Origin: Burkholderiales bacterium
GTDB lineage: Bacteria; Pseudomonadota; Gammaproteobacteria; Burkholderiales; SG8-41
Assembly (NCBI GenBank): GCA_043743335.1
Contig: JAYTWR010000149.1
Span: 11,924-75,923 of the forward strand
Direction of reading: 5' to 3'
DNA: 64,000 nt
In this document: positions 1 to 64,000 of the stretch, piece after piece
Position numbering within the stretch: the stretch's first letter is position 1
Layout: the number at the start of each line of letters is the position of its first letter
Made by a program: the position numbers and the translations under genes
Notes under the pieces: model-generated
What the model was told of the DNA's origin: nothing
The model's input: only the letters and a program-made list of their open reading frames with translations
The model's database searches: none

Positions 1-1
1 G

Positions 2-328
2 TTGGGCACTTTCCATACAGCGACCAGCGTGGAGTTCGTGGTGCTGGGCGAAACCATCACCCGCACCACGCATTTGTCTGATATGGCACGCATGGGGCAA
101 ATCTGGGTCACCAAAAAATTCATGAGTAAGCTCTCAATCGCCGAGCGTGACCGAATTGAATTTGGTGTCGATCGCATTGCCTCCAATGGCCAGCGCGGGT
201 TCGTGCAGTCCAGTTATTCGCGAGTCGACAATGTGGTTTATGTGGGCACCGGGCGCTATGCCAAGCTACAGGACATCGCGGGGCTTGCAGTGACTGAAAT
301 TCGTCATGTAAAGTCGGCACAGCCGTGA
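2..328 (+). CDS. hypothetical protein (5' end outside window)
   Basis: ORF open to the window edge with GC-rich codon usage like its neighbours; no family recognised by eye. Confidence 0.3.
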   Translation: MGTFHTATSVEFVVLGETITRTTHLSDMARMGQIWVTKKFMSKLSIAERDRIEFGVDRIASNGQRGFVQSSYSRVDNVVYVGTGRYAKLQDIAGLAVTEIRHVKSAQP

Positions 329-425
329 TCTACCTAGGGTGCCATCCCCCTCAGGCCCCAAGCTGAGGGCTGTGAGGGCTGTATAGCCGCCCGCTTTCGT
401 CGCCCCCCACCCTTGACCCCGGCCT

Positions 426-920
426 TTGCGCCGTGGTTTGTGTTGCCGGAGTCTGATTCTGTCATTTACTGTGCCCCAAGCCGAAGTCACGCTGCCCATC
501 AAGCCTTCCCGCAGGCTCGCGCACTACCTGACGCTAATGGCCGTCGTGCCGGTAGTGCCGGCGCTGAGCTACTTGCCGGTGGAATGGAGCTTGGCGTTGG
601 CGTTGGTGGTGGCTGGATGCCTCGTACACGTGCTGCGATTGCACGCTTGGCGAACGCATCCGCGTGCCATCGTTGCACTGTGGTGTGGGCACGGCAGCCT
701 TGCTTGCGATACTCGCGCGGGCGCGTGGCGAGACGTGAGTGCAGCACCGGGCGGATTTGTCGCAGCGTGGCTGACGGTGATAAAGCTTCAGTCCCCAGAC
801 GGCAGCGTTCGGGCGAGCTATCTGGTGCTGGTGCCAGGCTGTATGGCGGCTGACCATTATCGGCGACTGCGGGTGCATTTGCGGTGGGCGCGGGCGAGTG
901 TGGCACGTGGCCACTTATAA
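426..920 (+). CDS. small two-TM membrane protein, CptA/YgfX-like (start codon uncertain)
   Basis: Two hydrophobic helices, then the tail LVLVPGCMAADHYRRLRVHLRW, which resembles the E. coli YgfX C-terminus as I recall it (LWLAADSMDEAEWRDLRRIL). No sdhE partner seen upstream. Confidence 0.4.
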   Translation: MRRGLCCRSLILSFTVPQAEVTLPIKPSRRLAHYLTLMAVVPVVPALSYLPVEWSLALALVVAGCLVHVLRLHAWRTHPRAIVALWCGHGSLACDTRAGAWRDVSAAPGGFVAAWLTVIKLQSPDGSVRASYLVLVPGCMAADHYRRLRVHLRWARASVARGHL

Positions 921-933
921 GTATTTGATTTGG
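915..933 (-). repeat. AT-rich junction element, exact IHF-consensus core (918-930)
   Basis: Reverse complement AATCAAATACTTA fits WATCAANNNNTTR. It overlaps the stop codon of the 426-920 ORF. Confidence 0.7.
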
Positions 934-1045
934 CAGTGAAATAATCTATATAACGATGAATTAAATACTTTACATAATATACATTATACGAAGTATTGGA
1001 GTTACTTATAAAGAGGGATGCTGCCGAATTCTGTTACGCGCTAAC
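921..1045. other. about 125-bp strongly A+T-rich island between convergent genes
   Basis: Sharp composition drop relative to both flanks. Contains the element copy above and a second degenerate one (GAAGTATTGGAGTTACTTATAAAG). Confidence 0.7.
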
Positions 1046-2254
1046 CTACACGCTAACGACTGCCCGCGACTCCCGCCACGCCAACAACGCTGGCACCGGC
1101 ATGGCTTTGGCAAACAAATAGCCTTGCGCCAGATCGCATTTGAGGCGGCGCAGTCGCTGGAATTGCGCCTCCGTCTCCACACCTTCCGCCACCACTTTCA
1201 TGTGCAGCTCATGGCCGATTTCAATGGTCTTGCGGACGATCACTTCAGCGATGTGATCGTGCTCCATCGCGCTGGTGAATTCTTTGTCGATTTTGATTTC
1301 GTTGGCTGGGATGCGCTTCAACTGATGCATCATCGAAAACCCGGTGCCAAAGTCATCAATTGACAAATTGACGCCGCGCAGTCTGAGTCGCGCCAAGATA
1401 TCCAGCGCTTGAGCCACTTTTTGAATCATGCCGGATTCGGTCACTTCCACCACAATCCGGTCCGGCGCAACGCTGGCTGCCCGCGCGCTCATCAGCAGCC
1501 GGTCCGGCAGCTTCAGGTCGCATAAAGAAAATGCCGAAACGTTAATCGACAGTGTCGGCGTCCATTCGTGCGCACGAAAAACCTTCGCGTCTTCGAGCAC
1601 TTGCTCTACCACCACCCATGTCAACTCATCAATCAGCCCGCAGGATTCTGCCAGTGGAATAAACGCGTCCGGAAAAATCAAGCCGTGTTGCGGATGCGCC
1701 CACCGCAGCAGGGCTTCAACCCCCACTGGCTCGCCGGACGCCACGTCGATTTGCGGCTGGTAATAGGCGATCAGTTGCTTTGCGGCCAGTGCTTGACGCA
1801 AGGCTTCTGCGGTCAATGTTGGCACCGCATTCGACACGCTTGCACCTGCGGGTGCCAGCGCGACAATCTCATCCGCCTGTCGCAAAAACGCTTCAAGATC
1901 GCTGCGCACCAGCGGCTTGCTCAGCCGGCCCAGCACGCGCAAGCGCAACTCACGCGCCATTTCCTCGGCCACTTGCAGCGTGCGGCGCTCTGCCCCACTA
2001 AACAGCAGTATCCCCGCGCGGCACTGCTGCTCAGATAGAAAGCGCAGCACTTCGATGCCGTCGACACCCGACATCATCAAGTCAACCATAATGACCGCCA
2101 CATCGTCCGCCAGTAATGCTTTAAATGCGGTAAAGGTGCGCGCATGCTCGCAGGCAAAGCCCATCGGGGTCGCGATAGCCGAGATAATCAGCCCAAAAAA
2201 ATGACTGTCATCATCGATGGTCAGCAGACGTCTCATGACTTGCTGGGGATCCAC
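1046..2254 (-). CDS. response regulator receiver + EAL domain protein (c-di-GMP phosphodiesterase)
   Basis: N-terminal CheY-like receiver (IDDD..., VDLMMSGVDG). EAL-domain motifs YYQPQ, EALLRW, DDFGTGFS and KIDKEF. Confidence 0.85.
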   Translation of the reverse strand: MDPQQVMRRLLTIDDDSHFFGLIISAIATPMGFACEHARTFTAFKALLADDVAVIMVDLMMSGVDGIEVLRFLSEQQCRAGILLFSGAERRTLQVAEEMARELRLRVLGRLSKPLVRSDLEAFLRQADEIVALAPAGASVSNAVPTLTAEALRQALAAKQLIAYYQPQIDVASGEPVGVEALLRWAHPQHGLIFPDAFIPLAESCGLIDELTWVVVEQVLEDAKVFRAHEWTPTLSINVSAFSLCDLKLPDRLLMSARAASVAPDRIVVEVTESGMIQKVAQALDILARLRLRGVNLSIDDFGTGFSMMHQLKRIPANEIKIDKEFTSAMEHDHIAEVIVRKTIEIGHELHMKVVAEGVETEAQFQRLRRLKCDLAQGYLFAKAMPVPALLAWRESRAVVSV

Positions 2255-2524
2255 TCTGGGCTGCTAACCGTCATTTTGGCTAGCGAAAATATAGCAATGG
2301 CTTACAAAATTTTCAAACACCAGTATACAGAGTCCCACTTCCGATTTTGATATCCTACTGTAACAGATTTGTATCTTTCAGTAGCACTGAATTTCCGCTG
2401 AGACGCGCAAGCGCCGTGATTTATGCCGAAGCGTGTGATGTGCTCACGCAAGGCAATATCGCGATGTCAGCGCCACGACCGATGCGGTCGCTTCGTCACC
2501 GGCATCTTATGACGAATCTGAATA

Positions 2525-2548
2525 GTCAATAAAAACAATAAGTTAGTG
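2525..2548 (+). repeat. AT-rich junction element, variant core AAACAATAAGTTA (2533-2545)
   Basis: GTCAATAAAAACAATAAGTTAGTG aligns to the CTCAATAAAATCAATTAGTTA subfamily; 1 core mismatch. Confidence 0.55.
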
Positions 2549-2564
2549 AAAGTACCGTCAAGCA

Positions 2565-2705
2565 TCAGTCAATTTTCGCGCCGGCGATTTCGACAATCTC
2601 TGCGAACTTTTTAATTTCCACACCCAAAAATTCGCGCAACTGCTCTGCCGTGGACCACTCCGGCGGCGCGCCCATTTTCAGCAGCGTGTCTGCGACCTGT
2701 GGGCT
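2565..2705 (-). pseudogene. Bug/TctC-family receptor, C-terminal fragment only
   Basis: Only about 46 aa remain (PQVADTLLKMGAPPEWSTAEQLREFLGVEIKKFAEIVEIAGAKID). This is the typical Bug C-terminus, with no upstream body. Confidence 0.6.
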
Positions 2706-2896
2706 TGATAGTCCGCGGCTAGCGCGTGTAACGGCAGCACGACCAAGGCCACACGCATGACGCTGCGCATCATGGGCTCTTGATCGTTGCAATCGAGCCA
2801 CGTTTGGTAGAATTCGCCGAACGTCGCTTCATCCAGCGCTTTCACATCGACGCCGCTGATTTCCGCGCCTATCGGCCCCATGCGACGAATTTCCAT
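2678..2896 (-). pseudogene. TauD/TfdA-family dioxygenase, N-terminal fragment
   Basis: Good SD (AGGAG) and start. MEIRRMGPIGAEISGVDVKALDEATFGEF is a typical TauD N-terminus, but the frame ends after about 70 aa and runs into the Bug remnant. Confidence 0.55.
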
Positions 2897-3037
2897 GATC
2901 CGAACTCCTGCGTGATTGGTGTGCTGGCGGCAGTTTAGCCGCTTCGTGTACGGATGTAATCCGCCATCGGGAGCAGCGCAAATTTGATACGCTACAGGCT
3001 CTTTGCCCATTCTCGTTCCAAACGCCGGAAGGATGTC

Positions 3038-3262
3038 ATGCACTGCTTGAGCGTACTTAGCATACTCAGCCTGATTTGCGTTGCAACCACCGTCGCCATC
3101 TCGTCAGCAAGCGCACAGCCCTACCCCGCCAAACCCTTGCGCTTCATCCTGCCGTTCCCACCCGGCGGCGCTACTGATGCCGTAGGCCGCACCATCGCTG
3201 AACGCTTCTCATCCGCGATGTCGGCATACGCGGCGACTGACCCACGCGCATGGACGCTCTGA
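3038..3262 (+). pseudogene. Bug/TctC-family receptor, N-terminal fragment
   Basis: Signal peptide plus QPYPAKPLRFILPFPPGGATDAVGRTIAERFS, then the frame degenerates and stops after about 75 aa (full length is about 325 aa). Confidence 0.6.
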
Positions 3263-3459
3263 CCGCGTTCGGTCTCGTTGCGCTAAGTGCAATGATGTTC
3301 TGCTACGCACTCGAAGACAAAAGCCGCTGGTATACGCTGGGATTCGCCCTCGCCTGCGGTTTGGCATCGGTCTACGGATTCCTGCAAGGGGCGTGGCCGT
3401 TCGGTGTGGTCGAGGCGATTTGGCTGCTGGTCGCCTTGCGCAAGTGGGCGCGGCGGTGA
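3250..3459 (+). CDS. small hydrophobic membrane protein
   Basis: 69-aa ORF with 2-3 predicted TM helices; family not recognised. Confidence 0.4.
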   Translation: MDALTAFGLVALSAMMFCYALEDKSRWYTLGFALACGLASVYGFLQGAWPFGVVEAIWLLVALRKWARR

Positions 3460-3546
3460 TGCAATGGCTATCCGTGAATCGGCCTTACCGTGCTGAGGCT
3501 ACAATACTGCGGGTGCTGGCGCTCGCGGTAATGAATTAAAAATATG

Positions 3547-3567
3547 TTTAAAATCAATTACTTATGA
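3547..3567 (+). repeat. AT-rich junction element, exact core AATCAATTACTTA (3552-3564)
   Basis: TTTAAAATCAATTACTTATG, 29 nt upstream of the acyl-CoA dehydrogenase ATG. Confidence 0.8.
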
Positions 3568-3592
3568 TAAACCCACACTTCACCAGGCGACC

Positions 3593-4801
3593 ATGGATTT
3601 CACCCTAACCCCAGACCACCAGCGCTGGATCAAACTCGCGCGCGAATTCACCGAAAAAATCATCCAGCCTGACGTACTGCGTCGCGATCGGCTGCCGACT
3701 GCCGAAGCGCGCATTCCGTGGGACTGGATACGCGAAGCCGACAAGCAAGGCATACGCACCATGGGCGTGCCCAAACAATTCGGTGGCGCGGGCTGCGATA
3801 TTTTCACCATGTGCCTAGTCGGTGAAGAGCTGGCCGTGGGCGACTTGGGCTTTGCGGTCATCATGGATCAATGCTGGAAAATGGCACACCTGTTTAGCGA
3901 AGCCATGAACGCGGAACAGCAGCAGCGTTTCATTCCCCAATTTGTCGCCGACCCCGAAGCCACCACCGCCATCGGCATCACCGAGGCGGGCGCGGGTTCG
4001 GATCATCAAGGCTATTACGACTCGCCGGATATTGATTTCAAAACCACGGCGGTGCGCGACGGCGATCACTACGTGCTCAATGGCACCAAGCGCTACGTCT
4101 CCAACGGCAGCATGGCGAAACTGTATTTCATCGTCGCGCGCACCGATACCAGCAAGACGCTGCGCGAAGGCGGCAGCATCTTCATCGTGCCCTCTGACAC
4201 ACCTGGCTATCGCCCCGGGTTTTTTCACGAAAAAAGCAGCCAGCGCCTCGCCACCAATGGCACGTTCCATTTTGAAAACTGCCGCGTACCCATCGGCAAC
4301 ATGTTGCAAGGCGAAGGCCTGCTGGGACGGCTGCGTGCCGACTATATGTGGGGCAGCAAAGCCGAAGCCGCCGCCACCGCGCTGGGCGTGGGCCGCGCGG
4401 CCTACGAATACGCGCTGGCCTACGCCAAAAAACGCGTCCAAGGCGGCAAGCCCATCGTGCAATTGGAGTCGGTCGCCATGATGCTAGGCACAATGGCCAT
4501 GAAGCTCGACGCCGCGCGCCTGCAAATCTGGAAAGCCGCATGGCTCGCCGACCGCAAACAGCCCGAAGCCCGCGCGTTGGGCCTGCTGGCCAAGGTGAAC
4601 GCCTCTGAAACCGCGTTCGAGTGCTGCCGCCTCGCCGGCGAAATCCTCGGCGGCGCGTCGATCATGTACGACCACCCGGTCGAAAAATACCTGCGCGATG
4701 CGTCGAGCTTTTTACACTCGGACGGGACCAATCAAGTGTGTTTGCTGCGGGCTACGCAGGCGATTGCGGGTAATGCGCACGCCAACGTGTTCGGGTTTTA
4801 G
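3593..4801 (+). CDS. acyl-CoA dehydrogenase family protein
   Basis: 402 aa with ACAD-like architecture (GITEAGAGSD, C-terminal LHSDGTNQV). Confidence 0.85.
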   Translation: MDFTLTPDHQRWIKLAREFTEKIIQPDVLRRDRLPTAEARIPWDWIREADKQGIRTMGVPKQFGGAGCDIFTMCLVGEELAVGDLGFAVIMDQCWKMAHLFSEAMNAEQQQRFIPQFVADPEATTAIGITEAGAGSDHQGYYDSPDIDFKTTAVRDGDHYVLNGTKRYVSNGSMAKLYFIVARTDTSKTLREGGSIFIVPSDTPGYRPGFFHEKSSQRLATNGTFHFENCRVPIGNMLQGEGLLGRLRADYMWGSKAEAAATALGVGRAAYEYALAYAKKRVQGGKPIVQLESVAMMLGTMAMKLDAARLQIWKAAWLADRKQPEARALGLLAKVNASETAFECCRLAGEILGGASIMYDHPVEKYLRDASSFLHSDGTNQVCLLRATQAIAGNAHANVFGF

Positions 4802-4814
4802 TGAGTAACCGGGA

Positions 4815-5240
4815 TCACGTGGCACCGTACTGAGCGTCGTTCAGCGCAGGCGTGAGGTGCTTAAACGCCACCGGCACAAAATCATAGCCGTTGTGCGGCG
4901 CGTGTACGATGAGGAAAAACGCCTCGTCGGTTGTGCTGGGGTTGAACACCTCGTGGCGCACGCCCGGCGGCATGGCGCAAAACGCGCCGGGTTTTAACTC
5001 GAAAATGCCGTGGCCGTGCTGACCTTCGTGGCGAATTTCCAGCACGCCTTTCACGCCCACAAATAAGTCATACACGCGCGAATGCAAATGGCGCGGCACG
5101 CCCGACCCCGGCGCCACGCGAAACACGGCAGATTGCACGGGGCCGTCTTCGTGAATCACGCCTTTTTCGCAGCCGGGACGGCGTGAGGCGAAGTCAATTT
5201 TTGTGATGTCATCGACGGTAATAACCGGTTGCTGGCCCAT
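4815..5240 (-). CDS. cupin domain protein
   Basis: Cupin motifs GVPRHLHSRVYDLFVGVKG and PPGVRHEVFN. Start taken at MGQQ, which has an AAGGA SD; the longer ORF to 5321 has no SD. Confidence 0.7.
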   Translation of the reverse strand: MGQQPVITVDDITKIDFASRRPGCEKGVIHEDGPVQSAVFRVAPGSGVPRHLHSRVYDLFVGVKGVLEIRHEGQHGHGIFELKPGAFCAMPPGVRHEVFNPSTTDEAFFLIVHAPHNGYDFVPVAFKHLTPALNDAQYGAT

Positions 5241-5393
5241 GGGCAATCCTTGTTGATAGCGAACGAGAAGCGCCATCATCGCATATCGATGCCCGACACG
5301 GCGCATTGAGTCCGCCGCCAAAAGCCCGGATAATGCACGCCACTTACGGTGCCGACGACCGCGTAGGCCCGCCCAAAACCATCAGGAGCGAAC

Positions 5394-6407
5394 ATGAAAG
5401 CAGTGGTATTGAACGAACACGGCGGTCTGGAAAAATTGCAGATCGTGAACGATTTTCCCGACCCGGTGGTGGTGGAGGGGCACGTCGTTATCAAAGTCGG
5501 CGCGACGTCGTTTAATTATCACGATGTGTTCACGGTGCGTGGCATGCCCGGCATCAAGGTGCCGATGCCGATGATTATTGGCTTGGATATCGCGGGCGAA
5601 ATTCTTGAAGTCGGTAGCGGCGTTAGCGGCGTTAGCGGCTGGAAAAAAGGCGACCGCGTGCTGGTGAATCCGCTCAACAAGAAAAAGGGCTTGATGGGCG
5701 AAATGATGCACGGCGGTCTAGCGGAAAAATGTCTGGTAGCTGCCGATCAATTGATTGCCATGCCGAACGAGGTGAGCTACGAACAAGCCGCCTCGCTGCC
5801 GGTGGCTTACGGCACGGCGCACCGCATGATCATCACTCACAACACCATCAAAAAAGGTGACAAGGTACTGGTGCTGGGCGCGAGCGGCGGCGTGGGTACG
5901 GGGTGCGTACTGCTGGCGAAAATGCTGGGCGCGGAAGTCATTGCCTGCGCTTCGAGTGCAGACAAAATCCAGCGCTTGAAAGACCTCGGTGCGGATCACG
6001 TCATCAATTACAAAGACACTGATTTCTCCAAGTGGGCCATCGAAAAATTCGGCAAGCCGCAACGCCGCAACAACGAAGGCGGCGTGGATGTGGTGATCAA
6101 CTTCACGGGCGGCGATACGTGGGGGCCGACGCTGCGTTGCGTGAAACGCGGCGGCAAAATTCTGGTGTGCGGTGCAACGGCGGGCTACGACCCGAAAGAA
6201 GACCTGCGCTATGTGTGGAGCTTTGAGTTGCAGATCATCGGCTCCAACAGCTTTTACGACGAGAACCTCAAAGCGCTGATGGACATGATTCAGCAAGGCA
6301 CGATGAAGCCGGTGATCGACGAAGTACTGCCGCTGGAACGCGCTGCCGAGGGCCTGCGTTTAATTGAAAACCGCGAAGTGTTTGGCAAGGTCATCATAAA
6401 ACCGTAA
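5394..6407 (+). CDS. zinc-type alcohol dehydrogenase / quinone oxidoreductase (MDR family)
   Basis: 337 aa with GDRV, the GASGGVG Rossmann motif and MDR length. Contains an in-frame 9-bp triplication (GSGVSGVSG). Confidence 0.85.
   Translation: MKAVVLNEHGGLEKLQIVNDFPDPVVVEGHVVIKVGATSFNYHDVFTVRGMPGIKVPMPMIIGLDIAGEILEVGSGVSGVSGWKKGDRVLVNPLNKKKGLMGEMMHGGLAEKCLVAADQLIAMPNEVSYEQAASLPVAYGTAHRMIITHNTIKKGDKVLVLGASGGVGTGCVLLAKMLGAEVIACASSADKIQRLKDLGADHVINYKDTDFSKWAIEKFGKPQRRNNEGGVDVVINFTGGDTWGPTLRCVKRGGKILVCGATAGYDPKEDLRYVWSFELQIIGSNSFYDENLKALMDMIQQGTMKPVIDEVLPLERAAEGLRLIENREVFGKVIIKP
5613..5639 (+). repeat. 9-bp tandem repeat x3, in frame in the MDR dehydrogenase
   Basis: GGTAGCGGC GTTAGCGGC GTTAGCGGC encodes GSGVSGVSG. 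Confidence 0.9.
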
Positions 6408-6434
6408 CTAATTGATTTTATTGAGTTATTTTAA
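6405..6434 (-). repeat. AT-rich junction element, exact core (6405-6417)
   Basis: TAACTAATTGATTTTATTGAGTTATTTTAA. It begins with the ADH stop codon and ends 7 nt before the next ATG. Confidence 0.85.
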
Positions 6435-6440
6435 CGGCAC

Positions 6441-8003
6441 ATGACCACCGCCCTGCCCTTCATCCCCTGCCCCGAGCCTCGCGGCTACGCTGGCAATCTC
6501 GGTGCGCTGTTCACCGCACACGCGAGGCTGACGCGCACCGCGCTGGTCGATATGAGCAACGCCACGCAGTCGCGCGAGGTGAGTTTTCGCGCGCTGGATG
6601 ACGCCTGCAATGCCGTGGCGCGCGGGCTCCTGCGCGCCGGTCTTCAAGCCGGTGACCGCATCGGCGTACTCTCGCTCAACCGCGTGGAATTTGTCGCGAC
6701 GGTGCTGGGTGCCATGCGTGCGGGCGTGGTGCCGGTGCCCGTCAACATTAAGCTCGCCCCTGACAGCGCGCACTACATCCTCAACGATGCGGGTGCCAAG
6801 CTGGTGTTCGTCGAAAGCGCGTACTGTAAGCTGTGCCCGGACGGCGTGCGTGTGGTGACGTTCGGCGAAGACTTCGACACGTTTCTCGATGCTGGCCCGT
6901 TTGATGCCATCGAACCCACGCCCGATACCGTTGCGATTCAGCCGTATACGTCTGGCTCAACAGGCCAGCCCAAGGGCGTGCTGTTAACGCACTACGGGCA
7001 AAACTGGAGCCGCTTGATCCTGGCTCACACGCGTCGCACCACAGCGGCGGACGTGATTTTGGTGGCTGCGCCGCTGTATCACAAGAACGCGCTCAACGCG
7101 ATCAAGCAGGGTCTCACCGCTGGTGCGCAACTGGTGCTGATGCCGCAATTCAACATCGAGCGCTACATCGAAGCCATGGGCCGCTATCGCGCCACGGTGA
7201 TTTCCGGCGTGCCGACCATGATGTCCATGCTGCTCACGCGTCGCGAGTTGCTGGCGAAGATTGACACGAGCGGCGTGCGTACGGTCATGATGGGGTCTGC
7301 GCCCTCCTCTGCGCAGTTGTTGCGTGAACTGAAAACCGTGTTCCCCAACGCCGAAGCCTTGGTGGTGTATGGCGTGACGGAAGGCGGCCCGGTGCCGCTG
7401 GGGCCGCACCCGGCAGGCATGGCGCGTCCGGCAGGTTCGATCGGCTTTCCGTATGCGGGCACCGAAGCCAAACTGGTGGGCGGTGCCACGCCTAACGACG
7501 AGGCGAACGAAGCGGCGAACGAAGCGGCGAACGAAGGTGAGCTGGTGCTCAAAAACCCCGGGGTCCTGCTGGGCTATCACAACCTGCCTGCCGAGACCGC
7601 TAAACGCATCCGCGATGGCTGGTATTACAGCGGCGACATTTGCCGGCGCGACGCTGAAGGTTTTTACTACTTCGTCGGACGTAACGACGACATGTTTGTG
7701 TGCGGGGGCGAAAATATTTTCCCGATTGAAGTCGAGTCACTGCTGGAAAAACACCCCGCCGTGCACCAAGCCCATGTCATGCCCTTCGAGCACGCGCTGA
7801 AAGACAAAGTGCCCTACGCTTTTGTGGTGCTGCGCAATAACCAAAGTGCCAGCGAAGACGATCTCAAGCAATTCGCGCTGGCCAACGGCCCGGCGTATCA
7901 GCATCCACGCCGCGTGTTTTTTCTCGATCAGTTGCCACTGGCCGGCACCAACAAAATCGATCAACAGCAGTTGCGGCGCGTCGCGACTGGGAATAAACAG
8001 TAG
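6441..8003 (+). CDS. AMP-dependent acyl-CoA synthetase/ligase
   Basis: YTSGSTGQPKGV AMP-binding motif, GYHN, GDICRRDAEGFYYFVGRNDD. Carries an in-frame 12-bp x3 repeat. Confidence 0.85.
   Translation: MTTALPFIPCPEPRGYAGNLGALFTAHARLTRTALVDMSNATQSREVSFRALDDACNAVARGLLRAGLQAGDRIGVLSLNRVEFVATVLGAMRAGVVPVPVNIKLAPDSAHYILNDAGAKLVFVESAYCKLCPDGVRVVTFGEDFDTFLDAGPFDAIEPTPDTVAIQPYTSGSTGQPKGVLLTHYGQNWSRLILAHTRRTTAADVILVAAPLYHKNALNAIKQGLTAGAQLVLMPQFNIERYIEAMGRYRATVISGVPTMMSMLLTRRELLAKIDTSGVRTVMMGSAPSSAQLLRELKTVFPNAEALVVYGVTEGGPVPLGPHPAGMARPAGSIGFPYAGTEAKLVGGATPNDEANEAANEAANEGELVLKNPGVLLGYHNLPAETAKRIRDGWYYSGDICRRDAEGFYYFVGRNDDMFVCGGENIFPIEVESLLEKHPAVHQAHVMPFEHALKDKVPYAFVVLRNNQSASEDDLKQFALANGPAYQHPRRVFFLDQLPLAGTNKIDQQQLRRVATGNKQ
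7500..7535 (+). repeat. 12-bp tandem repeat x3, in frame in the AMP-ligase
   Basis: GAGGCGAACGAA GCGGCGAACGAA GCGGCGAACGAA encodes EANEAANEAANE. Confidence 0.9.
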
Positions 8004-8139
8004 CTGACGGCAACGCCAGTTCAAGTGTGCTACCGTTCAACAGCTTGTATTCGGTACCGGGTCATGAATAGACGTAGCTTCCCTCCCCCTCCCCTCCAAA
8101 CCACACCACTCCACTTCATCAACCAAAAGGAATCACCGC

Positions 8140-8883
8140 ATGGCACTCATCGAACAAAACATCATGGTCACCACCAAGCACGGTAAATGCCCGGCATTCG
8201 CGGCGTGCCCCGATGCACCCGGGCAGTTCCCCGGCATCATTCTCTACATGGATGCGCCGGGTTATCGCGAAGAACTTTGCAATATGGCGCGACGTATCGC
8301 CAAGCAAGGTTACTTTTGTTTGCTGCCGGATATGTATTACCGGCTCGGCACTTGCCGCTTTGATATACCGCGCCGCAATGACGCAATGTCTGCCGTCATC
8401 AAGGCCTCGATGAACAGCCTTACCAATGCCGACGTGACCGACGACACCGGCGCTTTTATCGCGTGGCTGGACGCGCAGGACAAAGTGAAACCCGGCCCGG
8501 TCGGCTGCGTCGGCCACTGTATGAGCGGTTGCTACATCACCACGGTGTCAGCGAAATTCCCCACGCGCATGATGGCGGCGGCTTCGCTGTATGGCGTGAA
8601 TGTCGTCACCGACAAGCCTGATTCGCCGCACCTGCTGCTCGACAAAATCAAGGGCGAACTCTATTACGGCTTTGCCGAGACCGACGGTTCCGTGCCGGCC
8701 AATGTCATCCCCACATTGACCGAAGCGCTGAAAAAGGCGGGCACCAAACACACGCTGGAAGTGTTGCCGGGCACGCTACACGGCTACTGCTTCTCGGAGC
8801 GCGCCTCGTATAACCCGGTGGCCTCCGAGCATTCGTGGCAGAAAATATTTGATCTGTGGGAGCGTAATCTTAAGAAGGCGTAA
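8140..8883 (+). CDS. dienelactone hydrolase family protein
   Basis: 247 aa with GHCMSG nucleophile-elbow-like motif and DLH-family length and pattern. Confidence 0.7.
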   Translation: MALIEQNIMVTTKHGKCPAFAACPDAPGQFPGIILYMDAPGYREELCNMARRIAKQGYFCLLPDMYYRLGTCRFDIPRRNDAMSAVIKASMNSLTNADVTDDTGAFIAWLDAQDKVKPGPVGCVGHCMSGCYITTVSAKFPTRMMAAASLYGVNVVTDKPDSPHLLLDKIKGELYYGFAETDGSVPANVIPTLTEALKKAGTKHTLEVLPGTLHGYCFSERASYNPVASEHSWQKIFDLWERNLKKA

Positions 8884-8903
8884 TCGAATAAAAGCATTTT
8901 AGC

Positions 8904-8932
8904 CACAGAGGTCACCGAGAACACAGAGAAAA
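8904..8932 (+). repeat. CACAGAGG-type element, copy 1
   Basis: CACAGAGGTCACCGAGAACACAGAGAAAA is about 80% identical to 32393-32421. Both lie about 20 nt after a plus-strand stop codon. Confidence 0.6.
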
Positions 8933-8990
8933 ACAACAGGGCTAACAGATCACCCGAGGCCCTTTATTGCGAAGCACTGCGGTTCGGCAC

Positions 8991-9069
8991 GTCGTTGTTT
9001 TTCCTCGTTGTTCTCGTTGTTCTCGTTGTTCTCGTTGTGCTCGTTGTTCTCGTTGTGCTCGTTGTTCTC
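8991..9069. repeat. 9-bp minisatellite (CTCGTTGTT/G), 7 full units plus degenerate ends
   Basis: Units counted at 9004-9066. Intergenic, between convergent genes; the ORFs across it are repeat translations. Confidence 0.9.
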
Positions 9070-9108
9070 TGCACCCGCTGTGGCAAAAGCGGTTTTTGAT
9101 TAAGTCGT

Positions 9109-9855
9109 TTACGCCGTGCCAAATCCCCGCTGGCGTCGGGCCTCGTACAGGCAAATACCCGCAGACACCGACACGTTCAAGCTCTCCACCGCCCCCAGCA
9201 TGGGAATCCGCACCAGTTCATCGCAGCTCTCGCGCGTGAGGCGGCGCATGCCCTCGCCTTCCGCGCCCAGCACCAGCGCGCGCGCGCCGTCGAGCTTGGC
9301 AGCATGCAGCTCCACCGTGGCATGTTCATCCGTGCCGGTGATCCACACGTTCCGTTCCTTGAGCTCGCGCATGGTGCGCGCGAGGTTGGTCACCGCGATG
9401 TAGGGCACGGTTTCCGCTGCGCCGCTGGCGACTTTGGACACCGTGGCGTTAAGACCCACCGCGCGGTCTTTGGGCGCGATCACCGCATGCACGCCCATCG
9501 CGTCGGCCACGCGCAGGCACGCACCGAGGTTGTGCGGATCGGTGACGCCATCGAGTATCAGCAACAACGGTGGCTCGCTGAGCGTTTCCAGCACATCATC
9601 AATATGGGTGGCGAGTTTGCGTGGCGCGACGCTGGCCGCTACACCCTGGTGGCGCGCGTTGCCGGTCATGCCATCGAGTCGTTTGCCGTCAACGCTCATC
9701 ACTCGCACACCACGCGTTTGCGCCAGTTTGACGACATCCGCGCTGCGGCGGTCACCACGCGCGGCATCGACGAAAATTTCGCGCACTTGGTCTGGCGCAC
9801 TGCGCAGGCGGCTGGTGACGGCGTGAAAGCCGTGAATGACGTGAGATTCACTCAT
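9109..9855 (-). CDS. rlmB: 23S rRNA (guanosine-2'-O)-methyltransferase RlmB
   Basis: SpoU/TrmH motifs ([25 protein letters not shown]) and the conserved position downstream of rnr. Confidence 0.85.
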
Positions 9856-9884
9856 AAAATACTCAATAAAATCAATTAGTTATG
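9856..9884 (+). repeat. AT-rich junction element, exact core AATCAATTAGTTA (9870-9882)
   Basis: AAAATACTCAATAAAATCAATTAGTTATG abuts the rlmB start codon (9853-9855) and fills most of the rnr-rlmB spacer. Confidence 0.85.
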
Positions 9885-9902
9885 TAATATCACCCATCAC
9901 AC

Positions 9903-12260
9903 TCACCCTTCATCCAGCACAAAGTCAATGCGCGCTGAATCCAAATTCGCCCGTGCCACTTTCACGCGCACGCGGTCGCCCAAACGAAAGCGTCGCTTGG
10001 TGCGCTCGCCCAATATTTGATGGCGGGCGGCGTCAAAGTGAAAGTAATCCTTGCCCAAATCCGACACGTGCACCAGCCCTTCGGCGTAAATGTCATCCAG
10101 CGCGACAAAAATGCCGAAGCCGGTGACGCCGCTGATGCTGCCGTTATAGCTCTCGCCCACTTTGTCCTGCATGTAATAGCACTTAAGCCAGTTGGTCACA
10201 TCGCGCGTGGCCTCGTCGGCGCGGCGTTCGGTCATGGAGCATTGCTCGCCGAGCGTAATCCAGTCGCCGGGTTCGTAGCGTTTTTTCTCCAGCACCGCTT
10301 TGATGGCGCGATGTACCAGCAAGTCGGGGTAACGGCGAATGGGTGATGTGAAGTGGGTGTAGGACTCGTATGCTAAGCCAAAATGTCCAGCGTTTTTCGG
10401 GGTATACACCGCCTGCTTTAGCGAGCGCAGCATGACCGTTTGCAGCAATTGCGCATCAGGCCGGTCGCGCACTTTGGTGAGCAGCGCGGCGTAATCCTTG
10501 GCATGCGGTTTGTCGCCGCCACTCAAGTCAAAGCCAAAGCCGCCGAGAAATTCACGCAGCGCAGCCAGTTTTTCCGGCGTGGGGCCTTCGTGCACACGAT
10601 AGAGCATAGGCTGACCGTGCTCCGCGAGAAAATCCGACGCGCACACGTTGGCCGCCAGCATGCACTCCTCGATCACGCGATGCGCGTCGTTACGCTTGAC
10701 CGGCACAATGCGCTCGATCTTGCGCTGATCGTTGAAAATGATTTCGGTCTCGGTGGTTTCGAAATCAATGGCACCGCGCTTTGCGCGCGCCTTCACCAGT
10801 TTGCCGAACAAGGTGTAGAGATTCTTCAATTGCGGCAACAGCTTTTGCTGCTCTGGCGTGCCGGCTTTGCTGTCGGCCAGCATCGCGGCAACCACGGTGT
10901 AAGTGAGCCGCGCATGCGAGCGCATCACCGCTTGATGAAAACTGTAATCGGTGATTTTGCCTTGCGCGCTGACGGTCATGTCGCAGGCCATGCACAAGCG
11001 ATCCACGTGGGGATTGATGGAGCACAAGCCGTTCGACAAATGTTCCGGCAGCATGGGAATCACCTGCCGCGGGAAATACACCGAGTTGCCGCGCTGCTGC
11101 GCTTCCACATCCAGCGCATCGCCGGGCTTCACATAAAAACTGACATCGGCAATCGCCACAATCAGCCGGAAGCCGCCTCTGCCGTGCGGCCCGCAATACA
11201 CCGCGTCGTCAAAATCACGTGCGGTTTCGCCATCGATGGTGACCAGCGGCAATTCGCGCAGATCCAGCCGACCTTTGCAGTCGCGCGCGCTGACTTCAGG
11301 TGAATACTTCGCAGCGAGCTTTTCCACGTCGGGCGGAAACTCGTGCGGTAACGAATGCTTGCGCAGCGCGATTTGGATTTCCATGCCGGGGTCGCCGTAG
11401 CTGCCGAGCACTTCAACCACGCGCGCCACCGGCTGGCTGTGGCGCTGTGGTTGTTCAATCAAATCAACCGTCACCACCTGCCCCGGTTTGGCATTGCCGG
11501 TCTGGCCCGGCGGCACCATGAATTCCTGACTGATGCGCTTGTCTTCGGCCACCACAAAATACACTCCGTGGCGGTTTTGCAGCCGGCCCACGTGGCGCGT
11601 TTTTGCGCGTTCTAGGATTTCCGCGATTTTGCCTTCGGGGCGTCCGCGCCTATCCATGCCGCTGATGCGCGCCATTACCCGATCGCCGTGCAGCACTTTG
11701 CGCATTTCGTCGGGGCCCAGAAACATGTCCGGCCCTTTGTCATCGCGCACCAAAAAGCCGAAGCCATCGGGGTGCCCTTGTACGCGACCGGCCACGAGAT
11801 TTAGTTTTTCGACGATGCAAATCGCGTCTCGCCGGTTGCGCATGATCTGGCCTTCGCGCTCCATTGCGCCCAGACGCCGCGTGAACTGTCGGATTTCGTC
11901 GGCTTGAATGCTGAGCAGTGCGCACAGTTCGTGCTCTGCCACCGGTACGCCCTGCTCTTTCAGCGTGGCGAGGATGAATTCGCGGCTGGGTAGCGGGTTT
12001 TCGTAGCGCAATACTTCCCGGTTATAGAACGGGTCGCGTTGATTGCGATCGGTGAGCGCGGAGTGCTCCGGCGGGCTGGTCACAAGGCGCGCCGTGCGGG
12101 CTGGGCGTGGTTCACGCGGATCACGCGGATCACGTGCCGCGCGTGAAATGCGCGCGGTGCGCGGCTTTTTGCCGGCGGCGACCGGCGCTTTGGTTTTAGC
12201 CGTGCGCGAGGTGCGCGCCGGATTGGTGCTGAGGGCGGATTTCTTTTTAGGTGTTTTCAT
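9903..12260 (-). CDS. rnr: ribonuclease R
   Basis: 785 aa with RNB domain motifs (TIDGETARDFDDAV, FTSPIRRYPDL), a C-terminal S1 domain and a basic N-terminal extension. Confidence 0.9.
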   Translation of the reverse strand: MKTPKKKSALSTNPARTSRTAKTKAPVAAGKKPRTARISRAARDPRDPREPRPARTARLVTSPPEHSALTDRNQRDPFYNREVLRYENPLPSREFILATLKEQGVPVAEHELCALLSIQADEIRQFTRRLGAMEREGQIMRNRRDAICIVEKLNLVAGRVQGHPDGFGFLVRDDKGPDMFLGPDEMRKVLHGDRVMARISGMDRRGRPEGKIAEILERAKTRHVGRLQNRHGVYFVVAEDKRISQEFMVPPGQTGNAKPGQVVTVDLIEQPQRHSQPVARVVEVLGSYGDPGMEIQIALRKHSLPHEFPPDVEKLAAKYSPEVSARDCKGRLDLRELPLVTIDGETARDFDDAVYCGPHGRGGFRLIVAIADVSFYVKPGDALDVEAQQRGNSVYFPRQVIPMLPEHLSNGLCSINPHVDRLCMACDMTVSAQGKITDYSFHQAVMRSHARLTYTVVAAMLADSKAGTPEQQKLLPQLKNLYTLFGKLVKARAKRGAIDFETTETEIIFNDQRKIERIVPVKRNDAHRVIEECMLAANVCASDFLAEHGQPMLYRVHEGPTPEKLAALREFLGGFGFDLSGGDKPHAKDYAALLTKVRDRPDAQLLQTVMLRSLKQAVYTPKNAGHFGLAYESYTHFTSPIRRYPDLLVHRAIKAVLEKKRYEPGDWITLGEQCSMTERRADEATRDVTNWLKCYYMQDKVGESYNGSISGVTGFGIFVALDDIYAEGLVHVSDLGKDYFHFDAARHQILGERTKRRFRLGDRVRVKVARANLDSARIDFVLDEG
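12112..12135. repeat. 9-bp tandem repeat x2.7 in the rnr 5' coding region
   Basis: TCACGCGGA TCACGCGGA TCACGT encodes PRDPRDPREP on the minus strand. Confidence 0.85.
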
Positions 12261-12318
12261 TTGATCAATTCAGTGCATTCGGATAAAATCGCCGCCTGCT
12301 TTTGCTAGAGCAATCTAT

Positions 12319-12403
12319 GCCCAGGTGGCGGAATTGGTAGACGCACCAGCTTCAGGTGCTGGCGGGTAATACCGTGGAGGTTCGAGTCCTCTTCTGGGCA
12401 CCA
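12319..12403 (+). tRNA. tRNA-Leu (anticodon CAG)
   Basis: GCCCAGGTGGCGGAATTGGTAGACGC..., anticodon loop TTCAGGT, long variable arm, GGTTCGAGTCC T-arm and encoded CCA. Confidence 0.9.
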
Positions 12404-12440
12404 GTAGAACTCAGGTAGTTGCAGTGCAGGGCTGACGAAT

Positions 12441-12470
12441 GCGAAACGATGCGAATCGTCTCGCATTTTT
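12441..12470 (+). terminator. rho-independent terminator after tRNA-Leu
   Basis: 10-bp stem GCGAAACGAT/ATCGTCTCGC (1 mismatch), GCGA loop, then ATTTTT. Confidence 0.6.
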
Positions 12471-12544
12471 CATTTACGGCGTTCATCGGTAGCGCAGATT
12501 TGCAGCAGCACAGTAACGCGTTGATGCCGGAAAATGGAAATGCC

Positions 12545-13887
<1,343 letters not shown>

Positions 13888-13892
<5 letters not shown>

Positions 13893-15048
13893 AAATATTC
13901 TTGGCCACGTTCCACACGCCATCCTGGAGTGCCAGCCGACGGTCGCAGCCGAGCTCGCTGCGCGTGTCCGCATGCCCAGGCAAGTCAACAATAACAATCT
14001 CGCCGCGCGCGCGCAATGCAGCAATGCGCTTTTGCAAGGCCGTGTCGCCCGGCTTGTAGGGTGCCAGCACGCCGGGCTTGGCACCGCCATTGGGGCGCGC
14101 CGAAGCCAGCTCGCGCAAATCCATACTAAAGCCGGTGGCTGCGCGGGCACGCCCAAAGGCTTTGCCGACTTCATCATAACGACCGCCGCGTGCCAGCGCG
14201 TTGCTCCAACCTTGGGCGTAGGCGGCGAACACCACGCCGCTGTGATAGTGATAGCCGCGCAGCTCCGCCAAATCAAAGCGGATTTTGGCAAGATCGCCCA
14301 CAGCATCCGACAGGCGCGTTAAATCGCGTAAGGCGTTGCGGATTTCAGGATAACCGGGCAAGCGCTTGGTGGCGGCAACCAGAGCCTCACGGCCCCCATA
14401 CAAATCCGGCAGCGCGGTCAGCGCATCGCGTGTGGTGCGATCCAATTTTTGCGTTAAGGCGCGCAAAGAAGGCACATCCTTCAGTTGCATGGCGTGAAAC
14501 AAATCGGATTCCAGCGCCGCGCCGATTTTCGCCCGGCGCACTACTGCACGGAATATTGCCACATGCCCCAAGTCGAGATGCGCTTCGGTGATGCCCGACG
14601 CGGCCATCGCCTGCATCATCAGGCGCTCTACCTCAATGTCACTTTCGACGCCACTGTGGCCGTAAATTTCTGCGCCGATTTGCAGCGGCTCGCGCGTGCG
14701 ATTGAGTTCCGACGGCAGCGTGTGCAGCACGCTACCGGCGTAACACAGGCGCGTGACGCCCTTGCGGTTGAGCAAATGTGCGTCGATGCGCGCCACCTGC
14801 GGCGTGATGTCGGCGCGCACGCCCAGCATACGCCCTGACAGTTGATCCACCAGCTTAAAGGTGCGTAAATCGAGATCATGGCCTGTGCCGGTGAGCAAGG
14901 AATCGACGTATTCCAGCAGCGGTGGCATCACCAGTTGATAGCCATGTACCGCGAACAGATCGAGTATCGTGCGGCGCAAGCGCTCAATGCGCGCCGCCTC
15001 TGCGGGCAAAATGTCTTCAACGTATTCGGGTAACAGCCAGGTACGCAT
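13888..15048 (-). CDS. hisZ: ATP phosphoribosyltransferase regulatory subunit
   Basis: HisS-like paralogue of 386 aa in the conserved position between hflC/DUF2065 and purA. Confidence 0.85.
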
Positions 15049-15056
15049 GGCGGCAA

Positions 15057-15248
15057 TCAGACCTTCACTAAAAATAGCAGCAGCAGCCCGATAATCATCG
15101 AGGTCAACCCAAAGAAGCGAATTTGTCCGTCGGTCAATTCGGTCAATCGGCGAAACGCATCACGCCAGATGCCGGGCGCCAAAAACGGCAGCATGCCCTC
15201 GATCACCAGCATCAAAGCCACTGCGGTGAGGAGCAGTTGTGTGTTCAT
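15057..15248 (-). CDS. DUF2065-like small membrane protein
   Basis: 63 aa with two TM helices in the conserved slot between hflC and hisZ. Confidence 0.6.
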
Positions 15249-15299
15249 GAAAAAATTGACGGGCGATGGCGGCGTGCCAAGCGACGGGCTTGACGCCCG

Positions 15300-16187
15300 T
15301 TATTTGCCGGCCCGTCCGCCGGACTTGAAATACTTGAAGAAGTCAGAGTTCGGGTCTAACACCAGCACGTCCGATTTGCCCTTAAAGCTGGCCTTGTAAG
15401 CATCCAGGCTGCGATAGAAGGCGTAAAACTCCGGGCTTTGCTCGTAGGCCTTGGCGTAAATAGCCGCGGCCTTGGCGTCGCCCTCACCCTTAATTTTTTG
15501 TGCCTCGCGGTAGGCATCAGCCACGATAAACGCACGCGCTTTGTCGGCTTCGGCGCGAATTTTTTCGGATTCCGCCGCACCGGTGGAACGCAGCTCGTTG
15601 GCCACGCGGGTACGCTCGGCCACCATACGCTGGTAGACCGAATCGGTAACGCTTTCGGGCAAGTCAACCCGCTTCAGACGCACGTCAAGCACTTCGATGC
15701 CGATTTTGCTGGCGTCTTCGCTGGCTTTTTTGCGCATCAAATCCATGATCTTGTCGCGCTCGCCGGACACCACGTCGTGTACCGTGCGGCGGCCAAATTC
15801 GGCGCGCAATCCTTCGTTAATGGTTTGCAGCAGGCGCGTTGCCGCCTGCGACTCACCGCCGCCGCCGCCGACGATACTGACATAGTACTGGCGCACATCG
15901 GAAATACGCCACTTGATAAACAAATCAACTTGGACGTTTTTCTTCTCAGAGGTCAGAAAAAGCTGCGGCTCTGGTGTATCAATGGTCAGAATGCGCACGT
16001 CAAAATAGCGCACATTGTCGAGCAGCGGAATCTTGAAAAACAACCCCGGTTCTTTTTTGACGCTGATGACTTCGCCCAAGCGGAACACAATCGCGTTCTG
16101 GCGCTGATCGACAATAAACATCGAGGTAAAGGCGGCGATGGCCACGCCGATTACCCCGTACAACAAGACAGTAATGGGTTTGTTCAT
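15300..16187 (-). CDS. hflC: protease modulator HflC
   Basis: SPFH/band-7 protein of 295 aa with an N-terminal TM helix; overlaps the hflK stop by 4 nt. Confidence 0.9.
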   Translation of the reverse strand: MNKPITVLLYGVIGVAIAAFTSMFIVDQRQNAIVFRLGEVISVKKEPGLFFKIPLLDNVRYFDVRILTIDTPEPQLFLTSEKKNVQVDLFIKWRISDVRQYYVSIVGGGGGESQAATRLLQTINEGLRAEFGRRTVHDVVSGERDKIMDLMRKKASEDASKIGIEVLDVRLKRVDLPESVTDSVYQRMVAERTRVANELRSTGAAESEKIRAEADKARAFIVADAYREAQKIKGEGDAKAAAIYAKAYEQSPEFYAFYRSLDAYKASFKGKSDVLVLDPNSDFFKYFKSGGRAGK

Positions 16188-17452
16188 GGGCGCTGCTCCC
16201 GTTCACGCGAGCGGAAAGCATCACGGCTGCGCGTCGCGGTGCTGTCGGCGGCAGGCGCTTGTTGCGCGGCCGGCGCGGCGGCGGTACCTGCTGCAGGGGC
16301 CGAAGTGGCTGCGCCCATTTGCATAAGCCGGTCGAGCGGTAAGCTCAATAAATTGTTACCCCCCTTTTCCACCACGATTTTGGTGGTATTGCTCATGATC
16401 TGCTCCATGGCGTCGAGATACAGACGGTCACGCGTGACCTGCGGCGCGCGTTTGTATTCAGCGACAATCAGGTTAAAGCGCTCCGCGTCACCGGTGGCTT
16501 CCTGCACCACGCGTTGGCGATGGCCCTCTGCCTCTTGCTGCATGCGCGACACCAAGCCTTTGGCCTTGGGCAGAATATCATTGGCGTAGGCTTGGCCTTC
16601 GTTTTTTTGCCGCTCGCGATCCTGCCCCGCTTTGACCGCATCATCAAACGCCGCTTGCACTTTCTCTGGCGGTTGAGCGTTTTGCATGTTGAGTTTCTGG
16701 ATTTGGATGCCGGTTTTGTAACGATCCAGAATGATCTGCATCAGCTTGTGTACTTTGTCCTGCACGTCGGCGCGGCCCTGCTGCACCACGTAGTCCATGG
16801 TGCTTTTACCCACCACTTCGCGAATGGCGGTTTCTGCTGCTTGCAACACCGAGTCATCCGGCGAGCGGTTTTCAAACAAGTAATCTTTGGGGCTTTTCAG
16901 CACATATTGCACGGCAAACTGCACATCGACGATGTTCTCGTCGTCGGTCAGCATCAACGATTCTTTCAGCACTTTGCTTTTGACGTTGTTGCGGTAACCC
17001 ACTTCGACGCTGCGCACTTGAGAAACATTCACCACTTGCCGCGATTCCACCGGATACGGCATATGCCAGCGCAAGCCCGGCCCGGTAATCTCAGAATATT
17101 TGCCCAAACGCAGTACCACGCCATTCTGACCTTCGTTGACGATGTAAAAGCCGCTGGCGATCCAGATGCCCAAGACCAACGCCGCCAGCACAATCGCACC
17201 GCCGCCCAGTTGCCGCGGCCCGATGGGCGTGGGTGCTTCGCCGCCGGAACGACCGTTGCCGCCGCCCTTACCAAACAGGCCGCCGAATTTCTTCTGGAAA
17301 TTGCGCCAAACTTCTTCGAGGTCAGGGGGGCCCTGATTGCCGCCACTGGGCTTTTTGCCCCATTGCGGATCGTTGAGCGACATCACCGCATGGAGCACGC
17401 GGGCCACGCCGTGGCGCATCGTTACATTAAGGGATTGCACGAAACCTGCCAT
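16184..17452 (-). CDS. hflK: protease modulator HflK (true start possibly 17383, MSLNDPQWG)
   Basis: NDPQWG...PPDLEEVWR N-terminus, SPFH domain and Ala-rich C-terminal tail. Confidence 0.9.
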   Translation of the reverse strand: MAGFVQSLNVTMRHGVARVLHAVMSLNDPQWGKKPSGGNQGPPDLEEVWRNFQKKFGGLFGKGGGNGRSGGEAPTPIGPRQLGGGAIVLAALVLGIWIASGFYIVNEGQNGVVLRLGKYSEITGPGLRWHMPYPVESRQVVNVSQVRSVEVGYRNNVKSKVLKESLMLTDDENIVDVQFAVQYVLKSPKDYLFENRSPDDSVLQAAETAIREVVGKSTMDYVVQQGRADVQDKVHKLMQIILDRYKTGIQIQKLNMQNAQPPEKVQAAFDDAVKAGQDRERQKNEGQAYANDILPKAKGLVSRMQQEAEGHRQRVVQEATGDAERFNLIVAEYKRAPQVTRDRLYLDAMEQIMSNTTKIVVEKGGNNLLSLPLDRLMQMGAATSAPAAGTAAAPAAQQAPAADSTATRSRDAFRSREREQRP

Positions 17453-17486
17453 GGAAAGTGGTTACTGGATTGACGCGGTGGGGGAT

Positions 17487-17523
17487 GACTTAACGGGATT
17501 CAACAAGACTCAACGGGACTCAA
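17487..17523. repeat. about 20-bp imperfect tandem duplication in the hflX-hflK spacer
   Basis: GACTTAACGGGATTCAA...GACTCAACGGGACTCAA. It shares the word TTAACGGGAT with the rpmF leader array. Confidence 0.6.
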
Positions 17524-17559
17524 AGCACTAGATGGCTACGACGGCGATGGTTTTCAAGG

Positions 17560-18702
17560 TCAGGCTGCGGCCACGCGGTGGCTATCCACCGTATCGGCCG
17601 CCGTAGCCGAAAATGCGGCCTCGGCGATCTGCCCCAGCGCATTCCTCAATAAATCAAGGCCTTGGCCCTTTTCTGCGCTGATCCAAACGCGCGCAATCTT
17701 ACCATATTCGTCCGTTTCAACCCGTGCCAGCAGCGCCGTCAAATCGATTTTGTTGTAGACCAGCACCTGCGGAATGGCATCAGCGCCGATTTCCTTTAAA
17801 ACGAGGTTCACCGCCTCGATTTGAGCGTCGCGATCAGCGCTGCTGGCATCCACCACGTGTAGCAGCACGTCCGCATGCACCGTTTCTTCCAGCGTCGCGC
17901 GGAATGCCGCCACCAGCATGTGCGGCAACCGCCGAATAAAGCCTACGGTGTCAGACAGCACCACGCCCGCAGATGCACCGGTGTGTACCTTACGCGTGGT
18001 GGTATCCAGCGTGGCAAATAGCTGATTGGCGGCGTAGACGTCGGCGCGTGTCAGGGTATTAAACAAGGTGGATTTACCCGCGTTGGTGTAGCCCACCAGC
18101 GACACTGACAAGACATGCGCCCGATTACGCGAGCGCCGCTGTACCGCGCGCTGCGCTTCCACTTTGGCCAGTTTTTCTTTGAGTACTTTGACCCGTTTGG
18201 CCAGCAGCCGCCGGTCGGTTTCAAGCTGGGTTTCGCCGGGGCCGCGCATGCCAATGCCGCCCTTTTGCCGCTCCAGGTGAGTCCAGCCACGCACCAAGCG
18301 GGTGGCCAGATGGTCAAGCTGGGCGAGCTCTACTTGCAGCTTGCCTTCAAAGCTGCGCGCGCGCTGGGCAAAAATATCGAGTATCAAGCTGGTGCGGTCG
18401 ATGACCCGGCAGTTCAGGCGCTTTTCCAGATTTCTCTCTTGCACCGGGGATAACTCATGATTAAAAACAACGAGTTGCGAGTTTGTTGCCGCCACGGCCT
18501 CGGCGATTTGATCAACCTTGCCTTTGCCGGCATAAAGCGCCGGATCGGGGCGGTCACGCTTGCCGTGGATGATGTCTTTGGTTTTGACCCCCGCGCTCGA
18601 CACCAGAAGCTGAATTTCGGCAAGGCTTTCGGCGAAATCGTCGTCGCCGAAATCGAGCGCTACCACCACCGCGTCCGTGCTGCTGCTAGGACGATCAAAC
18701 AT
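17560..18702 (-). CDS. hflX: GTPase HflX
   Basis: GYTNAGKSTLFN G1 motif, DTVGF, NKID; located downstream of hfq. Confidence 0.9.
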   Translation of the reverse strand: MFDRPSSSTDAVVVALDFGDDDFAESLAEIQLLVSSAGVKTKDIIHGKRDRPDPALYAGKGKVDQIAEAVAATNSQLVVFNHELSPVQERNLEKRLNCRVIDRTSLILDIFAQRARSFEGKLQVELAQLDHLATRLVRGWTHLERQKGGIGMRGPGETQLETDRRLLAKRVKVLKEKLAKVEAQRAVQRRSRNRAHVLSVSLVGYTNAGKSTLFNTLTRADVYAANQLFATLDTTTRKVHTGASAGVVLSDTVGFIRRLPHMLVAAFRATLEETVHADVLLHVVDASSADRDAQIEAVNLVLKEIGADAIPQVLVYNKIDLTALLARVETDEYGKIARVWISAEKGQGLDLLRNALGQIAEAAFSATAADTVDSHRVAAA

Positions 18703-18767
18703 CCGCAGCCCTACGTGGTTTCAGGTTCTGCAGGGGGAAAACCTGCGCCAAACGGTGCTTCAAATGG

Positions 18768-19004
18768 CTATTCGCCGGTGTCGTCAGAGGGAATAGACAC
18801 CGCACGCGCAGGCACCACTGTGGAAATGGCGTGTTTGTAGACCATTTGGGTGACGGTGTTTTTGAGCAGCACCACATACTGGTCGAACGATTCAACTTGG
18901 CCTTGCAGCTTGATGCCGTTTACCAAGTAAATCGACACGGGGATATGTTCCTTGCGCAGCACATTGAGGAACGGGTCTTGTAACAACTGCCCTTTATTGC
19001 TCAT
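18768..19004 (-). CDS. hfq: RNA chaperone Hfq
   Basis: [47 protein letters not shown]. Confidence 0.97.
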
Positions 19005-19201
19005 GATGACCTCGCATTTTCTAATTATTCCTCGCTACTCTACCGTAGAAAACCATTTTGCGCCATAGGGTTACGAATGACATGCCCAGTACGGAAAACC
19101 ACGGGGTGAGCCGCGAACGGAGCAAGAAAGTCGTCACGGATGCAGTATCATTGAACGTGTTCACATTGTTAATGCCGTAGGTCAGTACGGCCCAGCCTAA
19201 C

Positions 19202-21769
19202 TTGATACACACCTCAATCAGCAGGAAGGTAGCCTTTGGCGCTGGCGTCATTGTTTTGCTCGCCGTATTCGCCATGGGCACCACCTATTTCATGGCGGCG
19301 GCGGCGATCAAGGCACTGCAAGAGTCGAACGAGCTTTATCAGGCGATGCAGACATCGACCGCCGCCATGCAAGTGGACACCATGGCGGTAGGTTTTGATG
19401 TGCTGCAATATTTCGAAGCGGGCGCGCCGGCGCATCGCCAGTCTTATCAAGAACGCAGCCTACGGCTCGCCCAATTTGCCGAGCGCTTGCTCTCGCTGGC
19501 GCGGTTTCGTGCGTGGCAGGAAATCGGGCCGCTGGTGGCCGAAAAATTGCGGGCATTAGACAAACTCTGTTTAGACCTTATGGCTCAGCGCGATCAGGGC
19601 CAATCCGCTTCGGCGCAGCATGAAAACGTTGCCAAGCTGTTGAAATTACAGCAAGAAACGGTCGAGCTGGTCGGCACTCGTATCAAACCCAAATTGAAGG
19701 TACTGAGCAACGAGGCTGAAAACAAAGCCGGCAACGTAATGATGTGGGTGTTTTTTCTGGCGGGCGGCACGTCGCTACTGCTGTCGCTGTTGGCAGTCTT
19801 CGCGGGCCATTACGTCAGGCGCGCCATTGTCAAACCGGTGCAGCAGCTCGCGGCAAGCGCCAACACCGTGGCCAGCGGTGATTTGAGCCATCGCGTCAAG
19901 CTCACGGCGGACGCCGAGTATATGGCGCTGGCGCGAGACTTCAACAACATGGTCACGCAGTTGCAAATCACCACCGTGTCCAAAACCATGCATGAAGATC
20001 AGGCGACTCAACTACGCGCCTTGCTCGATGGCGTGCGCGATTACGCCATATTTTCCGTTGACGATGAAGGCTATGTCACGAGCTGGAACAGCGCCAGCAC
20101 GCGCATTCTGGGCTATCAGGCCAAAGAAATGGAAGGCGTTTCCTTTGCCCGCATCTTCAAAAATACCACCGAGGCGCGTGAAATCCGCGACGAAGGTTTT
20201 GCAGCCATTAAGGCGACTGGCCGTTTTGAAACCGATACCCATTTGATTAATGCCAGCGGCACGGAATTTGAAGCCAACCTCGTTGTCACGCCCCTCAGCG
20301 CCGTCACCGGTGACGCCAAGGGTTATTCGGTCGTAGTGCGTGACATCACCGAGCGCATGAAAACCGAGCGCCATATCGAGCAATTGGCGACGCGCGATCC
20401 CCTGACAGGCTTGTCCAACCGCAGCATGCTGATGGCGCAAATGTCAGCGGCGATTGCCCGTGCATCGCGCGCGCAATCACAACTGGTGGTGATGTTTATC
20501 GATTTGGATCGCTTCAAGATCATCAACGATACGCTGGGCCACACCGCCGGTGACGAGCTGCTGATCGAGTGCGCCAAGCGCCTGACCGACTGCGTGCGCG
20601 AGGATGATGTGGTGGCGCGGCTCGGTGGCGATGAGTTTGTGGTGCTGCTGTCCGGCGCAACCGGCGCTGCGAGCATTACGCCGATTGTGGATCGCATGCT
20701 CAAGTTGCTGACGACACCCTATCACTTGCGCGGCAATGACGCACAGACTTCCGCCAGCATCGGCATTTGCGTCTATCCCGCCGATGGCAGCGATGTCGCC
20801 ACGCTGATGAAAAATGCCGACATTGCGATGTACCACGCCAAGGCATTGGGTCGCAACAACTACCAGTTCTACGAAGAAGAAATGAACCAGCGCATGTTAA
20901 AGCGCACACAACTCGAACGTGAGCTGCGCGCGGCGCTGGAGAACGGCGAATTCGCCCTGTTTTATCAGCCGCAGGTTGTCGTGGAGACCGGCGCTATCCA
21001 GGGCGCTGAGTCGTTGATCCGCTGGCACCACCCGACGCGAGGATTGGTGTCGCCAGCCGAATTCATTCCCGTGGCCGAAGAAACTGGCCTAATCATCCCC
21101 TTGGGCGAGTGGATACTCGATCATGCCTGCCGCACGATTAAAACGTGGCACGAAAATGGCGTGAATATCCCCTACATTGTCGTCAACGTTTCAGCGGCGC
21201 AACTGAGCAATGATCTGGTGAGCTCTGTGCGCCAAGCCTTGGTCACGCACGGTATTGCGGCCAGTTGGCTGATGCTCGAAATCACTGAAACCATGCTCAT
21301 GGAGCGTGTCGAAGAAGCCATTTTGATCTTGCGCCGCATACGCGAGCTTGGCATACGCATCGCCATGGACGACTTCGGCACCGGGTACTCATCGCTCAGC
21401 GTGCTGCAACGCCTGCCGCTGGATACGCTCAAAATCGACCGCAGCTTTGTCAGCGCCATTGACGACGAGACCGACAACGCGCGCGCCGTGGCCATCATCG
21501 GTGCGATCATCGCCATCGCCAAAGAGCTCAATCTCAGCGTCGTGGCGGAAGGCGTCGAAACGCCCACGCAATTGGCGTTTCTGCGCACCCTCAATTGCGA
21601 TACCTATCAGGGCTACCTCTACAGCAAGCCCATCGATACCATTGCCATGGAAGCCCAGTATTCAGCACCGGCAAAATCTGTGCTGGAAGACGCCCAAGGT
21701 CGCGCCATTACCATGACGGTCAAGGTTAACCTCGAACTCTCTACTGAGGAAATTCAGTTAAGTGTTTGA
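19202..21769 (+). CDS. membrane sensor with HAMP-PAS-GGDEF-EAL domains (TTG start)
   Basis: Two TM helices, HAMP, a PAS region, intact GGDEF (RLGGDEFVVLL) and an EAL domain (ESLIRW, DDFGTGYSS, KIDRSF). Confidence 0.85.
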   Translation: MIHTSISRKVAFGAGVIVLLAVFAMGTTYFMAAAAIKALQESNELYQAMQTSTAAMQVDTMAVGFDVLQYFEAGAPAHRQSYQERSLRLAQFAERLLSLARFRAWQEIGPLVAEKLRALDKLCLDLMAQRDQGQSASAQHENVAKLLKLQQETVELVGTRIKPKLKVLSNEAENKAGNVMMWVFFLAGGTSLLLSLLAVFAGHYVRRAIVKPVQQLAASANTVASGDLSHRVKLTADAEYMALARDFNNMVTQLQITTVSKTMHEDQATQLRALLDGVRDYAIFSVDDEGYVTSWNSASTRILGYQAKEMEGVSFARIFKNTTEAREIRDEGFAAIKATGRFETDTHLINASGTEFEANLVVTPLSAVTGDAKGYSVVVRDITERMKTERHIEQLATRDPLTGLSNRSMLMAQMSAAIARASRAQSQLVVMFIDLDRFKIINDTLGHTAGDELLIECAKRLTDCVREDDVVARLGGDEFVVLLSGATGAASITPIVDRMLKLLTTPYHLRGNDAQTSASIGICVYPADGSDVATLMKNADIAMYHAKALGRNNYQFYEEEMNQRMLKRTQLERELRAALENGEFALFYQPQVVVETGAIQGAESLIRWHHPTRGLVSPAEFIPVAEETGLIIPLGEWILDHACRTIKTWHENGVNIPYIVVNVSAAQLSNDLVSSVRQALVTHGIAASWLMLEITETMLMERVEEAILILRRIRELGIRIAMDDFGTGYSSLSVLQRLPLDTLKIDRSFVSAIDDETDNARAVAIIGAIIAIAKELNLSVVAEGVETPTQLAFLRTLNCDTYQGYLYSKPIDTIAMEAQYSAPAKSVLEDAQGRAITMTVKVNLELSTEEIQLSV

Positions 21770-21790
21770 TTTTATTGATAATTTTAAACG
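21759..21790 (-). repeat. AT-rich junction element, exact core (21759-21771)
   Basis: TAAGTGTTTGATTTTATTGATAATTTTAAACG contains the stop codon of the GGDEF-EAL gene, between convergent genes. Confidence 0.8.
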
Positions 21791-21792
21791 AA

Positions 21793-22512
21793 CTAACGCC
21801 CCCGCGTCGGCGGCGAGCACGCGCGCAGTCGGCCCGCCACACCGGCGTACGATGTCGGCGTGTCGATAGACTGCTGCGCCTCGGTGGCGGCTGCCATTAC
21901 ACGTTCGATCCAGGGTGTCACCAGCGCCTTGGTGCGCTCACGCACATCGGCTTCGGCGTCCTCGCGCGTGGCGTAAATGCGCGCGTCGCCGATTTCCCGT
22001 CGCAGCACGCCCGGCAGCATTTGGGCGCTCGCCCGCAAATGCGACTTCCAGGTGTTGACGTGTTCCTGCTCGTGCGCCCGGATGACTTCACGACGGCAAA
22101 AGTCAGTCAAGTCGCGCGCGAGATAAACCACGAATGCCGAAAATCCTAGCGTCAGCGTGATTTCAGGCACTGCGCATAGCTGCCCCGGCCCGTCGGCCAC
22201 CGCGCGCACGGCCACGCGCAATTGATAAGTGGGTTTGGCATGGGTCAACCCTAAGGTGTTGACGAAGCCACCCGCCGGCTTGTTCGACATTTCGGTTAGC
22301 TTTTGGATGCTAAGGGAATCATCGGATGCCACCACGCGATCCTCAAACTCAACCGTAATCGGTGCCTCGCGCCCGAGGCGCTCACAGCGCTGTGCAAAGT
22401 CCGCTGCAGGCACGTTTGCCGCATGCACGCACATCGATGCGAGCATGGTGCCGACGATTCTCCACATAATTGCGCGAATTAACACAACATTCTTTCTCGG
22501 ATGCGTTCGCAT
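21793..22512 (-). CDS. hypothetical secreted protein with HExxH motif (DUF922-like?)
   Basis: Possible signal peptide (MLASMCVHAANVPA) and an HEQEH motif; family assignment is from memory only. Confidence 0.4.
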   Translation of the reverse strand: MRTHPRKNVVLIRAIMWRIVGTMLASMCVHAANVPAADFAQRCERLGREAPITVEFEDRVVASDDSLSIQKLTEMSNKPAGGFVNTLGLTHAKPTYQLRVAVRAVADGPGQLCAVPEITLTLGFSAFVVYLARDLTDFCRREVIRAHEQEHVNTWKSHLRASAQMLPGVLRREIGDARIYATREDAEADVRERTKALVTPWIERVMAAATEAQQSIDTPTSYAGVAGRLRACSPPTRGR

Positions 22513-22777
22513 GGGCTACCGGGGTGAATCGGTGAACCTTTGGCCGCTACTCGATGTCCGTTGCAAGCGGCGGTCACAGGCTGCCGCATGCGCGCATGCG
22601 GCGTTACGGTAAGTGCTTGTGAAGAGTAAGAAATTTTGTCTCAAGTGTGAATTACTGCCGTAAATTAGTCCGAACGGACTATTGTGTATCTTGTGAGCGT
22701 TGTTATCATTCACGAGTCGATTCGGAACACGAATCGCAATAGTGGCACAAGGCGCTGCGGCACCTCGGAGAGCAAAA

Positions 22778-23536
22778 TTGAATTTTAATAAAATAGCACT
22801 CACCGCCCTCGTAACCTCGGTAACGGCGTTCGCTGGCGCACCCGCGCAGGCCAATACCTACCAATCATTCCTCGAATATACCAACGTCAGTCAGTTCGGC
22901 AGCACCAGCGGTTCGGCCCTCGGCATTCCCAAGCTCACCACGCCTGTCGGCACGGTCACCGTGACTGAAGGTGGTCTCAATGGCAACGGACACTATACCT
23001 ATCTGGATGTCGCTGTTCAGATCAATAGCGGCTTTCGGCTGATCGATGTCGGTAGCCATGAGTTGTTTTCGTATAACTTGACCCAGCCGTCAGCGGTAAC
23101 CATTTCATTTGTCGATCCGAGCAAGTTCGCGACATTTTCTGGCACGCCCTCAACCAATCCGCCTTTTGGCCCGTCGTTTTCCAATGCCGTCACCTGTAAT
23201 ACGGCTAACTACAGTTGCCAAGCCAATACCGGCGGCTCACCGGGCAACCAACTGCTGTTTAGAATCACCGACAAAGCCGGCGGTCCCGACGGGATAGAGG
23301 TTGGCCCGCCAGCGCATGCCGCAACCGCTTTGGTTAATCAATTGATATCCACCGCCGACGGCTGGTGGTTCGCCACCGACCTCGCAAACGCCAATGGCAA
23401 CACGGGTGCCGTCGGTGCACGCGATTTCGTAGTCTTCACCGCCGTACCGGAACCCCAAACCTACGCCATGATGCTGGCGGGCTTGGGTCTGATGGGTTTT
23501 GTGGCCCATCGCCGCAGAAAGCAGCAGGCGGCGTAG
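22778..23536 (+). CDS. PEP-CTERM sorting-domain protein (TTG start)
   Basis: GGAG SD 7 nt upstream of TTG, signal peptide ...AFAGAPAQA, and C-terminal VPEPQTYAMMLAGLGLMGFVAHRRRK. Confidence 0.8.
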   Translation: MNFNKIALTALVTSVTAFAGAPAQANTYQSFLEYTNVSQFGSTSGSALGIPKLTTPVGTVTVTEGGLNGNGHYTYLDVAVQINSGFRLIDVGSHELFSYNLTQPSAVTISFVDPSKFATFSGTPSTNPPFGPSFSNAVTCNTANYSCQANTGGSPGNQLLFRITDKAGGPDGIEVGPPAHAATALVNQLISTADGWWFATDLANANGNTGAVGARDFVVFTAVPEPQTYAMMLAGLGLMGFVAHRRRKQQAA

Positions 23537-23565
23537 CGTTCTGTAGGCTTGCTTCTAAACCCAAA

Positions 23566-23590
23566 CCCCGCTCCGGCGGGGTTTTCTTTT
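23566..23590 (+). terminator. rho-independent terminator
   Basis: CCCCGC-TCCG-GCGGGG hairpin followed by TTTTCTTTT. Confidence 0.7.
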
Positions 23591-23660
23591 GCGGCGGGTC
23601 GTATAATGCACGCCCGGCACTCGACTAACGTTTTTCGAGTTGAGAGTTGCGAGAATAACG

Positions 23661-23680
23661 CTAACTAATTGTTTTATATG
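23661..23680 (-). repeat. AT-rich junction element, variant core (23662-23674)
   Basis: CTAACTAATTGTTTTATATG; the terminal ATG is the MoxR start codon. Confidence 0.7.
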
Positions 23681-24592
23681 ACAAAAATAAACGAGGCTCT
23701 CGCGCAGGTCAGTCACATCATTTTGGGTAAAGAGCGCCAAATCCGCTTGGCCCTAGCGTGCCTGATCGCGCGCGGCCATTTGTTGATTGAGGACGTGCCC
23801 GGCGTCGGCAAAACCACCCTCGCCCACGCGTTAGCCGGCACCTTGGGGCTGGCGTTTCACCGCATCCAGTTCACCAGCGATTTACTGCCGGCGGATGTGC
23901 TGGGCGTGGCGGTATACAACAGCGACGCCGCCCAATTTGAGTTCCACCCCGGGCCAATTTTTTCGCAGGTGGTGCTGGCCGACGAAGTCAACCGCGCTAC
24001 ACCCAAAGCGCAAAGCGCGTTGCTCGAAGCCATGGAAGAACAGCAGGTCACTATCGAAGGCGAAACGCGCAAACTGCCGGAGCCCTTTTTTGTCATCGCC
24101 ACGCAAAATCCCTCACGCCAGATCGGCACGTTTCCGCTGCCGGAGTCGCAACTGGATCGCTTCTTAATGCGTATCGAACTCGGCTACCCAGACGCCGCTG
24201 CCGAACGCGCGCTGCTGCGCGGTGAAAACCGCCGCGATTTGCTGAGTCAACTTAAGCCTGCCTTGCAGCCCGCCGATTTGCTGGCGCTGCAGCGCGAGGC
24301 GCGGCAGGTGCATGTCTCCGACGCGCTGCTCGATTACATCCAAGCGCTGGTCAACCACACGCGCCACAGCGCCGGTTACGCGGGCGGCCTATCGCCGCGC
24401 GCGGCACTGGCGCTGGTGCAGGCCGCGCGCGCTTGGGCGCTGCTGGATGCGCGTACACACGCCGTGCCGGAAGACGTGCAAGCCATTCTGCCGGGCGTGG
24501 TGAGTCACCGGCTGCAAGCCGCCAACGATGGCAGCGGCGGCAGTGGCAATGACGTGGCGGTGCGTCTCTTGGCTGCGGTGGCGATTCCGTAG
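23678..24592 (+). CDS. MoxR-family AAA+ ATPase
   Basis: LIEDVPGVGKTT Walker A, ADEVNRATPKAQSALLEAMEE, FFVIATQNP. Confidence 0.9.
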   Translation: MTKINEALAQVSHIILGKERQIRLALACLIARGHLLIEDVPGVGKTTLAHALAGTLGLAFHRIQFTSDLLPADVLGVAVYNSDAAQFEFHPGPIFSQVVLADEVNRATPKAQSALLEAMEEQQVTIEGETRKLPEPFFVIATQNPSRQIGTFPLPESQLDRFLMRIELGYPDAAAERALLRGENRRDLLSQLKPALQPADLLALQREARQVHVSDALLDYIQALVNHTRHSAGYAGGLSPRAALALVQAARAWALLDARTHAVPEDVQAILPGVVSHRLQAANDGSGGSGNDVAVRLLAAVAIP

Positions 24593-24622
24593 CACAGGCA
24601 CCTGACAGCGCACCCTGAATTC

Positions 24623-25612
24623 ATGTTCGCTGCTTTACGCTCAAGGGCCGCTGCGTGGATGGCACGTCCGCGCACGCCGGAATCCGGCCCTATCGTGCTG
24701 GTGCAGCGGCGCGTGTACATCCTGCCGACGCGTCACGGCATGATCTTCGCCGTGGTGCTGCTGATGATGTTGCTGGGATCAATCAACTATGGCTTGAGCT
24801 TGGGCTTCGTGCTGACGTTTCTGCTGGTGGCGCTGGCCGTTAACGGCATGCTGCATACCTTTCGCAATCTGGCGCATTTGAGCGTGTCGGCGGTGCGTAC
24901 CCCGGCGGTATTTGTGGGCGAGTCGGCGCAATTCACGCTGCATTTAACCAACCCCGGCATCTTGACGCGCCACGCTGTTGGCATCGCACGCGACCGCTAC
25001 GCCCATGCCGTCGAAGACTGCACCGACATTCCTGCGGGCGGCTCCGCGCACCTTAGCGTCCGTGTCGTCGCCGACCGGCGCGGACGCCTGCCCGCCGGAC
25101 GGCTCACGCTCTCTACGCAATTTCCGCTGGGGCTGTACTTTGCGTGGGGCTACGTCCACCTAGATGCCTCGTGCATCGTCTATCCGCGCCCCGCACCGCC
25201 GGGCTTACCGTTGCCGCCAAGCGAGGCCACCGGTGGCGAAGGGGCGCCGCAGGGCGTCGGGCACGACGATTTTTCCGGCTTACGTACCTATCACGCGGGC
25301 GATCCGCCGCGCCACATTGCGTGGAAAGCCGCCGCGCGTGGCCAAGGCTTGCTGACCAAGCAGTTCAGCGGACAGGCTGCTGGCGAAGTCTGGCTGGCCT
25401 GGAACCTGCTCCCGCCGCGCATGGGCATCGAAGAAAAAATAGCCTGCCTCACGCGCTGGGTGCTGGACGCACACGCCTTGCGCATGGCGTATGGCTTGCG
25501 CCTGCCGCGGCTGGCCGTACCGATGGCCAGCGGCGACGCGCAGCGCGAGCGCTGCCTGGAAGCGCTGGCGCTGTACGACACGCCCGAAACATCCGCAGCC
25601 CCGCCATCATGA
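24623..25612 (+). CDS. DUF58 domain protein
   Basis: N-terminal TM pair and DDFSGLRTYHAGDPPRHIAWKA; follows MoxR as in Bat/MoxR operons. Confidence 0.8.
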   Translation: MFAALRSRAAAWMARPRTPESGPIVLVQRRVYILPTRHGMIFAVVLLMMLLGSINYGLSLGFVLTFLLVALAVNGMLHTFRNLAHLSVSAVRTPAVFVGESAQFTLHLTNPGILTRHAVGIARDRYAHAVEDCTDIPAGGSAHLSVRVVADRRGRLPAGRLTLSTQFPLGLYFAWGYVHLDASCIVYPRPAPPGLPLPPSEATGGEGAPQGVGHDDFSGLRTYHAGDPPRHIAWKAAARGQGLLTKQFSGQAAGEVWLAWNLLPPRMGIEEKIACLTRWVLDAHALRMAYGLRLPRLAVPMASGDAQRERCLEALALYDTPETSAAPPS

Positions 25613-27591
25613 ACGCAGTCCAGCCTGCCGCCATCAGCCTGCGCAATACCGTGTGGATTACGCTGACGTTGGCGTTGATTGCCGCACCGCACGCCGAGCG
25701 CCTGCCTTGGTGGTTGAGCCTGCTGGCAGCAGCGTTTTGCGCTTGGCGGCTGTATATCGCGCGCATGCGACTGGCGCTGCCCGCGCGTTGGCTCATGGTT
25801 TTGATCGTGGCCGCCGGATCCGTGGCCATTTTTGTGCAGTACCGCACTTTGCTCGGGCGCGATGCGGGCGTCGCGCTGCTGGTGCTGATGATCTCGTTAA
25901 AGCTGATGGAAACGCGCACCCAGCGCGATGGCATGGTACTCGCCTTCATCGGCTACTTTTTGGTCATTACCAATTTTTTCTACTCGCAGTCGATCCCTAT
26001 GGCGCTGTATTTGCTGGCCTGTGTGTGGCTGATCACCGCCACCATGATGGGGCTGCAATACACCTACACGCGCGAACCCGCCGCTTATCGTACGCAAGTG
26101 CGCGCTCAATTGCGCGCCACGGGCATCATGCTGGCGCAGTCGGCGCCGCTGATGATTGTTTTCTTTTTGCTGTTTCCGCGTGTGCAGGGGCCGCTGTGGG
26201 GCATGCCGTCAGATGCCTTCGCCGGCGTCACGGGCCTCTCAGAAAGCATGAGTCCGGGCACGCTGAACAAACTGGTGTTTTCCGAAGAAGTCGCCCTGCG
26301 CGCCACGTTTGCGGGCCGTGTGCCGCCGCAGAACCGGCTGTATTGGCGCGGGCCGGTACTGATTGATTTTGATGGCCGCACGTGGACTGCCGCGCCGCGT
26401 GGGCTACGCAATCAAATCGAAGTGAATCGCCGCGAAAACCCTGTGCGATACACCGTGACCGTAGAGCCGCACAACCGGCGTTGGCTGTTTGCGCTGGATA
26501 TCCCCGGCACACTGCCGCCGCGCGCGATGATCACGGTAGATCATCTGTTACTGTCGCAAATGCCCATCACCAGTCGTCTGCGCTACGACATGGAGTCGTT
26601 TCTCGACTACACCATCGGCGCGGATTTCAACCCAATTTCTGCGCGCATGCTGGCGTTGCCGCGCAACTTCAATCCGCAAACCCGCGAGCTGGGACAACAA
26701 CTGCGCGCGCAACACAACGACAATCAGGCCATCGTGACCGCCGCGCTCACGCTGCTGCGCGAGCAGAAGTTTGTCTATACGCTAGAGCCGCCGCTGCTTG
26801 GCACGCATGCGGTGGATGAGTTTTTATTCAAAACACGCGCGGGCTTTTGCGAACACTTTGCTTCGGCCTTTGTCGTGCTGATGCGCGCGGCGGGCGTGCC
26901 GTCGCGGGTAGTCACCGGCTATCTGGGGGGCGAATACAACTCGCTCGGTGAGTACTTAATTGTGCGTCAATCCGATGCGCACGCGTGGGCCGAAGTGTGG
27001 ATCGAAAATCGCGGCTGGGTGCGCGTCGATCCGACCAACTCGGTGTCGCCCGCGCGCGCCGAGGGCGGTCTCGCGGCGGCGCTGCCGGACGGCATTTCGC
27101 TGCCGCGTAGCCTGCGTGAAAGCTATCCGCTACTGCATCAGTTGTCCTTGACGCTGGATTCGCTGGCCAATGCCTGGAACCAAACCATCCTCGGCTACAA
27201 CCTCGAAACCCAGCGCGCGCTGATGTTGCGTGCAGGGCTGGAAGACGCCGATTGGCAAACGTTGGTGATACTGCTGATCGCGGCCACCGGCGTCACCACG
27301 TTGCTGCTGGCGCTGTTCATGCTGCGCAACCGTGCGCGGCAGCGCGACCCCGTGCTTGATGCCTGGCTGTTGTTCTGCGCCAAAGCCGCGCATGCGGGCG
27401 TGGCACGGCACGCCGCCGAAGGCCCGCAGGATTTCGCCAACCGCTTAGCCAAAGCGCGGCCTGACATCGCGGCTGACGCGCAGGTGATTACGCGACTCTA
27501 TGTTGGGTTACGCTACGCCAGCACTGAAGCCCCCGGCGAGCGCCATGAGCTACAGCGGCGCGCGCAGCAGTTCACCATAAAATCCATTTAA
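25609..27591 (+). CDS. tgpA: transglutaminase-like membrane protein (TgpA family)
   Basis: ATGA overlap with the DUF58 stop, polytopic N-terminus, and Cys-His-Asp core (FCEHFASAF, SDAHAWAEVW, VRVDPT). Confidence 0.8.
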   Translation: MNAVQPAAISLRNTVWITLTLALIAAPHAERLPWWLSLLAAAFCAWRLYIARMRLALPARWLMVLIVAAGSVAIFVQYRTLLGRDAGVALLVLMISLKLMETRTQRDGMVLAFIGYFLVITNFFYSQSIPMALYLLACVWLITATMMGLQYTYTREPAAYRTQVRAQLRATGIMLAQSAPLMIVFFLLFPRVQGPLWGMPSDAFAGVTGLSESMSPGTLNKLVFSEEVALRATFAGRVPPQNRLYWRGPVLIDFDGRTWTAAPRGLRNQIEVNRRENPVRYTVTVEPHNRRWLFALDIPGTLPPRAMITVDHLLLSQMPITSRLRYDMESFLDYTIGADFNPISARMLALPRNFNPQTRELGQQLRAQHNDNQAIVTAALTLLREQKFVYTLEPPLLGTHAVDEFLFKTRAGFCEHFASAFVVLMRAAGVPSRVVTGYLGGEYNSLGEYLIVRQSDAHAWAEVWIENRGWVRVDPTNSVSPARAEGGLAAALPDGISLPRSLRESYPLLHQLSLTLDSLANAWNQTILGYNLETQRALMLRAGLEDADWQTLVILLIAATGVTTLLLALFMLRNRARQRDPVLDAWLLFCAKAAHAGVARHAAEGPQDFANRLAKARPDIAADAQVITRLYVGLRYASTEAPGERHELQRRAQQFTIKSI

Positions 27592-27605
27592 AATCAATTA
27601 GTTAC
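27577..27605 (+). repeat. AT-rich junction element, exact core (27592-27604)
   Basis: ATAAAATCCATTTAAAATCAATTAGTTAC contains the tgpA stop codon, lies 25 nt upstream of the SDR ATG, and is 28/29 identical to the 28451 copy. Confidence 0.9.
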
Positions 27606-27629
27606 CGTTAATCTAAAAGCTGAATCCCC

Positions 27630-28409
27630 ATGAATCTCGAACTGACCGGACTCACCGCACTCGTCACGGGTGCCTCGCGTGGCATCGGCTTTGCCGTGGC
27701 GCAAGCTTTCGCGCGTGAAGGCTGCCATCTGCACATGGTGGCCCGTACGAGTGCCGATCTTAAGGTGGCGCGCGACAAAATACGCGCTGAAAGCAACGTC
27801 AACATTATCACCCACGCGCTGGATCTCAGCGTGAGCGCCAATATCAACGCCATGGGCAAGCATTGCGACGGCGTGGATATACTCGTCAACAACGCGGGCG
27901 GGATTCCATCGGGTCATTTGCTCGACATTGACGAAGCCCGCTGGCGTGCCGCGTGGGAACTCAAGGTGTTCGGCTATATCAACCTCACCCGTGAAATCTA
28001 TCGCGGCATGTGTGCGCGCAAGCGTGGGGTGATTGTCAATGTGATCGGCGTTGCCGGCGAACGCCTGCGGCAGGATTACATCGCCGGTGGCACCGGCAAC
28101 GCAGCGCTGATGGCGTTCACCCGCAACCTTGGCGGCGAGAGCGTCGATTACGGCGTGCGCGTGATCGGCATCAATCCCGGTCAAATTGAAACCGACCGGC
28201 TGCGCGAGCGCCTCGAAAAGCGCGCGCAAAACGAACTCGGCGACAAAAAGCGCTGGCTGGAACTGGTCGAAGACCCGCCCTTCGGGCGCCTCGCACAGCC
28301 GGACGAAGTGGCCGATGCGGTGTTGTATTTGGCTTCCGCGCGAGCGTCGTACATCAGTGGCACCATTCTCACCGTGGATGGCGGGCGCGCGGTGCGGCAT
28401 GCGACTTGA
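27630..28409 (+). CDS. short-chain dehydrogenase/reductase (SDR)
   Basis: TGASRGIG, NNAG, 259 aa. Confidence 0.85.
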   Translation: MNLELTGLTALVTGASRGIGFAVAQAFAREGCHLHMVARTSADLKVARDKIRAESNVNIITHALDLSVSANINAMGKHCDGVDILVNNAGGIPSGHLLDIDEARWRAAWELKVFGYINLTREIYRGMCARKRGVIVNVIGVAGERLRQDYIAGGTGNAALMAFTRNLGGESVDYGVRVIGINPGQIETDRLRERLEKRAQNELGDKKRWLELVEDPPFGRLAQPDEVADAVLYLASARASYISGTILTVDGGRAVRHAT

Positions 28410-28446
28410 GCGTTAGTCTGAAAACTGCTTTTTATTTTTCAAGCCC

Positions 28447-29436
28447 ATGAATAAAATTCATTTAAAATCAATTAGTTACAAAATATTTCCCCACGCGGTG
28501 TGGGCGCTGCTGCTGGCTGCAGGCGCGTCATTCGCCCAGCCCTACCCCACCAAACCCGTGCGCATTGTCGTGCCCTACCCGCCCGGCGGCGGCGTGGATG
28601 TGGTGGCGCGCGTGGTGGGCCGTAAGCTGACGGACACGTTGGGCCAGCCGGTGATTGTCGAAAATCGCGGTGGTGCCTCGGGCGCTTTGGGCGCTGACAT
28701 CGTGGCTAAAGCCCCGCCCGACGGCTACACCATGGGCCTCATGACCAGCACCGTGCTGATGGTGCCCGCGCTGCAAAAAGTGCCTTACGACGCGGCCAAA
28801 GACTTTGCGCCGATTATTCTGTTTGCCTCGATATCGAACATCTTGGTGGTGCATCCATCGCTGCCGGTGAAATCATTGCAGGACGTGATGCGTCTTGCGC
28901 GCGAGCGTCCCGGCGAGCTCACCCACGCCACCTCCGGCCCCGGCAGCGTACCGCATCTGATGATGGAGCTGCTGCGCACCATGACGCCGCGCTTTGACAT
29001 TGTGCACGTGCCGTACAAAGGCAACGCGCAAGCCATTACCGATTTGCTTGGCGGGCACATCACCATGCACATTTCGTCCATGCTGTCGGCTGTGCCCTAC
29101 ATCAAAACCGGTCGCTTACGCCCGATAGGCGTCACCAGCGCCAAGCGCTCACGCGCGGTGCCAGACGTGCCAACGTTCGCCGAGTCCGGCGCGCCCGGCT
29201 ATGACGTGAGTTCGCTGTGGGGATTTCTCGCGCCCGCGCAAACGCCGCCGGACATCATTAACCGGCTGTATGGCGATATCGGCAAAGTGCTACGTTACCA
29301 AGATGTCAACGACCAGCTCGTCGGGCAAGGCGCGGATATTTCCGGCGCAGGCCCGCAGGAATATGGCGCGCTGTGGCGGGCCGAACTCGCCAAATGGCCC
29401 AAGGTAGTAGCTGCGGCAAAAATCAAGGCGGAATAA
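28447..29436 (+). CDS. Bug/TctC-family tripartite tricarboxylate transporter substrate-binding protein
   Basis: QPYPTKPVRIVVPYPPGGGVDVVAR and VPYKG; 329 aa. The first 12 codons are encoded by the AT-rich junction element. Confidence 0.85.
   Translation: MNKIHLKSISYKIFPHAVWALLLAAGASFAQPYPTKPVRIVVPYPPGGGVDVVARVVGRKLTDTLGQPVIVENRGGASGALGADIVAKAPPDGYTMGLMTSTVLMVPALQKVPYDAAKDFAPIILFASISNILVVHPSLPVKSLQDVMRLARERPGELTHATSGPGSVPHLMMELLRTMTPRFDIVHVPYKGNAQAITDLLGGHITMHISSMLSAVPYIKTGRLRPIGVTSAKRSRAVPDVPTFAESGAPGYDVSSLWGFLAPAQTPPDIINRLYGDIGKVLRYQDVNDQLVGQGADISGAGPQEYGALWRAELAKWPKVVAAAKIKAE
28451..28479 (+). repeat. AT-rich junction element, exact core (28466-28478)
   Basis: ATAAAATTCATTTAAAATCAATTAGTTAC lies inside the first codons of the Bug gene (NKIHLKSISY). 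Confidence 0.9.
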
Positions 29437-29568
29437 AGCGCCTACCCGCATAAGCTGTTTCGACCTACAATTCGTCAACGTGCAGGCGGTAGCAGCGTTT
29501 GAGACTTTGAGCCGCACGCGTGATGGCTGTACTGACCGTAACGACCAACAACATAAGGGGGAATTCAC

Positions 29569-29859
29569 ATGCTGCATTTTCTTTGGATCGCATTGATCGG
29601 TTTTGCTGCGGGCTTCATTGCGCGCGCATTGCATCCCGGCAAGGATAATCTGGGCTTCATCATGACGGCGGTGCTCGGTGTGGCCGGCTCGTTTGGCGCG
29701 ACGTACCTCGGCCAGATTCTCGGCCTCTACAAGCAAGGCGAAAACGCTGGCTTTATTATGTCGGTCATCGGCGCAGTCGTGCTGCTGGTTATTTACGGTT
29801 TTGTCGCGAAGAAAAAAGACGGCGGTGACGGCAGCAGCGGAGGTGGCACATCGAACTAA
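29569..29859 (+). CDS. GlsB/YeaQ/YmgE-family stress membrane protein
   Basis: AAGGGGG SD; FLWIALIGFAAGFIARAL..G with three TM helices. Confidence 0.75.
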   Translation: MLHFLWIALIGFAAGFIARALHPGKDNLGFIMTAVLGVAGSFGATYLGQILGLYKQGENAGFIMSVIGAVVLLVIYGFVAKKKDGGDGSSGGGTSN

Positions 29860-29897
29860 TTCGCTGGCCAGCGCTACGGCTCCCCACGCTTTATCCC

Positions 29898-30419
29898 ATG
29901 CGCAGCGGACAGCTAAATAGCGCTGCGCCGACGGCCTCCACCGCGCTGGCCCTGCCCGGCAACGCGGCGGCGCTGGACGCTGCGGTCAAGCGCGCCAACG
30001 CCGTGGTTACCCGCCGTGCGGCGCTGGCCTCGGCTGCGTCGCTGGTGCCCTTGCCAGGGCTCGATCTCGCCGTGGATATCGCTGCGGTAATGAGGCTCAT
30101 CCCCGCGATCAATCAAGAGTTTGGCCTAACGCCCGCGCAAATTGCCAAACTCAGCCCCGCCCGACAGTTGATGGTTTACAAATCCATAGTGGCGGTGGGC
30201 AGTGTGATGATCGGAAAACTCGTCACCAAAGAAATCGCCATCGGGGTGCTGAAAACCGTGGGCGTGCGTCTCACCGCCAAGCAAGCGGGCAAATACGTGC
30301 CGGTGGCCGGCCAAGCGTTGTCCGTGGTGCTGGGATTCGCGGCGATGAAATACGTGGGGCAGCAGCACATCAACGACTGTCGCAGCGTCGTCGAAGCCAC
30401 ACTACCGCGTGAGGCTTGA
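29898..30419 (+). CDS. DUF697-like protein
   Basis: LVPLPGLDLAVDIAAVMRLIPAINQEFGL resembles the YcjF/DUF697 pattern; assignment from memory. Confidence 0.45.
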   Translation: MRSGQLNSAAPTASTALALPGNAAALDAAVKRANAVVTRRAALASAASLVPLPGLDLAVDIAAVMRLIPAINQEFGLTPAQIAKLSPARQLMVYKSIVAVGSVMIGKLVTKEIAIGVLKTVGVRLTAKQAGKYVPVAGQALSVVLGFAAMKYVGQQHINDCRSVVEATLPREA

Positions 30420-30515
30420 GCACACCGAGCGTGCGGTGAACTCAGCGCGATACGGCGTCAGGCCTGCTATCATTGGGGCCGCCGCAATGTGGCTGGAATT
30501 AAATGCCTGCTACAG

Positions 30516-30544
30516 TATAATAATCAATAAAATCAATTAGTTAC
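30516..30544 (+). repeat. AT-rich junction element, exact core (30531-30543)
   Basis: TATAATAATCAATAAAATCAATTAGTTAC, 25 nt upstream of the malonyl-CoA decarboxylase ATG. Confidence 0.85.
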
Positions 30545-30568
30545 GCATAATATTTCGCCGCCCTCAGC

Positions 30569-31897
30569 ATGGCTCCCTCCTTATTGAAACGGCTGGTGCG
30601 CACCGTGGTGCCGCCGCCCAACGAAGCCGCCCGCGCCAGCCGTCACGCAGCCAAGGTCATTGATGCCTGGCGCGAGCTTCTGTCTGACCGTGGTGAAGTC
30701 TCCGGTGCGGCCATCGCGCGCGAAGCGCTGGGCGCTTGGCGCGATTTCGATACGGCCTATTTGCCGGCATTTTTTGACCGCCTTGCGGCAGAATTTTCAC
30801 CGGAAGAAGCCGCATTGCGCGCCGCTGCCCAGCGCTACATCGCCGAACCTTCCGCACCGCACTTGATGCACCTGCAGCGCATCGCTGCATCGCCGCGCCA
30901 GGAATTGTTTCGCCGCCTGAATCAAGCGCCCGAAGGCACCGTCACGCTGGTGCACCTGCGAAAAAATTTGCTGTCCCAGATGGCCGACCACCCTGAATGG
31001 CAGGTCATCGACGCCGATCTGGTGCACTTGTTCAATTCGTGGTTCAACCGCGGATTTTTGACGCTGCAGCGCATCGACTGGCACACGCCGGCCATCGTGC
31101 TGGAAAAGCTCATCGAATATGAAGCGGTGCATGAAATCTCCGGCTGGCCCGACTTGCGCCGCCGTCTGCAAAGTGACCGGCGTTGCTTCGCTTTTTTCCA
31201 CCCGGCCTTACCCAACGAGCCGCTAATTTTCATCGAAGTGGCCTTGGTCAAAGGCATTAGCAGCGCCGTACAGCCGTTGCTGGACATCAACGCACCAGTC
31301 GCCGATCCCGAAAAAGCAGATACGGCGGTGTTTTACTCCATCACCAACTGTCAGCCGGGTTTACGTGGCGTATCGTTCGGCAACCTGTTGATTAAACAAG
31401 TGGCGCAGCGCTTGGGCGAAGAATTCCCGCGCATCAAGACCTTTTCCACGCTGTCGCCGATACCGGGCTTCACTGCGTGGCTGGCGGCTAACGCCAGCAG
31501 CGTGTCCGAACCCGCCAAAGCCGTGCTGCAAAACCTGCTGGTGCCGGACTGGCACCGTCAATCGACACTGGTGGCATCGCTGCAAAAGGTGCTGCCGCCC
31601 CTGTGCTCACATTATCTGTTGCATGCAACCCATGACGGTGCGCCGGCCGATCCGGTAGCCCGTTTTCACTTGGGCAACGGCGCCCGCGCTGAACGGCTTA
31701 ACTGGCTGGCTGACACCTCGGCACGCGGCGTGAAAAATTGCGCGGGCATGATGGTCAATTACGTCTACCATCTCGACCAAATCGAAGACAATCACGAACA
31801 CTATGTGCGCGAACATCGCGTCGCCGCCACGCACGACATGCGGCGACTGGCGCGCGAAAGCACGCTGGCAGACCCCGCTATAACGCACAAGCACTAA
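30569..31897 (+). CDS. malonyl-CoA decarboxylase
   Basis: FFHPALPNEPLIFIEVAL, AVFYSITNCQPGLRGVSFGNLLIKQV, TFSTLSPIPGF. Confidence 0.85.
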   Translation: MAPSLLKRLVRTVVPPPNEAARASRHAAKVIDAWRELLSDRGEVSGAAIAREALGAWRDFDTAYLPAFFDRLAAEFSPEEAALRAAAQRYIAEPSAPHLMHLQRIAASPRQELFRRLNQAPEGTVTLVHLRKNLLSQMADHPEWQVIDADLVHLFNSWFNRGFLTLQRIDWHTPAIVLEKLIEYEAVHEISGWPDLRRRLQSDRRCFAFFHPALPNEPLIFIEVALVKGISSAVQPLLDINAPVADPEKADTAVFYSITNCQPGLRGVSFGNLLIKQVAQRLGEEFPRIKTFSTLSPIPGFTAWLAANASSVSEPAKAVLQNLLVPDWHRQSTLVASLQKVLPPLCSHYLLHATHDGAPADPVARFHLGNGARAERLNWLADTSARGVKNCAGMMVNYVYHLDQIEDNHEHYVREHRVAATHDMRRLARESTLADPAITHKH

Positions 31898-31923
31898 CGC
31901 ACAAGCAGTAACGGAACACCCCT

Positions 31924-32373
31924 ATGGAAATGACCGGCGAACAACTCATCCCGCAACCGCAGGATGTCACCTGGAAAGCGCTCAACGACACGGCGGTGCT
32001 GAAAGCCTGCATTCCCGGCTGTGAATCCATTGAACAAACCGGCGACAACGAATATCAGTTGGTGATGGTGGCCAGAGTCGGCCCGGTCAGTGCCAAGTTC
32101 AAGGGCAAAATGACGCTGTCGAATATCGTCGCACCGCAATCCTACCGCTTGGCGTTTGAAGGTTCTGGCGGTGTGGCCGGATTCGCCAAGGGCGAGGCCA
32201 GCGTGCACCTCTCACCCGGCGACGGTGGTACCAAGCTCGCGTATGCCTGCAACGCCATGATCGGCGGCAAGCTGGCGCAGGTGGGCTCACGTCTCATTGA
32301 CGGCGTGGCAAAAAAAATTGCGGGGGAGTTTTTTACCGCGTTTAATACGCAGGTCAGCGCGCTAGGGAAGTAA
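31924..32373 (+). CDS. CoxG/SRPBCC-family protein
   Basis: 149 aa with GPVSAKFKG...GGKLAQVGSRLIDGVAKK, typical of CoxG. Confidence 0.75.
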   Translation: MEMTGEQLIPQPQDVTWKALNDTAVLKACIPGCESIEQTGDNEYQLVMVARVGPVSAKFKGKMTLSNIVAPQSYRLAFEGSGGVAGFAKGEASVHLSPGDGGTKLAYACNAMIGGKLAQVGSRLIDGVAKKIAGEFFTAFNTQVSALGK

Positions 32374-32392
32374 CGGCGACCGCTGAATTGGA

Positions 32393-32421
32393 CACAGAGG
32401 CCGCAGAGGACACATAGGACG
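32393..32421 (+). repeat. CACAGAGG-type element, copy 2
   Basis: CACAGAGGCCGCAGAGGACACATAGGACG, about 20 nt after the CoxG stop codon. Confidence 0.6.
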
Positions 32422-32428
32422 AAAGCGC

Positions 32429-33067
32429 CTATTCCTTAGCCCCGGCTTTCGTCAAAATCCGCACGATTTCATCGTTATTGCGCTGTTTAGCAGCGGCCAG
32501 CGCGGTGTAGCCATTGGGCGCTTTGTTGCTGATGTTGGCCCCGTATTCCATCAACAGCAGCACGGCCTGCGTTTGCCCTTCGCGTGCGGCGAGCATGAGC
32601 GCGGTCAGCCCGGCGGCATTTGACGCATCTATTTTGGCACCGCGCACCAGCAAAAATCGCATCACATCGATACGGTTCATCGACGCCGCATACATCAGCG
32701 GCGTCCAGCCGCCGTGATCGATTTGCGCGCCCTCCGCCAGCAGCGCCTTTACCACCTCTAGGTGGCCTTTAATGGCAGCCAGCATCAGCGCACTTTCGCC
32801 GAAGCTGTTCAGCGCAGCAACCTTGGGCTTGGCCGACAGCAACGTTTTGATGACAGTCATATTGCCTTCTTTGGCCGCCATCATCAAAAAGGAGTCGCCT
32901 TCCTTGTTGACTGAATTCACGTCCAAGCCCTTTTGCAGCAGGTTCGAAACCGTGCTTTGATCGCCCAAGCCGATGGCGCGGATCATGTCTTCATAGACCG
33001 CTGCAGCGCAAAAACCTGCTGAAAACATCAGGCAGCAGGCTAAAAAATATCGAATAAACAACTTCAT
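32429..33067 (-). CDS. secreted ankyrin-repeat protein
   Basis: Signal peptide followed by about 5 ANK repeats (G.T.LM.AA..G....V..LL..GA). Confidence 0.85.
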   Translation of the reverse strand: MKLFIRYFLACCLMFSAGFCAAAVYEDMIRAIGLGDQSTVSNLLQKGLDVNSVNKEGDSFLMMAAKEGNMTVIKTLLSAKPKVAALNSFGESALMLAAIKGHLEVVKALLAEGAQIDHGGWTPLMYAASMNRIDVMRFLLVRGAKIDASNAAGLTALMLAAREGQTQAVLLLMEYGANISNKAPNGYTALAAAKQRNNDEIVRILTKAGAKE

Positions 33068-33077
33068 GTTTAGTTCC

Positions 33078-33119
33078 TAACTATTTGAATAATTTAATAA
33101 AATTATTTGTAGTATTTTC
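33078..33119 (-). repeat. AT-rich junction element, degenerate/expanded copy (core 33078-33090, 1 mismatch)
   Basis: TAACTATTTGAATAATTTAATAAAATTATTTGTAGTATTTTC encodes the tatD tail ENTTNNFIKLFK and its stop codon. Confidence 0.6.
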
Positions 33120-33839
33120 GGCAATCCATTCAAACGTGCAGCCTCGCAAGCGTGCGATTTCTTCCGCTACATGCTTGACCAGCCCCGGCTCATTGGTCTT
33201 GCCGCGAAACGGCACAGGCGCCAAATACGGCGAATCGGTCTCGATCAGCATGCGATCCAGTGGCACTTTTTGCGCCACTTCCTTTAGCGCTTTGGCGTTT
33301 TTGAAGGTGACGATGCCGGAAAACGAAATGTAAAAACCCATGTCCAGCGCGGCTTGTGCCACTTCCCAAGTCTCGGTAAAACAATGCATCACGCCGCCCG
33401 CTTCTTGCGCACCCTCGGCCTGCATAATACGTAAGGTGTCATCGGCAGCCGATCTTGTGTGAATAATCAAAGGCTTAGCAGATTTTTTGGCGGCCTGGAT
33501 GTGGTTGCGAAAACGCTGCCGTTGCCATTCCAAATCGCCGGTTAGTCGGTAATAATCCAGTCCTGTTTCGCCGATGGCGACGATTTTCGGGTGCTGCGCC
33601 AATCTGACCAACTCATCGACAGAGGGTTCAGTCACATCCGGATAATCCGGATGCACGCCCACCGAGGCATATAGCTGCTCATGCGCCTCCGCCAGCGCTA
33701 AAACCTGTGGGAAATCTTCCATATTGACGCTGACACACAACGCATGCGTCACTTGATTCTCGCGCATGCGCGCCAAAACTTCGTCGAGACGGGCTGCAAG
33801 CTCAGGAAAATCCAAGTGGCAGTGGGAATCTATGAGCAT
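33081..33839 (-). CDS. tatD: TatD-family metal-dependent hydrolase
   Basis: MLIDSHCHLDF, IGETGLDY, ETDSPYL. Confidence 0.9.
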   Translation of the reverse strand: MLIDSHCHLDFPELAARLDEVLARMRENQVTHALCVSVNMEDFPQVLALAEAHEQLYASVGVHPDYPDVTEPSVDELVRLAQHPKIVAIGETGLDYYRLTGDLEWQRQRFRNHIQAAKKSAKPLIIHTRSAADDTLRIMQAEGAQEAGGVMHCFTETWEVAQAALDMGFYISFSGIVTFKNAKALKEVAQKVPLDRMLIETDSPYLAPVPFRGKTNEPGLVKHVAEEIARLRGCTFEWIAENTTNNFIKLFK

Positions 33840-34832
33840 TTAGGCTCGCAGCAGTTGGGCGTAACGCAGCATCAAATCTTCCAGTAGCAGACGCGGGTTT
33901 AGAGGGTGATTCACAATCCGCTGAAAACGCACCAATTCGCGGTGATAGCGCATAATTTCCAATGTATTCATGCGTTTTGTGGCAGAAATTAGCGCATCTT
34001 TTCGGTCAGGATTGTAACGTAATGGCTGCCCCAAACTCAGTCGCACCAAATCATAACTCCAGCGCTGTAACCAATTGATTATTTGAGGAATTGGCTGAGC
34101 AGCGCAACGCTCTGCCACGGCCAGCGGGTCGAATTCCCGGCTGGAAAGCCCCTCCAGCAGTTGCTGCCGCCCTGCCCAATAGTCCGGCGTATCGAGTTCT
34201 ACGGCCAGCAAAGGGGCTCCGCCAGCTTGGGCCAAGGCCAAATCGGGCTGCGAAATGCCGCTTTTTGCCAACCAGGCGGCGGCTTCCGGCGCAGAGGGCG
34301 GTGGCAGTGCGATTTGTTGACAGCGGCTGCGTAGGGTCGCAGGCAGCATGTGAGACCGGTCGCTGACCAGTAAGAAATGGGTGTGGGGCGGCGGCTCTTC
34401 TAGGCTTTTCAACAACGCATTGGCCGCGTTGACGTTCATCGCTTCAGCGGGCTGCACCACCACCACTTTGACGCCACTGCGATGCGCGCTGATATTGATA
34501 AACTCTGCTAAGGAACGCACCTGCGCTATCGATATATCGCGCTTTTTCTTTTTATCGGACGGTTCGTCGTCAGCGGCGGCTTCAGCGATTTCCGGCTGTA
34601 ACAGGCGGTAATCGGGGTGGTTCCCGGTGTCGAACCAATGGCAGGCTTGACACGCGCCGCAGGCCTGCAGCGGCGCAGTCGGTGCCTCGCACAGCAGGCC
34701 TTTGGCCAGCGCTGCGGCAAACTCACGCTTGCCGATGCCGGCTGGACCTTTGAATAAAAGGGCATGCGGCAACTGCGCCGCGCGCTGGGCGAGTTGCTGG
34801 TACTGCCTTTCATGCCATTTATAAATAGTCAT
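33840..34832 (-). CDS. holB: DNA polymerase III delta' subunit
   Basis: [22 protein letters not shown] zinc module, [11 protein letters not shown]. Confidence 0.85.
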
Positions 34833-34858
34833 TTAAAACAATTACTTACAATTACTTC
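34829..34858 (+). repeat. AT-rich junction element with duplicated core (variant AAACAATTACTTA, 34836-34848)
   Basis: TCATTTAAAACAATTACTTACAATTACTTC. ACAATTACTT occurs twice in tandem. The copy carries the tmk stop, the holB start and the tmk tail. Confidence 0.75.
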
Positions 34859-35452
34859 TTCTACTGATTGTTTAACTTCAGGTAACGTTAAAGTGGCGTC
34901 CACCACCCGTATGCGCTGCGGATGTTCACGCGCGCGCCGCAGATAGCCGTCACGCACCCGGTCGAAAAACGAGCGGCCCTCCTGCTCGAAACGATCCGGC
35001 TCGCGCGCGGCCTGCGTACGCGCCTTGCCGACTTCGCTGGGCACGTCAAAATACAGCGTCAAGTCAGGTTGCAAGCTGCCCTGCACCCAAGTCTCCAACG
35101 CCGCAATGCGCTCCCAAGCCAGCCCGCTGCCCCCAGACTGATAGGCGAAGGTGGCGTCGGTGAAACGGTCGCAAACCACCCAAATGCCAGCATCGAGGGC
35201 GGGGCGTATGACTTTATCTAAGTGCTCGCGCCGCGCCGCAAACATCAGCAAAGCCTCGGTTTCGGGGTGCAGCTTCTGCGCCTTGGCCAGCAGCAACTCG
35301 CGCAGCCGCTCGCCCAGCGGCGTGCCGCCGGGTTCGCGCGTGAGCTGCACCTTGACGCCGCGCGCCTCGAGAAAGCCAGGTAGCCACGTCAGATGCGTGC
35401 TTTTGCCAGCGCCGTCCATGCCTTCCAGCGTAATGAATTTGCCACGTGTCAT
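34829..35452 (-). CDS. tmk: thymidylate kinase
   Basis: [14 protein letters not shown] and DRF..ATFAYQ; ATGA overlap with holB. Confidence 0.92.
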
Positions 35453-35460
35453 TTGCGCCC

Positions 35461-36495
35461 TCAGCGTCTTGAGCGTTGGTATTTGTTGACGGCGTTATTA
35501 TGCTCGTCCAACGTACGCGAAAACTGCGAACTGCCGTCGCCCCGTGCCACAAAATACAGCATTTTGCTGTCAGCGGGGTTTAAAGCGGCTTGTATCGACG
35601 CCAGCCCCGGCATGGCAATGGGCGTGGGCGGCAACCCGCCACGGGTGTAGGTGTTCCACGGCGTATCGGTTTGTAGGTCGCGCCGCCGCAGATTGCCGTC
35701 GAAACGCTCGCCCATGCCGTAAATCACCGTGGGGTCGGTTTGCAGCCGCATGTTCAGAAGCAGCCGGTTGACGAATACCGCCGCCACCAGCGGCCGGTCG
35801 GCGGCTTTGCCGGTTTCTTTTTCGACGATGGATGCCAGAATCAGCACCTCATACGGCGTGGCCAGCGGTGAATTCGGCACCCGCGCCGCCCATTGTGCAG
35901 CGAGGTGACTTTGCATCAGTCGATGGGCGCGCTTTAACACGGCCAAATCGCTGGTGCCGCGTGAGAAATGATAGGTCTCGGGGAAGATCCAGCCCTCGGC
36001 CTGCCCGTCCGCAAGGCCCAGCACACGGGCTAGCGCGTCGTCGCTCATGCCGGCAGTATCGTGCTTCAAAGCATCGTGCGTATCGAGCACTTGCCGCACC
36101 TGACGGAAATTCCAGCCGTCGACAAAGCGCACCGCCGATTGTGTAGCGTCACCGCGCGTCATTTTTCGCAGCAGCGCCACGGGCGAGATGGGTGAGGCGA
36201 ATTCGTAGTTACCCGCCTTAAGGTGAGGTGCGTCACCGCGCACACGGCCCAGCGCCTCAAACAGCAACGCCCCCCCCGCACCCGGCAGCACGCCCAAGGC
36301 TACCAGCTCGCGCGCGACGGAACGCAGGTTACCGCCAGATTTCAGATCGTAGGTGATGCTGGACGGTGTGAACGTAAGCTCTTGTTTTGCATGGAAATAT
36401 AGCCCCACGAACGCTGCGGTGATAAGCACAAAACCCAGCGCCACCAAGCGTTTAATCAGCCGCCACATCGTCGCCGTCGTTTTCCAAGGCCGCAC
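35461..36495 (-). CDS. mltG: endolytic murein transglycosylase MltG (YceG)
   Basis: N-terminal TM helix, [20 protein letters not shown]. Confidence 0.85.
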
Positions 36496-37276
36496 GAATG
36501 CGTTTGCTTAAAGTCCCCGCAGGCCAACGGCGCTCTTGCAGCGTGGCTACTGACCACAAACCGATCAGGCTATTGGTGAAAAACACTTCGTCGGCGTCGA
36601 GCAGCCGTTGCAGTGAGATGGGCGTCACTTGGCAGCGCACGCCCGCCGCTGTCGCCCACGCCATCACGCGATCTCGCGTCACGCCCGCTACGCCGCAGCG
36701 CGACAAATCGGGGGTAAAAAGCTGCCCGTGCGCGACCACAAACACGTTGCTCATGGTGCCGCCGATGGCGTTGCCGTCTTGATCGAGTAGCAGGCCTTCG
36801 CGAATAGCGGCGTCATGCCATTCCGCGCGCGCCAGAACATTTTCCAATCGATTCAAGTGCTTAGCACCAGCCAAGGCAGGCTGGTGTGACAGTCGCAGTT
36901 GGCACAGATGAGCGTGTATACCCGGCTCTACAACCGGCGCAGCCGCAGACAGCGAACTGGCGCTCACCACGCGCAAGGGCATTGACGGCACAGGCGGTGC
37001 ATAGCCACGCGGGCCGCTGCCACGGGTGACGATGATTTTGACTGCGGCATCGGGCCAAGCAGCGGTAGCCCGGCAGATTTCGTCCAGCAGCACGGTTTCA
37101 GGCGGGCACTGTAGCGACAAGCGCGCGCAGTCGGCGCTCAATTTGGCGTAGTGCAGCGCCCAATGTCGCGGCTGGCCGTCAACCGCGCGCAGCGTGCGAA
37201 ACACGCCGTCGCCATAGGCAAGGCCGCGGTCATCGGCGGGGAGGGTTTGCGCCAGCGTGCCGTTAACGAACATCAT
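36452..37276 (-). CDS. pabC: aminodeoxychorismate lyase (class IV aminotransferase fold)
   Basis: DRGLAYGDGVFRTL, and the conserved position between fabF and mltG. Start taken at MMFVNG; the longer ORF would overlap fabF. Confidence 0.7.
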   Translation of the reverse strand: MMFVNGTLAQTLPADDRGLAYGDGVFRTLRAVDGQPRHWALHYAKLSADCARLSLQCPPETVLLDEICRATAAWPDAAVKIIVTRGSGPRGYAPPVPSMPLRVVSASSLSAAAPVVEPGIHAHLCQLRLSHQPALAGAKHLNRLENVLARAEWHDAAIREGLLLDQDGNAIGGTMSNVFVVAHGQLFTPDLSRCGVAGVTRDRVMAWATAAGVRCQVTPISLQRLLDADEVFFTNSLIGLWSVATLQERRWPAGTLSKRIRAALENDGDDVAAD

Positions 37277-37298
37277 GGCAACGGCCAGCGGCGCGCGT

Positions 37299-38546
37299 TC
37301 AGATTTTGCGGAAAACCAGACTGCCGTTGGTGCCGCCAAAGCCGAAGGAATTCGATAGCGCAACGTCAATTTTCATCGGGCGCGCGGTATTGGGCACGTA
37401 ATCCAGATCGCACTGCAGATCCGGATTGTGCAGATTGATGGTAGGCGGCGCGAGCTGATCGCGTATCGCCAACACGGAAAACACGGCTTCAACACCACCC
37501 GCAGCACCCAGCAAATGTCCGGTCATCGACTTGGTGGAACTCACCGCGAGTTTTTTGGCATGCTCGCCGAACGCACGTTTGACGGCCACGGTTTCGGCCA
37601 GGTCACCCAGTGGTGTGGAGGTGCCGTGCGCATTGACGTAATCGACCTGATCAGCGTTCAGCCCGCCGTTGCGCAACGTGTTGGTCATGCAGCGCAGCGC
37701 CCCTGCCCCGTCTGCGCTGGGCGCGGTGATGTGGTTGGCATCAGCGCTCATGCCATAACCGGCGAGTTCGCAATAAATGCGCGCGCCGCGCGCTTTGGCG
37801 TGTTCGTATTCTTCAAGCACCAGCACACCGGCACCTTCGCCGATGACAAAGCCGTCGCGGTCTTTGTCCCACGGACGGCTGGCTGCGGTGGCGTCGTCGT
37901 TACGGGTGGACAGTGCGCGGGCAGCGCAAAAACCACCGACGCCGAGCTTGGAAATCGCGTCTTCCGCACCGCCGGCGATCATCACATCAGCGTCGCCGTA
38001 TTCAATGAGTCGCCCGGCTTCGCCGATGCTGTGGTTGGCCGTGGTGCACGCCGTGACTACCGCGAGATTGGGGCCGCGCAATCCATACATGATCGAGAAT
38101 TGCCCGGAGATCATGTTGATAATCGAACCGGGTATGAAAAACGGGCCAATTTTGCGCGCACCGCCCGCCAGCATGGCGTCGTGGGTATCTTCGATCAGCG
38201 GCAGGCCACCGATGCCCGAGCCGATGCACACGCCGGCCATATCGCGATCAATGCGTTCGAGGTCGAGGCCGGAATCCTTGAGCGCCTCAATCCCTGCTAC
38301 CAAACCATAATGAATAAAGGTGTCAAAACGCCGCGCCTCCTTGGCATTGAGCCACTGAGTGACATCGAAGTTTTTGACCTCGCCCGCGATACGCGACGTA
38401 AACGTTGAGGCGTCAAAACGAGTGATCGGGCCGATGCCGGATTTGCCCGCAGTGATGTTGCCCCAAGCCTCGGCAATGCCGGTGCCTACGGGGGAAACAA
38501 TGCCTAATCCGGTAACGACGACTCTGCGGGACGATGAACGCGGCAT
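37299..38546 (-). CDS. fabF: 3-oxoacyl-ACP synthase II
   Basis: RRVVVTGLG, active-site [22 protein letters not shown]. Confidence 0.95.
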
Positions 38547-38620
38547 GGTATCTTGGGGTTAAGTGCGACGGGTTAAATACGGCCCTCAAAAACTACACCG
38601 GCGGATCAGCGCCAAGCGCG

Positions 38621-38654
38621 GAACATGGGACATGGGATATCGAACATGGGACAT
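38621..38654. repeat. direct repeat GAACATGGGACAT x2 (21-bp period) in the acpP-fabF spacer
   Basis: Copies at 38621-38633 and 38642-38654, with an internal ACATGGG doublet. Confidence 0.8.
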
Positions 38655-38700
38655 ACCCCTGCTTGAAGCCGCGCCGCCGGTATGCGTGCTGCTGCGCCGG

Positions 38701-38943
38701 TTACGCCTTTTTGGCGTGCGCCGTCACGTAGTCGATAGCTTGTTGGACGGTGGTGATTTTCTCGGCGAATTCATCAGGAATTTCGGTCTCGAATTCCTCT
38801 TCCAGCGCCATCACCAACTCCACCGTATCGAGCGAATCTGCGCCCAGATCATTGACGAACGATGACTCATTCTTGACGTCGCCTTCGGCTACGCCCAGTT
38901 GCTCGGCAACAATCTTCTTGACGCGTTGCTCGACATTATCCAT
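38701..38943 (-). CDS. acpP: acyl carrier protein
   Basis: [19 protein letters not shown]. Confidence 0.97.
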
Positions 38944-39047
38944 ATGACTTCCCCTTTTCTGGTTTGACCCGTGCTGCTGGACCCCCTCGGTCGCGGCATT
39001 CAGGTTTAGCGTGCTATTTTACCACAAATTAAAATGCCCTACATACA

Positions 39048-39075
39048 AAAAATCATTTAAAAACAGATACTTAGG
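39048..39075 (+). repeat. AT-rich junction element, degenerate copy (core 39061-39073, 2 mismatches)
   Basis: AAAATCATTTAAAAACAGATACTTAGGG aligns to the 13871 and 61684 copies; lies in the fabG-acpP spacer. Confidence 0.5.
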
Positions 39076-39083
39076 GTTTTCGA

Positions 39084-39830
39084 TTACGTCATATCCATGC
39101 CACCGTTGACGTGCAGCGTCGCGCCAGTGATATAGGCCGCGCCTGGCGAGGCCAAAAACACGACCGCCGCCGCCACATCGGCAGCCTCTCCCAAACGCCC
39201 TAGCGGAATCTGCGTCATCAGGGCTTTACGTTGATCGTCGGACAGGCTGCGTGTCATATCGGTATCGATAAAGCCCGGTGCGACGCAGTTCACGGTGATA
39301 TTGCGGCTGCCGATTTCACGCGCCAGCGATTTGGAAAATCCGATCATGCCAGCCTTGGCCGCCGCGTAATTGGCCTGTCCTGCATTGCCCATCTCGCCCA
39401 CCACCGAGCCGATGTTAATAATGCGCCCGCTGCGCGCTTTCATCATGCCGCGCAACACGGCCTTGGACAGCTTGAACACCGCCTTGAGATTGGTGGCCAG
39501 CGTGTCGTCCCACTCATCGTCTTTCATGCGAATCAGAAGATTGTCGCGCGTGATGCCGGCGTTATTCACCAAAATGGCGATGTCGCCGAAGCGCTGCGTC
39601 ACATCCGCCAGCACGGCGTCGATTTGCGCGGCGTCGGTGACGTTGAGCGTCACCCCCGCGCCCTGTATGCCGGCCTCAGACAGCGCTTGGGAAATGGTTT
39701 CCGCACCGGCCGCTGAAGTCGCCGTGCCAATGACTGTAGCGCCAGCCTTGCCGAGCGCCAGCGCTATCGCCCGACCGATGCCGCGTGTCGCGCCGGTCAC
39801 CAACGCCACCTTGCCGGCCAACGCGGTCAT
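39084..39830 (-). CDS. fabG: 3-oxoacyl-ACP reductase
   Basis: LVTGATRGIGRAIA, NNAGITRD, YAAAKAG. Start at MTALAGK overlaps the fabD stop. Confidence 0.93.
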   Translation of the reverse strand: MTALAGKVALVTGATRGIGRAIALALGKAGATVIGTATSAAGAETISQALSEAGIQGAGVTLNVTDAAQIDAVLADVTQRFGDIAILVNNAGITRDNLLIRMKDDEWDDTLATNLKAVFKLSKAVLRGMMKARSGRIINIGSVVGEMGNAGQANYAAAKAGMIGFSKSLAREIGSRNITVNCVAPGFIDTDMTRSLSDDQRKALMTQIPLGRLGEAADVAAAVVFLASPGAAYITGATLHVNGGMDMT

Positions 39831-40756
39831 TTCATCGCCTCCAGCGCCGCTGCCAAAGACGCCGGATCGATGATGGCAAAACTTTGCAGACGCTTGTCGA
39901 TACGCCCCGTCATACCCGACAACACCTTGCCCGGCCCGCACTCCGCCACGTGGGTCACGCCGGTGCCGGCCATGTGCTTGATGACTTCTACCCAGCGCAC
40001 GGGGTTGCAGGCTTGGCGCGCGAGCGCCGTCTTGATTGCGGCAGGATCACTCACTACAGACACATCGACGTTATTCACCACCGGAATCTGCGGCGCGTTG
40101 AAGGTGACGTTTTTCAGGTAATCCGCCAGTCGGTCGGCGGCGGGTTTCAGCAGCGACGAATGAAACGGCGCACTCACCGGCAACGGCAACGCGCGCCTCG
40201 CGCCACGTGCTTTGCACGCGGCCATACCACGTTCCACTGCCGCTTTGCTGCCCGCGATCACCACTTGGCTAGGCGCGTTGAAATTGACGGCTTCGACGAC
40301 CTCGCCTTGACAAGCCTCGGCACACGCGGCGCGCACGCCGTCGTCATCCAGTCCCAAAATCGCCGCCATCGCGCCGGTGCCCATGGGCACGGCTTCCTGC
40401 ATGGCTTGTGCGCGAAATCGCACCAGCGGCACCGCGTCTTTAAACGCAATCACACCTGCAGCGACCAGCGCGGTGTATTCCCCCAAGCTGTGCCCCGCCA
40501 CCATCGCCGGCACTGCACCACCCGCCGCCTGCCACGCACGATACGTTGCATACGCCGCCGTCAGCATCACCGGCTGCGTATTCACCGTTGCGTTTAAGTG
40601 CTCGGCAGGGCCTTCCGCAACCAACTGCCACAAATCCTGCCCCAGCGCCTCGGAAGCCTCGGCGAAAGTATCTTTCACCACCGGCACTTCAGCAAACGGC
40701 TGCATCATGGCAACGGCCTGTGAGCCTTGACCGGGAAAAATCAGTGCCAATTTCAT
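39827..40756 (-). CDS. fabD: malonyl-CoA:ACP transacylase
   Basis: FPGQGSQ, GHSLGEY. Confidence 0.95.
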   Translation of the reverse strand: MKLALIFPGQGSQAVAMMQPFAEVPVVKDTFAEASEALGQDLWQLVAEGPAEHLNATVNTQPVMLTAAYATYRAWQAAGGAVPAMVAGHSLGEYTALVAAGVIAFKDAVPLVRFRAQAMQEAVPMGTGAMAAILGLDDDGVRAACAEACQGEVVEAVNFNAPSQVVIAGSKAAVERGMAACKARGARRALPLPVSAPFHSSLLKPAADRLADYLKNVTFNAPQIPVVNNVDVSVVSDPAAIKTALARQACNPVRWVEVIKHMAGTGVTHVAECGPGKVLSGMTGRIDKRLQSFAIIDPASLAAALEAMK

Positions 40757-40759
40757 GAT

Positions 40760-40808
40760 AAATTATTCAATAAAATCAAATAGTTAAATAGTTAAATCGT
40801 TAAATACG
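40760..40808 (+). repeat. AT-rich junction element, exact core (40774-40786), followed by an 8-bp tandem array
   Basis: TTATTCAATAAAATCAAATAGTT then AAATAGTT AAATCGTT AAATACG. It spans the whole fabH-fabD spacer, including the fabH stop. Confidence 0.85.
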
Positions 40809-41798
40809 AACCATGACTGCGCCCCAGGTAAACCCGCCGCCCACCCCTTCGAGCAGCACGTGCTGCCCCGGCTTGATGCGGCCATCACGCACCGCCGTGT
40901 CGAGCGCCAGCGGCACCGATGCGGCTGAAGTGTTGGCATGACGATCCACCGTGGTCACCACTTTGTCCATCGGCAACGCGAGCTTTTTCGCCGTAGCCTG
41001 AATGATACGGATATTGGCTTGGTGCGGTATCAGCCAGTCGATTTGCGATTTGTCCATGTGGTTGGCGACGAGCGCCTCGTCGGCCACCTCGCCCAGCACG
41101 CGCACCGCGAATTTGAACACCGCATTGCCTTCCATTTGCAACAGCGGCCGTCCGCTCACTTGCCCGCGATTCACGCTGCCCGGCACGGAAAGAATATGCG
41201 CGTGGCTGCCATCCGCATGCAAATGCGTGGATAAAATACCCGGCGTGTCGCTACGCCGCAAAACCACCGCGCCCGCGCCGTCGCCGAACAACACACAAGT
41301 GGTGCGATCCTGCCAATCGAGGATGCGCGAATACACCTCCGCGCCCACCACCAGAATATTTTGATACTGCCCCGAGCGCATGAAATGATCGGCCGTGGTC
41401 AGCGCGTAAACAAAGCCGCTGCACACTGCCTGCACATCAAACGCCGGACAATTTTTAGCGCCGAGCTTGGCCTGTAAAATGCACGCCGTGCTGGGGAACA
41501 CCATATCCGGCGTGGTGGTGGCGACAATAATCAGACTCAAATCCGCCGCATTGGTGCCCGCCGCTTCCAGCGCGCGCTGGCTGGCTTTGAGTGCGAGATC
41601 ACTGGCGAATTCGTGGTCCGCAGCGATGTGACGCTGGCGTATGCCGGTGCGGCTGAATATCCATTCGTCCGAAGTCTCGACGCTACCTTCGAGGTCTTTA
41701 TTGGAAAGCACCTTGGCTGGCAGGTAGCTGCCCGTGCCGACGATGCGCGAAAAGTGAGTCAAGTGAGGCGTCAGGTGAGGCGTCAATGGAGGCGTCAA
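40800..41798 (-). CDS. fabH: 3-oxoacyl-ACP synthase III (probable true start TTG at 41762)
   Basis: [11 protein letters not shown], active-site [16 protein letters not shown]. The longest ORF adds [12 protein letters not shown], encoded by a 12-bp tandem array. Confidence 0.92.
41754..41798. repeat. 12-bp tandem array at the plsX-fabH junction
   Basis: GTGAGGCGTCAG GTGAGGCGTCAA TGGAGGCGTCAA plus a partial unit. On the minus strand each unit starts with an in-frame TTG or CTG and encodes LTPH. Confidence 0.85.
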
Positions 41799-42859
41799 GC
41801 GGCAATTCCGTTATTCTGCGGCAGCGGTGCCTGCGCCTGCGACTGCACATGGATATGCGTCAGGCGCTCCGAGATATGCGCCAGCATGCCGGTGCGCACT
41901 TCTTCGACCGCGCGCCGCAACGCGCATTCAAAACTGTAGGCGTCCGCCGAGCCGTGGCTCTTCAACACAATGCCGCGCAAGCCCAGCAAACTCGCGCCAT
42001 TGTAGCCCCGATAATCCACGCGCTTTTTGAATGAATTTAGCACCGGCATCGCCACTATCGCCGCGAGTCGCGTAAAAATATTGCGGGCAAATTCTTCGCG
42101 CAAAAACGTGCGAATCAAATGCGCCAGTCCCTCGGCCGATTTCAGCGCGACATTGCCGACAAACCCATCGCACACCACCACGTCGGTGGTGCCTTTAAAA
42201 ATATCGTTGCCTTCGACGTTGCCGTAAAAATTGAGATCGCTGGCGCGCAGCAACTCGGCAGCGCGTTTCACCACCTCGTTACCCTTGATGTCTTCTTCGC
42301 CGATGTTGAGCAAGCCCACCGTCGGCGCGGTTTTGTGCTCCACGCAGGCCACTAACTCTGAACCCATGATGCCGAATTGCAGCAAATGCTCGGCAGTGCA
42401 ATCGACGTTCGCCCCGAGATCCAGCACATACACTTTGCCGGTGAGCGTGGGCATGATCGAGGCAATCGCTGGCCGGTCGATGCCCGGCAGCGTCTTCAAC
42501 ACATAGCGCGAAATCGCCATCAGCGCGCCCGTATTGCCCGCGCTCACAGCGGCCTGCGCCTCGTTGGATTTCACCAGATCGGCCATCACGCGCATGGACG
42601 AATCTTTCTTGGAGCGCATGGCCACTGCGGGCGGCTCATCCATGCCCACCACTTCGGAGGCGTGACGTACCACCAGCCGGTCGCCAAACGCGGCGGGGCT
42701 GGATTTATTGAGTTTGAGTTGCGCCTCGATTTCGGCAGCAAGGCCCACGAGGACCACCCCGGCGTCGGCGTCATCGCGCAGCAAGCCGAGCGCCGCAGGC
42801 ACTGTGACCGAGGGGCCGTGATCGCCCCCCATGCAGTCAACCGCTACCGTTACCCGCAT
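41795..42859 (-). CDS. plsX: phosphate acyltransferase PlsX
   Basis: [16 protein letters not shown] and CDGFVGNV. The upstream in-frame extension to 42943 has no support. Confidence 0.92.
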
Positions 42860-42965
42860 CTGAAACTGGCTTGGGTGGTTCGCCGGGATTTCACTGAGGC
42901 ATCGCCTGAACGTCGCGCAGACGTCGCGCGGACGTCGCTGCAACCGCGAGCCTGCTCAAGCGCGG

Positions 42966-43145
42966 CTTACTCGCCTTTGGCTTTGAGAACCTTCTTGCCA
43001 CGATAAAAACCGTTCGGGCTAATGTGATGACGCAGGTGCACCTCACCCGTGGTCGGCTCCAGCGCCAGCGGCGCTACGTCCAGTGCTTGATGCGCACGAT
43101 GCATGCCGCGCTTAGACGGCGATTTTTTGTTTTGCTGAACAGCCA
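42966..43145 (-). CDS. rpmF: 50S ribosomal protein L32
   Basis: My own translation gives [19 protein letters not shown]...[20 protein letters not shown] (59 aa, below the ORF-track cutoff). GAAGGAG SD. Confidence 0.9.
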
Positions 43146-43160
43146 TTTCACTACTCCTTC

Positions 43161-43190
43161 GATTAACGGGATATTAACGGGATACTAACT
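43161..43190. repeat. 11-bp tandem repeat x2.7 in the rpmF 5' leader
   Basis: ATTAACGGGAT ATTAACGGGAT ACTAACTG, immediately upstream of the rpmF SD. Confidence 0.85.
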
Positions 43191-43199
43191 GGGGTTACG

Positions 43200-43228
43200 T
43201 TATAACTAATTGATTTTAATAAATATTA
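43200..43228 (-). repeat. AT-rich junction element, exact core (43202-43214)
   Basis: TATAACTAATTGATTTTAATAAATATTAT in the yceD-rpmF spacer. Confidence 0.85.
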
Positions 43229-43301
43229 TTATCTGAACGATACAGGCGCAAGTTCACAACCTGCCCTCACTTTCGCCAATCCGTTACCAAAACTTTACTT
43301 G

Positions 43302-43817
43302 CTACTTAATCTTCAGCGCGGACAACACGCTAAAAGCCGTCACATTTTGACTACCGCCATCCGCTGCCACGCGGGTGGCCTTTGCCACACACGTGCCTTC
43401 TTCATGCCGCGGATACGGCGGCAACGCCAACAACACCTCATCCTCGATCAACGCAGTGACATCCAGCTCACCGCTTGCGACGATGCAATCCGGCTCGTCC
43501 GGATTATCACCCACAGCTTCATACTCGGCATCCAGCGCCTCAGCCGCTACCAAACGCAGCGCCGTGTCGATGGCGACGCGATGCGTCAAGCCCTCCAGAC
43601 AGCGCTGGCACTGCACCTGCACCACCCCGGTCACCCGCAAACGCAGCACCGGCCGCTCGCGACTGTCTGCGTCACCTGCCAAGGCATAGTCAAGATCACC
43701 GCCGTCGCCGAGCACACTTTCCACCAGCCGCGGCAAATCGGCCACGGCTATGGCGCCGGCCAAACGTCGCCGGTCCCGCACGAGTTTAAGGCTGTCTACG
43801 ATGATGGGTTTTGACAT
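43302..43817 (-). CDS. yceD: YceD/DUF177 family protein
   Basis: 171 aa with the CQRCLE...C pattern in the conserved position upstream of rpmF. Confidence 0.8.
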   Translation of the reverse strand: MSKPIIVDSLKLVRDRRRLAGAIAVADLPRLVESVLGDGGDLDYALAGDADSRERPVLRLRVTGVVQVQCQRCLEGLTHRVAIDTALRLVAAEALDAEYEAVGDNPDEPDCIVASGELDVTALIEDEVLLALPPYPRHEEGTCVAKATRVAADGGSQNVTAFSVLSALKIK

Positions 43818-43971
43818 AATTCACTTCGCCCGGCCCCACTTGCGCACCCGTTTTCGGGCGCGCGCAATCACGTGCGCAATCCCACACGCAATCCACACAA
43901 TGCCCGCAGCGCACGTAAACCATCAATGATAGTATTTCCACGCGCCTTTGTCAAAGCTGAAAATCAGAAAC

Positions 43972-43994
43972 TCGTTAAAAAGCAACTACTTAGC
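43972..43994 (+). repeat. AT-rich junction element, variant core AAGCAACTACTTA (43980-43992)
   Basis: TCGTTAAAAAGCAACTACTTAGC, about 32 nt upstream of the maf ATG. Confidence 0.5.
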
Positions 43995-44025
43995 TCAATC
44001 CCATGCCGTCAAAATCGCGCTACTC

Positions 44026-44610
44026 ATGCCCGCCCGCCGGTTAATTCTGGCTTCCTCGTCGATTTACCGGCGCAGCCTGCTTGACCGCCTAGGCCAGACT
44101 GTCGTGTGCGTCGCGCCCGATATCGACGAATCGCCACTGGCCCATGAGCGCCCGGCAGACACCGCGCTGCGCCTTGCGCTGGCCAAGGCGCAAGCCGTCG
44201 CCAGCACGCACCCAAGCGCATTGATCATAGGCTCCGATCAAGTGGCCGAACGCAACGGTGCCCCCATCGGCAAGCCCGGCACCCACGCCAATGCCGTGCA
44301 GCAACTGCAAGCCATGCGCGGCAAACGCGTGGCCTTTCACACCGCGCTGTGCCTGCTCGACGCCGCCAGTGGCCGACATCAACGCGAAAACGTCATCACC
44401 ACCGTGCATTTTCGCGATCTCAGCGACGCACAAATCGAAAGCTACCTGCAACGTGAAAAGCCCTACGACTGCGCCGGCAGCGCCAAAATCGAAAGCCTCG
44501 GCATTGCACTGGTTCACGGCATCCACTGTGACGACCCCACGGCCTTGATCGGCCTGCCGCTGATCGCGCTGGTCAGCATGCTCAAGCGCGAAGGGGTAGA
44601 AGTTGTTTAG
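44026..44610 (+). CDS. maf: Maf-like nucleotide pyrophosphatase
   Basis: LILASSSIYRRSLL, GSDQV, KPYDCAGSAKIE. Start at MPARR; the TTG-extended ORF from 43948 is AT-rich element sequence. Confidence 0.85.
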   Translation: MPARRLILASSSIYRRSLLDRLGQTVVCVAPDIDESPLAHERPADTALRLALAKAQAVASTHPSALIIGSDQVAERNGAPIGKPGTHANAVQQLQAMRGKRVAFHTALCLLDAASGRHQRENVITTVHFRDLSDAQIESYLQREKPYDCAGSAKIESLGIALVHGIHCDDPTALIGLPLIALVSMLKREGVEVV

Positions 44611-44635
44611 CCTTAAGCCAACGCGGCGAATACCT

Positions 44636-44656
44636 TGTAACTATTTGATTTTATAC
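44636..44656 (-). repeat. AT-rich junction element, exact core (44638-44650)
   Basis: TGTAACTATTTGATTTTATAC sits just after the maf stop, where the Bug pseudogene's signal peptide should be. Confidence 0.8.
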
Positions 44657-44680
44657 GGATTTTTAACATCAACCAGCCAA

Positions 44681-45120
44681 GCCGCTGACACCTACCCCGC
44701 AAAAAGCATACGCCTCATACACGGCTACGCCTCCGGCAGTTCTATGGACCTCAACGCCCGAGCCGTCGCGCAAAAACTCGCCGAAGCGCTGGGTCAGCAA
44801 ATCATCGAATGCTGCACGTGCCGTATCGCGGCGGCGGCACCACCGCCATCACCGATCTCGTCAGCGGCCGCGTCGATATGATGTGGAACAACCTCGCCTT
44901 CCTGCTGCCGCAGGTGCAAATCGGCAAACTCAAAGCGCTCGGCGTCACCGGCGTGCGCCGCATCTCCAGCATCAAGCACGTGCCGACCATCGCCGAAAGC
45001 GGCCTGCCCGGCTATGAAATCGCTGGTTGGCAAGGCCTACTCGGCCCCGCTGCGCTGCCGAAAGACATCGTTGCGCGACCGCAAAGCGCGCTGGTGAAAA
45101 TCTTTGCGCAACCTTGCTAG
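44681..45120 (+). pseudogene. Bug/TctC-family receptor, internally deleted and frameshifted
   Basis: N-terminal piece (TYPAKSIRL...LGQQIIE) joins out of frame near 44800 to the mid/C-terminal piece (LHVPYRGGG...GWQGLLGPAALPKDIV). About 110 aa are missing and there is no signal peptide. Confidence 0.7.
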
Positions 45121-45141
45121 CAGAGCGCGCAAATGCCGCCG

Positions 45142-45426
45142 TCAATCCGCTTGAAAAAGCCGCTTGATAACGCGCCATCTCAAACCAAAATCCGCGTCGC
45201 TTTCAGGGAGTTGCCAAACGTCATGCAAATGATCCGGCATCACGCAATACGTAATACGTAATACGTAATACGCCAGCGAGCGGAATGCGTGGCCTGCCTG
45301 TGCAACCCAAAACGCATTGCGCAGGCGATCAATCTCCGTTACCCGCATGCGGCTTTCGCAATCGGCAAGATTGACCGTGAAAAAGAATGTCCCACCCGAG
45401 GCGAGACTTCGTCGATAGCGCGACAT
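45142..45426 (-). pseudogene. RayT/IS200-like (Y1 HUH) transposase, N-terminal fragment
   Basis: MSRYRRSLASGGTFFFTVN...PDHLH..W.LPESDADF..RW matches the REP-associated tyrosine transposase N-terminus. It ends at 94 aa, lacks the catalytic Tyr region, and carries a 7-bp tandem expansion. Confidence 0.7.
45242..45274. repeat. 7-bp tandem repeat (ACGTAAT) x4.7 inside the RayT-like fragment
   Basis: ACGCAAT ACGTAAT ACGTAAT ACGTAAT ACGCC. Three extra units insert 7 aa (YVLRITY) next to the HUH motif. Confidence 0.9.
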
Positions 45427-45438
45427 GAAGCACCGTTA

Positions 45439-45736
45439 TCACGCACGCTTGTTCGCGTGGGCACGCTGCGCTTTGCCTGCCCTTGCTTGCTTCACCGCCT
45501 CAATGATCGCGATCTCGTGCTTTAAAAGATCATTGGCCAGCGCCGACACCGGCACCCCCTTGCGCCCCCTTGCGTTGTGCTAGGTGCGCAAGATACGCCT
45601 GCACCTCGGCATCCAGATACACCGGCAGATTAAGCTTTGCATTCGGTCGATAAAACTGCCCGCGCACCCCTCCTCTGAAATCGATCTCGGCAGGCATATC
45701 CCCATCATTGCTGGGGGGCTGGTTCGCTGCGCTCAT
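45439..45736 (-). pseudogene. RHH/CopG-type antitoxin-like gene disrupted by a 10-bp tandem duplication
   Basis: The annotated frame ends ...AQRKGAQGGAGVGAGQ*. Removing one copy of CGCAAGGGGG restores ...AQRKGVPVSALANDLLKHEIAIIEAVKQARAGKAQRAHANKRA*, which ends at 45439. Confidence 0.6.
45555..45574. repeat. 10-bp tandem duplication causing a frameshift
   Basis: CCCCCTTGCG CCCCCTTGCG. Confidence 0.9.
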
Positions 45737-45753
45737 CGCATCACTGGGTTGGT

Positions 45754-46182
45754 TCAATCGGCGCGGATCACCGCCAGCGCCTGCGCCGCCGGCACAATGC
45801 GCATGCCTCGACACTGCTTCAGATTCAGCAAATCCGAGTCGCCCGACACGATGGCGTCGGCTTGCGCCGAGAGCGCGCAGGCGATCACATGATCGTCATC
45901 GGCATCGGCGGTGACGATACCCTCGATGATTGCCGTTGCCGCAAAATTCACGATGGCGATATAGCGGGCCACGCACCGATCCGCCGTTTCACCGCTGACG
46001 GTTAAGCGCTTGACCAACTTCGGATAAGCCAGCACCTCGCGCAACTCCGCCACCAGCACCGCGCTGGTGTAAAGCTCAGCGGCGCCATCAAGCGCCGCAT
46101 CCAACAAGCGGCGTGGCGGGCCATTCCACAACAGCCCCGAAATAACCGTATTCGTATCCAGCACCAGCCGCAGCGTGGGCAT
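45754..46182 (-). CDS. PIN-domain toxin (TA system)
   Basis: LVLDTNTVISGL, ...DDDHVIACALSAQADAIVSGDSDLL. Its start overlaps the upstream antitoxin stop. Confidence 0.8.
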   Translation of the reverse strand: MPTLRLVLDTNTVISGLLWNGPPRRLLDAALDGAAELYTSAVLVAELREVLAYPKLVKRLTVSGETADRCVARYIAIVNFAATAIIEGIVTADADDDHVIACALSAQADAIVSGDSDLLNLKQCRGMRIVPAAQALAVIRAD

Positions 46183-46427
46183 CAGCCCGTGCCGCGTTGG
46201 CGCCGCTCGGCACGATAAGCGCGCACCTCGGCCACGATCTCCTGCTCGATCTCGTCCGTGAGGGGTTCCGGCATGCGCGCCCACATCTCGCGTAACGACT
46301 CGCCAGCCCTGCGGCGCTCCTCCTGAGTGGCCAGAAAGCTCACAAAATCAGCCACCTGTCCCAAGCGTTCAGGCGACAGAATCTTTAACTTCTCAATCAG
46401 CGCTTCGGCAGTAATCGGGGCATTCAT
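46182..46427 (-). CDS. putative antitoxin (DUF2281-like) of the PIN toxin
   Basis: 81 aa, LIEKLKILSPERLGQVADFVSFLA; translationally coupled to the PIN gene (TGATG overlap). Confidence 0.6.
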   Translation of the reverse strand: MNAPITAEALIEKLKILSPERLGQVADFVSFLATQEERRRAGESLREMWARMPEPLTDEIEQEIVAEVRAYRAERRQRGTG

Positions 46428-46548
46428 GGGCAACCTCCTGAGCAGCGCTGTACGCCGCAAAAACCAAACCCGAATCATCATACCACTCGCACCACCCCCC
46501 ACGATCAGTCAGCGCGTAACCCGCCCTACGGGTTGCTCGGACGGCGAG

Positions 46549-48642
46549 CTACTTCAGCCGCATCACCGCATCAACAGCTACCGCTCCGTGCCCGTCAACC
46601 CCCACAATCACCGGATTGATCTCCACCTCCGCCAGCCTATCCGCGTGATCGGCAATCAGCCACGACACGCGGCTGACCGTATCGGCTAGCGCGTCAATAT
46701 CGCACGCGGGTTTGCCGCGATAACCTTGCAGGATTTTCGCGCCCTTGAGGCGCAGCACGAGTTCTCGTGCGCTGGCCGCATCGAACGGCGCATAGGCACG
46801 CACCACGTCCTGAAACAGCTCGGCATACACGCCGCCCATGCCCAGCATGACCAACGGGCCGAATGAGGGGTTGTTGAGCGCGCCGATGATGAACTCGACG
46901 CCAGTGGCCATTTCTTCCACCAGCCAGCCACGGATGCGCGCCGTGGGTTGATGCGCAGGCACGGCCTGCTGCATCATCATAAGTGATTGTTTTAATTGAG
47001 TAATATTGGATATGCTAATACGCACGCCGCCGGCTTCGGTTTTGTGCGGCAAGTCGGGACTGACGACTTTGAGTGCCACCGGAAAATTCAGCTCACAGCG
47101 TGCGAGCGCGGCCTCGTCGCCCGCCGCGATGAACATCCGCCGGGGCGTGGCGATGCCGTAAGCGGCTAGGCAAGCTTTGCCCTGCAATTCATCCACGCCG
47201 TCGGTGCCGTTCATCGGCAGCGGCTGTTTTGCGCAAGCGCGCACCGGCGCGCGCCGCACGGCGGCCCGCTCGCACTGGCGTGTGAAATGATTCAATGCCG
47301 CAGCGGCAAACACCAAGCGGCTCGGCGCTTCAAAACACGGCACGCCGCCGGCTTCTACCGTCGGCAACCACGATGCTGAGTCGTTGACGGCACCGGAGAG
47401 GCTGACGAGTATGGGCTTATCACTGGCGTTGGCATCGGTGACAAAATGCTCGGCCCACACGGGCGCGTCGCGCCCTGGATACGAGCGCAAAAACAGCATG
47501 TCCACGTTGGCGTCATCGAGCACAGCTTGTGTGGCTGCGCGAAACGCGGGTTCGTTTTGTGCGATGGCGGCGGTGATGTCGATGGGGTTCGCCATCGACG
47601 CAAAATCCGGCAGCACGGGTTTTAACGCTGCCAGTGTCGACGCGCTCATAGCCGGCAGCGCCAACTGCGCGCGCTCGCAGGCATCAGCCAGCAACACCCC
47701 TGCTCCGCCGCTGGCGGTGACGATCGCGGCTCGGTTGCCGCGCGGGCGTTTGCGCGAACGAAACACGCGCGCGGCGTCAATCAAATCGTAAATTTCATGA
47801 ATCTCAATAAAGCCGCCTTCACGAAACGCGTCACGATAATAATCGTAATCTTCAGTGAGATTGGCCGTGTGCGACACCGCTGCGCGACTACCGGCGTGCG
47901 TGTTGCCGACTTTCCACACCGCGATGGGCTTACCGATTTCGAGCGCGCGGCGGCCCAGCGCGCGCAGGCGTTTGCCGTCGCTGATGCCTTCCATGTACAC
48001 CGCGATCAACTTGGTGGCTTCGTCGGCGAGAAAATACTCGATGAAATCCAGCGCACCCAAGCTGCTTTCATTGCCGGTAGAAACCATGTGGTCAAAGCCG
48101 ATGCCAGCTTCTTGGCAGAACGTCATGATCGAATAGGCAAAGCCGCCGCTCTGCGAAATCATCGCCACCGGCCCGCCGCGCCAATCGGTCTTGCGAAACG
48201 TCGCGCCGAATCCGGCAAACACGCGCGTGCGCAAATTCATCATACCGATGCAATTGGGCCCCACCGCGCGTACGCCGGAGGTTTTAAGCGCCGCCTGTAA
48301 TTGCGCTTCGAGCGCTGCACCCCGTTCGCCGATTTCGCGAAAGCCCGCGCTCAAAATCACCGCGTGGGTCATGCCGTTGCGCCCGCAGGCTTCGATGGCG
48401 CCGGGCACATCCACCGCCGGCACCGCGATGACCGCCAAATCACAGCGCTGCGGCAGCGCGTCGGGGCTGGCGTAACACGGCAAGCCGTTGATTTCGGTGT
48501 AGCGCGGATTCACCGCAAATACCTTACCGGCGTAGCCCTGATGCGTCAGCAAGTGCAGCGGCGCGCCACCCGGCCGACGCCTATCCTGCGTGGCGCCGAC
48601 AATGGCCACGGATGACGGGTTGAACAGCGGCTCTAGTGACAT
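46549..48642 (-). CDS. ADP-forming acyl-CoA synthetase (CoA-binding + succinyl-CoA-ligase-like + ATP-grasp fusion)
   Basis: SVAIVGAT...YAGKVFAVNP, AVGPNCIGMM, C-terminal ATP-grasp region; 697 aa. Contains an in-frame AT-rich element copy. Confidence 0.8.
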   Translation of the reverse strand: MSLEPLFNPSSVAIVGATQDRRRPGGAPLHLLTHQGYAGKVFAVNPRYTEINGLPCYASPDALPQRCDLAVIAVPAVDVPGAIEACGRNGMTHAVILSAGFREIGERGAALEAQLQAALKTSGVRAVGPNCIGMMNLRTRVFAGFGATFRKTDWRGGPVAMISQSGGFAYSIMTFCQEAGIGFDHMVSTGNESSLGALDFIEYFLADEATKLIAVYMEGISDGKRLRALGRRALEIGKPIAVWKVGNTHAGSRAAVSHTANLTEDYDYYRDAFREGGFIEIHEIYDLIDAARVFRSRKRPRGNRAAIVTASGGAGVLLADACERAQLALPAMSASTLAALKPVLPDFASMANPIDITAAIAQNEPAFRAATQAVLDDANVDMLFLRSYPGRDAPVWAEHFVTDANASDKPILVSLSGAVNDSASWLPTVEAGGVPCFEAPSRLVFAAAALNHFTRQCERAAVRRAPVRACAKQPLPMNGTDGVDELQGKACLAAYGIATPRRMFIAAGDEAALARCELNFPVALKVVSPDLPHKTEAGGVRISISNITQLKQSLMMMQQAVPAHQPTARIRGWLVEEMATGVEFIIGALNNPSFGPLVMLGMGGVYAELFQDVVRAYAPFDAASARELVLRLKGAKILQGYRGKPACDIDALADTVSRVSWLIADHADRLAEVEINPVIVGVDGHGAVAVDAVMRLK
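46980..47010 (-). repeat. AT-rich junction element copy inside a CDS, in frame (variant core 46980-46992)
   Basis: TAAGTGATTGTTTTAATTGAGTAATATTGGA. The reverse complement aligns to AAAATACTCAATAAAATCAATTAGTTA and encodes SNITQLKQSL in the acyl-CoA synthetase. Confidence 0.75.
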
Positions 48643-48672
48643 AACTAGTTGATTTTATTGAATATTTTTTAA
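48640..48672 (-). repeat. AT-rich junction element, exact core (48642-48654)
   Basis: CATAACTAGTTGATTTTATTGAATATTTTTTAA carries the acyl-CoA synthetase start codon, the deacetylase stop codon and the deacetylase tail LKNIQ. Confidence 0.85.
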
Positions 48673-49491
48673 GGAAAATTCTGTCGCTGCATCGCCCAGC
48701 CGCATGAACACTGCGCCGTTGTCCTTGAGCGTGCGAATCAGCTTTTCCAACACAATCATGCGATGCCCGCGCCCGATCACGAAGGGGTGAAACGTGTAGG
48801 TGATGACGCCCCAATCGAGGTGATCGTGCAGATAGGTGTAATCGTCCGTCCAGTTTTGCAGCACGTGATGCGCGTTCATATTGCCCTGCAAAATGGTGGT
48901 GTTGGTGCGCACGAATTCAAAATGCGGATAGTCGTCGAGTGACCAACTGATCGGCATTTCAATCAACTTCGTTTCTGCGCCAAAAATCGCCGGCTGTTCG
49001 AGCGTGATGACGTCACCCTGCCGCACGTAATACGGCGTGTAGTCGTCGCCCATCATACTGCTGTCGTACGCAAAGCCGTGCTTGAGCAACAACGCTACTG
49101 AGTGCGGGGACAAATCCCACGACGGCGAGCGGTAGCCACGCGCATACGCGCCGGTGAGTTTTTTGATTTGCGCGTTGGCGCGGACGAGCCCGGCTTCTTC
49201 TTCATCGCCTGTCATCGCGGCGGGCGGCACGTGTGTCCAGCCGTGGTGGCCGATTTCGTGGCCGGCGTCAAACACGCGCTGGCATTGATCGGGGTAGGTT
49301 TCCAGTGTGTGGCCGGGAATGTACCAGCTAGACTGAATGCCGTATTTTTTCAGCAAATTCAGTATGCGCTGCGCCCCCACGTTTGCGCCAAACTCGCCGC
49401 GCGAGATCGGTGACGGCGACGTCATGCCGCGCGAAATAAAACCCGATAGGGCGTCGAAATCAAAAGTCAGGCAAGCAATGTGTTTTTTCAT
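48655..49491 (-). CDS. polysaccharide deacetylase family protein
   Basis: ACLTFDFD, HGWTH. Start at MKKHIA; the longer ORF to 49575 translates a 12-bp tandem repeat (HRNAHRNAHR). Confidence 0.75.
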   Translation of the reverse strand: MKKHIACLTFDFDALSGFISRGMTSPSPISRGEFGANVGAQRILNLLKKYGIQSSWYIPGHTLETYPDQCQRVFDAGHEIGHHGWTHVPPAAMTGDEEEAGLVRANAQIKKLTGAYARGYRSPSWDLSPHSVALLLKHGFAYDSSMMGDDYTPYYVRQGDVITLEQPAIFGAETKLIEMPISWSLDDYPHFEFVRTNTTILQGNMNAHHVLQNWTDDYTYLHDHLDWGVITYTFHPFVIGRGHRMIVLEKLIRTLKDNGAVFMRLGDAATEFSLKNIQ

Positions 49492-49511
49492 GACGTTTCC
49501 GATGCGCTGTC

Positions 49512-49547
49512 GATGGGCATTACGATGGGCATTACGATGGACATTAG
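49512..49547. repeat. 12-bp tandem repeat x3 upstream of the deacetylase gene
   Basis: GATGGGCATTAC GATGGGCATTAC GATGGACATTAG, about 20 nt upstream of the start at 49491. Confidence 0.9.
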
Positions 49548-49688
49548 CGTGATGCATTTTAGCCGGTTTCGCCACGACGGCTGTGCAGTACAGGCGTGTG
49601 GACTTGACCGGCTACGCGTGGTTCGAGATACTCGCTCGCGCTTCGGACGAGCCACACAATCGCGCCGTGGCGTACACCCTTGAAAAGC

Positions 49689-49730
49689 GCCATTCGACAT
49701 CCGCCATCCGACATTCGCCATCCGCGCCAC
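49689..49730. repeat. 14-bp tandem repeat x3 upstream of the LLM oxidoreductase gene
   Basis: GCCATTCGACATCC GCCATCCGACATTC GCCATCCGCGCCAC, ending 12 nt before the ATG at 49743. Confidence 0.85.
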
Positions 49731-49742
49731 CAAGGACCACCA

Positions 49743-50834
49743 ATGAAGCTCGCTACATTCATGATGCCGCTCCACCCGCCGGGTAAGAGCTATCCGCAAT
49801 CGCTGCGCGAAGATCGCGAGGCCATTATTCTCGCCGACGAGCTCGGCTATGAAGAAGCCTATGTCGGCGAACACGTCACCGACGCCGCAGAAACCGTCAC
49901 GCACTGCATGACCTTTCTCGCCACGCTGATTCACGCCACCAAGCGCATTAAGCTCGGCACCGGCACTATCAATATTCCGACGTCGCATCCGGCGGCCATT
50001 GCCGCCCAGGTGGCGATGATGGATAACCTGCTCGAAGGGCGCTTCATCATGGGCATTAGCCCCGGCGGGCTGGCGTCTGACGCTGAGGTGTTCGGCAATC
50101 TGGACAAAGACCGCAACGCCATGTTTGTCGAGGGCATCAACATGGTGCTCAAGATCTGGGAATCCGAGCCGCCGTATAACCTTGAAGGCAAATACTGGAA
50201 AGTCACCACCGAAAAAACCAGCATTCCTGAAATCGGTCAGGGCCGTATCCTGCGCCCGTTCCAGAAGCCGCATCCGCCTATCGTCGGCACGGTCGTGGCA
50301 CCGTACTCGAAAGGCGTCATTGCGATGGCAGAGCGCGGCTGGCTGCCGATTTCAGCCAATTTTTTGATGCCCGCATGGGTGAAAACCCATTGGCCGAATT
50401 ACGCCGAAGGCAAAAAAAATATCGGCCAGGTTGCCGATACCGCAGACTGGCGCATCGCCAAAAGTATTTTTGTCGCCGACGACGAAGCCACAGCGCAGCG
50501 CTACGGTAAATCGGCAGAAGGCCCGTATCACTTTTATTTCAAGCAACTGGTGCGCAAGCTGGTGGGCTTTAGCGGGCGCAGTAATTTATTCAAGGTCGAT
50601 CAAAGCATGCCGGATTCGGCGATTACGCCAGAGTACGTCACCGACAAGCTGGTGCTCGCCGGCACGGTCAACAGCGTGGTCGATCAGATACTCGCGTTTC
50701 GTGAAGCCGTCGGCGACTTCGGCACGCTGGTTTACGCCTGCCACGACTGGATCGATCCGGCGCTGGGCAAGCGCAGCATGCAGTTGATGGCGGAGCAGGT
50801 GATGCCGAAGGTCAATGCGGCTCTGGGAAAATAG
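49743..50834 (+). CDS. LLM-class (luciferase-like) flavin-dependent oxidoreductase
   Basis: MKLATFMMPLHPP...GYEEAYVGEH is typical of the LLM family. The upstream in-frame extension is tandem-repeat sequence. Confidence 0.8.
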   Translation: MKLATFMMPLHPPGKSYPQSLREDREAIILADELGYEEAYVGEHVTDAAETVTHCMTFLATLIHATKRIKLGTGTINIPTSHPAAIAAQVAMMDNLLEGRFIMGISPGGLASDAEVFGNLDKDRNAMFVEGINMVLKIWESEPPYNLEGKYWKVTTEKTSIPEIGQGRILRPFQKPHPPIVGTVVAPYSKGVIAMAERGWLPISANFLMPAWVKTHWPNYAEGKKNIGQVADTADWRIAKSIFVADDEATAQRYGKSAEGPYHFYFKQLVRKLVGFSGRSNLFKVDQSMPDSAITPEYVTDKLVLAGTVNSVVDQILAFREAVGDFGTLVYACHDWIDPALGKRSMQLMAEQVMPKVNAALGK

Positions 50835-50840
50835 AACAAT

Positions 50841-50863
50841 CCATATAAATCAAGGAGTTACAT
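50841..50863 (+). repeat. AT-rich junction element, exact core AATCAAGGAGTTA (50848-50860)
   Basis: CCATATAAATCAAGGAGTTACAT. The variable NNNN is GGAG, giving the AAGGAG SD of the downstream TTG-start gene. Confidence 0.7.
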
Positions 50864-51862
50864 TTGTTAAACGTCGCAGTCGTCGGCATGGGTTGGTGGG
50901 GCAAAATCATTGTTCCGCTAATCAAGACCAGTGCAAAACTCAGTGTCACTACCGTCGTGGAAGTGAATGCACCGGCGATCGCGGATTTTGCGCAGGCGCA
51001 AGGCGTCAAAGTGGTTACCGATTTCAATGCCGTGCTGCGCGATCCGACAATACAGGCCGTGGTGCTGGCGACGCCGCACACGCTGCATACCGATCAAATC
51101 GTCGCTGCGGCCAACGCTGGCAAGCACATCTACTGCGAAAAGCCGCTGTCGATGACGCGCGCCGACGTGTTGCGCGCGATCCAATCGGTCAACGACAACA
51201 AGGTGGCGCTGGCGGTGGGCCACGAGCGGCGCTTTGAGCCGCCGATTATCGAGGCCATGCGCGTGATTCGTTCCGGCGAGCTGGGCGTGCCACTGCAAAT
51301 CGAAGCCAATTTCAGCCAGGATAAATTTCTCACGCTGCCGGCCGATAACTGGCGGCTGTCTGGCAAAGAAGCGCCGGCCGGCCCGATGACGGCGACCGGC
51401 ATTCATCTGCTGGATCTGTCGGTGGGCGTGTTTGGCGAGGCCGAGCGCGTGTTCGCCAGTTGCAAACAACTCGGCAGTCAGCTCGTCAACGGCGATACGC
51501 TGGCCATTCTGGTGTCGTTCAAAAACGGCGGGCATGCGCTGTTGAGCGCCATCCTCGCCACGCCGTTTGAAGGCCGCTTCGCGGTCTATTGCACCAAGGG
51601 CTGGATCGAGGTGCGCGACAAAACCCATCCCGAAGCACCGGAAGGCTGGACGCTCACCACCACGCATCAGGGCGGCAAGCGCGAAGTGCGGGAATACGCC
51701 CCGGCGTCCACCGTGCTCGCCAATCTGGAAGCGTTTGCTGATGCCGCAGCGGGCCGCGCGCCCTACCCCGTGCCGCAGTCGCAGATGATTGCTAATATTT
51801 CCGCGCTGGAAGCCATTTTCAAATCTGCATCCAGTGGCGAAATCGTCGCGGTGGAATCGTGA
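50864..51862 (+). CDS. Gfo/Idh/MocA family oxidoreductase (TTG start)
   Basis: VAVVGMGWWGK Rossmann N-terminus and EKPL; AAGGAG SD 6 nt upstream. Confidence 0.8.
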   Translation: MLNVAVVGMGWWGKIIVPLIKTSAKLSVTTVVEVNAPAIADFAQAQGVKVVTDFNAVLRDPTIQAVVLATPHTLHTDQIVAAANAGKHIYCEKPLSMTRADVLRAIQSVNDNKVALAVGHERRFEPPIIEAMRVIRSGELGVPLQIEANFSQDKFLTLPADNWRLSGKEAPAGPMTATGIHLLDLSVGVFGEAERVFASCKQLGSQLVNGDTLAILVSFKNGGHALLSAILATPFEGRFAVYCTKGWIEVRDKTHPEAPEGWTLTTTHQGGKREVREYAPASTVLANLEAFADAAAGRAPYPVPQSQMIANISALEAIFKSASSGEIVAVES

Positions 51863-51921
51863 GCCATGCCACGCCGGTTTATAATACGCGTTAGTAACTA
51901 TCTGATACCGTTGGAGGTTGT

Positions 51922-52767
51922 ATGAAGCTGTGCCGCTATGGAAAAGAAGGTAACGAAAAACCCGGCATCATTGATGCGCAAGGCAAGCTGCGTGATTTGT
52001 CTAAAGTGGTCGGCGCGCTGGACGCTGAAACGCTGTCGCCACGCAATCTGGCGCGCATCACCAAGATCAAGCCAGAAACACTGGCTGTCGTCACGGGCAC
52101 GCCGCGTTTTGGCGTGCCGTTCACCGGCATTTCGAAATACGTTGCTATTGGCTTGAATTATTCCGATCACGCCGCTGAAGCCGGCATGGCGGTGCCCACC
52201 GAGCCGATTATTTTCATGAAGGCCACCACCAGCATTTGCGGCCCGAACGACGACACTATCATCCCGCGTCATTCCACCAAGTTGGATTGGGAATGCGAGC
52301 TGGCGATTGTTATCGGTACCAAGGCCCAGTACGTGAGCGAAGAAGATTCGCTCAACTACGTGGCCGGTTATTGCGTGGCCAACGATGTTTCCGAACGCGC
52401 GTGGCAGTTGCAATCGTCGCAGTGGGACAAGGGCAAGGGCTGCGATACCTTCGGCCCCATCGGCCCGTGGCTGGTGACCACCGAGGAAATGACCGACGCG
52501 CAAAATCTGGATATGTGGCTGAACGTCAACGGCCAGCGCATGCAGGCCGGCAACACCCGCACCATGATTTTCGGTGTGCGCAAAATCATTTCGTACTGCA
52601 GCCACTACATGACGTTGCTGCCCGGCGATGTCATCTGCACCGGCACTCCGCCTGGCGTGGGTATGGGCAAAAAGCCCAACCCCATCTGGCTTAAAGCCGG
52701 TGACGTGGTGACACTGGGCATCGAAGGCTTGGGGCAGCAACAGCAAAAGATCGTTGCCGCGTCGTAA
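51922..52767 (+). CDS. fumarylacetoacetate hydrolase (FAH) family protein
   Basis: GLNYSDHAAE, ELAIVIG, GDVICTGTPPGVG; GGAGG SD. Confidence 0.85.
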   Translation: MKLCRYGKEGNEKPGIIDAQGKLRDLSKVVGALDAETLSPRNLARITKIKPETLAVVTGTPRFGVPFTGISKYVAIGLNYSDHAAEAGMAVPTEPIIFMKATTSICGPNDDTIIPRHSTKLDWECELAIVIGTKAQYVSEEDSLNYVAGYCVANDVSERAWQLQSSQWDKGKGCDTFGPIGPWLVTTEEMTDAQNLDMWLNVNGQRMQAGNTRTMIFGVRKIISYCSHYMTLLPGDVICTGTPPGVGMGKKPNPIWLKAGDVVTLGIEGLGQQQQKIVAAS

Positions 52768-52808
52768 TTAAATAACCCATTGATTTTTAACAGTTTTAGT
52801 ATTTTATT
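52768..52808 (-). repeat. AT-rich junction element, exact core (52773-52785)
   Basis: TTAAATAACCCATTGATTTTTAACAGTTTTAGTATTTTATT fills the entire FAH-Gfo spacer. Its left arm TTAAATAACCCA is shared with the 54841 copy. Confidence 0.75.
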
Positions 52809-53783
52809 ATGATTAACGCAGCCATCGTCGGCCTCGGCTGGTGGGGAAAAACCATCGTCAATGCGGTGCAGGGTAAAAGCGAAAAAATTCGCTTCGTGCA
52901 CGGCGTCAGCCACGAACCCGACGCGGTGCGTGAATACGCTAGGGAACAAGGCTTCACCCTCAGCACCACGCTCGACGCTGCGCTCGCTGACCCGCAAGTG
53001 CAGGTAGTCTGGCTGGCGACGCCGCACTCCACCCACCGCACGCTGCTGGAACAAGTGGCCGCCGCTGGCAAGCCGGTGTTTTGTGAAAAGCCTTTTGCGC
53101 TCAAATTTGCCGACGCGTTGGCGATGGTGGATGCCTGCAAAAAGGCGCAGGTGCCGGTGGGCGTGGGGCAGAACAAACGCTTTTGGCCGTCTATGGCCGA
53201 ACTGCGACGTGTGGTGGCCAGTGGTGCGCTGGGTCGCGTGCTGCACATTGAGGGGCATTACAGTAACGAGAATTCGAGCAATTTCTTCGCGCCGTGGCGC
53301 GATTTACCCAGCGAGACGCCCGGCGCAGGTATGACCGGCACCGGCATTCATATTCTTGATGCGTTCACCAACCTTGCCGGCCCCACGGCAGAAGTTAACG
53401 CGCAGTTTGTCTCCACGCAAGCGGGCCACAATCCGCTGGATACCATCAGCGTGCTGTTTAAATTTGCTAATGGCGTGAGTGGCTTTTTGGGCGCGGTGCG
53501 CCCGTCACCATTTTATTGGCGGGTACAGGTGTTCGGCGACAAAGGTTCAGCCGAAGCGCTGGGCGAAACCGAATGTATTACGCGCCTGTCGGGCGGCAAA
53601 ACCGAGCGCAAAGAATTCCCCAAAATTGATTCACTGCTGGCAGAAATCGAGTATTTCGCCGACGCGGTCGCCGGCAAAGCGCCCTACCCTATTACGCCGG
53701 ATGAAATCATCAATACCATCGGCGCGTTTGAGGCGATCACCACGTCGATTGAGACGGGCAAGCCGGTGAAATTGACCGGCTAG
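52809..53783 (+). CDS. Gfo/Idh/MocA family oxidoreductase
   Basis: AAIVGLGWWGK and CEKPF; paralogue of 50864-51862. Confidence 0.8.
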   Translation: MINAAIVGLGWWGKTIVNAVQGKSEKIRFVHGVSHEPDAVREYAREQGFTLSTTLDAALADPQVQVVWLATPHSTHRTLLEQVAAAGKPVFCEKPFALKFADALAMVDACKKAQVPVGVGQNKRFWPSMAELRRVVASGALGRVLHIEGHYSNENSSNFFAPWRDLPSETPGAGMTGTGIHILDAFTNLAGPTAEVNAQFVSTQAGHNPLDTISVLFKFANGVSGFLGAVRPSPFYWRVQVFGDKGSAEALGETECITRLSGGKTERKEFPKIDSLLAEIEYFADAVAGKAPYPITPDEIINTIGAFEAITTSIETGKPVKLTG

Positions 53784-53803
53784 ACGAATCGGCGTCACAA
53801 AAA

Positions 53804-53839
53804 AGCCCGGCGCAGTTTTACACTGCGCCGGGCTTTTTG
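53804..53839. terminator. bidirectional rho-independent terminator
   Basis: AAAAAGCCCGGCGCAG...CTGCGCCGGGCTTTTT: a 12-bp GC stem flanked by an A-run and a T-run, between convergent genes. Confidence 0.85.
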
Positions 53840-53854
53840 TTGAAATGCGCAGGA

Positions 53855-54667
53855 TCAGTTGGGCTTTTGCAGCAACACCTGATGCGGTGCTGGCACCGGC
53901 CACACGTGAGTGGCGCCTACTTCGGCAATGGCCTTGTTGGCGTCAAAAAACACCTGCCAGTAATCTTTGTTATTGCAGTACGGGCGCACACCCAGCAAGG
54001 TGCCCGCTGCGTTGAATTCCAGAATTTCCACGTCCGGCGCGGGGCTTTTCACCACATTGGGCAGTAGCGCCAGGCGCGTCTTGAGCTTGGCTATGGCGTC
54101 GCGGGGATCAACGCTGTGCGCGAGCTGGCATTTCAAATCGACACGACGATACGGATTGGCCGTGTAGTTGACGACATTATCGGCAAGTATTTTGCCGTTG
54201 CCGACATACACGCGCAGATTGTCCACCGTATGCAGCGTGGTGACGAACATGCCCATTTCCACCACGTCGCCCGTGACGCCGCCTGCTGTGATCATGTCGC
54301 CCACTTTGAACGGGCGCAGCAGTACCAAAAACGCACCGGCAGCAAAATTCGCCAACAGGCCTGACCATGCCGCGCCAATGGCGATACCCGCCGCTGCAAG
54401 CAGTGCAGCAAAGCTGGTGGTCTCGATGCCGAACACCGACAGTACCGCGAGCACCAACACGATACGCAGCAACACGCGGATACACGAATCTGCGTATTTG
54501 ATTAACGTGGGGTCAACCTTGCGCGACGTCATGCCGTCGGTCGCCAATTTCAACAAAAAGTTGATGACAAATCCACCGATAATCCAAAGCGCAATCGCCC
54601 CCAATATTTTGGTGCCGGCATTCAGCGCGTAGGTGGTGAGTAATTGCGTGTTAATCCAATCGGGCAT
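53855..54667 (-). CDS. small-conductance mechanosensitive channel (MscS family)
   Basis: Three N-terminal TM helices, then LRPFKVGDMI...G.V.E..MF.T. Confidence 0.85.
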   Translation of the reverse strand: MPDWINTQLLTTYALNAGTKILGAIALWIIGGFVINFLLKLATDGMTSRKVDPTLIKYADSCIRVLLRIVLVLAVLSVFGIETTSFAALLAAAGIAIGAAWSGLLANFAAGAFLVLLRPFKVGDMITAGGVTGDVVEMGMFVTTLHTVDNLRVYVGNGKILADNVVNYTANPYRRVDLKCQLAHSVDPRDAIAKLKTRLALLPNVVKSPAPDVEILEFNAAGTLLGVRPYCNNKDYWQVFFDANKAIAEVGATHVWPVPAPHQVLLQKPN

Positions 54668-54694
54668 GGTGGCTCCTTTTTGTGCTTATAAATC

Positions 54695-54712
54695 GGGATG
54701 GGGATGGGGATG
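54695..54712. repeat. 6-bp tandem repeat (GGGATG) x3 upstream of the MscS gene
   Basis: GGGATGGGGATGGGGATG, about 30 nt upstream of the start at 54667. Confidence 0.85.
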
Positions 54713-54840
54713 AAAGTTGCGAGGCGCCGCAAGCGCTCAGCGCGCGACAGGGGCATGCTACGCCCGCGCACGGGGCCACGCCAGTGGCTTAGCCGGGGTT
54801 TACAAATAAATTACGAGCGCTGACGACCCAGGAAGAAGAA

Positions 54841-54876
54841 TTTTAAATAACCCAATAAAATCAATTACTTAAATAG
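54841..54876 (+). repeat. AT-rich junction element, exact core (54859-54871)
   Basis: TTTTAAATAACCCAATAAAATCAATTACTTAAATAG, 10 nt beyond the prpE-like stop codon. Confidence 0.85.
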
Positions 54877-54885
54877 ATATCGCCA

Positions 54886-56787
54886 TTAACGTTTGGTCGC
54901 CAGCGCCACGCGTATTTGTTCCAGTGCCGCAGGGTCTTCGATGGTAGTGAGATCGCCAGCATCGCGTCCTTCAGCCAGCGCTTGTATCGAACGCCGCAGC
55001 AATTTACCGGAGCGTGTTTTGGGCAGCAGCGCAATGAAATGCACGCGCGCCGGTCGCCCCAGCGCGCCGATTTGTTTGTCGACGACATCCATGACCGCTT
55101 TTTCCTGCGCCGCCATCAATGCGGGCGTCGCAATCTGTGCGACATCTTTCACCACCGCAAACGCCACAGGGATCTGTCCTTTGATGGGATCGGCCACACC
55201 CACCACGGCAACTTCGGCAATATTGGCATGCGACTGCACGGCCTCTTCGATTTCGCGTGTGCCCAAGCGGTGCCCGGCGACGTTGATCACATCATCGGTG
55301 CGGCCCAGAATGTAGTGATAGCCGTCTTTGTCGCGTATGCCCCAGTCGAACGTGGCGTACACCTGCTTCGAGCGAAAGCTGGTGAAATAGGTCTGCACAA
55401 AACGATCATCATCGCCCCACACCGTGCTCATGCAGCCCGGCGGCAAGGGCGGCACAATGGCGACCACGCCTTTTTCGTCTGCGGCCGCAGGCTGCGCATC
55501 GGATTCACGCAGAATTTGCACATCGTAACCATATACGGGGAAACTCGGCGTGCCCATTTTCAGCGGCGTTTTTTCTACGCCATGCACCGCAGACAAAATC
55601 GGCCAGCCGGTTTCGGTTTGCCAATAGTTGTCGATCACCGGCTTTTGAATGGCATCAGAGAGCCAGCGATGCGTGGGCTCATCCAGCGGCTCGCCAGCGA
55701 GGAACAAATGCCGCAGCGAGGACAGATCGTATTTACTGAGATACGCCGGATCCTGTTTTTTGAGCACGCGCGCAGCGGTCGGCGACGAGAACATCACCGA
55801 CACTTTGTGCGCTTCGACGATTTTCCACCAGATGCCCGCATCGGGGCGTATCGGCAAACCTTCATACAAAATCGTCGTCATACCCGCGATCAGTGGGGCG
55901 TAGACAATATAGGAATGCCCCACCACCCAGCCGATGTCGGACGTGGTGAGCATGGTCTCGCCAGCGTTGCCGCAGTAGATGTGCTTCATCGACGCCGCCA
56001 GCGCCACCGCGTAACCGCCGGTATCACGCTGGATGCCTTTCGGCTGGCCCGTGGTGCCGGACGTGTACAAAATATACGACGGGTCGCTCGACTCCAGCCA
56101 GGTCACCGGCGTATTCACACTGGCGTGTGCTTTGCGCAGCGTGGCGTAATCGAGATCGCGCCCGGCCACCGCTGTGAAATCTTTGTCGATGCCGCGATTC
56201 ACCACGATCACATTGCGCGGCGGATGCTGTGCCAGGCGCAGCGCAGCGTCCACCAGTGGTTTATACAAAATGGCGCGTCCGCCGCGCATGCCAGCATCCG
56301 ACGTAATCATCAGTGCGGGCTTCGCATCGTCAATACGTGTGGCGAGACTCGCTGCCGCAAAGCCACCGAACACCACCGAGTGAATCGCGCCGACGCGTGC
56401 GCAAGCCAGCATGGCGAACACTGCCTCGGCAATCATCGGCATGTAAATCAACACGCGGTCGCCCTTGCCCACGCCCAGCGTTGTGAGCATGGCGGCGGCG
56501 CGATTCACCTCTTTGTACAGTTCGCGATAGGAGTAGGTTTTTTCCTGACCGGTTTCGGTCGAGATGTAAATCAGCGCCTTCTGATCGCCGCGCGTGGCAA
56601 GGTGGCGGTCAATCGCGTTGTAACAAAGATTCGTTTCACCGCCCACAAACCATTTGGCAAACGGCGGTCGGCTGAAATCACACACTTGCGTGAACGGCGT
56701 ATGCCAGTCAATCAGTGCGGCCTGTTCGGTCCAAAACGCATCGCGCTCATTCAGCGAACGCCGGTGAAAATCCTGATAGGCGCTCAT
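54886..56787 (-). CDS. prpE: propionate--CoA ligase-like acyl-CoA synthetase
   Basis: 633 aa with an ACS/PrpE-type N-terminus (FWTEQAALIDWHTPF...), YTSGTTGQPKG, and C-terminal PKTRSGKLLRR. Confidence 0.75.
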   Translation of the reverse strand: MSAYQDFHRRSLNERDAFWTEQAALIDWHTPFTQVCDFSRPPFAKWFVGGETNLCYNAIDRHLATRGDQKALIYISTETGQEKTYSYRELYKEVNRAAAMLTTLGVGKGDRVLIYMPMIAEAVFAMLACARVGAIHSVVFGGFAAASLATRIDDAKPALMITSDAGMRGGRAILYKPLVDAALRLAQHPPRNVIVVNRGIDKDFTAVAGRDLDYATLRKAHASVNTPVTWLESSDPSYILYTSGTTGQPKGIQRDTGGYAVALAASMKHIYCGNAGETMLTTSDIGWVVGHSYIVYAPLIAGMTTILYEGLPIRPDAGIWWKIVEAHKVSVMFSSPTAARVLKKQDPAYLSKYDLSSLRHLFLAGEPLDEPTHRWLSDAIQKPVIDNYWQTETGWPILSAVHGVEKTPLKMGTPSFPVYGYDVQILRESDAQPAAADEKGVVAIVPPLPPGCMSTVWGDDDRFVQTYFTSFRSKQVYATFDWGIRDKDGYHYILGRTDDVINVAGHRLGTREIEEAVQSHANIAEVAVVGVADPIKGQIPVAFAVVKDVAQIATPALMAAQEKAVMDVVDKQIGALGRPARVHFIALLPKTRSGKLLRRSIQALAEGRDAGDLTTIEDPAALEQIRVALATKR

Positions 56788-56833
56788 GTGTTTTCTCCGC
56801 TGGTTGTTTGCCTACATTCTGCGTCTGGCGCAC

Positions 56834-57823
56834 TTACGACATCCTGACCACTGCCCTGCCGCGTATGCCGCCTTGGAGCATCTGGCCAAAGTATGCGCCC
56901 AGATCCGCCAGCGTGATGAGGTTCGCGATATCCGCCAAATGACGTGGCTTCAAATCCGTGGCGAGCCGCTGCCACACTTTGCGCCGCAACGGCATGGGCG
57001 TTGCCGCTGAATCCACGCCAATCAGTCGCACCCCACGCAAAATAAACGGTAGCACATTGGTTTTGAGTTCGATGCCGCCCGCGTTACCGAAGCTCGCAAT
57101 CAGACCGCTTGGGTTCATGGTGCGCGTAAGCCAACCGAGTGGTTCGCCGCCCACCGAATCCAACGCCGCTGCCCACAGGGGTTTTTCCAGCGCACGCGTG
57201 CCGAAGTCGATGGCACCGCGCGCGAGAATGTCACGCGCCCCTAGCCTGCGCAGAAAATCGTGCTCACTGTCTTTGCCGGTCACAGCGGTAATGTCGTAGC
57301 CCTTGCCCGCCAGCATGTCGATAGCCAAACTCGCTACGCCGCCGGTGGCACCATTGACCAACACGGTGCCGTTGCCAGGCGCAAGGCCGTTGAGTTCCAG
57401 CAACTCTACCGCAAGGCCGGCGGTGTAGCCCGCAGTGCCGATAACCATCGCCTCTTGCAAGGACAAGCCTTGCGGCAACGGCACCACCCAAGCGGCCGGC
57501 ACGCGGCATACCTGCGCAAAGCCGCCATCGTGCGCCACGCCGAAATCATAGCTGGTGCAAATGACTTCATCGCCCGCCTTGAAACGCGCATCGCTGGATG
57601 ACAGCACCACGCCCGCCGCATCGATGCCGCCGACCAGGGGATATTGACGGATAACTTTGCCGCCCACGCCGGTAGCCGCCAGCGCGTCTTTGTAATTCAC
57701 GCTGGAATACGCGTTCTTAAAAACGACTTCGCCGGGCATTAGGTCATCCAGGGACAGATCGCTGATACGCCCCTCTATCTTGTTGTTTTCATTGAAGATT
57801 CTGTAAGCGCTGAATTTATCCAT
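56834..57823 (-). CDS. acuI: YhdH/AcuI-family NADPH-dependent acrylyl-CoA reductase-like MDR
   Basis: MDKFSAYRIF..., ...SSVNYKDALA, YDFGVAHDGGFA, typical of the YhdH subfamily. Start chosen at MDKF. Confidence 0.7.
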   Translation of the reverse strand: MDKFSAYRIFNENNKIEGRISDLSLDDLMPGEVVFKNAYSSVNYKDALAATGVGGKVIRQYPLVGGIDAAGVVLSSSDARFKAGDEVICTSYDFGVAHDGGFAQVCRVPAAWVVPLPQGLSLQEAMVIGTAGYTAGLAVELLELNGLAPGNGTVLVNGATGGVASLAIDMLAGKGYDITAVTGKDSEHDFLRRLGARDILARGAIDFGTRALEKPLWAAALDSVGGEPLGWLTRTMNPSGLIASFGNAGGIELKTNVLPFILRGVRLIGVDSAATPMPLRRKVWQRLATDLKPRHLADIANLITLADLGAYFGQMLQGGIRGRAVVRMS

Positions 57824-57830
57824 AGTGACC

Positions 57831-58997
57831 TCAAGGCAGGTGCGGTTGGGCAAGATAGTCGTGCGATTGCATTTCGGTCAAGCGACTCACCAGACGGTCT
57901 TTGAGCGAGGCATTGAGATTCGCCTGAAAGGCATCGGATTGATCGGCTGCGGCAATCAAATCATCGACTGCCACGGGCGCCGACAGAATGAGCTTGACGC
58001 GCCGGTCGTAAAACTCGTCGATCATCCATACAAAGCGCCGCAGCTTGTCAGCCATGCCGGTGCTGAATTGCGGCACCTGGGACACCATCACCGTGTGATA
58101 GCGCTTGGACAGCTCAATGTAATCGGGCTTGCCACGCGGGCCGTCGCACAGTGCGTTGAAATCAAACCAGGCCACGTCGCGCGCGTGGCGACGCACCGGC
58201 ACACTGCGGTTTTCGATCTCCAGTTCAGCATCTTCCGAGATATCGTGCCGCGCGATGGCCATGAACTCGTCGTGCATGCGCGTCTCAGCATCCGCACCGG
58301 TGTGATACACGCCAGCTTTTTCCAATTCGCGCAGCCGGTAGTCCGTGCCGTCATCCACATTCACGATATCAAAGCGCTGTTTGATGAGATCAATGGCCGG
58401 CATGAATTGCGTGCGCTGCAAGCCGTGCAGATAAAGCGAGTCCGGCTCAAAATTCGAAGTCGTCACCACCACCACGCCCTGCTCCATCAGGCCTTCGAGG
58501 AGCTTGCGCATCAGCATGGCATCGGTGATGTCAGTGATGTGAAATTCATCCAGACACAATAGCCGTGTGTCCTTCGCCATGTCACGCGCGACGCCAGCGA
58601 GCGGCTCTGCCTGACCCGTGAGCGCGTTCATGCGCTGATGTACTTCCTGCATGAAGCGGTGAAAGTGAATGCGGCGTTTTTTCGCCACCGGCGCGCAGTT
58701 GAAAAAGCTGTCCATCAAAAAACTCTTGCCGCGCCCTACCCCGCCCCATAGGTACATGCCCTTCACCACGCGCTTGCGCGCCAGCAGGCGGATAAATGAG
58801 GATTCGAGTTTTTCCAGACCGATCAAGTCTTCGGACAAACGCTGCAGGCGCTGCACCGCGCGCATCTGCGAGGCATCAAGCGTAAAGCCGTGTTCTGATG
58901 CGTGCTGTGCGATCCAGTGCGCTACGTCGGCGCTGTCGTGCGGCAGTCGGGCATGGCTATGGCTGGCACCCGCCCCCGATGATACGGCGTTGCTCAC
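57831..58997 (-). CDS. zapE: AFG1-like ATPase ZapE
   Basis: YLWGGVGRGKSFLMD Walker A and LLCLDEFHITD; conserved position after lpdA. Confidence 0.85.
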   Translation of the reverse strand: MSNAVSSGAGASHSHARLPHDSADVAHWIAQHASEHGFTLDASQMRAVQRLQRLSEDLIGLEKLESSFIRLLARKRVVKGMYLWGGVGRGKSFLMDSFFNCAPVAKKRRIHFHRFMQEVHQRMNALTGQAEPLAGVARDMAKDTRLLCLDEFHITDITDAMLMRKLLEGLMEQGVVVVTTSNFEPDSLYLHGLQRTQFMPAIDLIKQRFDIVNVDDGTDYRLRELEKAGVYHTGADAETRMHDEFMAIARHDISEDAELEIENRSVPVRRHARDVAWFDFNALCDGPRGKPDYIELSKRYHTVMVSQVPQFSTGMADKLRRFVWMIDEFYDRRVKLILSAPVAVDDLIAAADQSDAFQANLNASLKDRLVSRLTEMQSHDYLAQPHLP

Positions 58998-59001
58998 TCG
59001 A

Positions 59002-60426
59002 TCAAAGATTCAGCGTACGCCCATCCACCGCCAGCGCCGCCTCTTTCATAGCCTCGGACAGCGACGGATGCGCATGGCAAATCATCGCGATGTCTTCAGA
59101 TGAAGCGCCGAATTCCATCGCGGTGACGGCCTCGCTAATCAGCTCGGATGCCATGGGCCCGATGATGTGTACACCCAGGATACGATCCGATTTTTTGTCG
59201 GCGATAATTTTTACAAAGCCGGTGGTATCACCCAAGGCGCGCGCACGGCCATTGGCCATGAATGGAAACGACCCCGTACGGTATTCGAACCCTTCAGCTT
59301 TGACCTGCTGCTCGGTCTTGCCCACCCAAGCGATTTCCGGCGCGGTGTAAATTACCCATGGCACGGTGTTGAAATCCACGTGGCCATATTTGCCAGCGAT
59401 GCGTTGCGCCACCGCTACGCCCTCTTCTTCGGCTTTGTGCGCGAGCATGGGGCCGCGTACCACGTCGCCCACCGCCCACACATTCGGCAGATTGGTTTTG
59501 CAATGATCGTCCACGGCGACAAAGCCGCGCTCGTCGAGCGTGAGGCCTACTGCGGCAGCATTCAGCCCGGCGGTATGGGGCACGCGGCCGATGGAGACGA
59601 TGAGCTTGTCCACGATCAGCGTCTGCGCTTTGCCGGCGCTGTCGGTGTAGTCAACACTGACCGCTTTAGCGGATTGGATAGCGCCGACTTTAACGCCGGT
59701 ATGTATGGCAAGCCCTTGTTTTATAAAGACTTTATTCGCTTCTTTCGCGACCGCTTCGTCTGCGGCACCGAGAAACACCGGTAACGCTTCGAGTATCGTG
59801 ACCGTCGCGCCCAAGCGCCGCCACACGCTACCCATCTCCAGGCCGATGACACCCGCGCCAATGACGCCCAGCGTTTTGGGCGCTTCGGTAATCGCCAGCG
59901 CGCCGGCGTTGTCGAGGATCAGCTTGTTGTCGAACGGCGCGCCGGGCAATGCGCGCGGGCTGGAGCCAGTGGCGACGATCACATGCTTGGCCACCAAATC
60001 TTCTTCAGTTTTGCCGCTGACTTTGATTTGCCACGCCCCCACCGCACCACCGGCAAATGCGCCGGTGCCGTGAAAAAACGTGACTTTGTTTTTCTTCAGC
60101 AAATACAGAATGCCGTCGTTGTTTTGTTTAACGACCTTGTCTTTGCGTTTGAGCATTTGCGCCACATCCATGCTCAAGCCGCTGACCTTGATGCCATGAT
60201 CAGCAAAGGTATGCGCGGCATGGTCGTAGTTCTCGGACGATTGCAGCAGCGCCTTAGACGGAATACAACCCACGTTGGTGCAAGTACCACCGGGTGCAGG
60301 CTTGCCGTCAGCGGTTTTCCATTCGTCTATGCACGCCACCTGCATGCCAAGTTGCGCCGCGCGGATAGCGGCAATGTAGCCGCCGGGACCGGCGCCGATG
60401 ACCACCACGTCGAAATTTTTAGCCAT
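59002..60426 (-). CDS. lpdA: dihydrolipoyl dehydrogenase (E3)
   Basis: [11 protein letters not shown], redox-active [14 protein letters not shown]-terminal HAHPSLSE. Confidence 0.95.
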
Positions 60427-60427
60427 G

Positions 60428-61675
60428 TTAAACGTCCAGCAACATGCGCGCGGGGTCTTCCAGCGCGTCTTTCATCGCCACCAATGACAACACGGCTTCG
60501 CGGCCATCAATAATTCGGTGATCGTACGACAGGGCCAGATAATTCATCGGGCGAATCACGATTTGACCATTCTCAACCACGGGCCGGTCTTTGGTGGCGT
60601 GCACGCCGAGTATGGCGCTTTGCGGCGGATTGATAATCGGCGTGGAGAGCATGGAGCCGAACACCCCGCCATTGGAAATCGAAAACGTGCCGCCGGTGAG
60701 TTCTTCCAGCGTGAGCTTGCCTTCTTGCGCGCGCTTGCCGTAGTCGGCGATGGTTTTTTCGATGGCGGCCAGCGTCAGTTGATCGGCGTTGCGCACGATC
60801 GGCACCACCAGCCCGCGCGGGCTGCCCACGGCGACGCCGATGTCGTAGTAGCCGTGATAAATAATATCGTTGCCGTCGATTGACGCATTCACTAGCGGAT
60901 ATTTCTTCAGCGCATACACCGCCGCCTTGACGAAGAACGACATAAAGCCCAGCTTCACGCCATGCTCTTTTTCAAAGCGGTCTTTGTAACGATTGCGCAG
61001 ATCAATCACCGGCTGCATGTTGACTTCGTTGAATGTGGTCAAAATCGCAGCGGTGGATTGCGACTGAATCAAGCGCTCGGCTATGCGCGCACGCAAGCGT
61101 GACATGGGCACGCGCTGTTCTGGACGCTCGCCCAAGGCGCTGAGATCGACGCTGGGTGCGGCAGCGCGTGCCACGGCGCGCACCACTGCAGGTGCAGCCG
61201 CTTTCGAGGTTGGTACCATAGGTGCCGAAACAGCTGCCGCCGGTTTGAGCGCGTCAATGACATCGCCTTTCGTCACGCGGCCACCGCGACCGCTGCCGCT
61301 GATGGTGCCGGTATCGAGATTATTTTCGGCGGCTAATTTTTGCGCAGCGGGCATGGCGGCGGCTTTTGCAGATGCAGATGCGGGTGTTGCAGTCGCGGCA
61401 GGTGCGCCGCCTGCGGGCGCACTTTCAGACGCCACGGCTTCGGTATCAATCTGCGCGATAATTTCTTTGCTGGCGACGGTGCTGCCATCGCCTTTGACAA
61501 TTTTGATGAGCACACCCGAAGCGGGTGCGGGGGTCTCCAGCACCACCTTGTCGGTTTCGATATCGACCAGATTTTCGTCGCGGGTCACCTTTTGGCCGGC
61601 TTTCTTGTGCCAACTAACCAAGGTGGCTTCTGCTACCGATTCCGACAACTGCGGCACTTTGACTTCGACTATCAT
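60428..61675 (-). CDS. sucB: dihydrolipoyllysine-residue succinyltransferase (E2o)
   Basis: Lipoyl domain (IETDKVVLE), Ala/Pro linker, catalytic SYDHRIIDG. Confidence 0.95.
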
Positions 61676-61683
61676 GGAATCAC

Positions 61684-61713
61684 CGTAAGTATTTGTTTTT
61701 ATTATGTTTTATT
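61684..61713 (-). repeat. AT-rich junction element, variant core (61686-61698)
   Basis: CGTAAGTATTTGTTTTTATTATGTTTTATT fills the sucA-sucB spacer. Its core is identical to the 13878 copy. Confidence 0.7.
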
Positions 61714-64000
61714 TTAATTCTCTTCGCCTGCTGACAACGGACGTGGCTGGTTTTTCACGCTCAGCGGCTCGCTGCCACCCGACAGGGTCAAAGCCTGATT
61801 GACCAACTCTTTTTGCTGCGCGTCATGCAGCGATTTGTAACCGGCCGCCGGTGTCGCGGAAGACTCTCGGCCCGCGTAAAACAGCTTTTGATGCGGCAGT
61901 AAATTGCGCATCAGATAGTGCTGAATGTGTCGCCATGCCCCCTGATTGCGCGGCTCTTCCTGACACCACACAATTTCGGCGGCGTTCTTGTAGCGCACAA
62001 TCAGCGAGCGGAAATCGTCGTGTGAAAATGGATATAACTGCGCGATGCGCACGATAGGCAAATGCTTGATGCCGCGCGCCCGACGCTCGGCGCGGATGTC
62101 GTAAAACACCTTGCCGCTGCACAGAATCACGCGCTTCACTTGATCAGGCTGGATATCGTTTTCTTCCCAATCCTCGTTCACTGGCTTGAATTTGTCGTTG
62201 GCGAATTCTTCCAGCGGCGACACCGATTCTTTGTGCCGCAGCAAACTCTTCGGCGAAAAAATTACCAACGGCTTGCGATACGGGCGAATCATCTGTCGGC
62301 GCAGCAGGTAGTACATTTGCACCGGCGTGGCCGGCACGCAAATCTGCATGTTGTAGTCGGAGCACAGTTGCAAGAAACGCTCGATGCGCGCCGACGAATG
62401 CTCCGGCCCTGCGCCCTCGTAGCCGTGCGGCAGCATCATGGTCAGGCCGCACAAGCGTCCCCATTTGACTTCACCGGAAGCGATAAATTGATCGATCACG
62501 ACTTGCGCGCCATTGGCGAAATCGCCGTATTGCGCTTCCCAAATGACCAAATCATTCGGGCCTGCCGTGGCATAGCCGTATTCGAAACCGAGCACAGCCG
62601 CTTCTGACAACACGGAATCAATGACGGCAAAGTCACCCTGCTTCGACGACAAGTGTTGCAACGGAATGTGTATGCCTTGATCCCACCGTTCGCGATTCTG
62701 GTCATGCAGCACCGCATGGCGATGGAAGAACGTGCCACGTCCGGCATCCTGCCCGGAGAGACGTATTGCGTAACCTTCGTGCAGCAGCGTGGCATACGCC
62801 AACGACTCAGCCATGCCCCAATCCAGCGCCAGCTTGCCTTCGGCCATCAAACGCCGATCTTGCATGATCTTGTCTACGCGCGGGTGCAACTGGAAATTCG
62901 CGGGCACTTCACACAATTTGCGCGCGAGCATTTGCAGTGTTTCAAGCGGCAGGCGCGTATCGTCTTGCTCGTTCCACTTGATGCCTTTATACGGTGCCCA
63001 GTTGGCCTCGAACGGCGGCTTGTAATTCGACAAAATGGTTTGGTTGGTGTGATAGCCGCGATCGAGTGCATCGCGGCAAGTGGCAACCGCGGCCTCGCCA
63101 TCGGCCTCGTGGGTCACACCCTCACGCACCAAGCGATCCGCGTACACTTTGCGCGGCGTCGGATGCGAATGGATGCGCTTGTACATCAGCGGCTGGGTAA
63201 CCATCGGCTCATCCTGCTCGTTGTGGCCGAGGCGGCGATAACACACGAGATCGATTACCACATCCTTGTGAAACTTCATGCGGTAATCGAGCGCGATTTC
63301 GGTGACAAAACAAACCGCTTCCGGATCGTCGCCATTGACATGGAAAATCGGCACTTCCAGCATCTTGGCCACATCGGAGCAATACAGGGTCGAGCGCGAA
63401 TCACGCGGATCAGAGGTCGTGAAGCCAATCTGATTGTTGATAATGATGTGTACTGTGCCGCCCGTGCCGTAGCCGCGCGTCTCAGCCAGATTCAAGCCTT
63501 CCTGAATCACGCCTTGTCCAGCGAAGGCCGCATCGCCGTGAATAAGCACCGGCAACACCTGCCCGCCCGAGTGATCTTTGCGCCGATGCTGACGCGCGCG
63601 CACAGAGCCTTCAACTACCGGATTGACGATTTCCAGATGCGACGGGTTGAACGCCAGCATGGCGTGCATCGGCCCGCCGGGGGTCATGATGTTAGAGGAT
63701 TGGCCATCGTGATACTTCACGTCACCGGCCAGCACTTCAGGATTTTGCTTGCCTTCAAACGACGAGAACAAATCTTTGGGCATTTTGCCCAGCGTATTCA
63801 CCAACACGTTCAAACGCCCGCGATGCGCCATGCCGATCACCAGCTCTTGCACGCCCGCGGCCCCTGCACGTTGCAGCAGATTGTCCAGCAGCGGAATCAG
63901 CGCGTCGCCGCCTTCGAGCGAGAAGCGCGTCTGACCGACGTACTTGGCGTTGAGGTATTTTTCCAGCGTCTCGGCGGCAGTGAGCCGTTCGAGGATGTGT
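61714..64000 (-). CDS. sucA: 2-oxoglutarate dehydrogenase E1 component (N-terminus beyond window)
   Basis: GMAHRGRLNVL, HGDAAFAGQG, and the frame stays open upstream of the GTG at 63852 to the window edge. Confidence 0.95.
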   Translation of the reverse strand, partial: HILERLTAAETLEKYLNAKYVGQTRFSLEGGDALIPLLDNLLQRAGAAGVQELVIGMAHRGRLNVLVNTLGKMPKDLFSSFEGKQNPEVLAGDVKYHDGQSSNIMTPGGPMHAMLAFNPSHLEIVNPVVEGSVRARQHRRKDHSGGQVLPVLIHGDAAFAGQGVIQEGLNLAETRGYGTGGTVHIIINNQIGFTTSDPRDSRSTLYCSDVAKMLEVPIFHVNGDDPEAVCFVTEIALDYRMKFHKDVVIDLVCYRRLGHNEQDEPMVTQPLMYKRIHSHPTPRKVYADRLVREGVTHEADGEAAVATCRDALDRGYHTNQTILSNYKPPFEANWAPYKGIKWNEQDDTRLPLETLQMLARKLCEVPANFQLHPRVDKIMQDRRLMAEGKLALDWGMAESLAYATLLHEGYAIRLSGQDAGRGTFFHRHAVLHDQNRERWDQGIHIPLQHLSSKQGDFAVIDSVLSEAAVLGFEYGYATAGPNDLVIWEAQYGDFANGAQVVIDQFIASGEVKWGRLCGLTMMLPHGYEGAGPEHSSARIERFLQLCSDYNMQICVPATPVQMYYLLRRQMIRPYRKPLVIFSPKSLLRHKESVSPLEEFANDKFKPVNEDWEENDIQPDQVKRVILCSGKVFYDIRAERRARGIKHLPIVRIAQLYPFSHDDFRSLIVRYKNAAEIVWCQEEPRNQGAWRHIQHYLMRNLLPHQKLFYAGRESSATPAAGYKSLHDAQQKELVNQALTLSGGSEPLSVKNQPRPLSAGEEN

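Follow-up and report, generated by a model that had tools for sequence, protein, structure and literature searches.

An AT-rich, candidate IHF-type motif at gene boundaries of a freshwater betaproteobacterial clade and its overlap with the tmk-holB junction

The window, meaning the whole 64-kb stretch of DNA that was analysed, carries genes whose identities were all confirmed by Pfam. On its minus strand, tmk (34829..35452), encoding a thymidylate kinase of 207 aa, is followed by holB (33840..34832), encoding DNA polymerase III delta', and the TGA of the former overlaps the ATG of the latter as ATGA. E. coli has the same ATGA coupling and the same conserved yceD-rpmF-plsX-fab-...-tmk-holB-tatD cluster, but its tmk-holB junction is GC-normal and motif-free, unlike the recoded tail found here. 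The minus strand at 34829-34858 reads GAA GAA GTA ATT GTA AGT AAT TGT TTT AAA TGA, which confirms the first-pass annotation in placing the tmk tail, its TGA and the overlapping holB ATG within one element. This copy of an AT-rich motif (34819..34848, minus strand, 15.0 bits) encodes ...VSNCFK*, the tmk stop and, at motif positions 17-19, the start codon of holB, which lies inside the motif with no Shine-Dalgarno sequence.

The tmk/holB copy is one base short of the canonical TTGATTTTAAATGA; as a consequence, TGT stands in place of the motif's TGA (positions 9-11) and the tmk frame continues for three more codons. Recoding of the final 10-16 tmk codons makes them spell the motif, with A/T-ending codons at 12 of 12 positions at the end of the tail vs 26% in the gene body. 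The residues EEVIVSN correspond to the E[EK]IIS[TN]I* terminus of Methylophilaceae Tmk, and CFK is lineage-specific. The motif core had also been described as tandemly duplicated at this junction. An exact tandem pair of ACAATTACTT does lie at 34838-34857, but a true 10-nt duplication was rejected: the tails of relatives are equally long and lack the repeat, which implies that the pair arose by substitutions, and a 10-nt duplication would also shift the reading frame.

Throughout the window, the motif spans about 28 nt with the consensus TAAsTAwTTGwTTTTAwwTGAnTATTTTA and occurs in about 22-25 copies, or 0.35 per kb, split almost evenly between the strands (~11 on the plus and ~12 on the minus strand). 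Exact matches to YAANNNNTTGATW number 22 against 1.23 expected, a count reached in 0 of 100 shuffles. In the logo, TAA, TTG and TTT are invariant, position 4 is S, G10 is conserved, T25 is present in 95% of the copies and A/T makes up at least 90% at positions 22-28; the invariance of TAA and TTG had shown up before, in unbiased repeat families and in nhmmer hits. An exact 16-mer is common to only six copies, and GTAACTAATTGATTTTAAATG occurs exactly at 27585-27605 and 28459-28479, both on the minus strand, with a chance expectation of 0. The motif holds about 30 bits of information where about 12.5 bits would be enough for 22 sites in 128 kb, a surplus that one would sooner expect of repeats propagated by copying, or by biased uptake, than of the usual protein-binding site. 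As had been noted, one orientation has a stop codon in every frame (TAA at 1-3, TAA at 5-7, TGA at 9-11 in the canonical motif), and these delimit open reading frames. The further idea that they are followed by a usable ATG holds for holB and moxR but not for the two GTAAC...AAATG copies, whose ATG is unused because they are antisense to the local genes.

Several copies lend their own codons to gene ends. The best-scoring one (6405..6434, plus strand, 20.5 bits) supplies the TAA stop of the Zn-ADH gene, and the ATG of the AMP-ligase gene lies 36 nt after its T1. The hisZ TAA likewise forms positions 1-3 of the hisZ/purA copy (13861..13890, minus strand), an arrangement shared by the related loci L125 and L128, and where the GGDEF-EAL and hyp239 genes converge, a copy (21759..21788, plus strand) holds the last three to four GGDEF-EAL codons together with the TGA. 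The sense copy at rnr/rlmB (9853..9882, minus strand), also kept in L125 and L128, ends at the rlmB ATG, and at the start of moxR (23662..23691, plus strand) the probable ATG (23678) occupies motif positions 17-19, as in holB. Other copies occupy spacers: at fabG/acpP (39044..39073, minus strand), 10 nt past the fabG stop and upstream of the acpP extended -10 TGGTAAAAT; between fabH and fabD (40757..40786, minus strand), where the copy fills the spacer and is preceded by three TTTAAC(G/T)A repeats; 15 nt past the acs stop (54842..54871, minus strand); and in two weak instances, luciferase-like/GFO1 (50831..50860, minus strand, 5.0 bits), which contains the GFO1 Shine-Dalgarno sequence, and FAH-GFO2 (52773..52802, plus strand, 4.5 bits), which again fills the spacer.

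Antisense copies are found at the tgpA/SDR junction (27575..27604, minus strand), encoding the tgpA tail IKSI*; at the start of a Bug/TctC gene (28449..28478, minus strand), where it encodes residues 2-11, the signal-peptide n-region; ahead of the genes for malonyl-CoA decarboxylase (30514..30543, minus strand; 25 nt before the start codon) and acyl-CoA dehydrogenase (3535..3564, minus strand; 28 nt before it); at yceD/rpmF (43203..43232, plus strand); and at sucA/sucB (61686..61715, plus strand). The Bug copy and the copy at 27577-27605 are 28/29 identical and form direct repeats on either side of the SDR gene. A degenerate antisense copy, a weak hit, covers 27 nt of the tatD C-terminus NNFIKLFK* (33078..33107, plus strand). 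Another antisense copy lies wholly within acdA, the ADP-forming acyl-CoA synthetase gene (46980..47009, plus strand, 14 bits), and encodes NITQLKQSL, and a further one at the deacetylase/acdA junction (48642..48671, plus strand) encodes LKNIQ* and contributes its T1 to the acdA ATG. The remaining copies lie in a 1.3-kb region of pseudogene fragments (2516..2545, minus strand) and between maf and a frameshifted Bug pseudogene (44638..44667, plus strand). A truncated RAYT/IS200-like fragment is present at 45142-45426, some 500 nt from the nearest copy.

The placement of the motif follows gene organization. It occupies 18 of 44 co-directional junctions (about 40%) and one of five in both the convergent and the divergent classes, and only three of about 25 copies are gene-internal. 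At the co-directional junctions, 10 copies are sense and 8 antisense to the flanking genes, and 15 of the 18 end no more than 37 nt from the next start codon; the copies ahead of acpP and mscS lie 105-205 nt before it. None of the eight copies that were folded has secondary structure (MFE 0 to -2.6 kcal/mol; z -0.41 to +1.31, positive in 6/8), so that hairpin, REP or attC-like structures were rejected, as was an intrinsic terminator, given that no GC-rich hairpin followed by a T run was seen at the motif. At the gathering score, Rfam families matched only tRNA-Leu (12319-12403) and no motif copy.

The closeness to start codons would fit an intercistronic element acting on the RNA, either a Shine-Dalgarno-independent site or enhancer of translation initiation (via ribosomal protein S1) or a place where RNase E processes the transcript for the gene downstream. 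The motif-borne starts of holB and moxR and the unstructured state of the copies point the same way, and so do two trends: a Shine-Dalgarno sequence precedes 2/15 genes after the motif vs 9/23 others, and start-region folding is weaker after the motif (-6.5 vs -9.2 kcal/mol). Neither trend is significant (p=0.14 and p=0.09, respectively), though the paucity of Shine-Dalgarno sequences leaves room for a contribution at the RNA level. Sense and antisense copies are equally common though the RNAs they specify differ, AU-richness leaves the conserved G10 and S4 unexplained, and copies also occur between convergent genes (21759), far ahead of the acpP and mscS starts and inside acdA, the conserved internal copy arguing against a role in translation initiation only. 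We regard this reading as quite unlikely. The use of both orientations, the lack of folding and the lack of an Rfam or sigma-70 match speak for action at the level of DNA.

The motif is limited to a clade of freshwater betaproteobacteria of ~57-62% GC, placed in the order Burkholderiales by their MAG labels. At tmk|holB it was found in about 22 of 32 related loci, and at this junction, fabG|acpP, fabH|fabD, hisZ|purA, rnr|rlmB and the 3' end of tatD it is shared down to about 65% Tmk identity. At least 15 related loci have an orthologue of the fabG|acpP copy, the antisense tatD copy recurs in L016, L023, L029 and L031, and the fabH TAA forms motif positions 1-3 in L005-L007 and L010. The copy at the GGDEF-EAL end, like those at hisZ|purA and rnr|rlmB, is also present in L125 and L128, and the copy inside acdA is kept at the DNA level, with AT-rich codons, in L130 and L131 (three lineages). 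Orientation is preserved at orthologous junctions. The deacetylase 3' copy is kept in L122 although the downstream gene differs, and the acdA 5' copy in L130 although the upstream gene differs. The motif is absent from the orthologous cluster junctions of E. coli and from L033-L080; per 10 kb, the window and L130 have 3 copies, and L122 and L124 about 0.5. The FAH|GFO2 spacer of L124 is completely different, being 16 nt long, GC-rich and motif-free, which indicates that copies are gained and lost.

This distribution bears directly on the insertion model of the first-pass annotation, according to which a small MITE- or REP-like mobile repeat landing near gene ends truncates the upstream frame and donates termini and starts. 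Copies are indeed dispersed and mostly intercistronic between co-directional genes, as REP/BIME sequences are; their number varies among relatives; two near-identical copies flank the SDR gene; a RAYT/IS200-like fragment is at hand; and some proteins carry lineage-specific tails of 3-6 residues. MITEs are moreover documented to fuse to open reading frames and to carry IHF sites (PMC2229807): Correia/NEMIS elements with an IHF site, RPE, ERIC and YPAL likewise provide stops, C-terminal residues and parts of signal peptides. These elements, however, measure 100-200 bp and have terminal inverted repeats, TA duplications, stable hairpins and both filled and empty sites (PMC2229807), whereas the motif is 28 nt long, unstructured and positionally conserved. 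No inverted repeat, terminal inverted repeat or hairpin was found in its copies, and no duplicated flanks among the aligned ones. With REP/BIME it shares the extragenic, promoter-avoiding placement but not the hairpin-forming palindrome. Its orthologous positions and orientations persist at the deep divergence noted above, and in the closest relative (93% HisZ identity) every copy of the shared region is present in both genomes. Among the motif-lacking spacers compared there was no clean empty site; these spacers are unrelated or decayed rather than the corresponding sequence less 28 nt, so that absences resemble decay or replacement. Insertion is thus mostly wrong as an account of a conserved site, the model is already largely refuted for the cases it was built on, and we consider it very unlikely overall.

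The protein tails add to this. Translation of the window recovers all quoted tails, stops and starts where they had been placed: tatD ENTTNNFIKLFK, hisZ AKNIS, the deacetylase LKNIQ*, tgpA TIKSI*, GGDEF-EAL EEIQLSV* and fabH VRI*, with MNKIHLKSISYK as the Bug N-terminus. That these ends are encoded by the element, and are specific to the lineage, is true of only some of them. TatD TT.NF.KLF is kept in all orthologues, including those of GC-rich, motif-free genomes, and matches Pfam end to end; FabH VRI appears as VRM or VRF in orthologues; and at fabH and hisZ the motif overlaps the stop codon alone or nothing. Comparison with orthologues indicates conserved protein, recoded with AT-rich codons, in the tails of tatD, fabH and hisZ and in the larger part of that of tmk, a finding that speaks against a mobile origin as well; for tatD, fabH and most of the tmk residues it is the very outcome that the annotation had named as refuting its reading. 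The residues really read from the motif are only the terminal three to six: CFK in tmk, TIKSI in tgpA, SLKNIQ in the deacetylase and the end of the GGDEF-EAL protein. These tails are lineage-specific, as the annotation had predicted; the GGDEF-EAL protein is four residues longer than its L125 counterpart, whose stop falls just before the motif. For TgpA, a metagenome scan gave relatives at ≤55% identity only and served for tails rather than for junction synteny. Codon composition, which the annotation had proposed to compare between tails and gene bodies, is strongly biased: in L001-L012, AT3 reaches 0.84 in the tmk tail and 0.70 in the tatD tail against 0.29-0.33 in gene bodies, and in GC-rich relatives outside the clade it is 0.20-0.28 in tails and 0.13-0.19 in bodies, which makes the signature peculiar to the clade.

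The DNA would accordingly hold two codes at once, a motif of protein-binding type setting codon choice in conserved essential genes of a GC-rich genome and in places also dictating the last 3-6 residues, the stop and the start codon. For annotation, the AT-rich tails of this clade, rich in K, N and I, should be taken as real coding sequence and not as frameshift artefacts, and starts inside the motif that have no Shine-Dalgarno sequence, as in holB and moxR, are plausible.

A DNA uptake signal, the chief novel rival, offers another way to arrive at such recoding: uptake bias and homologous recombination would build the motif up in any place that tolerates it, be it a spacer, a variable tail or a conserved residue that can be recoded. 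Like the uptake sequences USS and DUS, it is short, clade-specific, independent of orientation, accommodated in coding DNA and positionally conserved among relatives (PMC2817400). In coding DNA, those sequences fall at poorly conserved residues or are absorbed by codon choice (PMC2817400), as do the coding copies described here. The whole-spacer replacement at FAH|GFO2 and an information content beyond the need of a binding site would also suit this reading. The Haemophilus USS has a 29-bp layout of a core and AT tracts, which the invariant core and AT tracts of the motif resemble. Unlike USS and DUS, the motif is AT-rich, nearly confined to gene boundaries, sparser (0.35 vs about 1 per kb) and more degenerate in its core, only six copies sharing an exact 16-mer. 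Gene-internal copies are far rarer than the 35-65% of known uptake sequences, and chance would have to account for an exact IHF consensus whose A-tract is correctly spaced. To our knowledge, uptake sequences are so far confined to Neisseriaceae and Pasteurellaceae. An uptake or recombination signal, which would add a further order to those with such signals, appears unlikely.

We favour, with somewhat better than even confidence, the reading of the motif as a conserved, sequence-specific DNA site, most likely a high-affinity site of IHF type. At its invariant positions the motif spells the IHF consensus YAANNNNTTGATW given in PMC8942017, whose reverse complement is WATCAANNNNTTR. The Dickeya sequences TATCAATTAGTTA and TATCAAATAGTTA, which are predicted IHF sites, differ from 13-mers of the motif only at the first (W) base, and a literature search for motif 12-13-mers returned only lists of predicted IHF and OmpR sites. 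High-affinity IHF sites of the H' type have a dA+dT tract about 8 bp 5' of WATCAA. A T/A-tract stands 8 bp beyond the consensus match in the motif too, as in lambda H'. The lambda attP H' site and the RIP/BIME-1 repeats of E. coli share this exact 13-bp consensus and tract spacing, and they are likewise asymmetric and used in either orientation. RIP/BIME-1 is in addition dispersed, extragenic and intercistronic like the motif, whose abundance is on the order of one per 3-5 kb; unlike RIP/BIME-1, the motif comes without REP palindromes and routinely overlaps stops, starts and coding tails. From typical IHF sites the motif, a predicted site, differs in its much stronger conservation, over about 28 positions, and in its restriction to one clade.

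In the mechanism that we propose, IHF or another sequence-specific DNA-bending nucleoid protein would bind the motif at gene boundaries, and the motif would act on double-stranded DNA; the clade retains it at specific junctions between genes. In this compact genome, intergenic gaps often fall short of the motif's length, and the motif is then superimposed on the flanking coding sequence. This superposition takes three forms: recoding of conserved C-termini with codons that end in A or T and are synonymous or conservative (tmk EEVIVSN, tatD NNFIKLFK and also the acdA-internal copy), placement in tails that are intrinsically variable or in a signal-peptide n-region (tgpA, deacetylase, GGDEF-EAL, Bug), and the use of the motif's own TAA, TGA and ATG as stop and start codons. 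IHF binding itself, like any role in chromosome or operon architecture, we infer from sequence features. If the motif is an IHF site, occupancy of about 40% of junctions would mean an unusually regular chromosome architecture in an abundant uncultured freshwater lineage. Several observations count against IHF: the protein is universal in Proteobacteria, whereas the extended motif is clade-restricted; its density varies among relatives, copies being gained and lost; the scarcity of copies in divergent promoter regions is unusual for regulatory IHF sites; and the motif carries more information than specifying a site needs. Both ihfA and ihfB are expected in Proteobacteria; neither lies within the 64-kb window.

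A component of promoters, with the sense strand serving as UP element or -35 or the antisense TAAAAT as -10, is suggested by the fabG|acpP copy, 42-52 bp upstream of the conserved extended -10, and by AAGTATTTGTTTTTAAA, which fits 12 of the 14 specified positions of the UP consensus, AAAWWTWTTTTNNNAAA. Promoters are known in E. coli at the junctions that precede rpmF, fabD and acpP. A sigma-70 promoter was nonetheless rejected, since no copy scores as one: between 27 and 45 kb, the six promoter-like sites (-35 and -10 hexamers at 16-18 bp spacing) all lie away from the motif. Most copies lie too close to the next start codon for transcription to begin in between, divergent regions rarely have one, and both orientations are used. 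We hold a promoter role to be highly improbable.

Little weight is likewise given to a previously undescribed clade-specific signal, whether an AT-rich uptake sequence or a site at gene boundaries that serves for punctuation or for recombination where genes are joined. The drive behind it would have to be strong enough to recode the C-termini of the essential Tmk and TatD and an internal stretch of AcdA. Gene joining is hinted at by the deacetylase 3' and acdA 5' copies, separate in relatives and a single shared copy here, by the SDR gene between its 28/29-identical direct copies, and by the ~30 bits, far above the need of a binding site.

Among other DNA-binding proteins, FNR (TTGAT-N4-ATCAA), ArcA, Lrp, the ARG-box, Fis and Fur were rejected by eye, the second half-site or key positions being a misfit. 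The H-NS site TCGATAAATT shares 8 of 10 positions with the antisense motif, and H-NS may be an alternative nucleoid protein for it.

The association of a short AT-rich repeat with gene ends in the window is real and statistically strong. By repeat finding, a scan for AT islands and an nhmmer profile from 18 seed copies, we defined a motif of about 28 nt (consensus TAAsTAwTTGwTTTTAwwTGAnTATTTTA), present in 19 good and about 5 weak copies over 64 kb of 59% GC sequence. The motif is invariant at T1, A2, A3, T8, T9, G10 and T12-T14, has C or G without exception at position 4 and carries a T-rich tract at positions 22-28; no Rfam family matched the copies. Mapped onto genes assigned with Pfam support, it is present at 18 of 44 junctions between co-directional genes, at 1 of 5 between convergent and at 1 of 5 between divergent genes, and 16 of the 27 co-directional spacers of 8-160 nt contain it. 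Relative to the flanking co-directional genes, ten copies are sense and eight antisense, and three are intragenic: one in acdA, plus weak copies within hflX and holB. Coding DNA is overlapped chiefly at spacers shorter than the motif, as at tmk/holB (-4 nt), acdA/deacetylase (12 nt), tatD/ankyrin (13 nt) and GGDEF-EAL/hyp239 (23 nt). Two copies identical at 28 of 29 positions (27577-27605 and 28451-28479) form direct repeats either side of a 780-nt SDR gene. With about 230 copy pairs this may be coincidence; alternatively, it may be the trace of recombination or of a cassette-like gain of the gene.

The first-pass annotation had explained such overlaps by insertions that provide new protein ends. 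Every tail it quoted proved correct, and the motif does supply stops, starts and a few residues; insertion is not the cause. Pfam identifies the genes at the tmk/holB junction as thymidylate kinase followed by DNA polymerase III delta', and also confirms TatD, HisZ, polysaccharide deacetylase, TgpA, the HAMP-PAS-GGDEF-EAL protein, FabH and the TctC/Bug receptor. The minus strand at 34829-34858 reads GAA GAA GTA ATT GTA AGT AAT TGT TTT AAA TGA, and the tmk TGA and holB ATG have TG in common (ATGA). The duplicated core reported there is an exact tandem of the 10-mer ACAATTACTT (34838-34857); it is ruled out as an indel because the tail is equally long in all relatives, which lack the repeat.

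Comparison with orthologues leaves little of the tails lineage-specific. The EEVIVSN of Tmk has E[EK]IIS[TN]I* as its counterpart in all relatives, including Methylophilaceae, and only CFK is clade-specific. The motif's TGA is the tmk stop in three more distant relatives, L020, L022 and L030 (AGT ATT TGA); in the window it reads TGT and the frame continues to the next TGA (TGT TTT AAA TGA). TT.NF.KLF of TatD is conserved everywhere, being written GAA AAC TTC TTC CGC CTG TTC in GC-rich genomes, and the Pfam alignment reaches the final residue. VRI of FabH is VRM or VRF in orthologues, with the motif beginning only 3' of the stop. HisZ keeps its length of 386 aa and a tail, W.v.K.IS, common to close relatives, the motif contributing TAA only. 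For TatD, FabH, HisZ and most of Tmk, such conservation is the outcome that the first-pass annotation had named as refuting its proposal. Lineage-specific ends, as first proposed, are thus confined to 3-6 residues in four proteins: besides Tmk, these are TgpA, where a conserved Phe is followed by 2-7 variable residues and TIKSI is therefore lineage-specific; the deacetylase, where AAEF/Y precedes 4-13 variable residues and the antisense motif spells SLKNIQ in the window and PVKNNQ in the related locus L122; and the GGDEF-EAL protein, which ends at LSTDIL* just 5' of the motif in L125, the closest relative recovered, and four residues later, at the motif's TGA, in the window. At the Bug receptor, the antisense motif encodes residues 2-11, which plausibly form the Lys-rich n-region of a signal peptide.

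Codon usage differs between tails and gene bodies. All of the last 12 tmk codons end in A or T, against 26% in the gene body, as do 11 of 12 in tatD and 10 of 12 in the deacetylase. Pooled over the related loci L001-L012, this share is 0.84 for tmk tails and 0.70 for tatD tails, with bodies at 0.29-0.33; the enrichment is far weaker in GC-rich betaproteobacteria outside the clade (0.20-0.28 against 0.13-0.19). Among the eleven clade lineages compared, most keep the stretch AGT AAT TGT TTT AAA with hardly a base changed. Such tails are evidence for what would be a constraint at the DNA level, and the strong recoding of conserved essential genes is what makes the motif notable.

The source of the window is an uncultured freshwater betaproteobacterium whose best Tmk match is 85% (one genome per species), the close matches being MAGs without exception. 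Its cluster yceD-rpmF-plsX-fabHDG-acpP-fabF-pabC-mltG-tmk-holB-tatD, which resembles that of E. coli, recurs in synteny in 32 related loci, most of which carry the motif at identical junctions in unchanged orientation. In about 22 of them it covers the stop of tmk and the start of holB, with 2-3 tandem copies in some, and is shared at fabH/fabD and, in antisense, at the tatD 3' end. Copies at hisZ/purA and rnr/rlmB recur in L125 (93% HisZ identity) and in a relative at 89%, and that at the GGDEF-EAL 3' end in L125 too. The deacetylase 3' copy is kept in L122 with a different downstream neighbour, the acdA 5' copy in L130 with a different upstream one, and both L130 and L131 conserve the intragenic acdA copy as DNA sequence. 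Beyond the clade, neither L033-L080 nor the orthologous E. coli cluster has the motif. Some turnover also occurs: copies are as sparse as about one in 20 kb in L122 and L124, and the FAH/GFO2 spacer is 41 nt with the motif in the window against an unrelated, GC-rich 16 nt in L124. No precise empty site was seen among the motif-lacking junctions of relatives.

A MITE- or REP-like mobile element (reviewed in PMC2229807), the model of the first-pass annotation, fails: the TIR, TSD, hairpin and empty-site tests were all negative, with no inverted termini in the copies and no folding (MFE about 0, z positive in 6 of 8). The motif is a conserved site overlying gene ends, not a recent insertion.

Several arrangements accompany this conservation. 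In L020, L022 and L030 (about 10605-10700), the tmk-holB spacer holds three tandem copies about 30-40 nt apart, with the tmk TGA within the first and the holB ATG within the third; the single copy of the window looks like a collapsed form of this array. One copy (48642-48671) serves both deacetylase 3' and acdA 5' ends in the window, and the corresponding copies are separate, with different neighbours, in L122 (10884-10915) and L130 (9981-10003), which suggests that gene neighbourhoods were joined at the motif. A moderate copy (8 bits) within a dnaE-like DNA polymerase III alpha gene of L125 (16540-16567) is a further intragenic case.

Orientation independence, lack of structure, the convergent-gene copy and the conserved intragenic copy point to recognition as duplex DNA, not as an RNA signal, and this favours a DNA-bending nucleoid protein. 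A T/A tract lies 8 bp past the motif core, a layout like that of the lambda H' site. The core itself matches the IHF consensus YAANNNNTTGATW exactly (reverse complement, WATCAANNNNTTR; PMC8942017); exact matches number 22 in the window against 1.23 expected, and predicted Dickeya IHF sites include closely similar 13-mers differing at the first (W) base alone. The motif is classed as a putative dispersed nucleoid-protein-type site or intergenic repeat, most likely a high-affinity IHF-type site placed where genes meet; that it is bound, like any role in chromosome architecture, is inferred.

A DNA uptake sequence spreading through molecular drive (PMC2817400) also fits, given a motif of roughly 30 bits where about 12.5 would suffice for its frequency, its limitation to one clade, its tolerance-driven placement within coding DNA and the replacement of a whole spacer. 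Weak trends suggest an AU-rich, Shine-Dalgarno-independent initiation region: a Shine-Dalgarno precedes 2 of 15 post-motif genes against 9 of 23 others (p=0.14), start regions fold at -6.5 against -9.2 kcal/mol (p=0.09), and the motif's own ATG starts holB and moxR. Antisense, convergent, distant and intragenic copies are left unexplained by it. Only at acpP does the copy suit a promoter or UP-element function; copies do not qualify in sigma-70 promoter or terminator scoring. At fabG/acpP, relatives carry the motif at the same junction, always 5' of a conserved extended -10, TGGTAAAAT (window 38941-39083; fabG-acpP spacers of L005-L032); the motif start lies 42-43 bp from this -10 in relatives, and the window has 52 bp there, one helical turn more.

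The window has other features as well. Three tandem 8-mers TTTAAC(G/T)A are found between the fabH stop and the motif (40787-40810), recalling the intergenic TAACTGA direct repeats reportedly present in Beggiatoaceae, and the convergent DLH/rlmB spacer holds about nine copies of a tandem 9-nt unit, CTCGTTGTT (8990-9078). A tRNA-Leu(CAG) gene (12319-12403, plus strand) sits between rnr and purA, both on the minus strand. A 1.3-kb gap (2255-3592) contains two motif copies and gene fragments: Bug N-terminal (2984-3262, plus), Bug C-terminal-like (2565-2801, minus) and TauD-like (2678-3043, minus). Finally, 44603-46502 resembles a small island of decayed sequence and remnants of mobile DNA, with a frameshifted Bug/TctC pseudogene (44603-45120), a truncated RAYT/IS200-like Y1 transposase fragment (45142-45426, minus) and a PIN-domain toxin with an antitoxin-like ORF upstream (45754-46502, minus).

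Follow-up and report, generated by a model that had tools for sequence, protein, structure and literature searches.

The junction at positions 50835-50866 of the DNA analysed here (the window; a stretch of 64,000 nucleotides) raises the question of how a recurrent AT-rich element, found mainly at gene boundaries, is related to translation initiation. An AAGGAG Shine-Dalgarno (SD) sequence lies within a copy of the element at this junction, and the TTG that follows it at 50864 is the sole SD-bearing start among the 14 element-adjacent starts of the window. According to the original prediction, the element is an unstructured, A/U-rich, S1-dependent initiation region that makes an SD dispensable, and the SD preceding the TTG at 50864 was created by bases of the element core.

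The repeat has the window consensus gTAACTAATTGATTTTATTGAgTTATTTTA, and its conserved site of approximately 30-35 bp can be written as gTAAsTAwTTGwTTTTAwwga.wTTTT. Nine matches to the 20-mer with at most three mismatches were found in the window (0 in shuffles), including three exact copies in 64 kb. A position weight matrix (PWM) trained on 18 window copies gave 21 matches scoring at least 25.7, compared with 0.007 expected under a Markov model of the intergenic DNA in the window. The information profile runs from approximately -7 to +29 (about 35 bp), with an invariant TAA..T..TTG.TTTTA and a T-tract at positions 24-27, and the sequence-specific conservation amounts to approximately 30 bits. 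The NNNN positions of the core were originally described as variable, which is incorrect: the family has w-T-A-s there. Among 67 copies outside the bait set, C-A-A and T-T-A are invariant or nearly so (91-100%), and the "T" position of ATCAA is occupied by T in 58% and by A in 40%, the latter copies thus reading AAACAA, not AATCAA. About one intergenic spacer in three contains an element in the window, at a density of approximately 1 per 3 kb (Table 1), and two sites show a local tandem duplication of the element's 5' half.

For rlmB, holB, fabD, the SDR gene, both Gfo/Idh/MocA genes and both CoA ligase genes, the assigned names and starts proved correct. The MoxR gene gave a weak match to AAA ATPase models, and the gene starting at 30569, previously named malonyl-CoA decarboxylase, had no match in NCBIfam.

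Table 1. Copies of the element and associated features in the window. Positions refer to the whole stretch.
Feature	Position	Strand	Orientation and remarks
Element 16 nt before the AMP-ligase ATG (6441); its first TAA is the stop of 5394-6407	6405..6424	+	forward
Element downstream of the rnr stop, 7 nt ahead of the rlmB ATG (9855)	9863..9882	-	forward
Element supplying the TAA stop codon of 13888-15048; kept at the orthologous site in L002	13871..13890	-	forward
Element in a convergent spacer, no start codon nearby	21759..21778	+	
Element containing the MoxR-like ATG (23678)	23662..23681	+	forward
Element covering the stop codon of 25609-27591; the SDR ATG (27630) follows after 25 nt	27585..27604	-	reverse
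Element inside a Bug/TctC gene (ATG 28447), at codons 5-11	28459..28478	-	reverse
Element 25 nt before the ATG at 30569	30524..30543	-	reverse
Element in the last tmk codons, overlapping the ATGA tmk/holB junction	34829..34848	-	forward
Element in the fabH-fabD spacer, 10 nt upstream of the fabD ATG (40756)	40767..40786	-	forward; 5' half tandemly repeated
Element 56 nt upstream of rpmF, whose AAGGAG SD remains	43203..43222	+	reverse
Element spanning the deacetylase stop as well as the ADP-forming acyl-CoA synthetase ATG (48642)	48642..48661	+	reverse-oriented
Flagged element copy, diverged	50841..50860	-	forward reading TAACTCCTTGATTTATATGG; reverse complement contains AATCAAGGAGTTA; PWM score 25.7
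AAGGAG SD of the Gfo/Idh/MocA gene	50852..50857	+	dG -7.8; 6 nt 5' of TTG
Gfo/Idh/MocA oxidoreductase gene, TTG start	50864..51862	+	TIGR04380; homologue lengths
Element taking up the spacer upstream of the second Gfo gene, Gfo-2 (ATG 52809); SD absent	52773..52792	+	forward
Element located 14 nt past a stop codon; the next start (AAGGAG SD) is 184 nt away	54852..54871	-	forward
Element in the spacer bounded by a stop (61714) and an ATG (61675)	61686..61705	+	reverse

Several common kinds of signal were considered for the element. Rfam and tRNA scans identified only a tRNA-Leu and nothing at the elements, and neither orientation of the element folds stably as RNA (-1.9 and -0.6 kcal/mol). Terminator-like hairpins were not found at the elements, and a promoter or terminator reading was rejected, as none of the 11 promoter-like and 35 terminator-like sites detected at 40-60 kb coincides with an element. 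Inspection of the hexamer spacing by eye showed no fit to a sigma-70 promoter or to a leaderless start. An FNR-type palindrome was also dismissed, as TTGAT-N4-TTGA is a direct and not an inverted repeat. In a literature search with motif strings, the element sequence was unmatched and only unrelated primers were returned.

Nine starts had been named as lacking an SD (9855, 48642, 34832, 23678, 40756, 6441, 52809, 27630 and 30569). Each of them follows or overlaps a copy of the element, and all nine are indeed SD-less as judged by anti-SD pairing energy (+1.5 to -2.2 kcal/mol), the rlmB start at 9855 being preceded by only a 3-nt GAG. The complementary statement, that clear SDs precede the genes lacking an element, was overstated: the four SDs given as examples exist (rpmF, AGGAG, dG -8.8; FAH, GGAGG, -10.0; a yeaQ-like gene, AAGGGGG, -10.2; cupin, AGGA, -5.8), but 24 of the 42 non-element genes in the window (57%) have none.

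For a comparison of frequencies, starts no more than 40 nt from an element were classified as element-adjacent and an SD was called at dG <= -4.5, a criterion that also fires at 24.5% of internal in-frame ATGs; the tests were repeated with dG <= -6 and with 4-nt motifs. In the curated window, SDs precede 1/14 adjacent and 18/42 other starts (Fisher p=0.021), and at dG <= -6.0 the contrast is weaker (1/14 versus 14/42, p=0.08). The curated starts were reproduced in 45 of 56 cases by a gene caller that ignores SDs, and several were fixed by profile coordinates. A pooled sample of 56 loci (514 kb), composed of element-carrying relatives and GC-rich metagenome contigs and annotated with an SD-independent gene caller, gave SDs at 5/40 adjacent versus 182/432 other starts (12% versus 42%, p=1.5e-4). 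The SD frequency is thus unequal between element-adjacent and other genes, both in the window and in the pooled sample.

This depletion of SDs is mainly a packing effect. Where no more than 4 nt are left free between the element and the start, an SD is found at 0/20 starts against a baseline of 26-42%, and the result holds for these abutting copies under the stricter criteria (0/20 versus 26-28%, p=0.003), whereas 4 of the 8 starts with a free distance of 5-16 nt have GGAG between the T-tail and the ATG (L165, L129, L091 and L118). At 17-40 nt, SDs are few (0-1 of 12, p about 0.02-0.04). Among loci chosen by orthology, with no motif ascertainment and with external gene calls, a strong SD is present at 7 of 10 element-adjacent starts; the three SD-less starts belong to Gfo-2 orthologues, in which the element abuts the ATG. 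The absence of an SD need not stem from the element, since rlmB mostly lacks a strong SD in element-free orthologues as well: of 60 orthologues from betaproteobacteria, almost all of them element-free, 15 have a strong SD and 45 do not. This distribution also weighs against initiation as the element's main function. In L002, the closest relative, rlmB is still SD-less with the element 119 nt from its ATG.

The flagged junction comprises bases 50835-50866, AACAATCCATATAAATCAAGGAGTTACAT-TTG, and its upstream neighbour is a luciferase-like monooxygenase gene (49743-50834) ending in TAG. The element-like AATCAAGGAGTTA occupies 50848-50860, and the 6 nt TTACAT separate AAGGAG from the TTG at 50864-50866. 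Residue 1 of the Gfo/Idh/MocA product aligns to position 1 of the TIGR04380 profile, and its length of 332 aa is common to most of the close public homologues; the TTG at 50864 is therefore the true start. With a score of 25.7, for which 0.007 matches are expected per composition-matched intergenic set, the flagged copy is a genuine, diverged member of the family. Its core mismatches are limited to positions 6-7, the least constrained part, where the GGAG sits.

The history of this SD was read from orthologous junctions. In L204, L206, L207, L208 and L209, (C/G)AAGGAG or GAAGGAA is located 6-8 nt 5' of a TTG or GTG. In L204, L207, L208 and L209, whose orthologous proteins are 85-88% identical, the junction has no element (scores of -18 to 0), and the outgroups L210 and L211 likewise lack it there; element-like flanks occur only in the window (25.7) and in the 95%-identical L206 (22.3), which has only this weak copy. 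Because the SD and the weak TTG/GTG start are found in element-free orthologues, both are ancestral, the element-like sequence having arisen around them. The SD of the flagged site is, on the order read from these orthologues, older than its element-like flanks, and the idea that an element copy mutated to create the SD was rejected on the same comparison. The predicted AAGGAG is thus present 6 nt before the TTG, but the causation is the reverse of that proposed, in which the GGAG of the core creates the SD. The gene retained its SD when element-like flanks appeared, which argues that the element is no substitute for an SD where a gene needs one and again counts against a function of the element as an initiation leader.

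Comparison of other loci showed that the element is restricted to a lineage and kept within it. The RNase R loci of 77 other betaproteobacteria have none, and it is present in the closest relatives, L002-L004, and in L204 and L207-L210. Many contigs from freshwater and soil (55-68% GC) carry it as well. Orthologous junctions retain elements at approximately 80% nucleotide and 80-88% protein identity: both junctions of a 9-kb stretch alignable with L002 do so, and the element of the rnr-rlmB junction is also found in L002. At the 3' end of rnr, its orientation is opposite in L002 and L004. The Gfo-2 junction has a forward element abutting the ATG, with no SD, in the window and in L204, L208, L209 and L210, the core-to-ATG distance being fixed at 9 nt in the latter four. 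At the TctC-2 junction, L204 and L207-L210 share a reverse element anchored at the upstream TAA, with a strong SD of the AAAGGAG type behind it (L208 having the weakest version); the element is 19-32 nt from the start at these junctions. In the TctC-1 orthologues, a reverse element lies inside signal-peptide codons 2-10, behind a strong GGAGG SD; the Bug gene starting at 28447 has the in-gene arrangement without an SD.

The near-identity of many copies (among them the exact 20-mers) and the local tandem duplication of the 5' half might suggest a MITE-like or REP-like selfish repeat that has decayed, serves no host function and is only incidentally related to missing SDs. We consider this origin highly improbable, given that copies are held at orthologous junctions of the divergence described above, and that an unselected AT-rich 30-mer would hardly persist for so long in a genome of 58-68% GC. 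Terminal inverted repeats or flanking palindromes do not exceed those of random controls (longest flanking inverted repeat, median 7 nt at elements versus 8 nt at random positions), and the opposite orientations at the rnr 3' end of L002 and L004 are a further point against it.

Orientation and placement were surveyed for 107 copies from the window and related contigs, comprising 59 in tandem, 11 in convergent and 10 in divergent spacers, 9 within gene calls and 18 at the ends of contigs; approximately 40 of the 107 lie within 40 nt of a start. Tandem spacers contain 43 forward (sense) and 16 reversed copies, a bias of the T-rich strand towards sense (p=6e-4), and reversed copies score as high as forward ones. 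In long spacers, the element adjoins the upstream stop 10 times and the start 5 times. No strand or replication polarity was detected in the window (9 copies on the + strand, 12 on the - strand). In several tandem spacers the TAA of the element doubles as the upstream stop codon, and the ATG is often located 6-11 nt 3' of the 20-nt core, within the T-rich tail. Most such junctions have a stop-to-start distance of just 22-51 nt. A sequence-specific motif that is used in both orientations is presumably read as duplex DNA, and the element is best read as a double-stranded DNA site rather than an RNA leader.

The original prediction placed the signal in mRNA, with unstructured, A/U-rich, S1-dependent and SD-independent initiation as the main function of the element. 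What it implied for the starts themselves is borne out: those abutted by an element are SD-less, AU-rich and less folded (median MFE for -30..+30, -5.8) than SD-led starts (-11.4), other SD-less starts (-12.4) and positions inside genes (-17.7). Moreover, 17 of the 20 abutting copies are forward, giving a U-rich leader, and a leader would agree with the sense bias in tandem spacers and with the Gfo-2 spacing maintained without an SD at four loci. The copies at TctC-2, TctC-1 and Bug 28447 would also reduce structure around the start, and it is known that unstructured starts can replace SDs (PMC3121790, PMC5397173). As an account of the element as a whole, this function is nevertheless unlikely. 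Mere lack of structure does not need some 30 bits of conservation, the reversed tandem copies together with the convergent and divergent ones would yield unrelated RNA, copies in long spacers are more often stop-proximal than start-proximal, and the element coexists with strong SDs at TctC-1 and TctC-2. Known SD-independent AU-rich starts and S1-binding enhancers (PMC3121790, PMC5397173, PMC4611024) resemble the element-abutted starts in being SD-less and weakly folded, but they act in the sense orientation only and need no specific sequence, whereas the element is sequence-specific and occurs in both orientations.

As to the reader of such a DNA site, the reverse complement of the element, AAAA(w)...TAAAA(T/A)CAA-wTAs-TTA, points to IHF. 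The Escherichia coli IHF consensus WATCAANNNNTTR has 22 matches in the window versus 1.2 expected. The core AATCAA-wTAs-TTA fits this consensus, with an A-tract approximately one helical turn 5' of the core; both an A/T-rich tract 5' of the core (the T-tract 24-27 is this A-tract reversed) and a footprint-size extent of approximately 30-35 bp are present. A PWM made from window copies only was scanned over phage lambda as an independent test and ranked attP H2 third, cos I1 (placed between R3 and R2; PMC4669245) fourth and H' tenth; H1 was twelfth with the core-only matrix. The first two ranks were occupied by matches 64-196 bp upstream of pL. These we take to be the pL IHF sites, and IHF is reported to stimulate pL transcription from upstream sites.

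On the basis of this likeness, the element is most probably recognised by IHF and may be termed a putative IHF site; no ihf gene is located within the window. It shares the core, the A-tract and the extent of approximately 35 bp with lambda attP H', H1 and H2 and cos I1. It differs from IHF sites in being far denser (about a third of window spacers), and from those of E. coli in that its copies are far more uniform, its "N" positions are constrained to w-T-A-s, and the AAACAA variant makes up 40% of copies.

Some of the same properties would suit a duplex DNA signal with another reader, either another nucleoid protein or a DNA-uptake machinery. The density, the use of both orientations, the high information content, the restriction to one lineage, the occasional copies inside coding sequence and a conserved w-T-A-s that exceeds the IHF consensus are all compatible with it, and the TCAATAAAAT half of the element has what we take to be a resemblance to the H-NS nucleation motif TCGATAAATT. 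The Neisseria DUS and the Pasteurellaceae USS are likewise short, conserved, lineage-restricted motifs of kilobase density in both orientations, but the element differs from them in being AT-rich, nearly confined to gene boundaries and IHF-like. Such a reader is improbable, as the IHF match spans the whole two-part footprint and the matrix recovers lambda H2, I1, H' and H1. We know of no uptake sequence that resembles the element, which also argues against the uptake reading, and of no link between the element and competence.

We therefore favour, with a probability of roughly 60%, an IHF-type site in duplex DNA that is present at high density, the loss of SDs being a consequence of packing and not the purpose of the element. 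In an uncultured, streamlined lineage of freshwater Burkholderiales, a candidate IHF site occupies about a third of the spacers and, these being very short, is squeezed between the upstream stop and the next start. Its TAA often serves as the stop codon and its T-rich tail reaches the ATG, filling the -5 to -15 slot, in which no SD is then possible. Abutted genes would presumably be translated SD-free, with the help of an unfolded AU-rich context and of the proximity of the stop (termination-reinitiation), and genes dependent on an SD, such as that at 50864 with its weak TTG/GTG start, would retain it.

Several observations run counter to the IHF account. The 43:16 orientation bias in tandem spacers is not predicted for a pure DNA site, and the fixed 9-nt spacing at Gfo-2 resembles selection on the start context. 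The scarcity of SDs at 17-40 nt (0-1/12), the conserved w-T-A-s and the 40% of AAACAA copies belong to the same group.

A secondary, co-opted role of the element in SD-independent initiation or termination-reinitiation is possible, to judge from the composition and position of the abutting copies. In its more far-reaching form, a genome-wide IHF-type architectural site would have been adopted as an intercistronic cassette (a TAA stop, then 30 nt of unstructured U-rich spacer, then the ATG) that drives SD-independent initiation, by S1 capture or 70S reinitiation, at a sizeable fraction of operon-internal genes. Such dual use would explain both the sense bias and the fixed core-to-ATG spacing at Gfo-2, but we regard it as rather doubtful. 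Folding, forward bias and the Gfo-2 spacing do not show whether AU-richness and stop proximity or the specific sequence is responsible.

IHF-site repeats and starts without an SD are both of known kinds, and the element combines them as a variant. The RIP/RIB (BIME-2) repeats of E. coli are extragenic; they reportedly lie where transcription units end at the 3' side and include an IHF site. Like them, the element is a repeated extragenic IHF-type site that is often located just past stop codons; unlike them, it has no flanking REP palindromes and is also placed between divergent genes, directly against starts and within 5' coding ends. Its spacer occupancy, about a third in the window, is presumably far above that of RIP/RIB in E. 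coli.

If the IHF-type site with packing is the right explanation, the SD deficit would be a side effect of the density of an architectural site in a compact genome. This would make it a clear natural case of a DNA-level signal and a ribosome-binding site competing for the same bases, with need deciding the outcome: coupled genes that begin with ATG would give up the SD, and a gene with a weak TTG/GTG start would keep it. The element family, found in about a third of the spacers, at orthologous junctions and in the first codons of signal peptides, is of more interest than the SD finding itself. For annotation, its presence means that gene callers which weight SDs will misplace starts beside elements. 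At the flagged junction, the SD-independent caller, relying on codon usage and start-codon type only, shifted the TTG to an internal ATG.

At the 3' junction of rnr (encoding RNase R), the AT-rich element is present in the window and in two of its closest relatives at this locus, L004 and L002, and its orientation in L004 is opposite to that in L002 and the window, which suggests that this junction either gained the element independently or underwent an inversion. L002 (CAMATZ010000017.1), whose RNase R shares 87% identity, is the closest GTDB representative; its record title assigns this metagenome-assembled genome (MAG) to 'Bordetella parapertussis'. This label looks wrong, since RNase R identity with named Burkholderia and Paraburkholderia genomes is at most 55-56% and no named Bordetella occurs among the 80 best RNase R loci.

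In Bug/TctC genes of the window and of three related loci (L204, L207 and L208), the first 10-11 codons of the signal peptide contain the element in reverse orientation (e.g., MNKIHLKSISYK); the element-bearing orthologues are preceded by strong Shine-Dalgarno (SD) sequences, and the window paralogue (28447) has none. An element-like sequence in the gene of the ADP-forming acyl-CoA synthetase codes for ...ISNITQLKQSLMMM..., near residue 548. A weak element-like sequence terminates in GTTAGGAAC, the source of the AGGA SD of gene 32429-33067, which is a second instance of an SD located at the edge of such a sequence.

Two junctions, fabH-fabD and tmk-holB, carry a tandem duplication of the element's 5' half (TAACTATT / AAGTAATTGT), and short tandem repeats of 7-11 bp (e.g., CTCGTTGTT x7.3) occupy many spacers. 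The 12-bp repeat at the plsX/fabH junction results in an odd terminus of the FabH protein; the start of fabH is ambiguous. Bug/TctC gene fragments, likely pseudogenes, indicate a genome of the Burkholderiales type, rich in Bug-family receptors.

Coordinates of the element, repeats and gene fragments (PWM, score against the matrix of window copies)
Feature	Position	Details
Element, rnr 3' junction	L004 12150-12169; L002 12395-12414; window 9863-9882	
Reverse element, Bug/TctC signal-peptide codons	window 28447-28480; L204 ~1190-1220; L207 ~1255-1286; L208 ~1060-1093	
Element-like, acyl-CoA synthetase gene	window 46980-46999	PWM 37.9
Element-like, weak, reverse	window 33073-33109	PWM 22
5'-half duplication, fabH-fabD	window 40778-40806	TRF period 8 x3.6
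5'-half duplication, tmk-holB	window 34838-34857	TRF period 10 x2
Spacers with short tandem repeats	window 9004-9069, 17487-17523, 38623-38654, 43162-43189, 45242-45272	
GGATTAACA repeats	L002 12420-12455	inserted between element and rlmB start
12-bp repeat, plsX/fabH	window 41758-41799	x3.5
Bug/TctC fragments	window 3044-3200, 44809-45120	no complete reading frames
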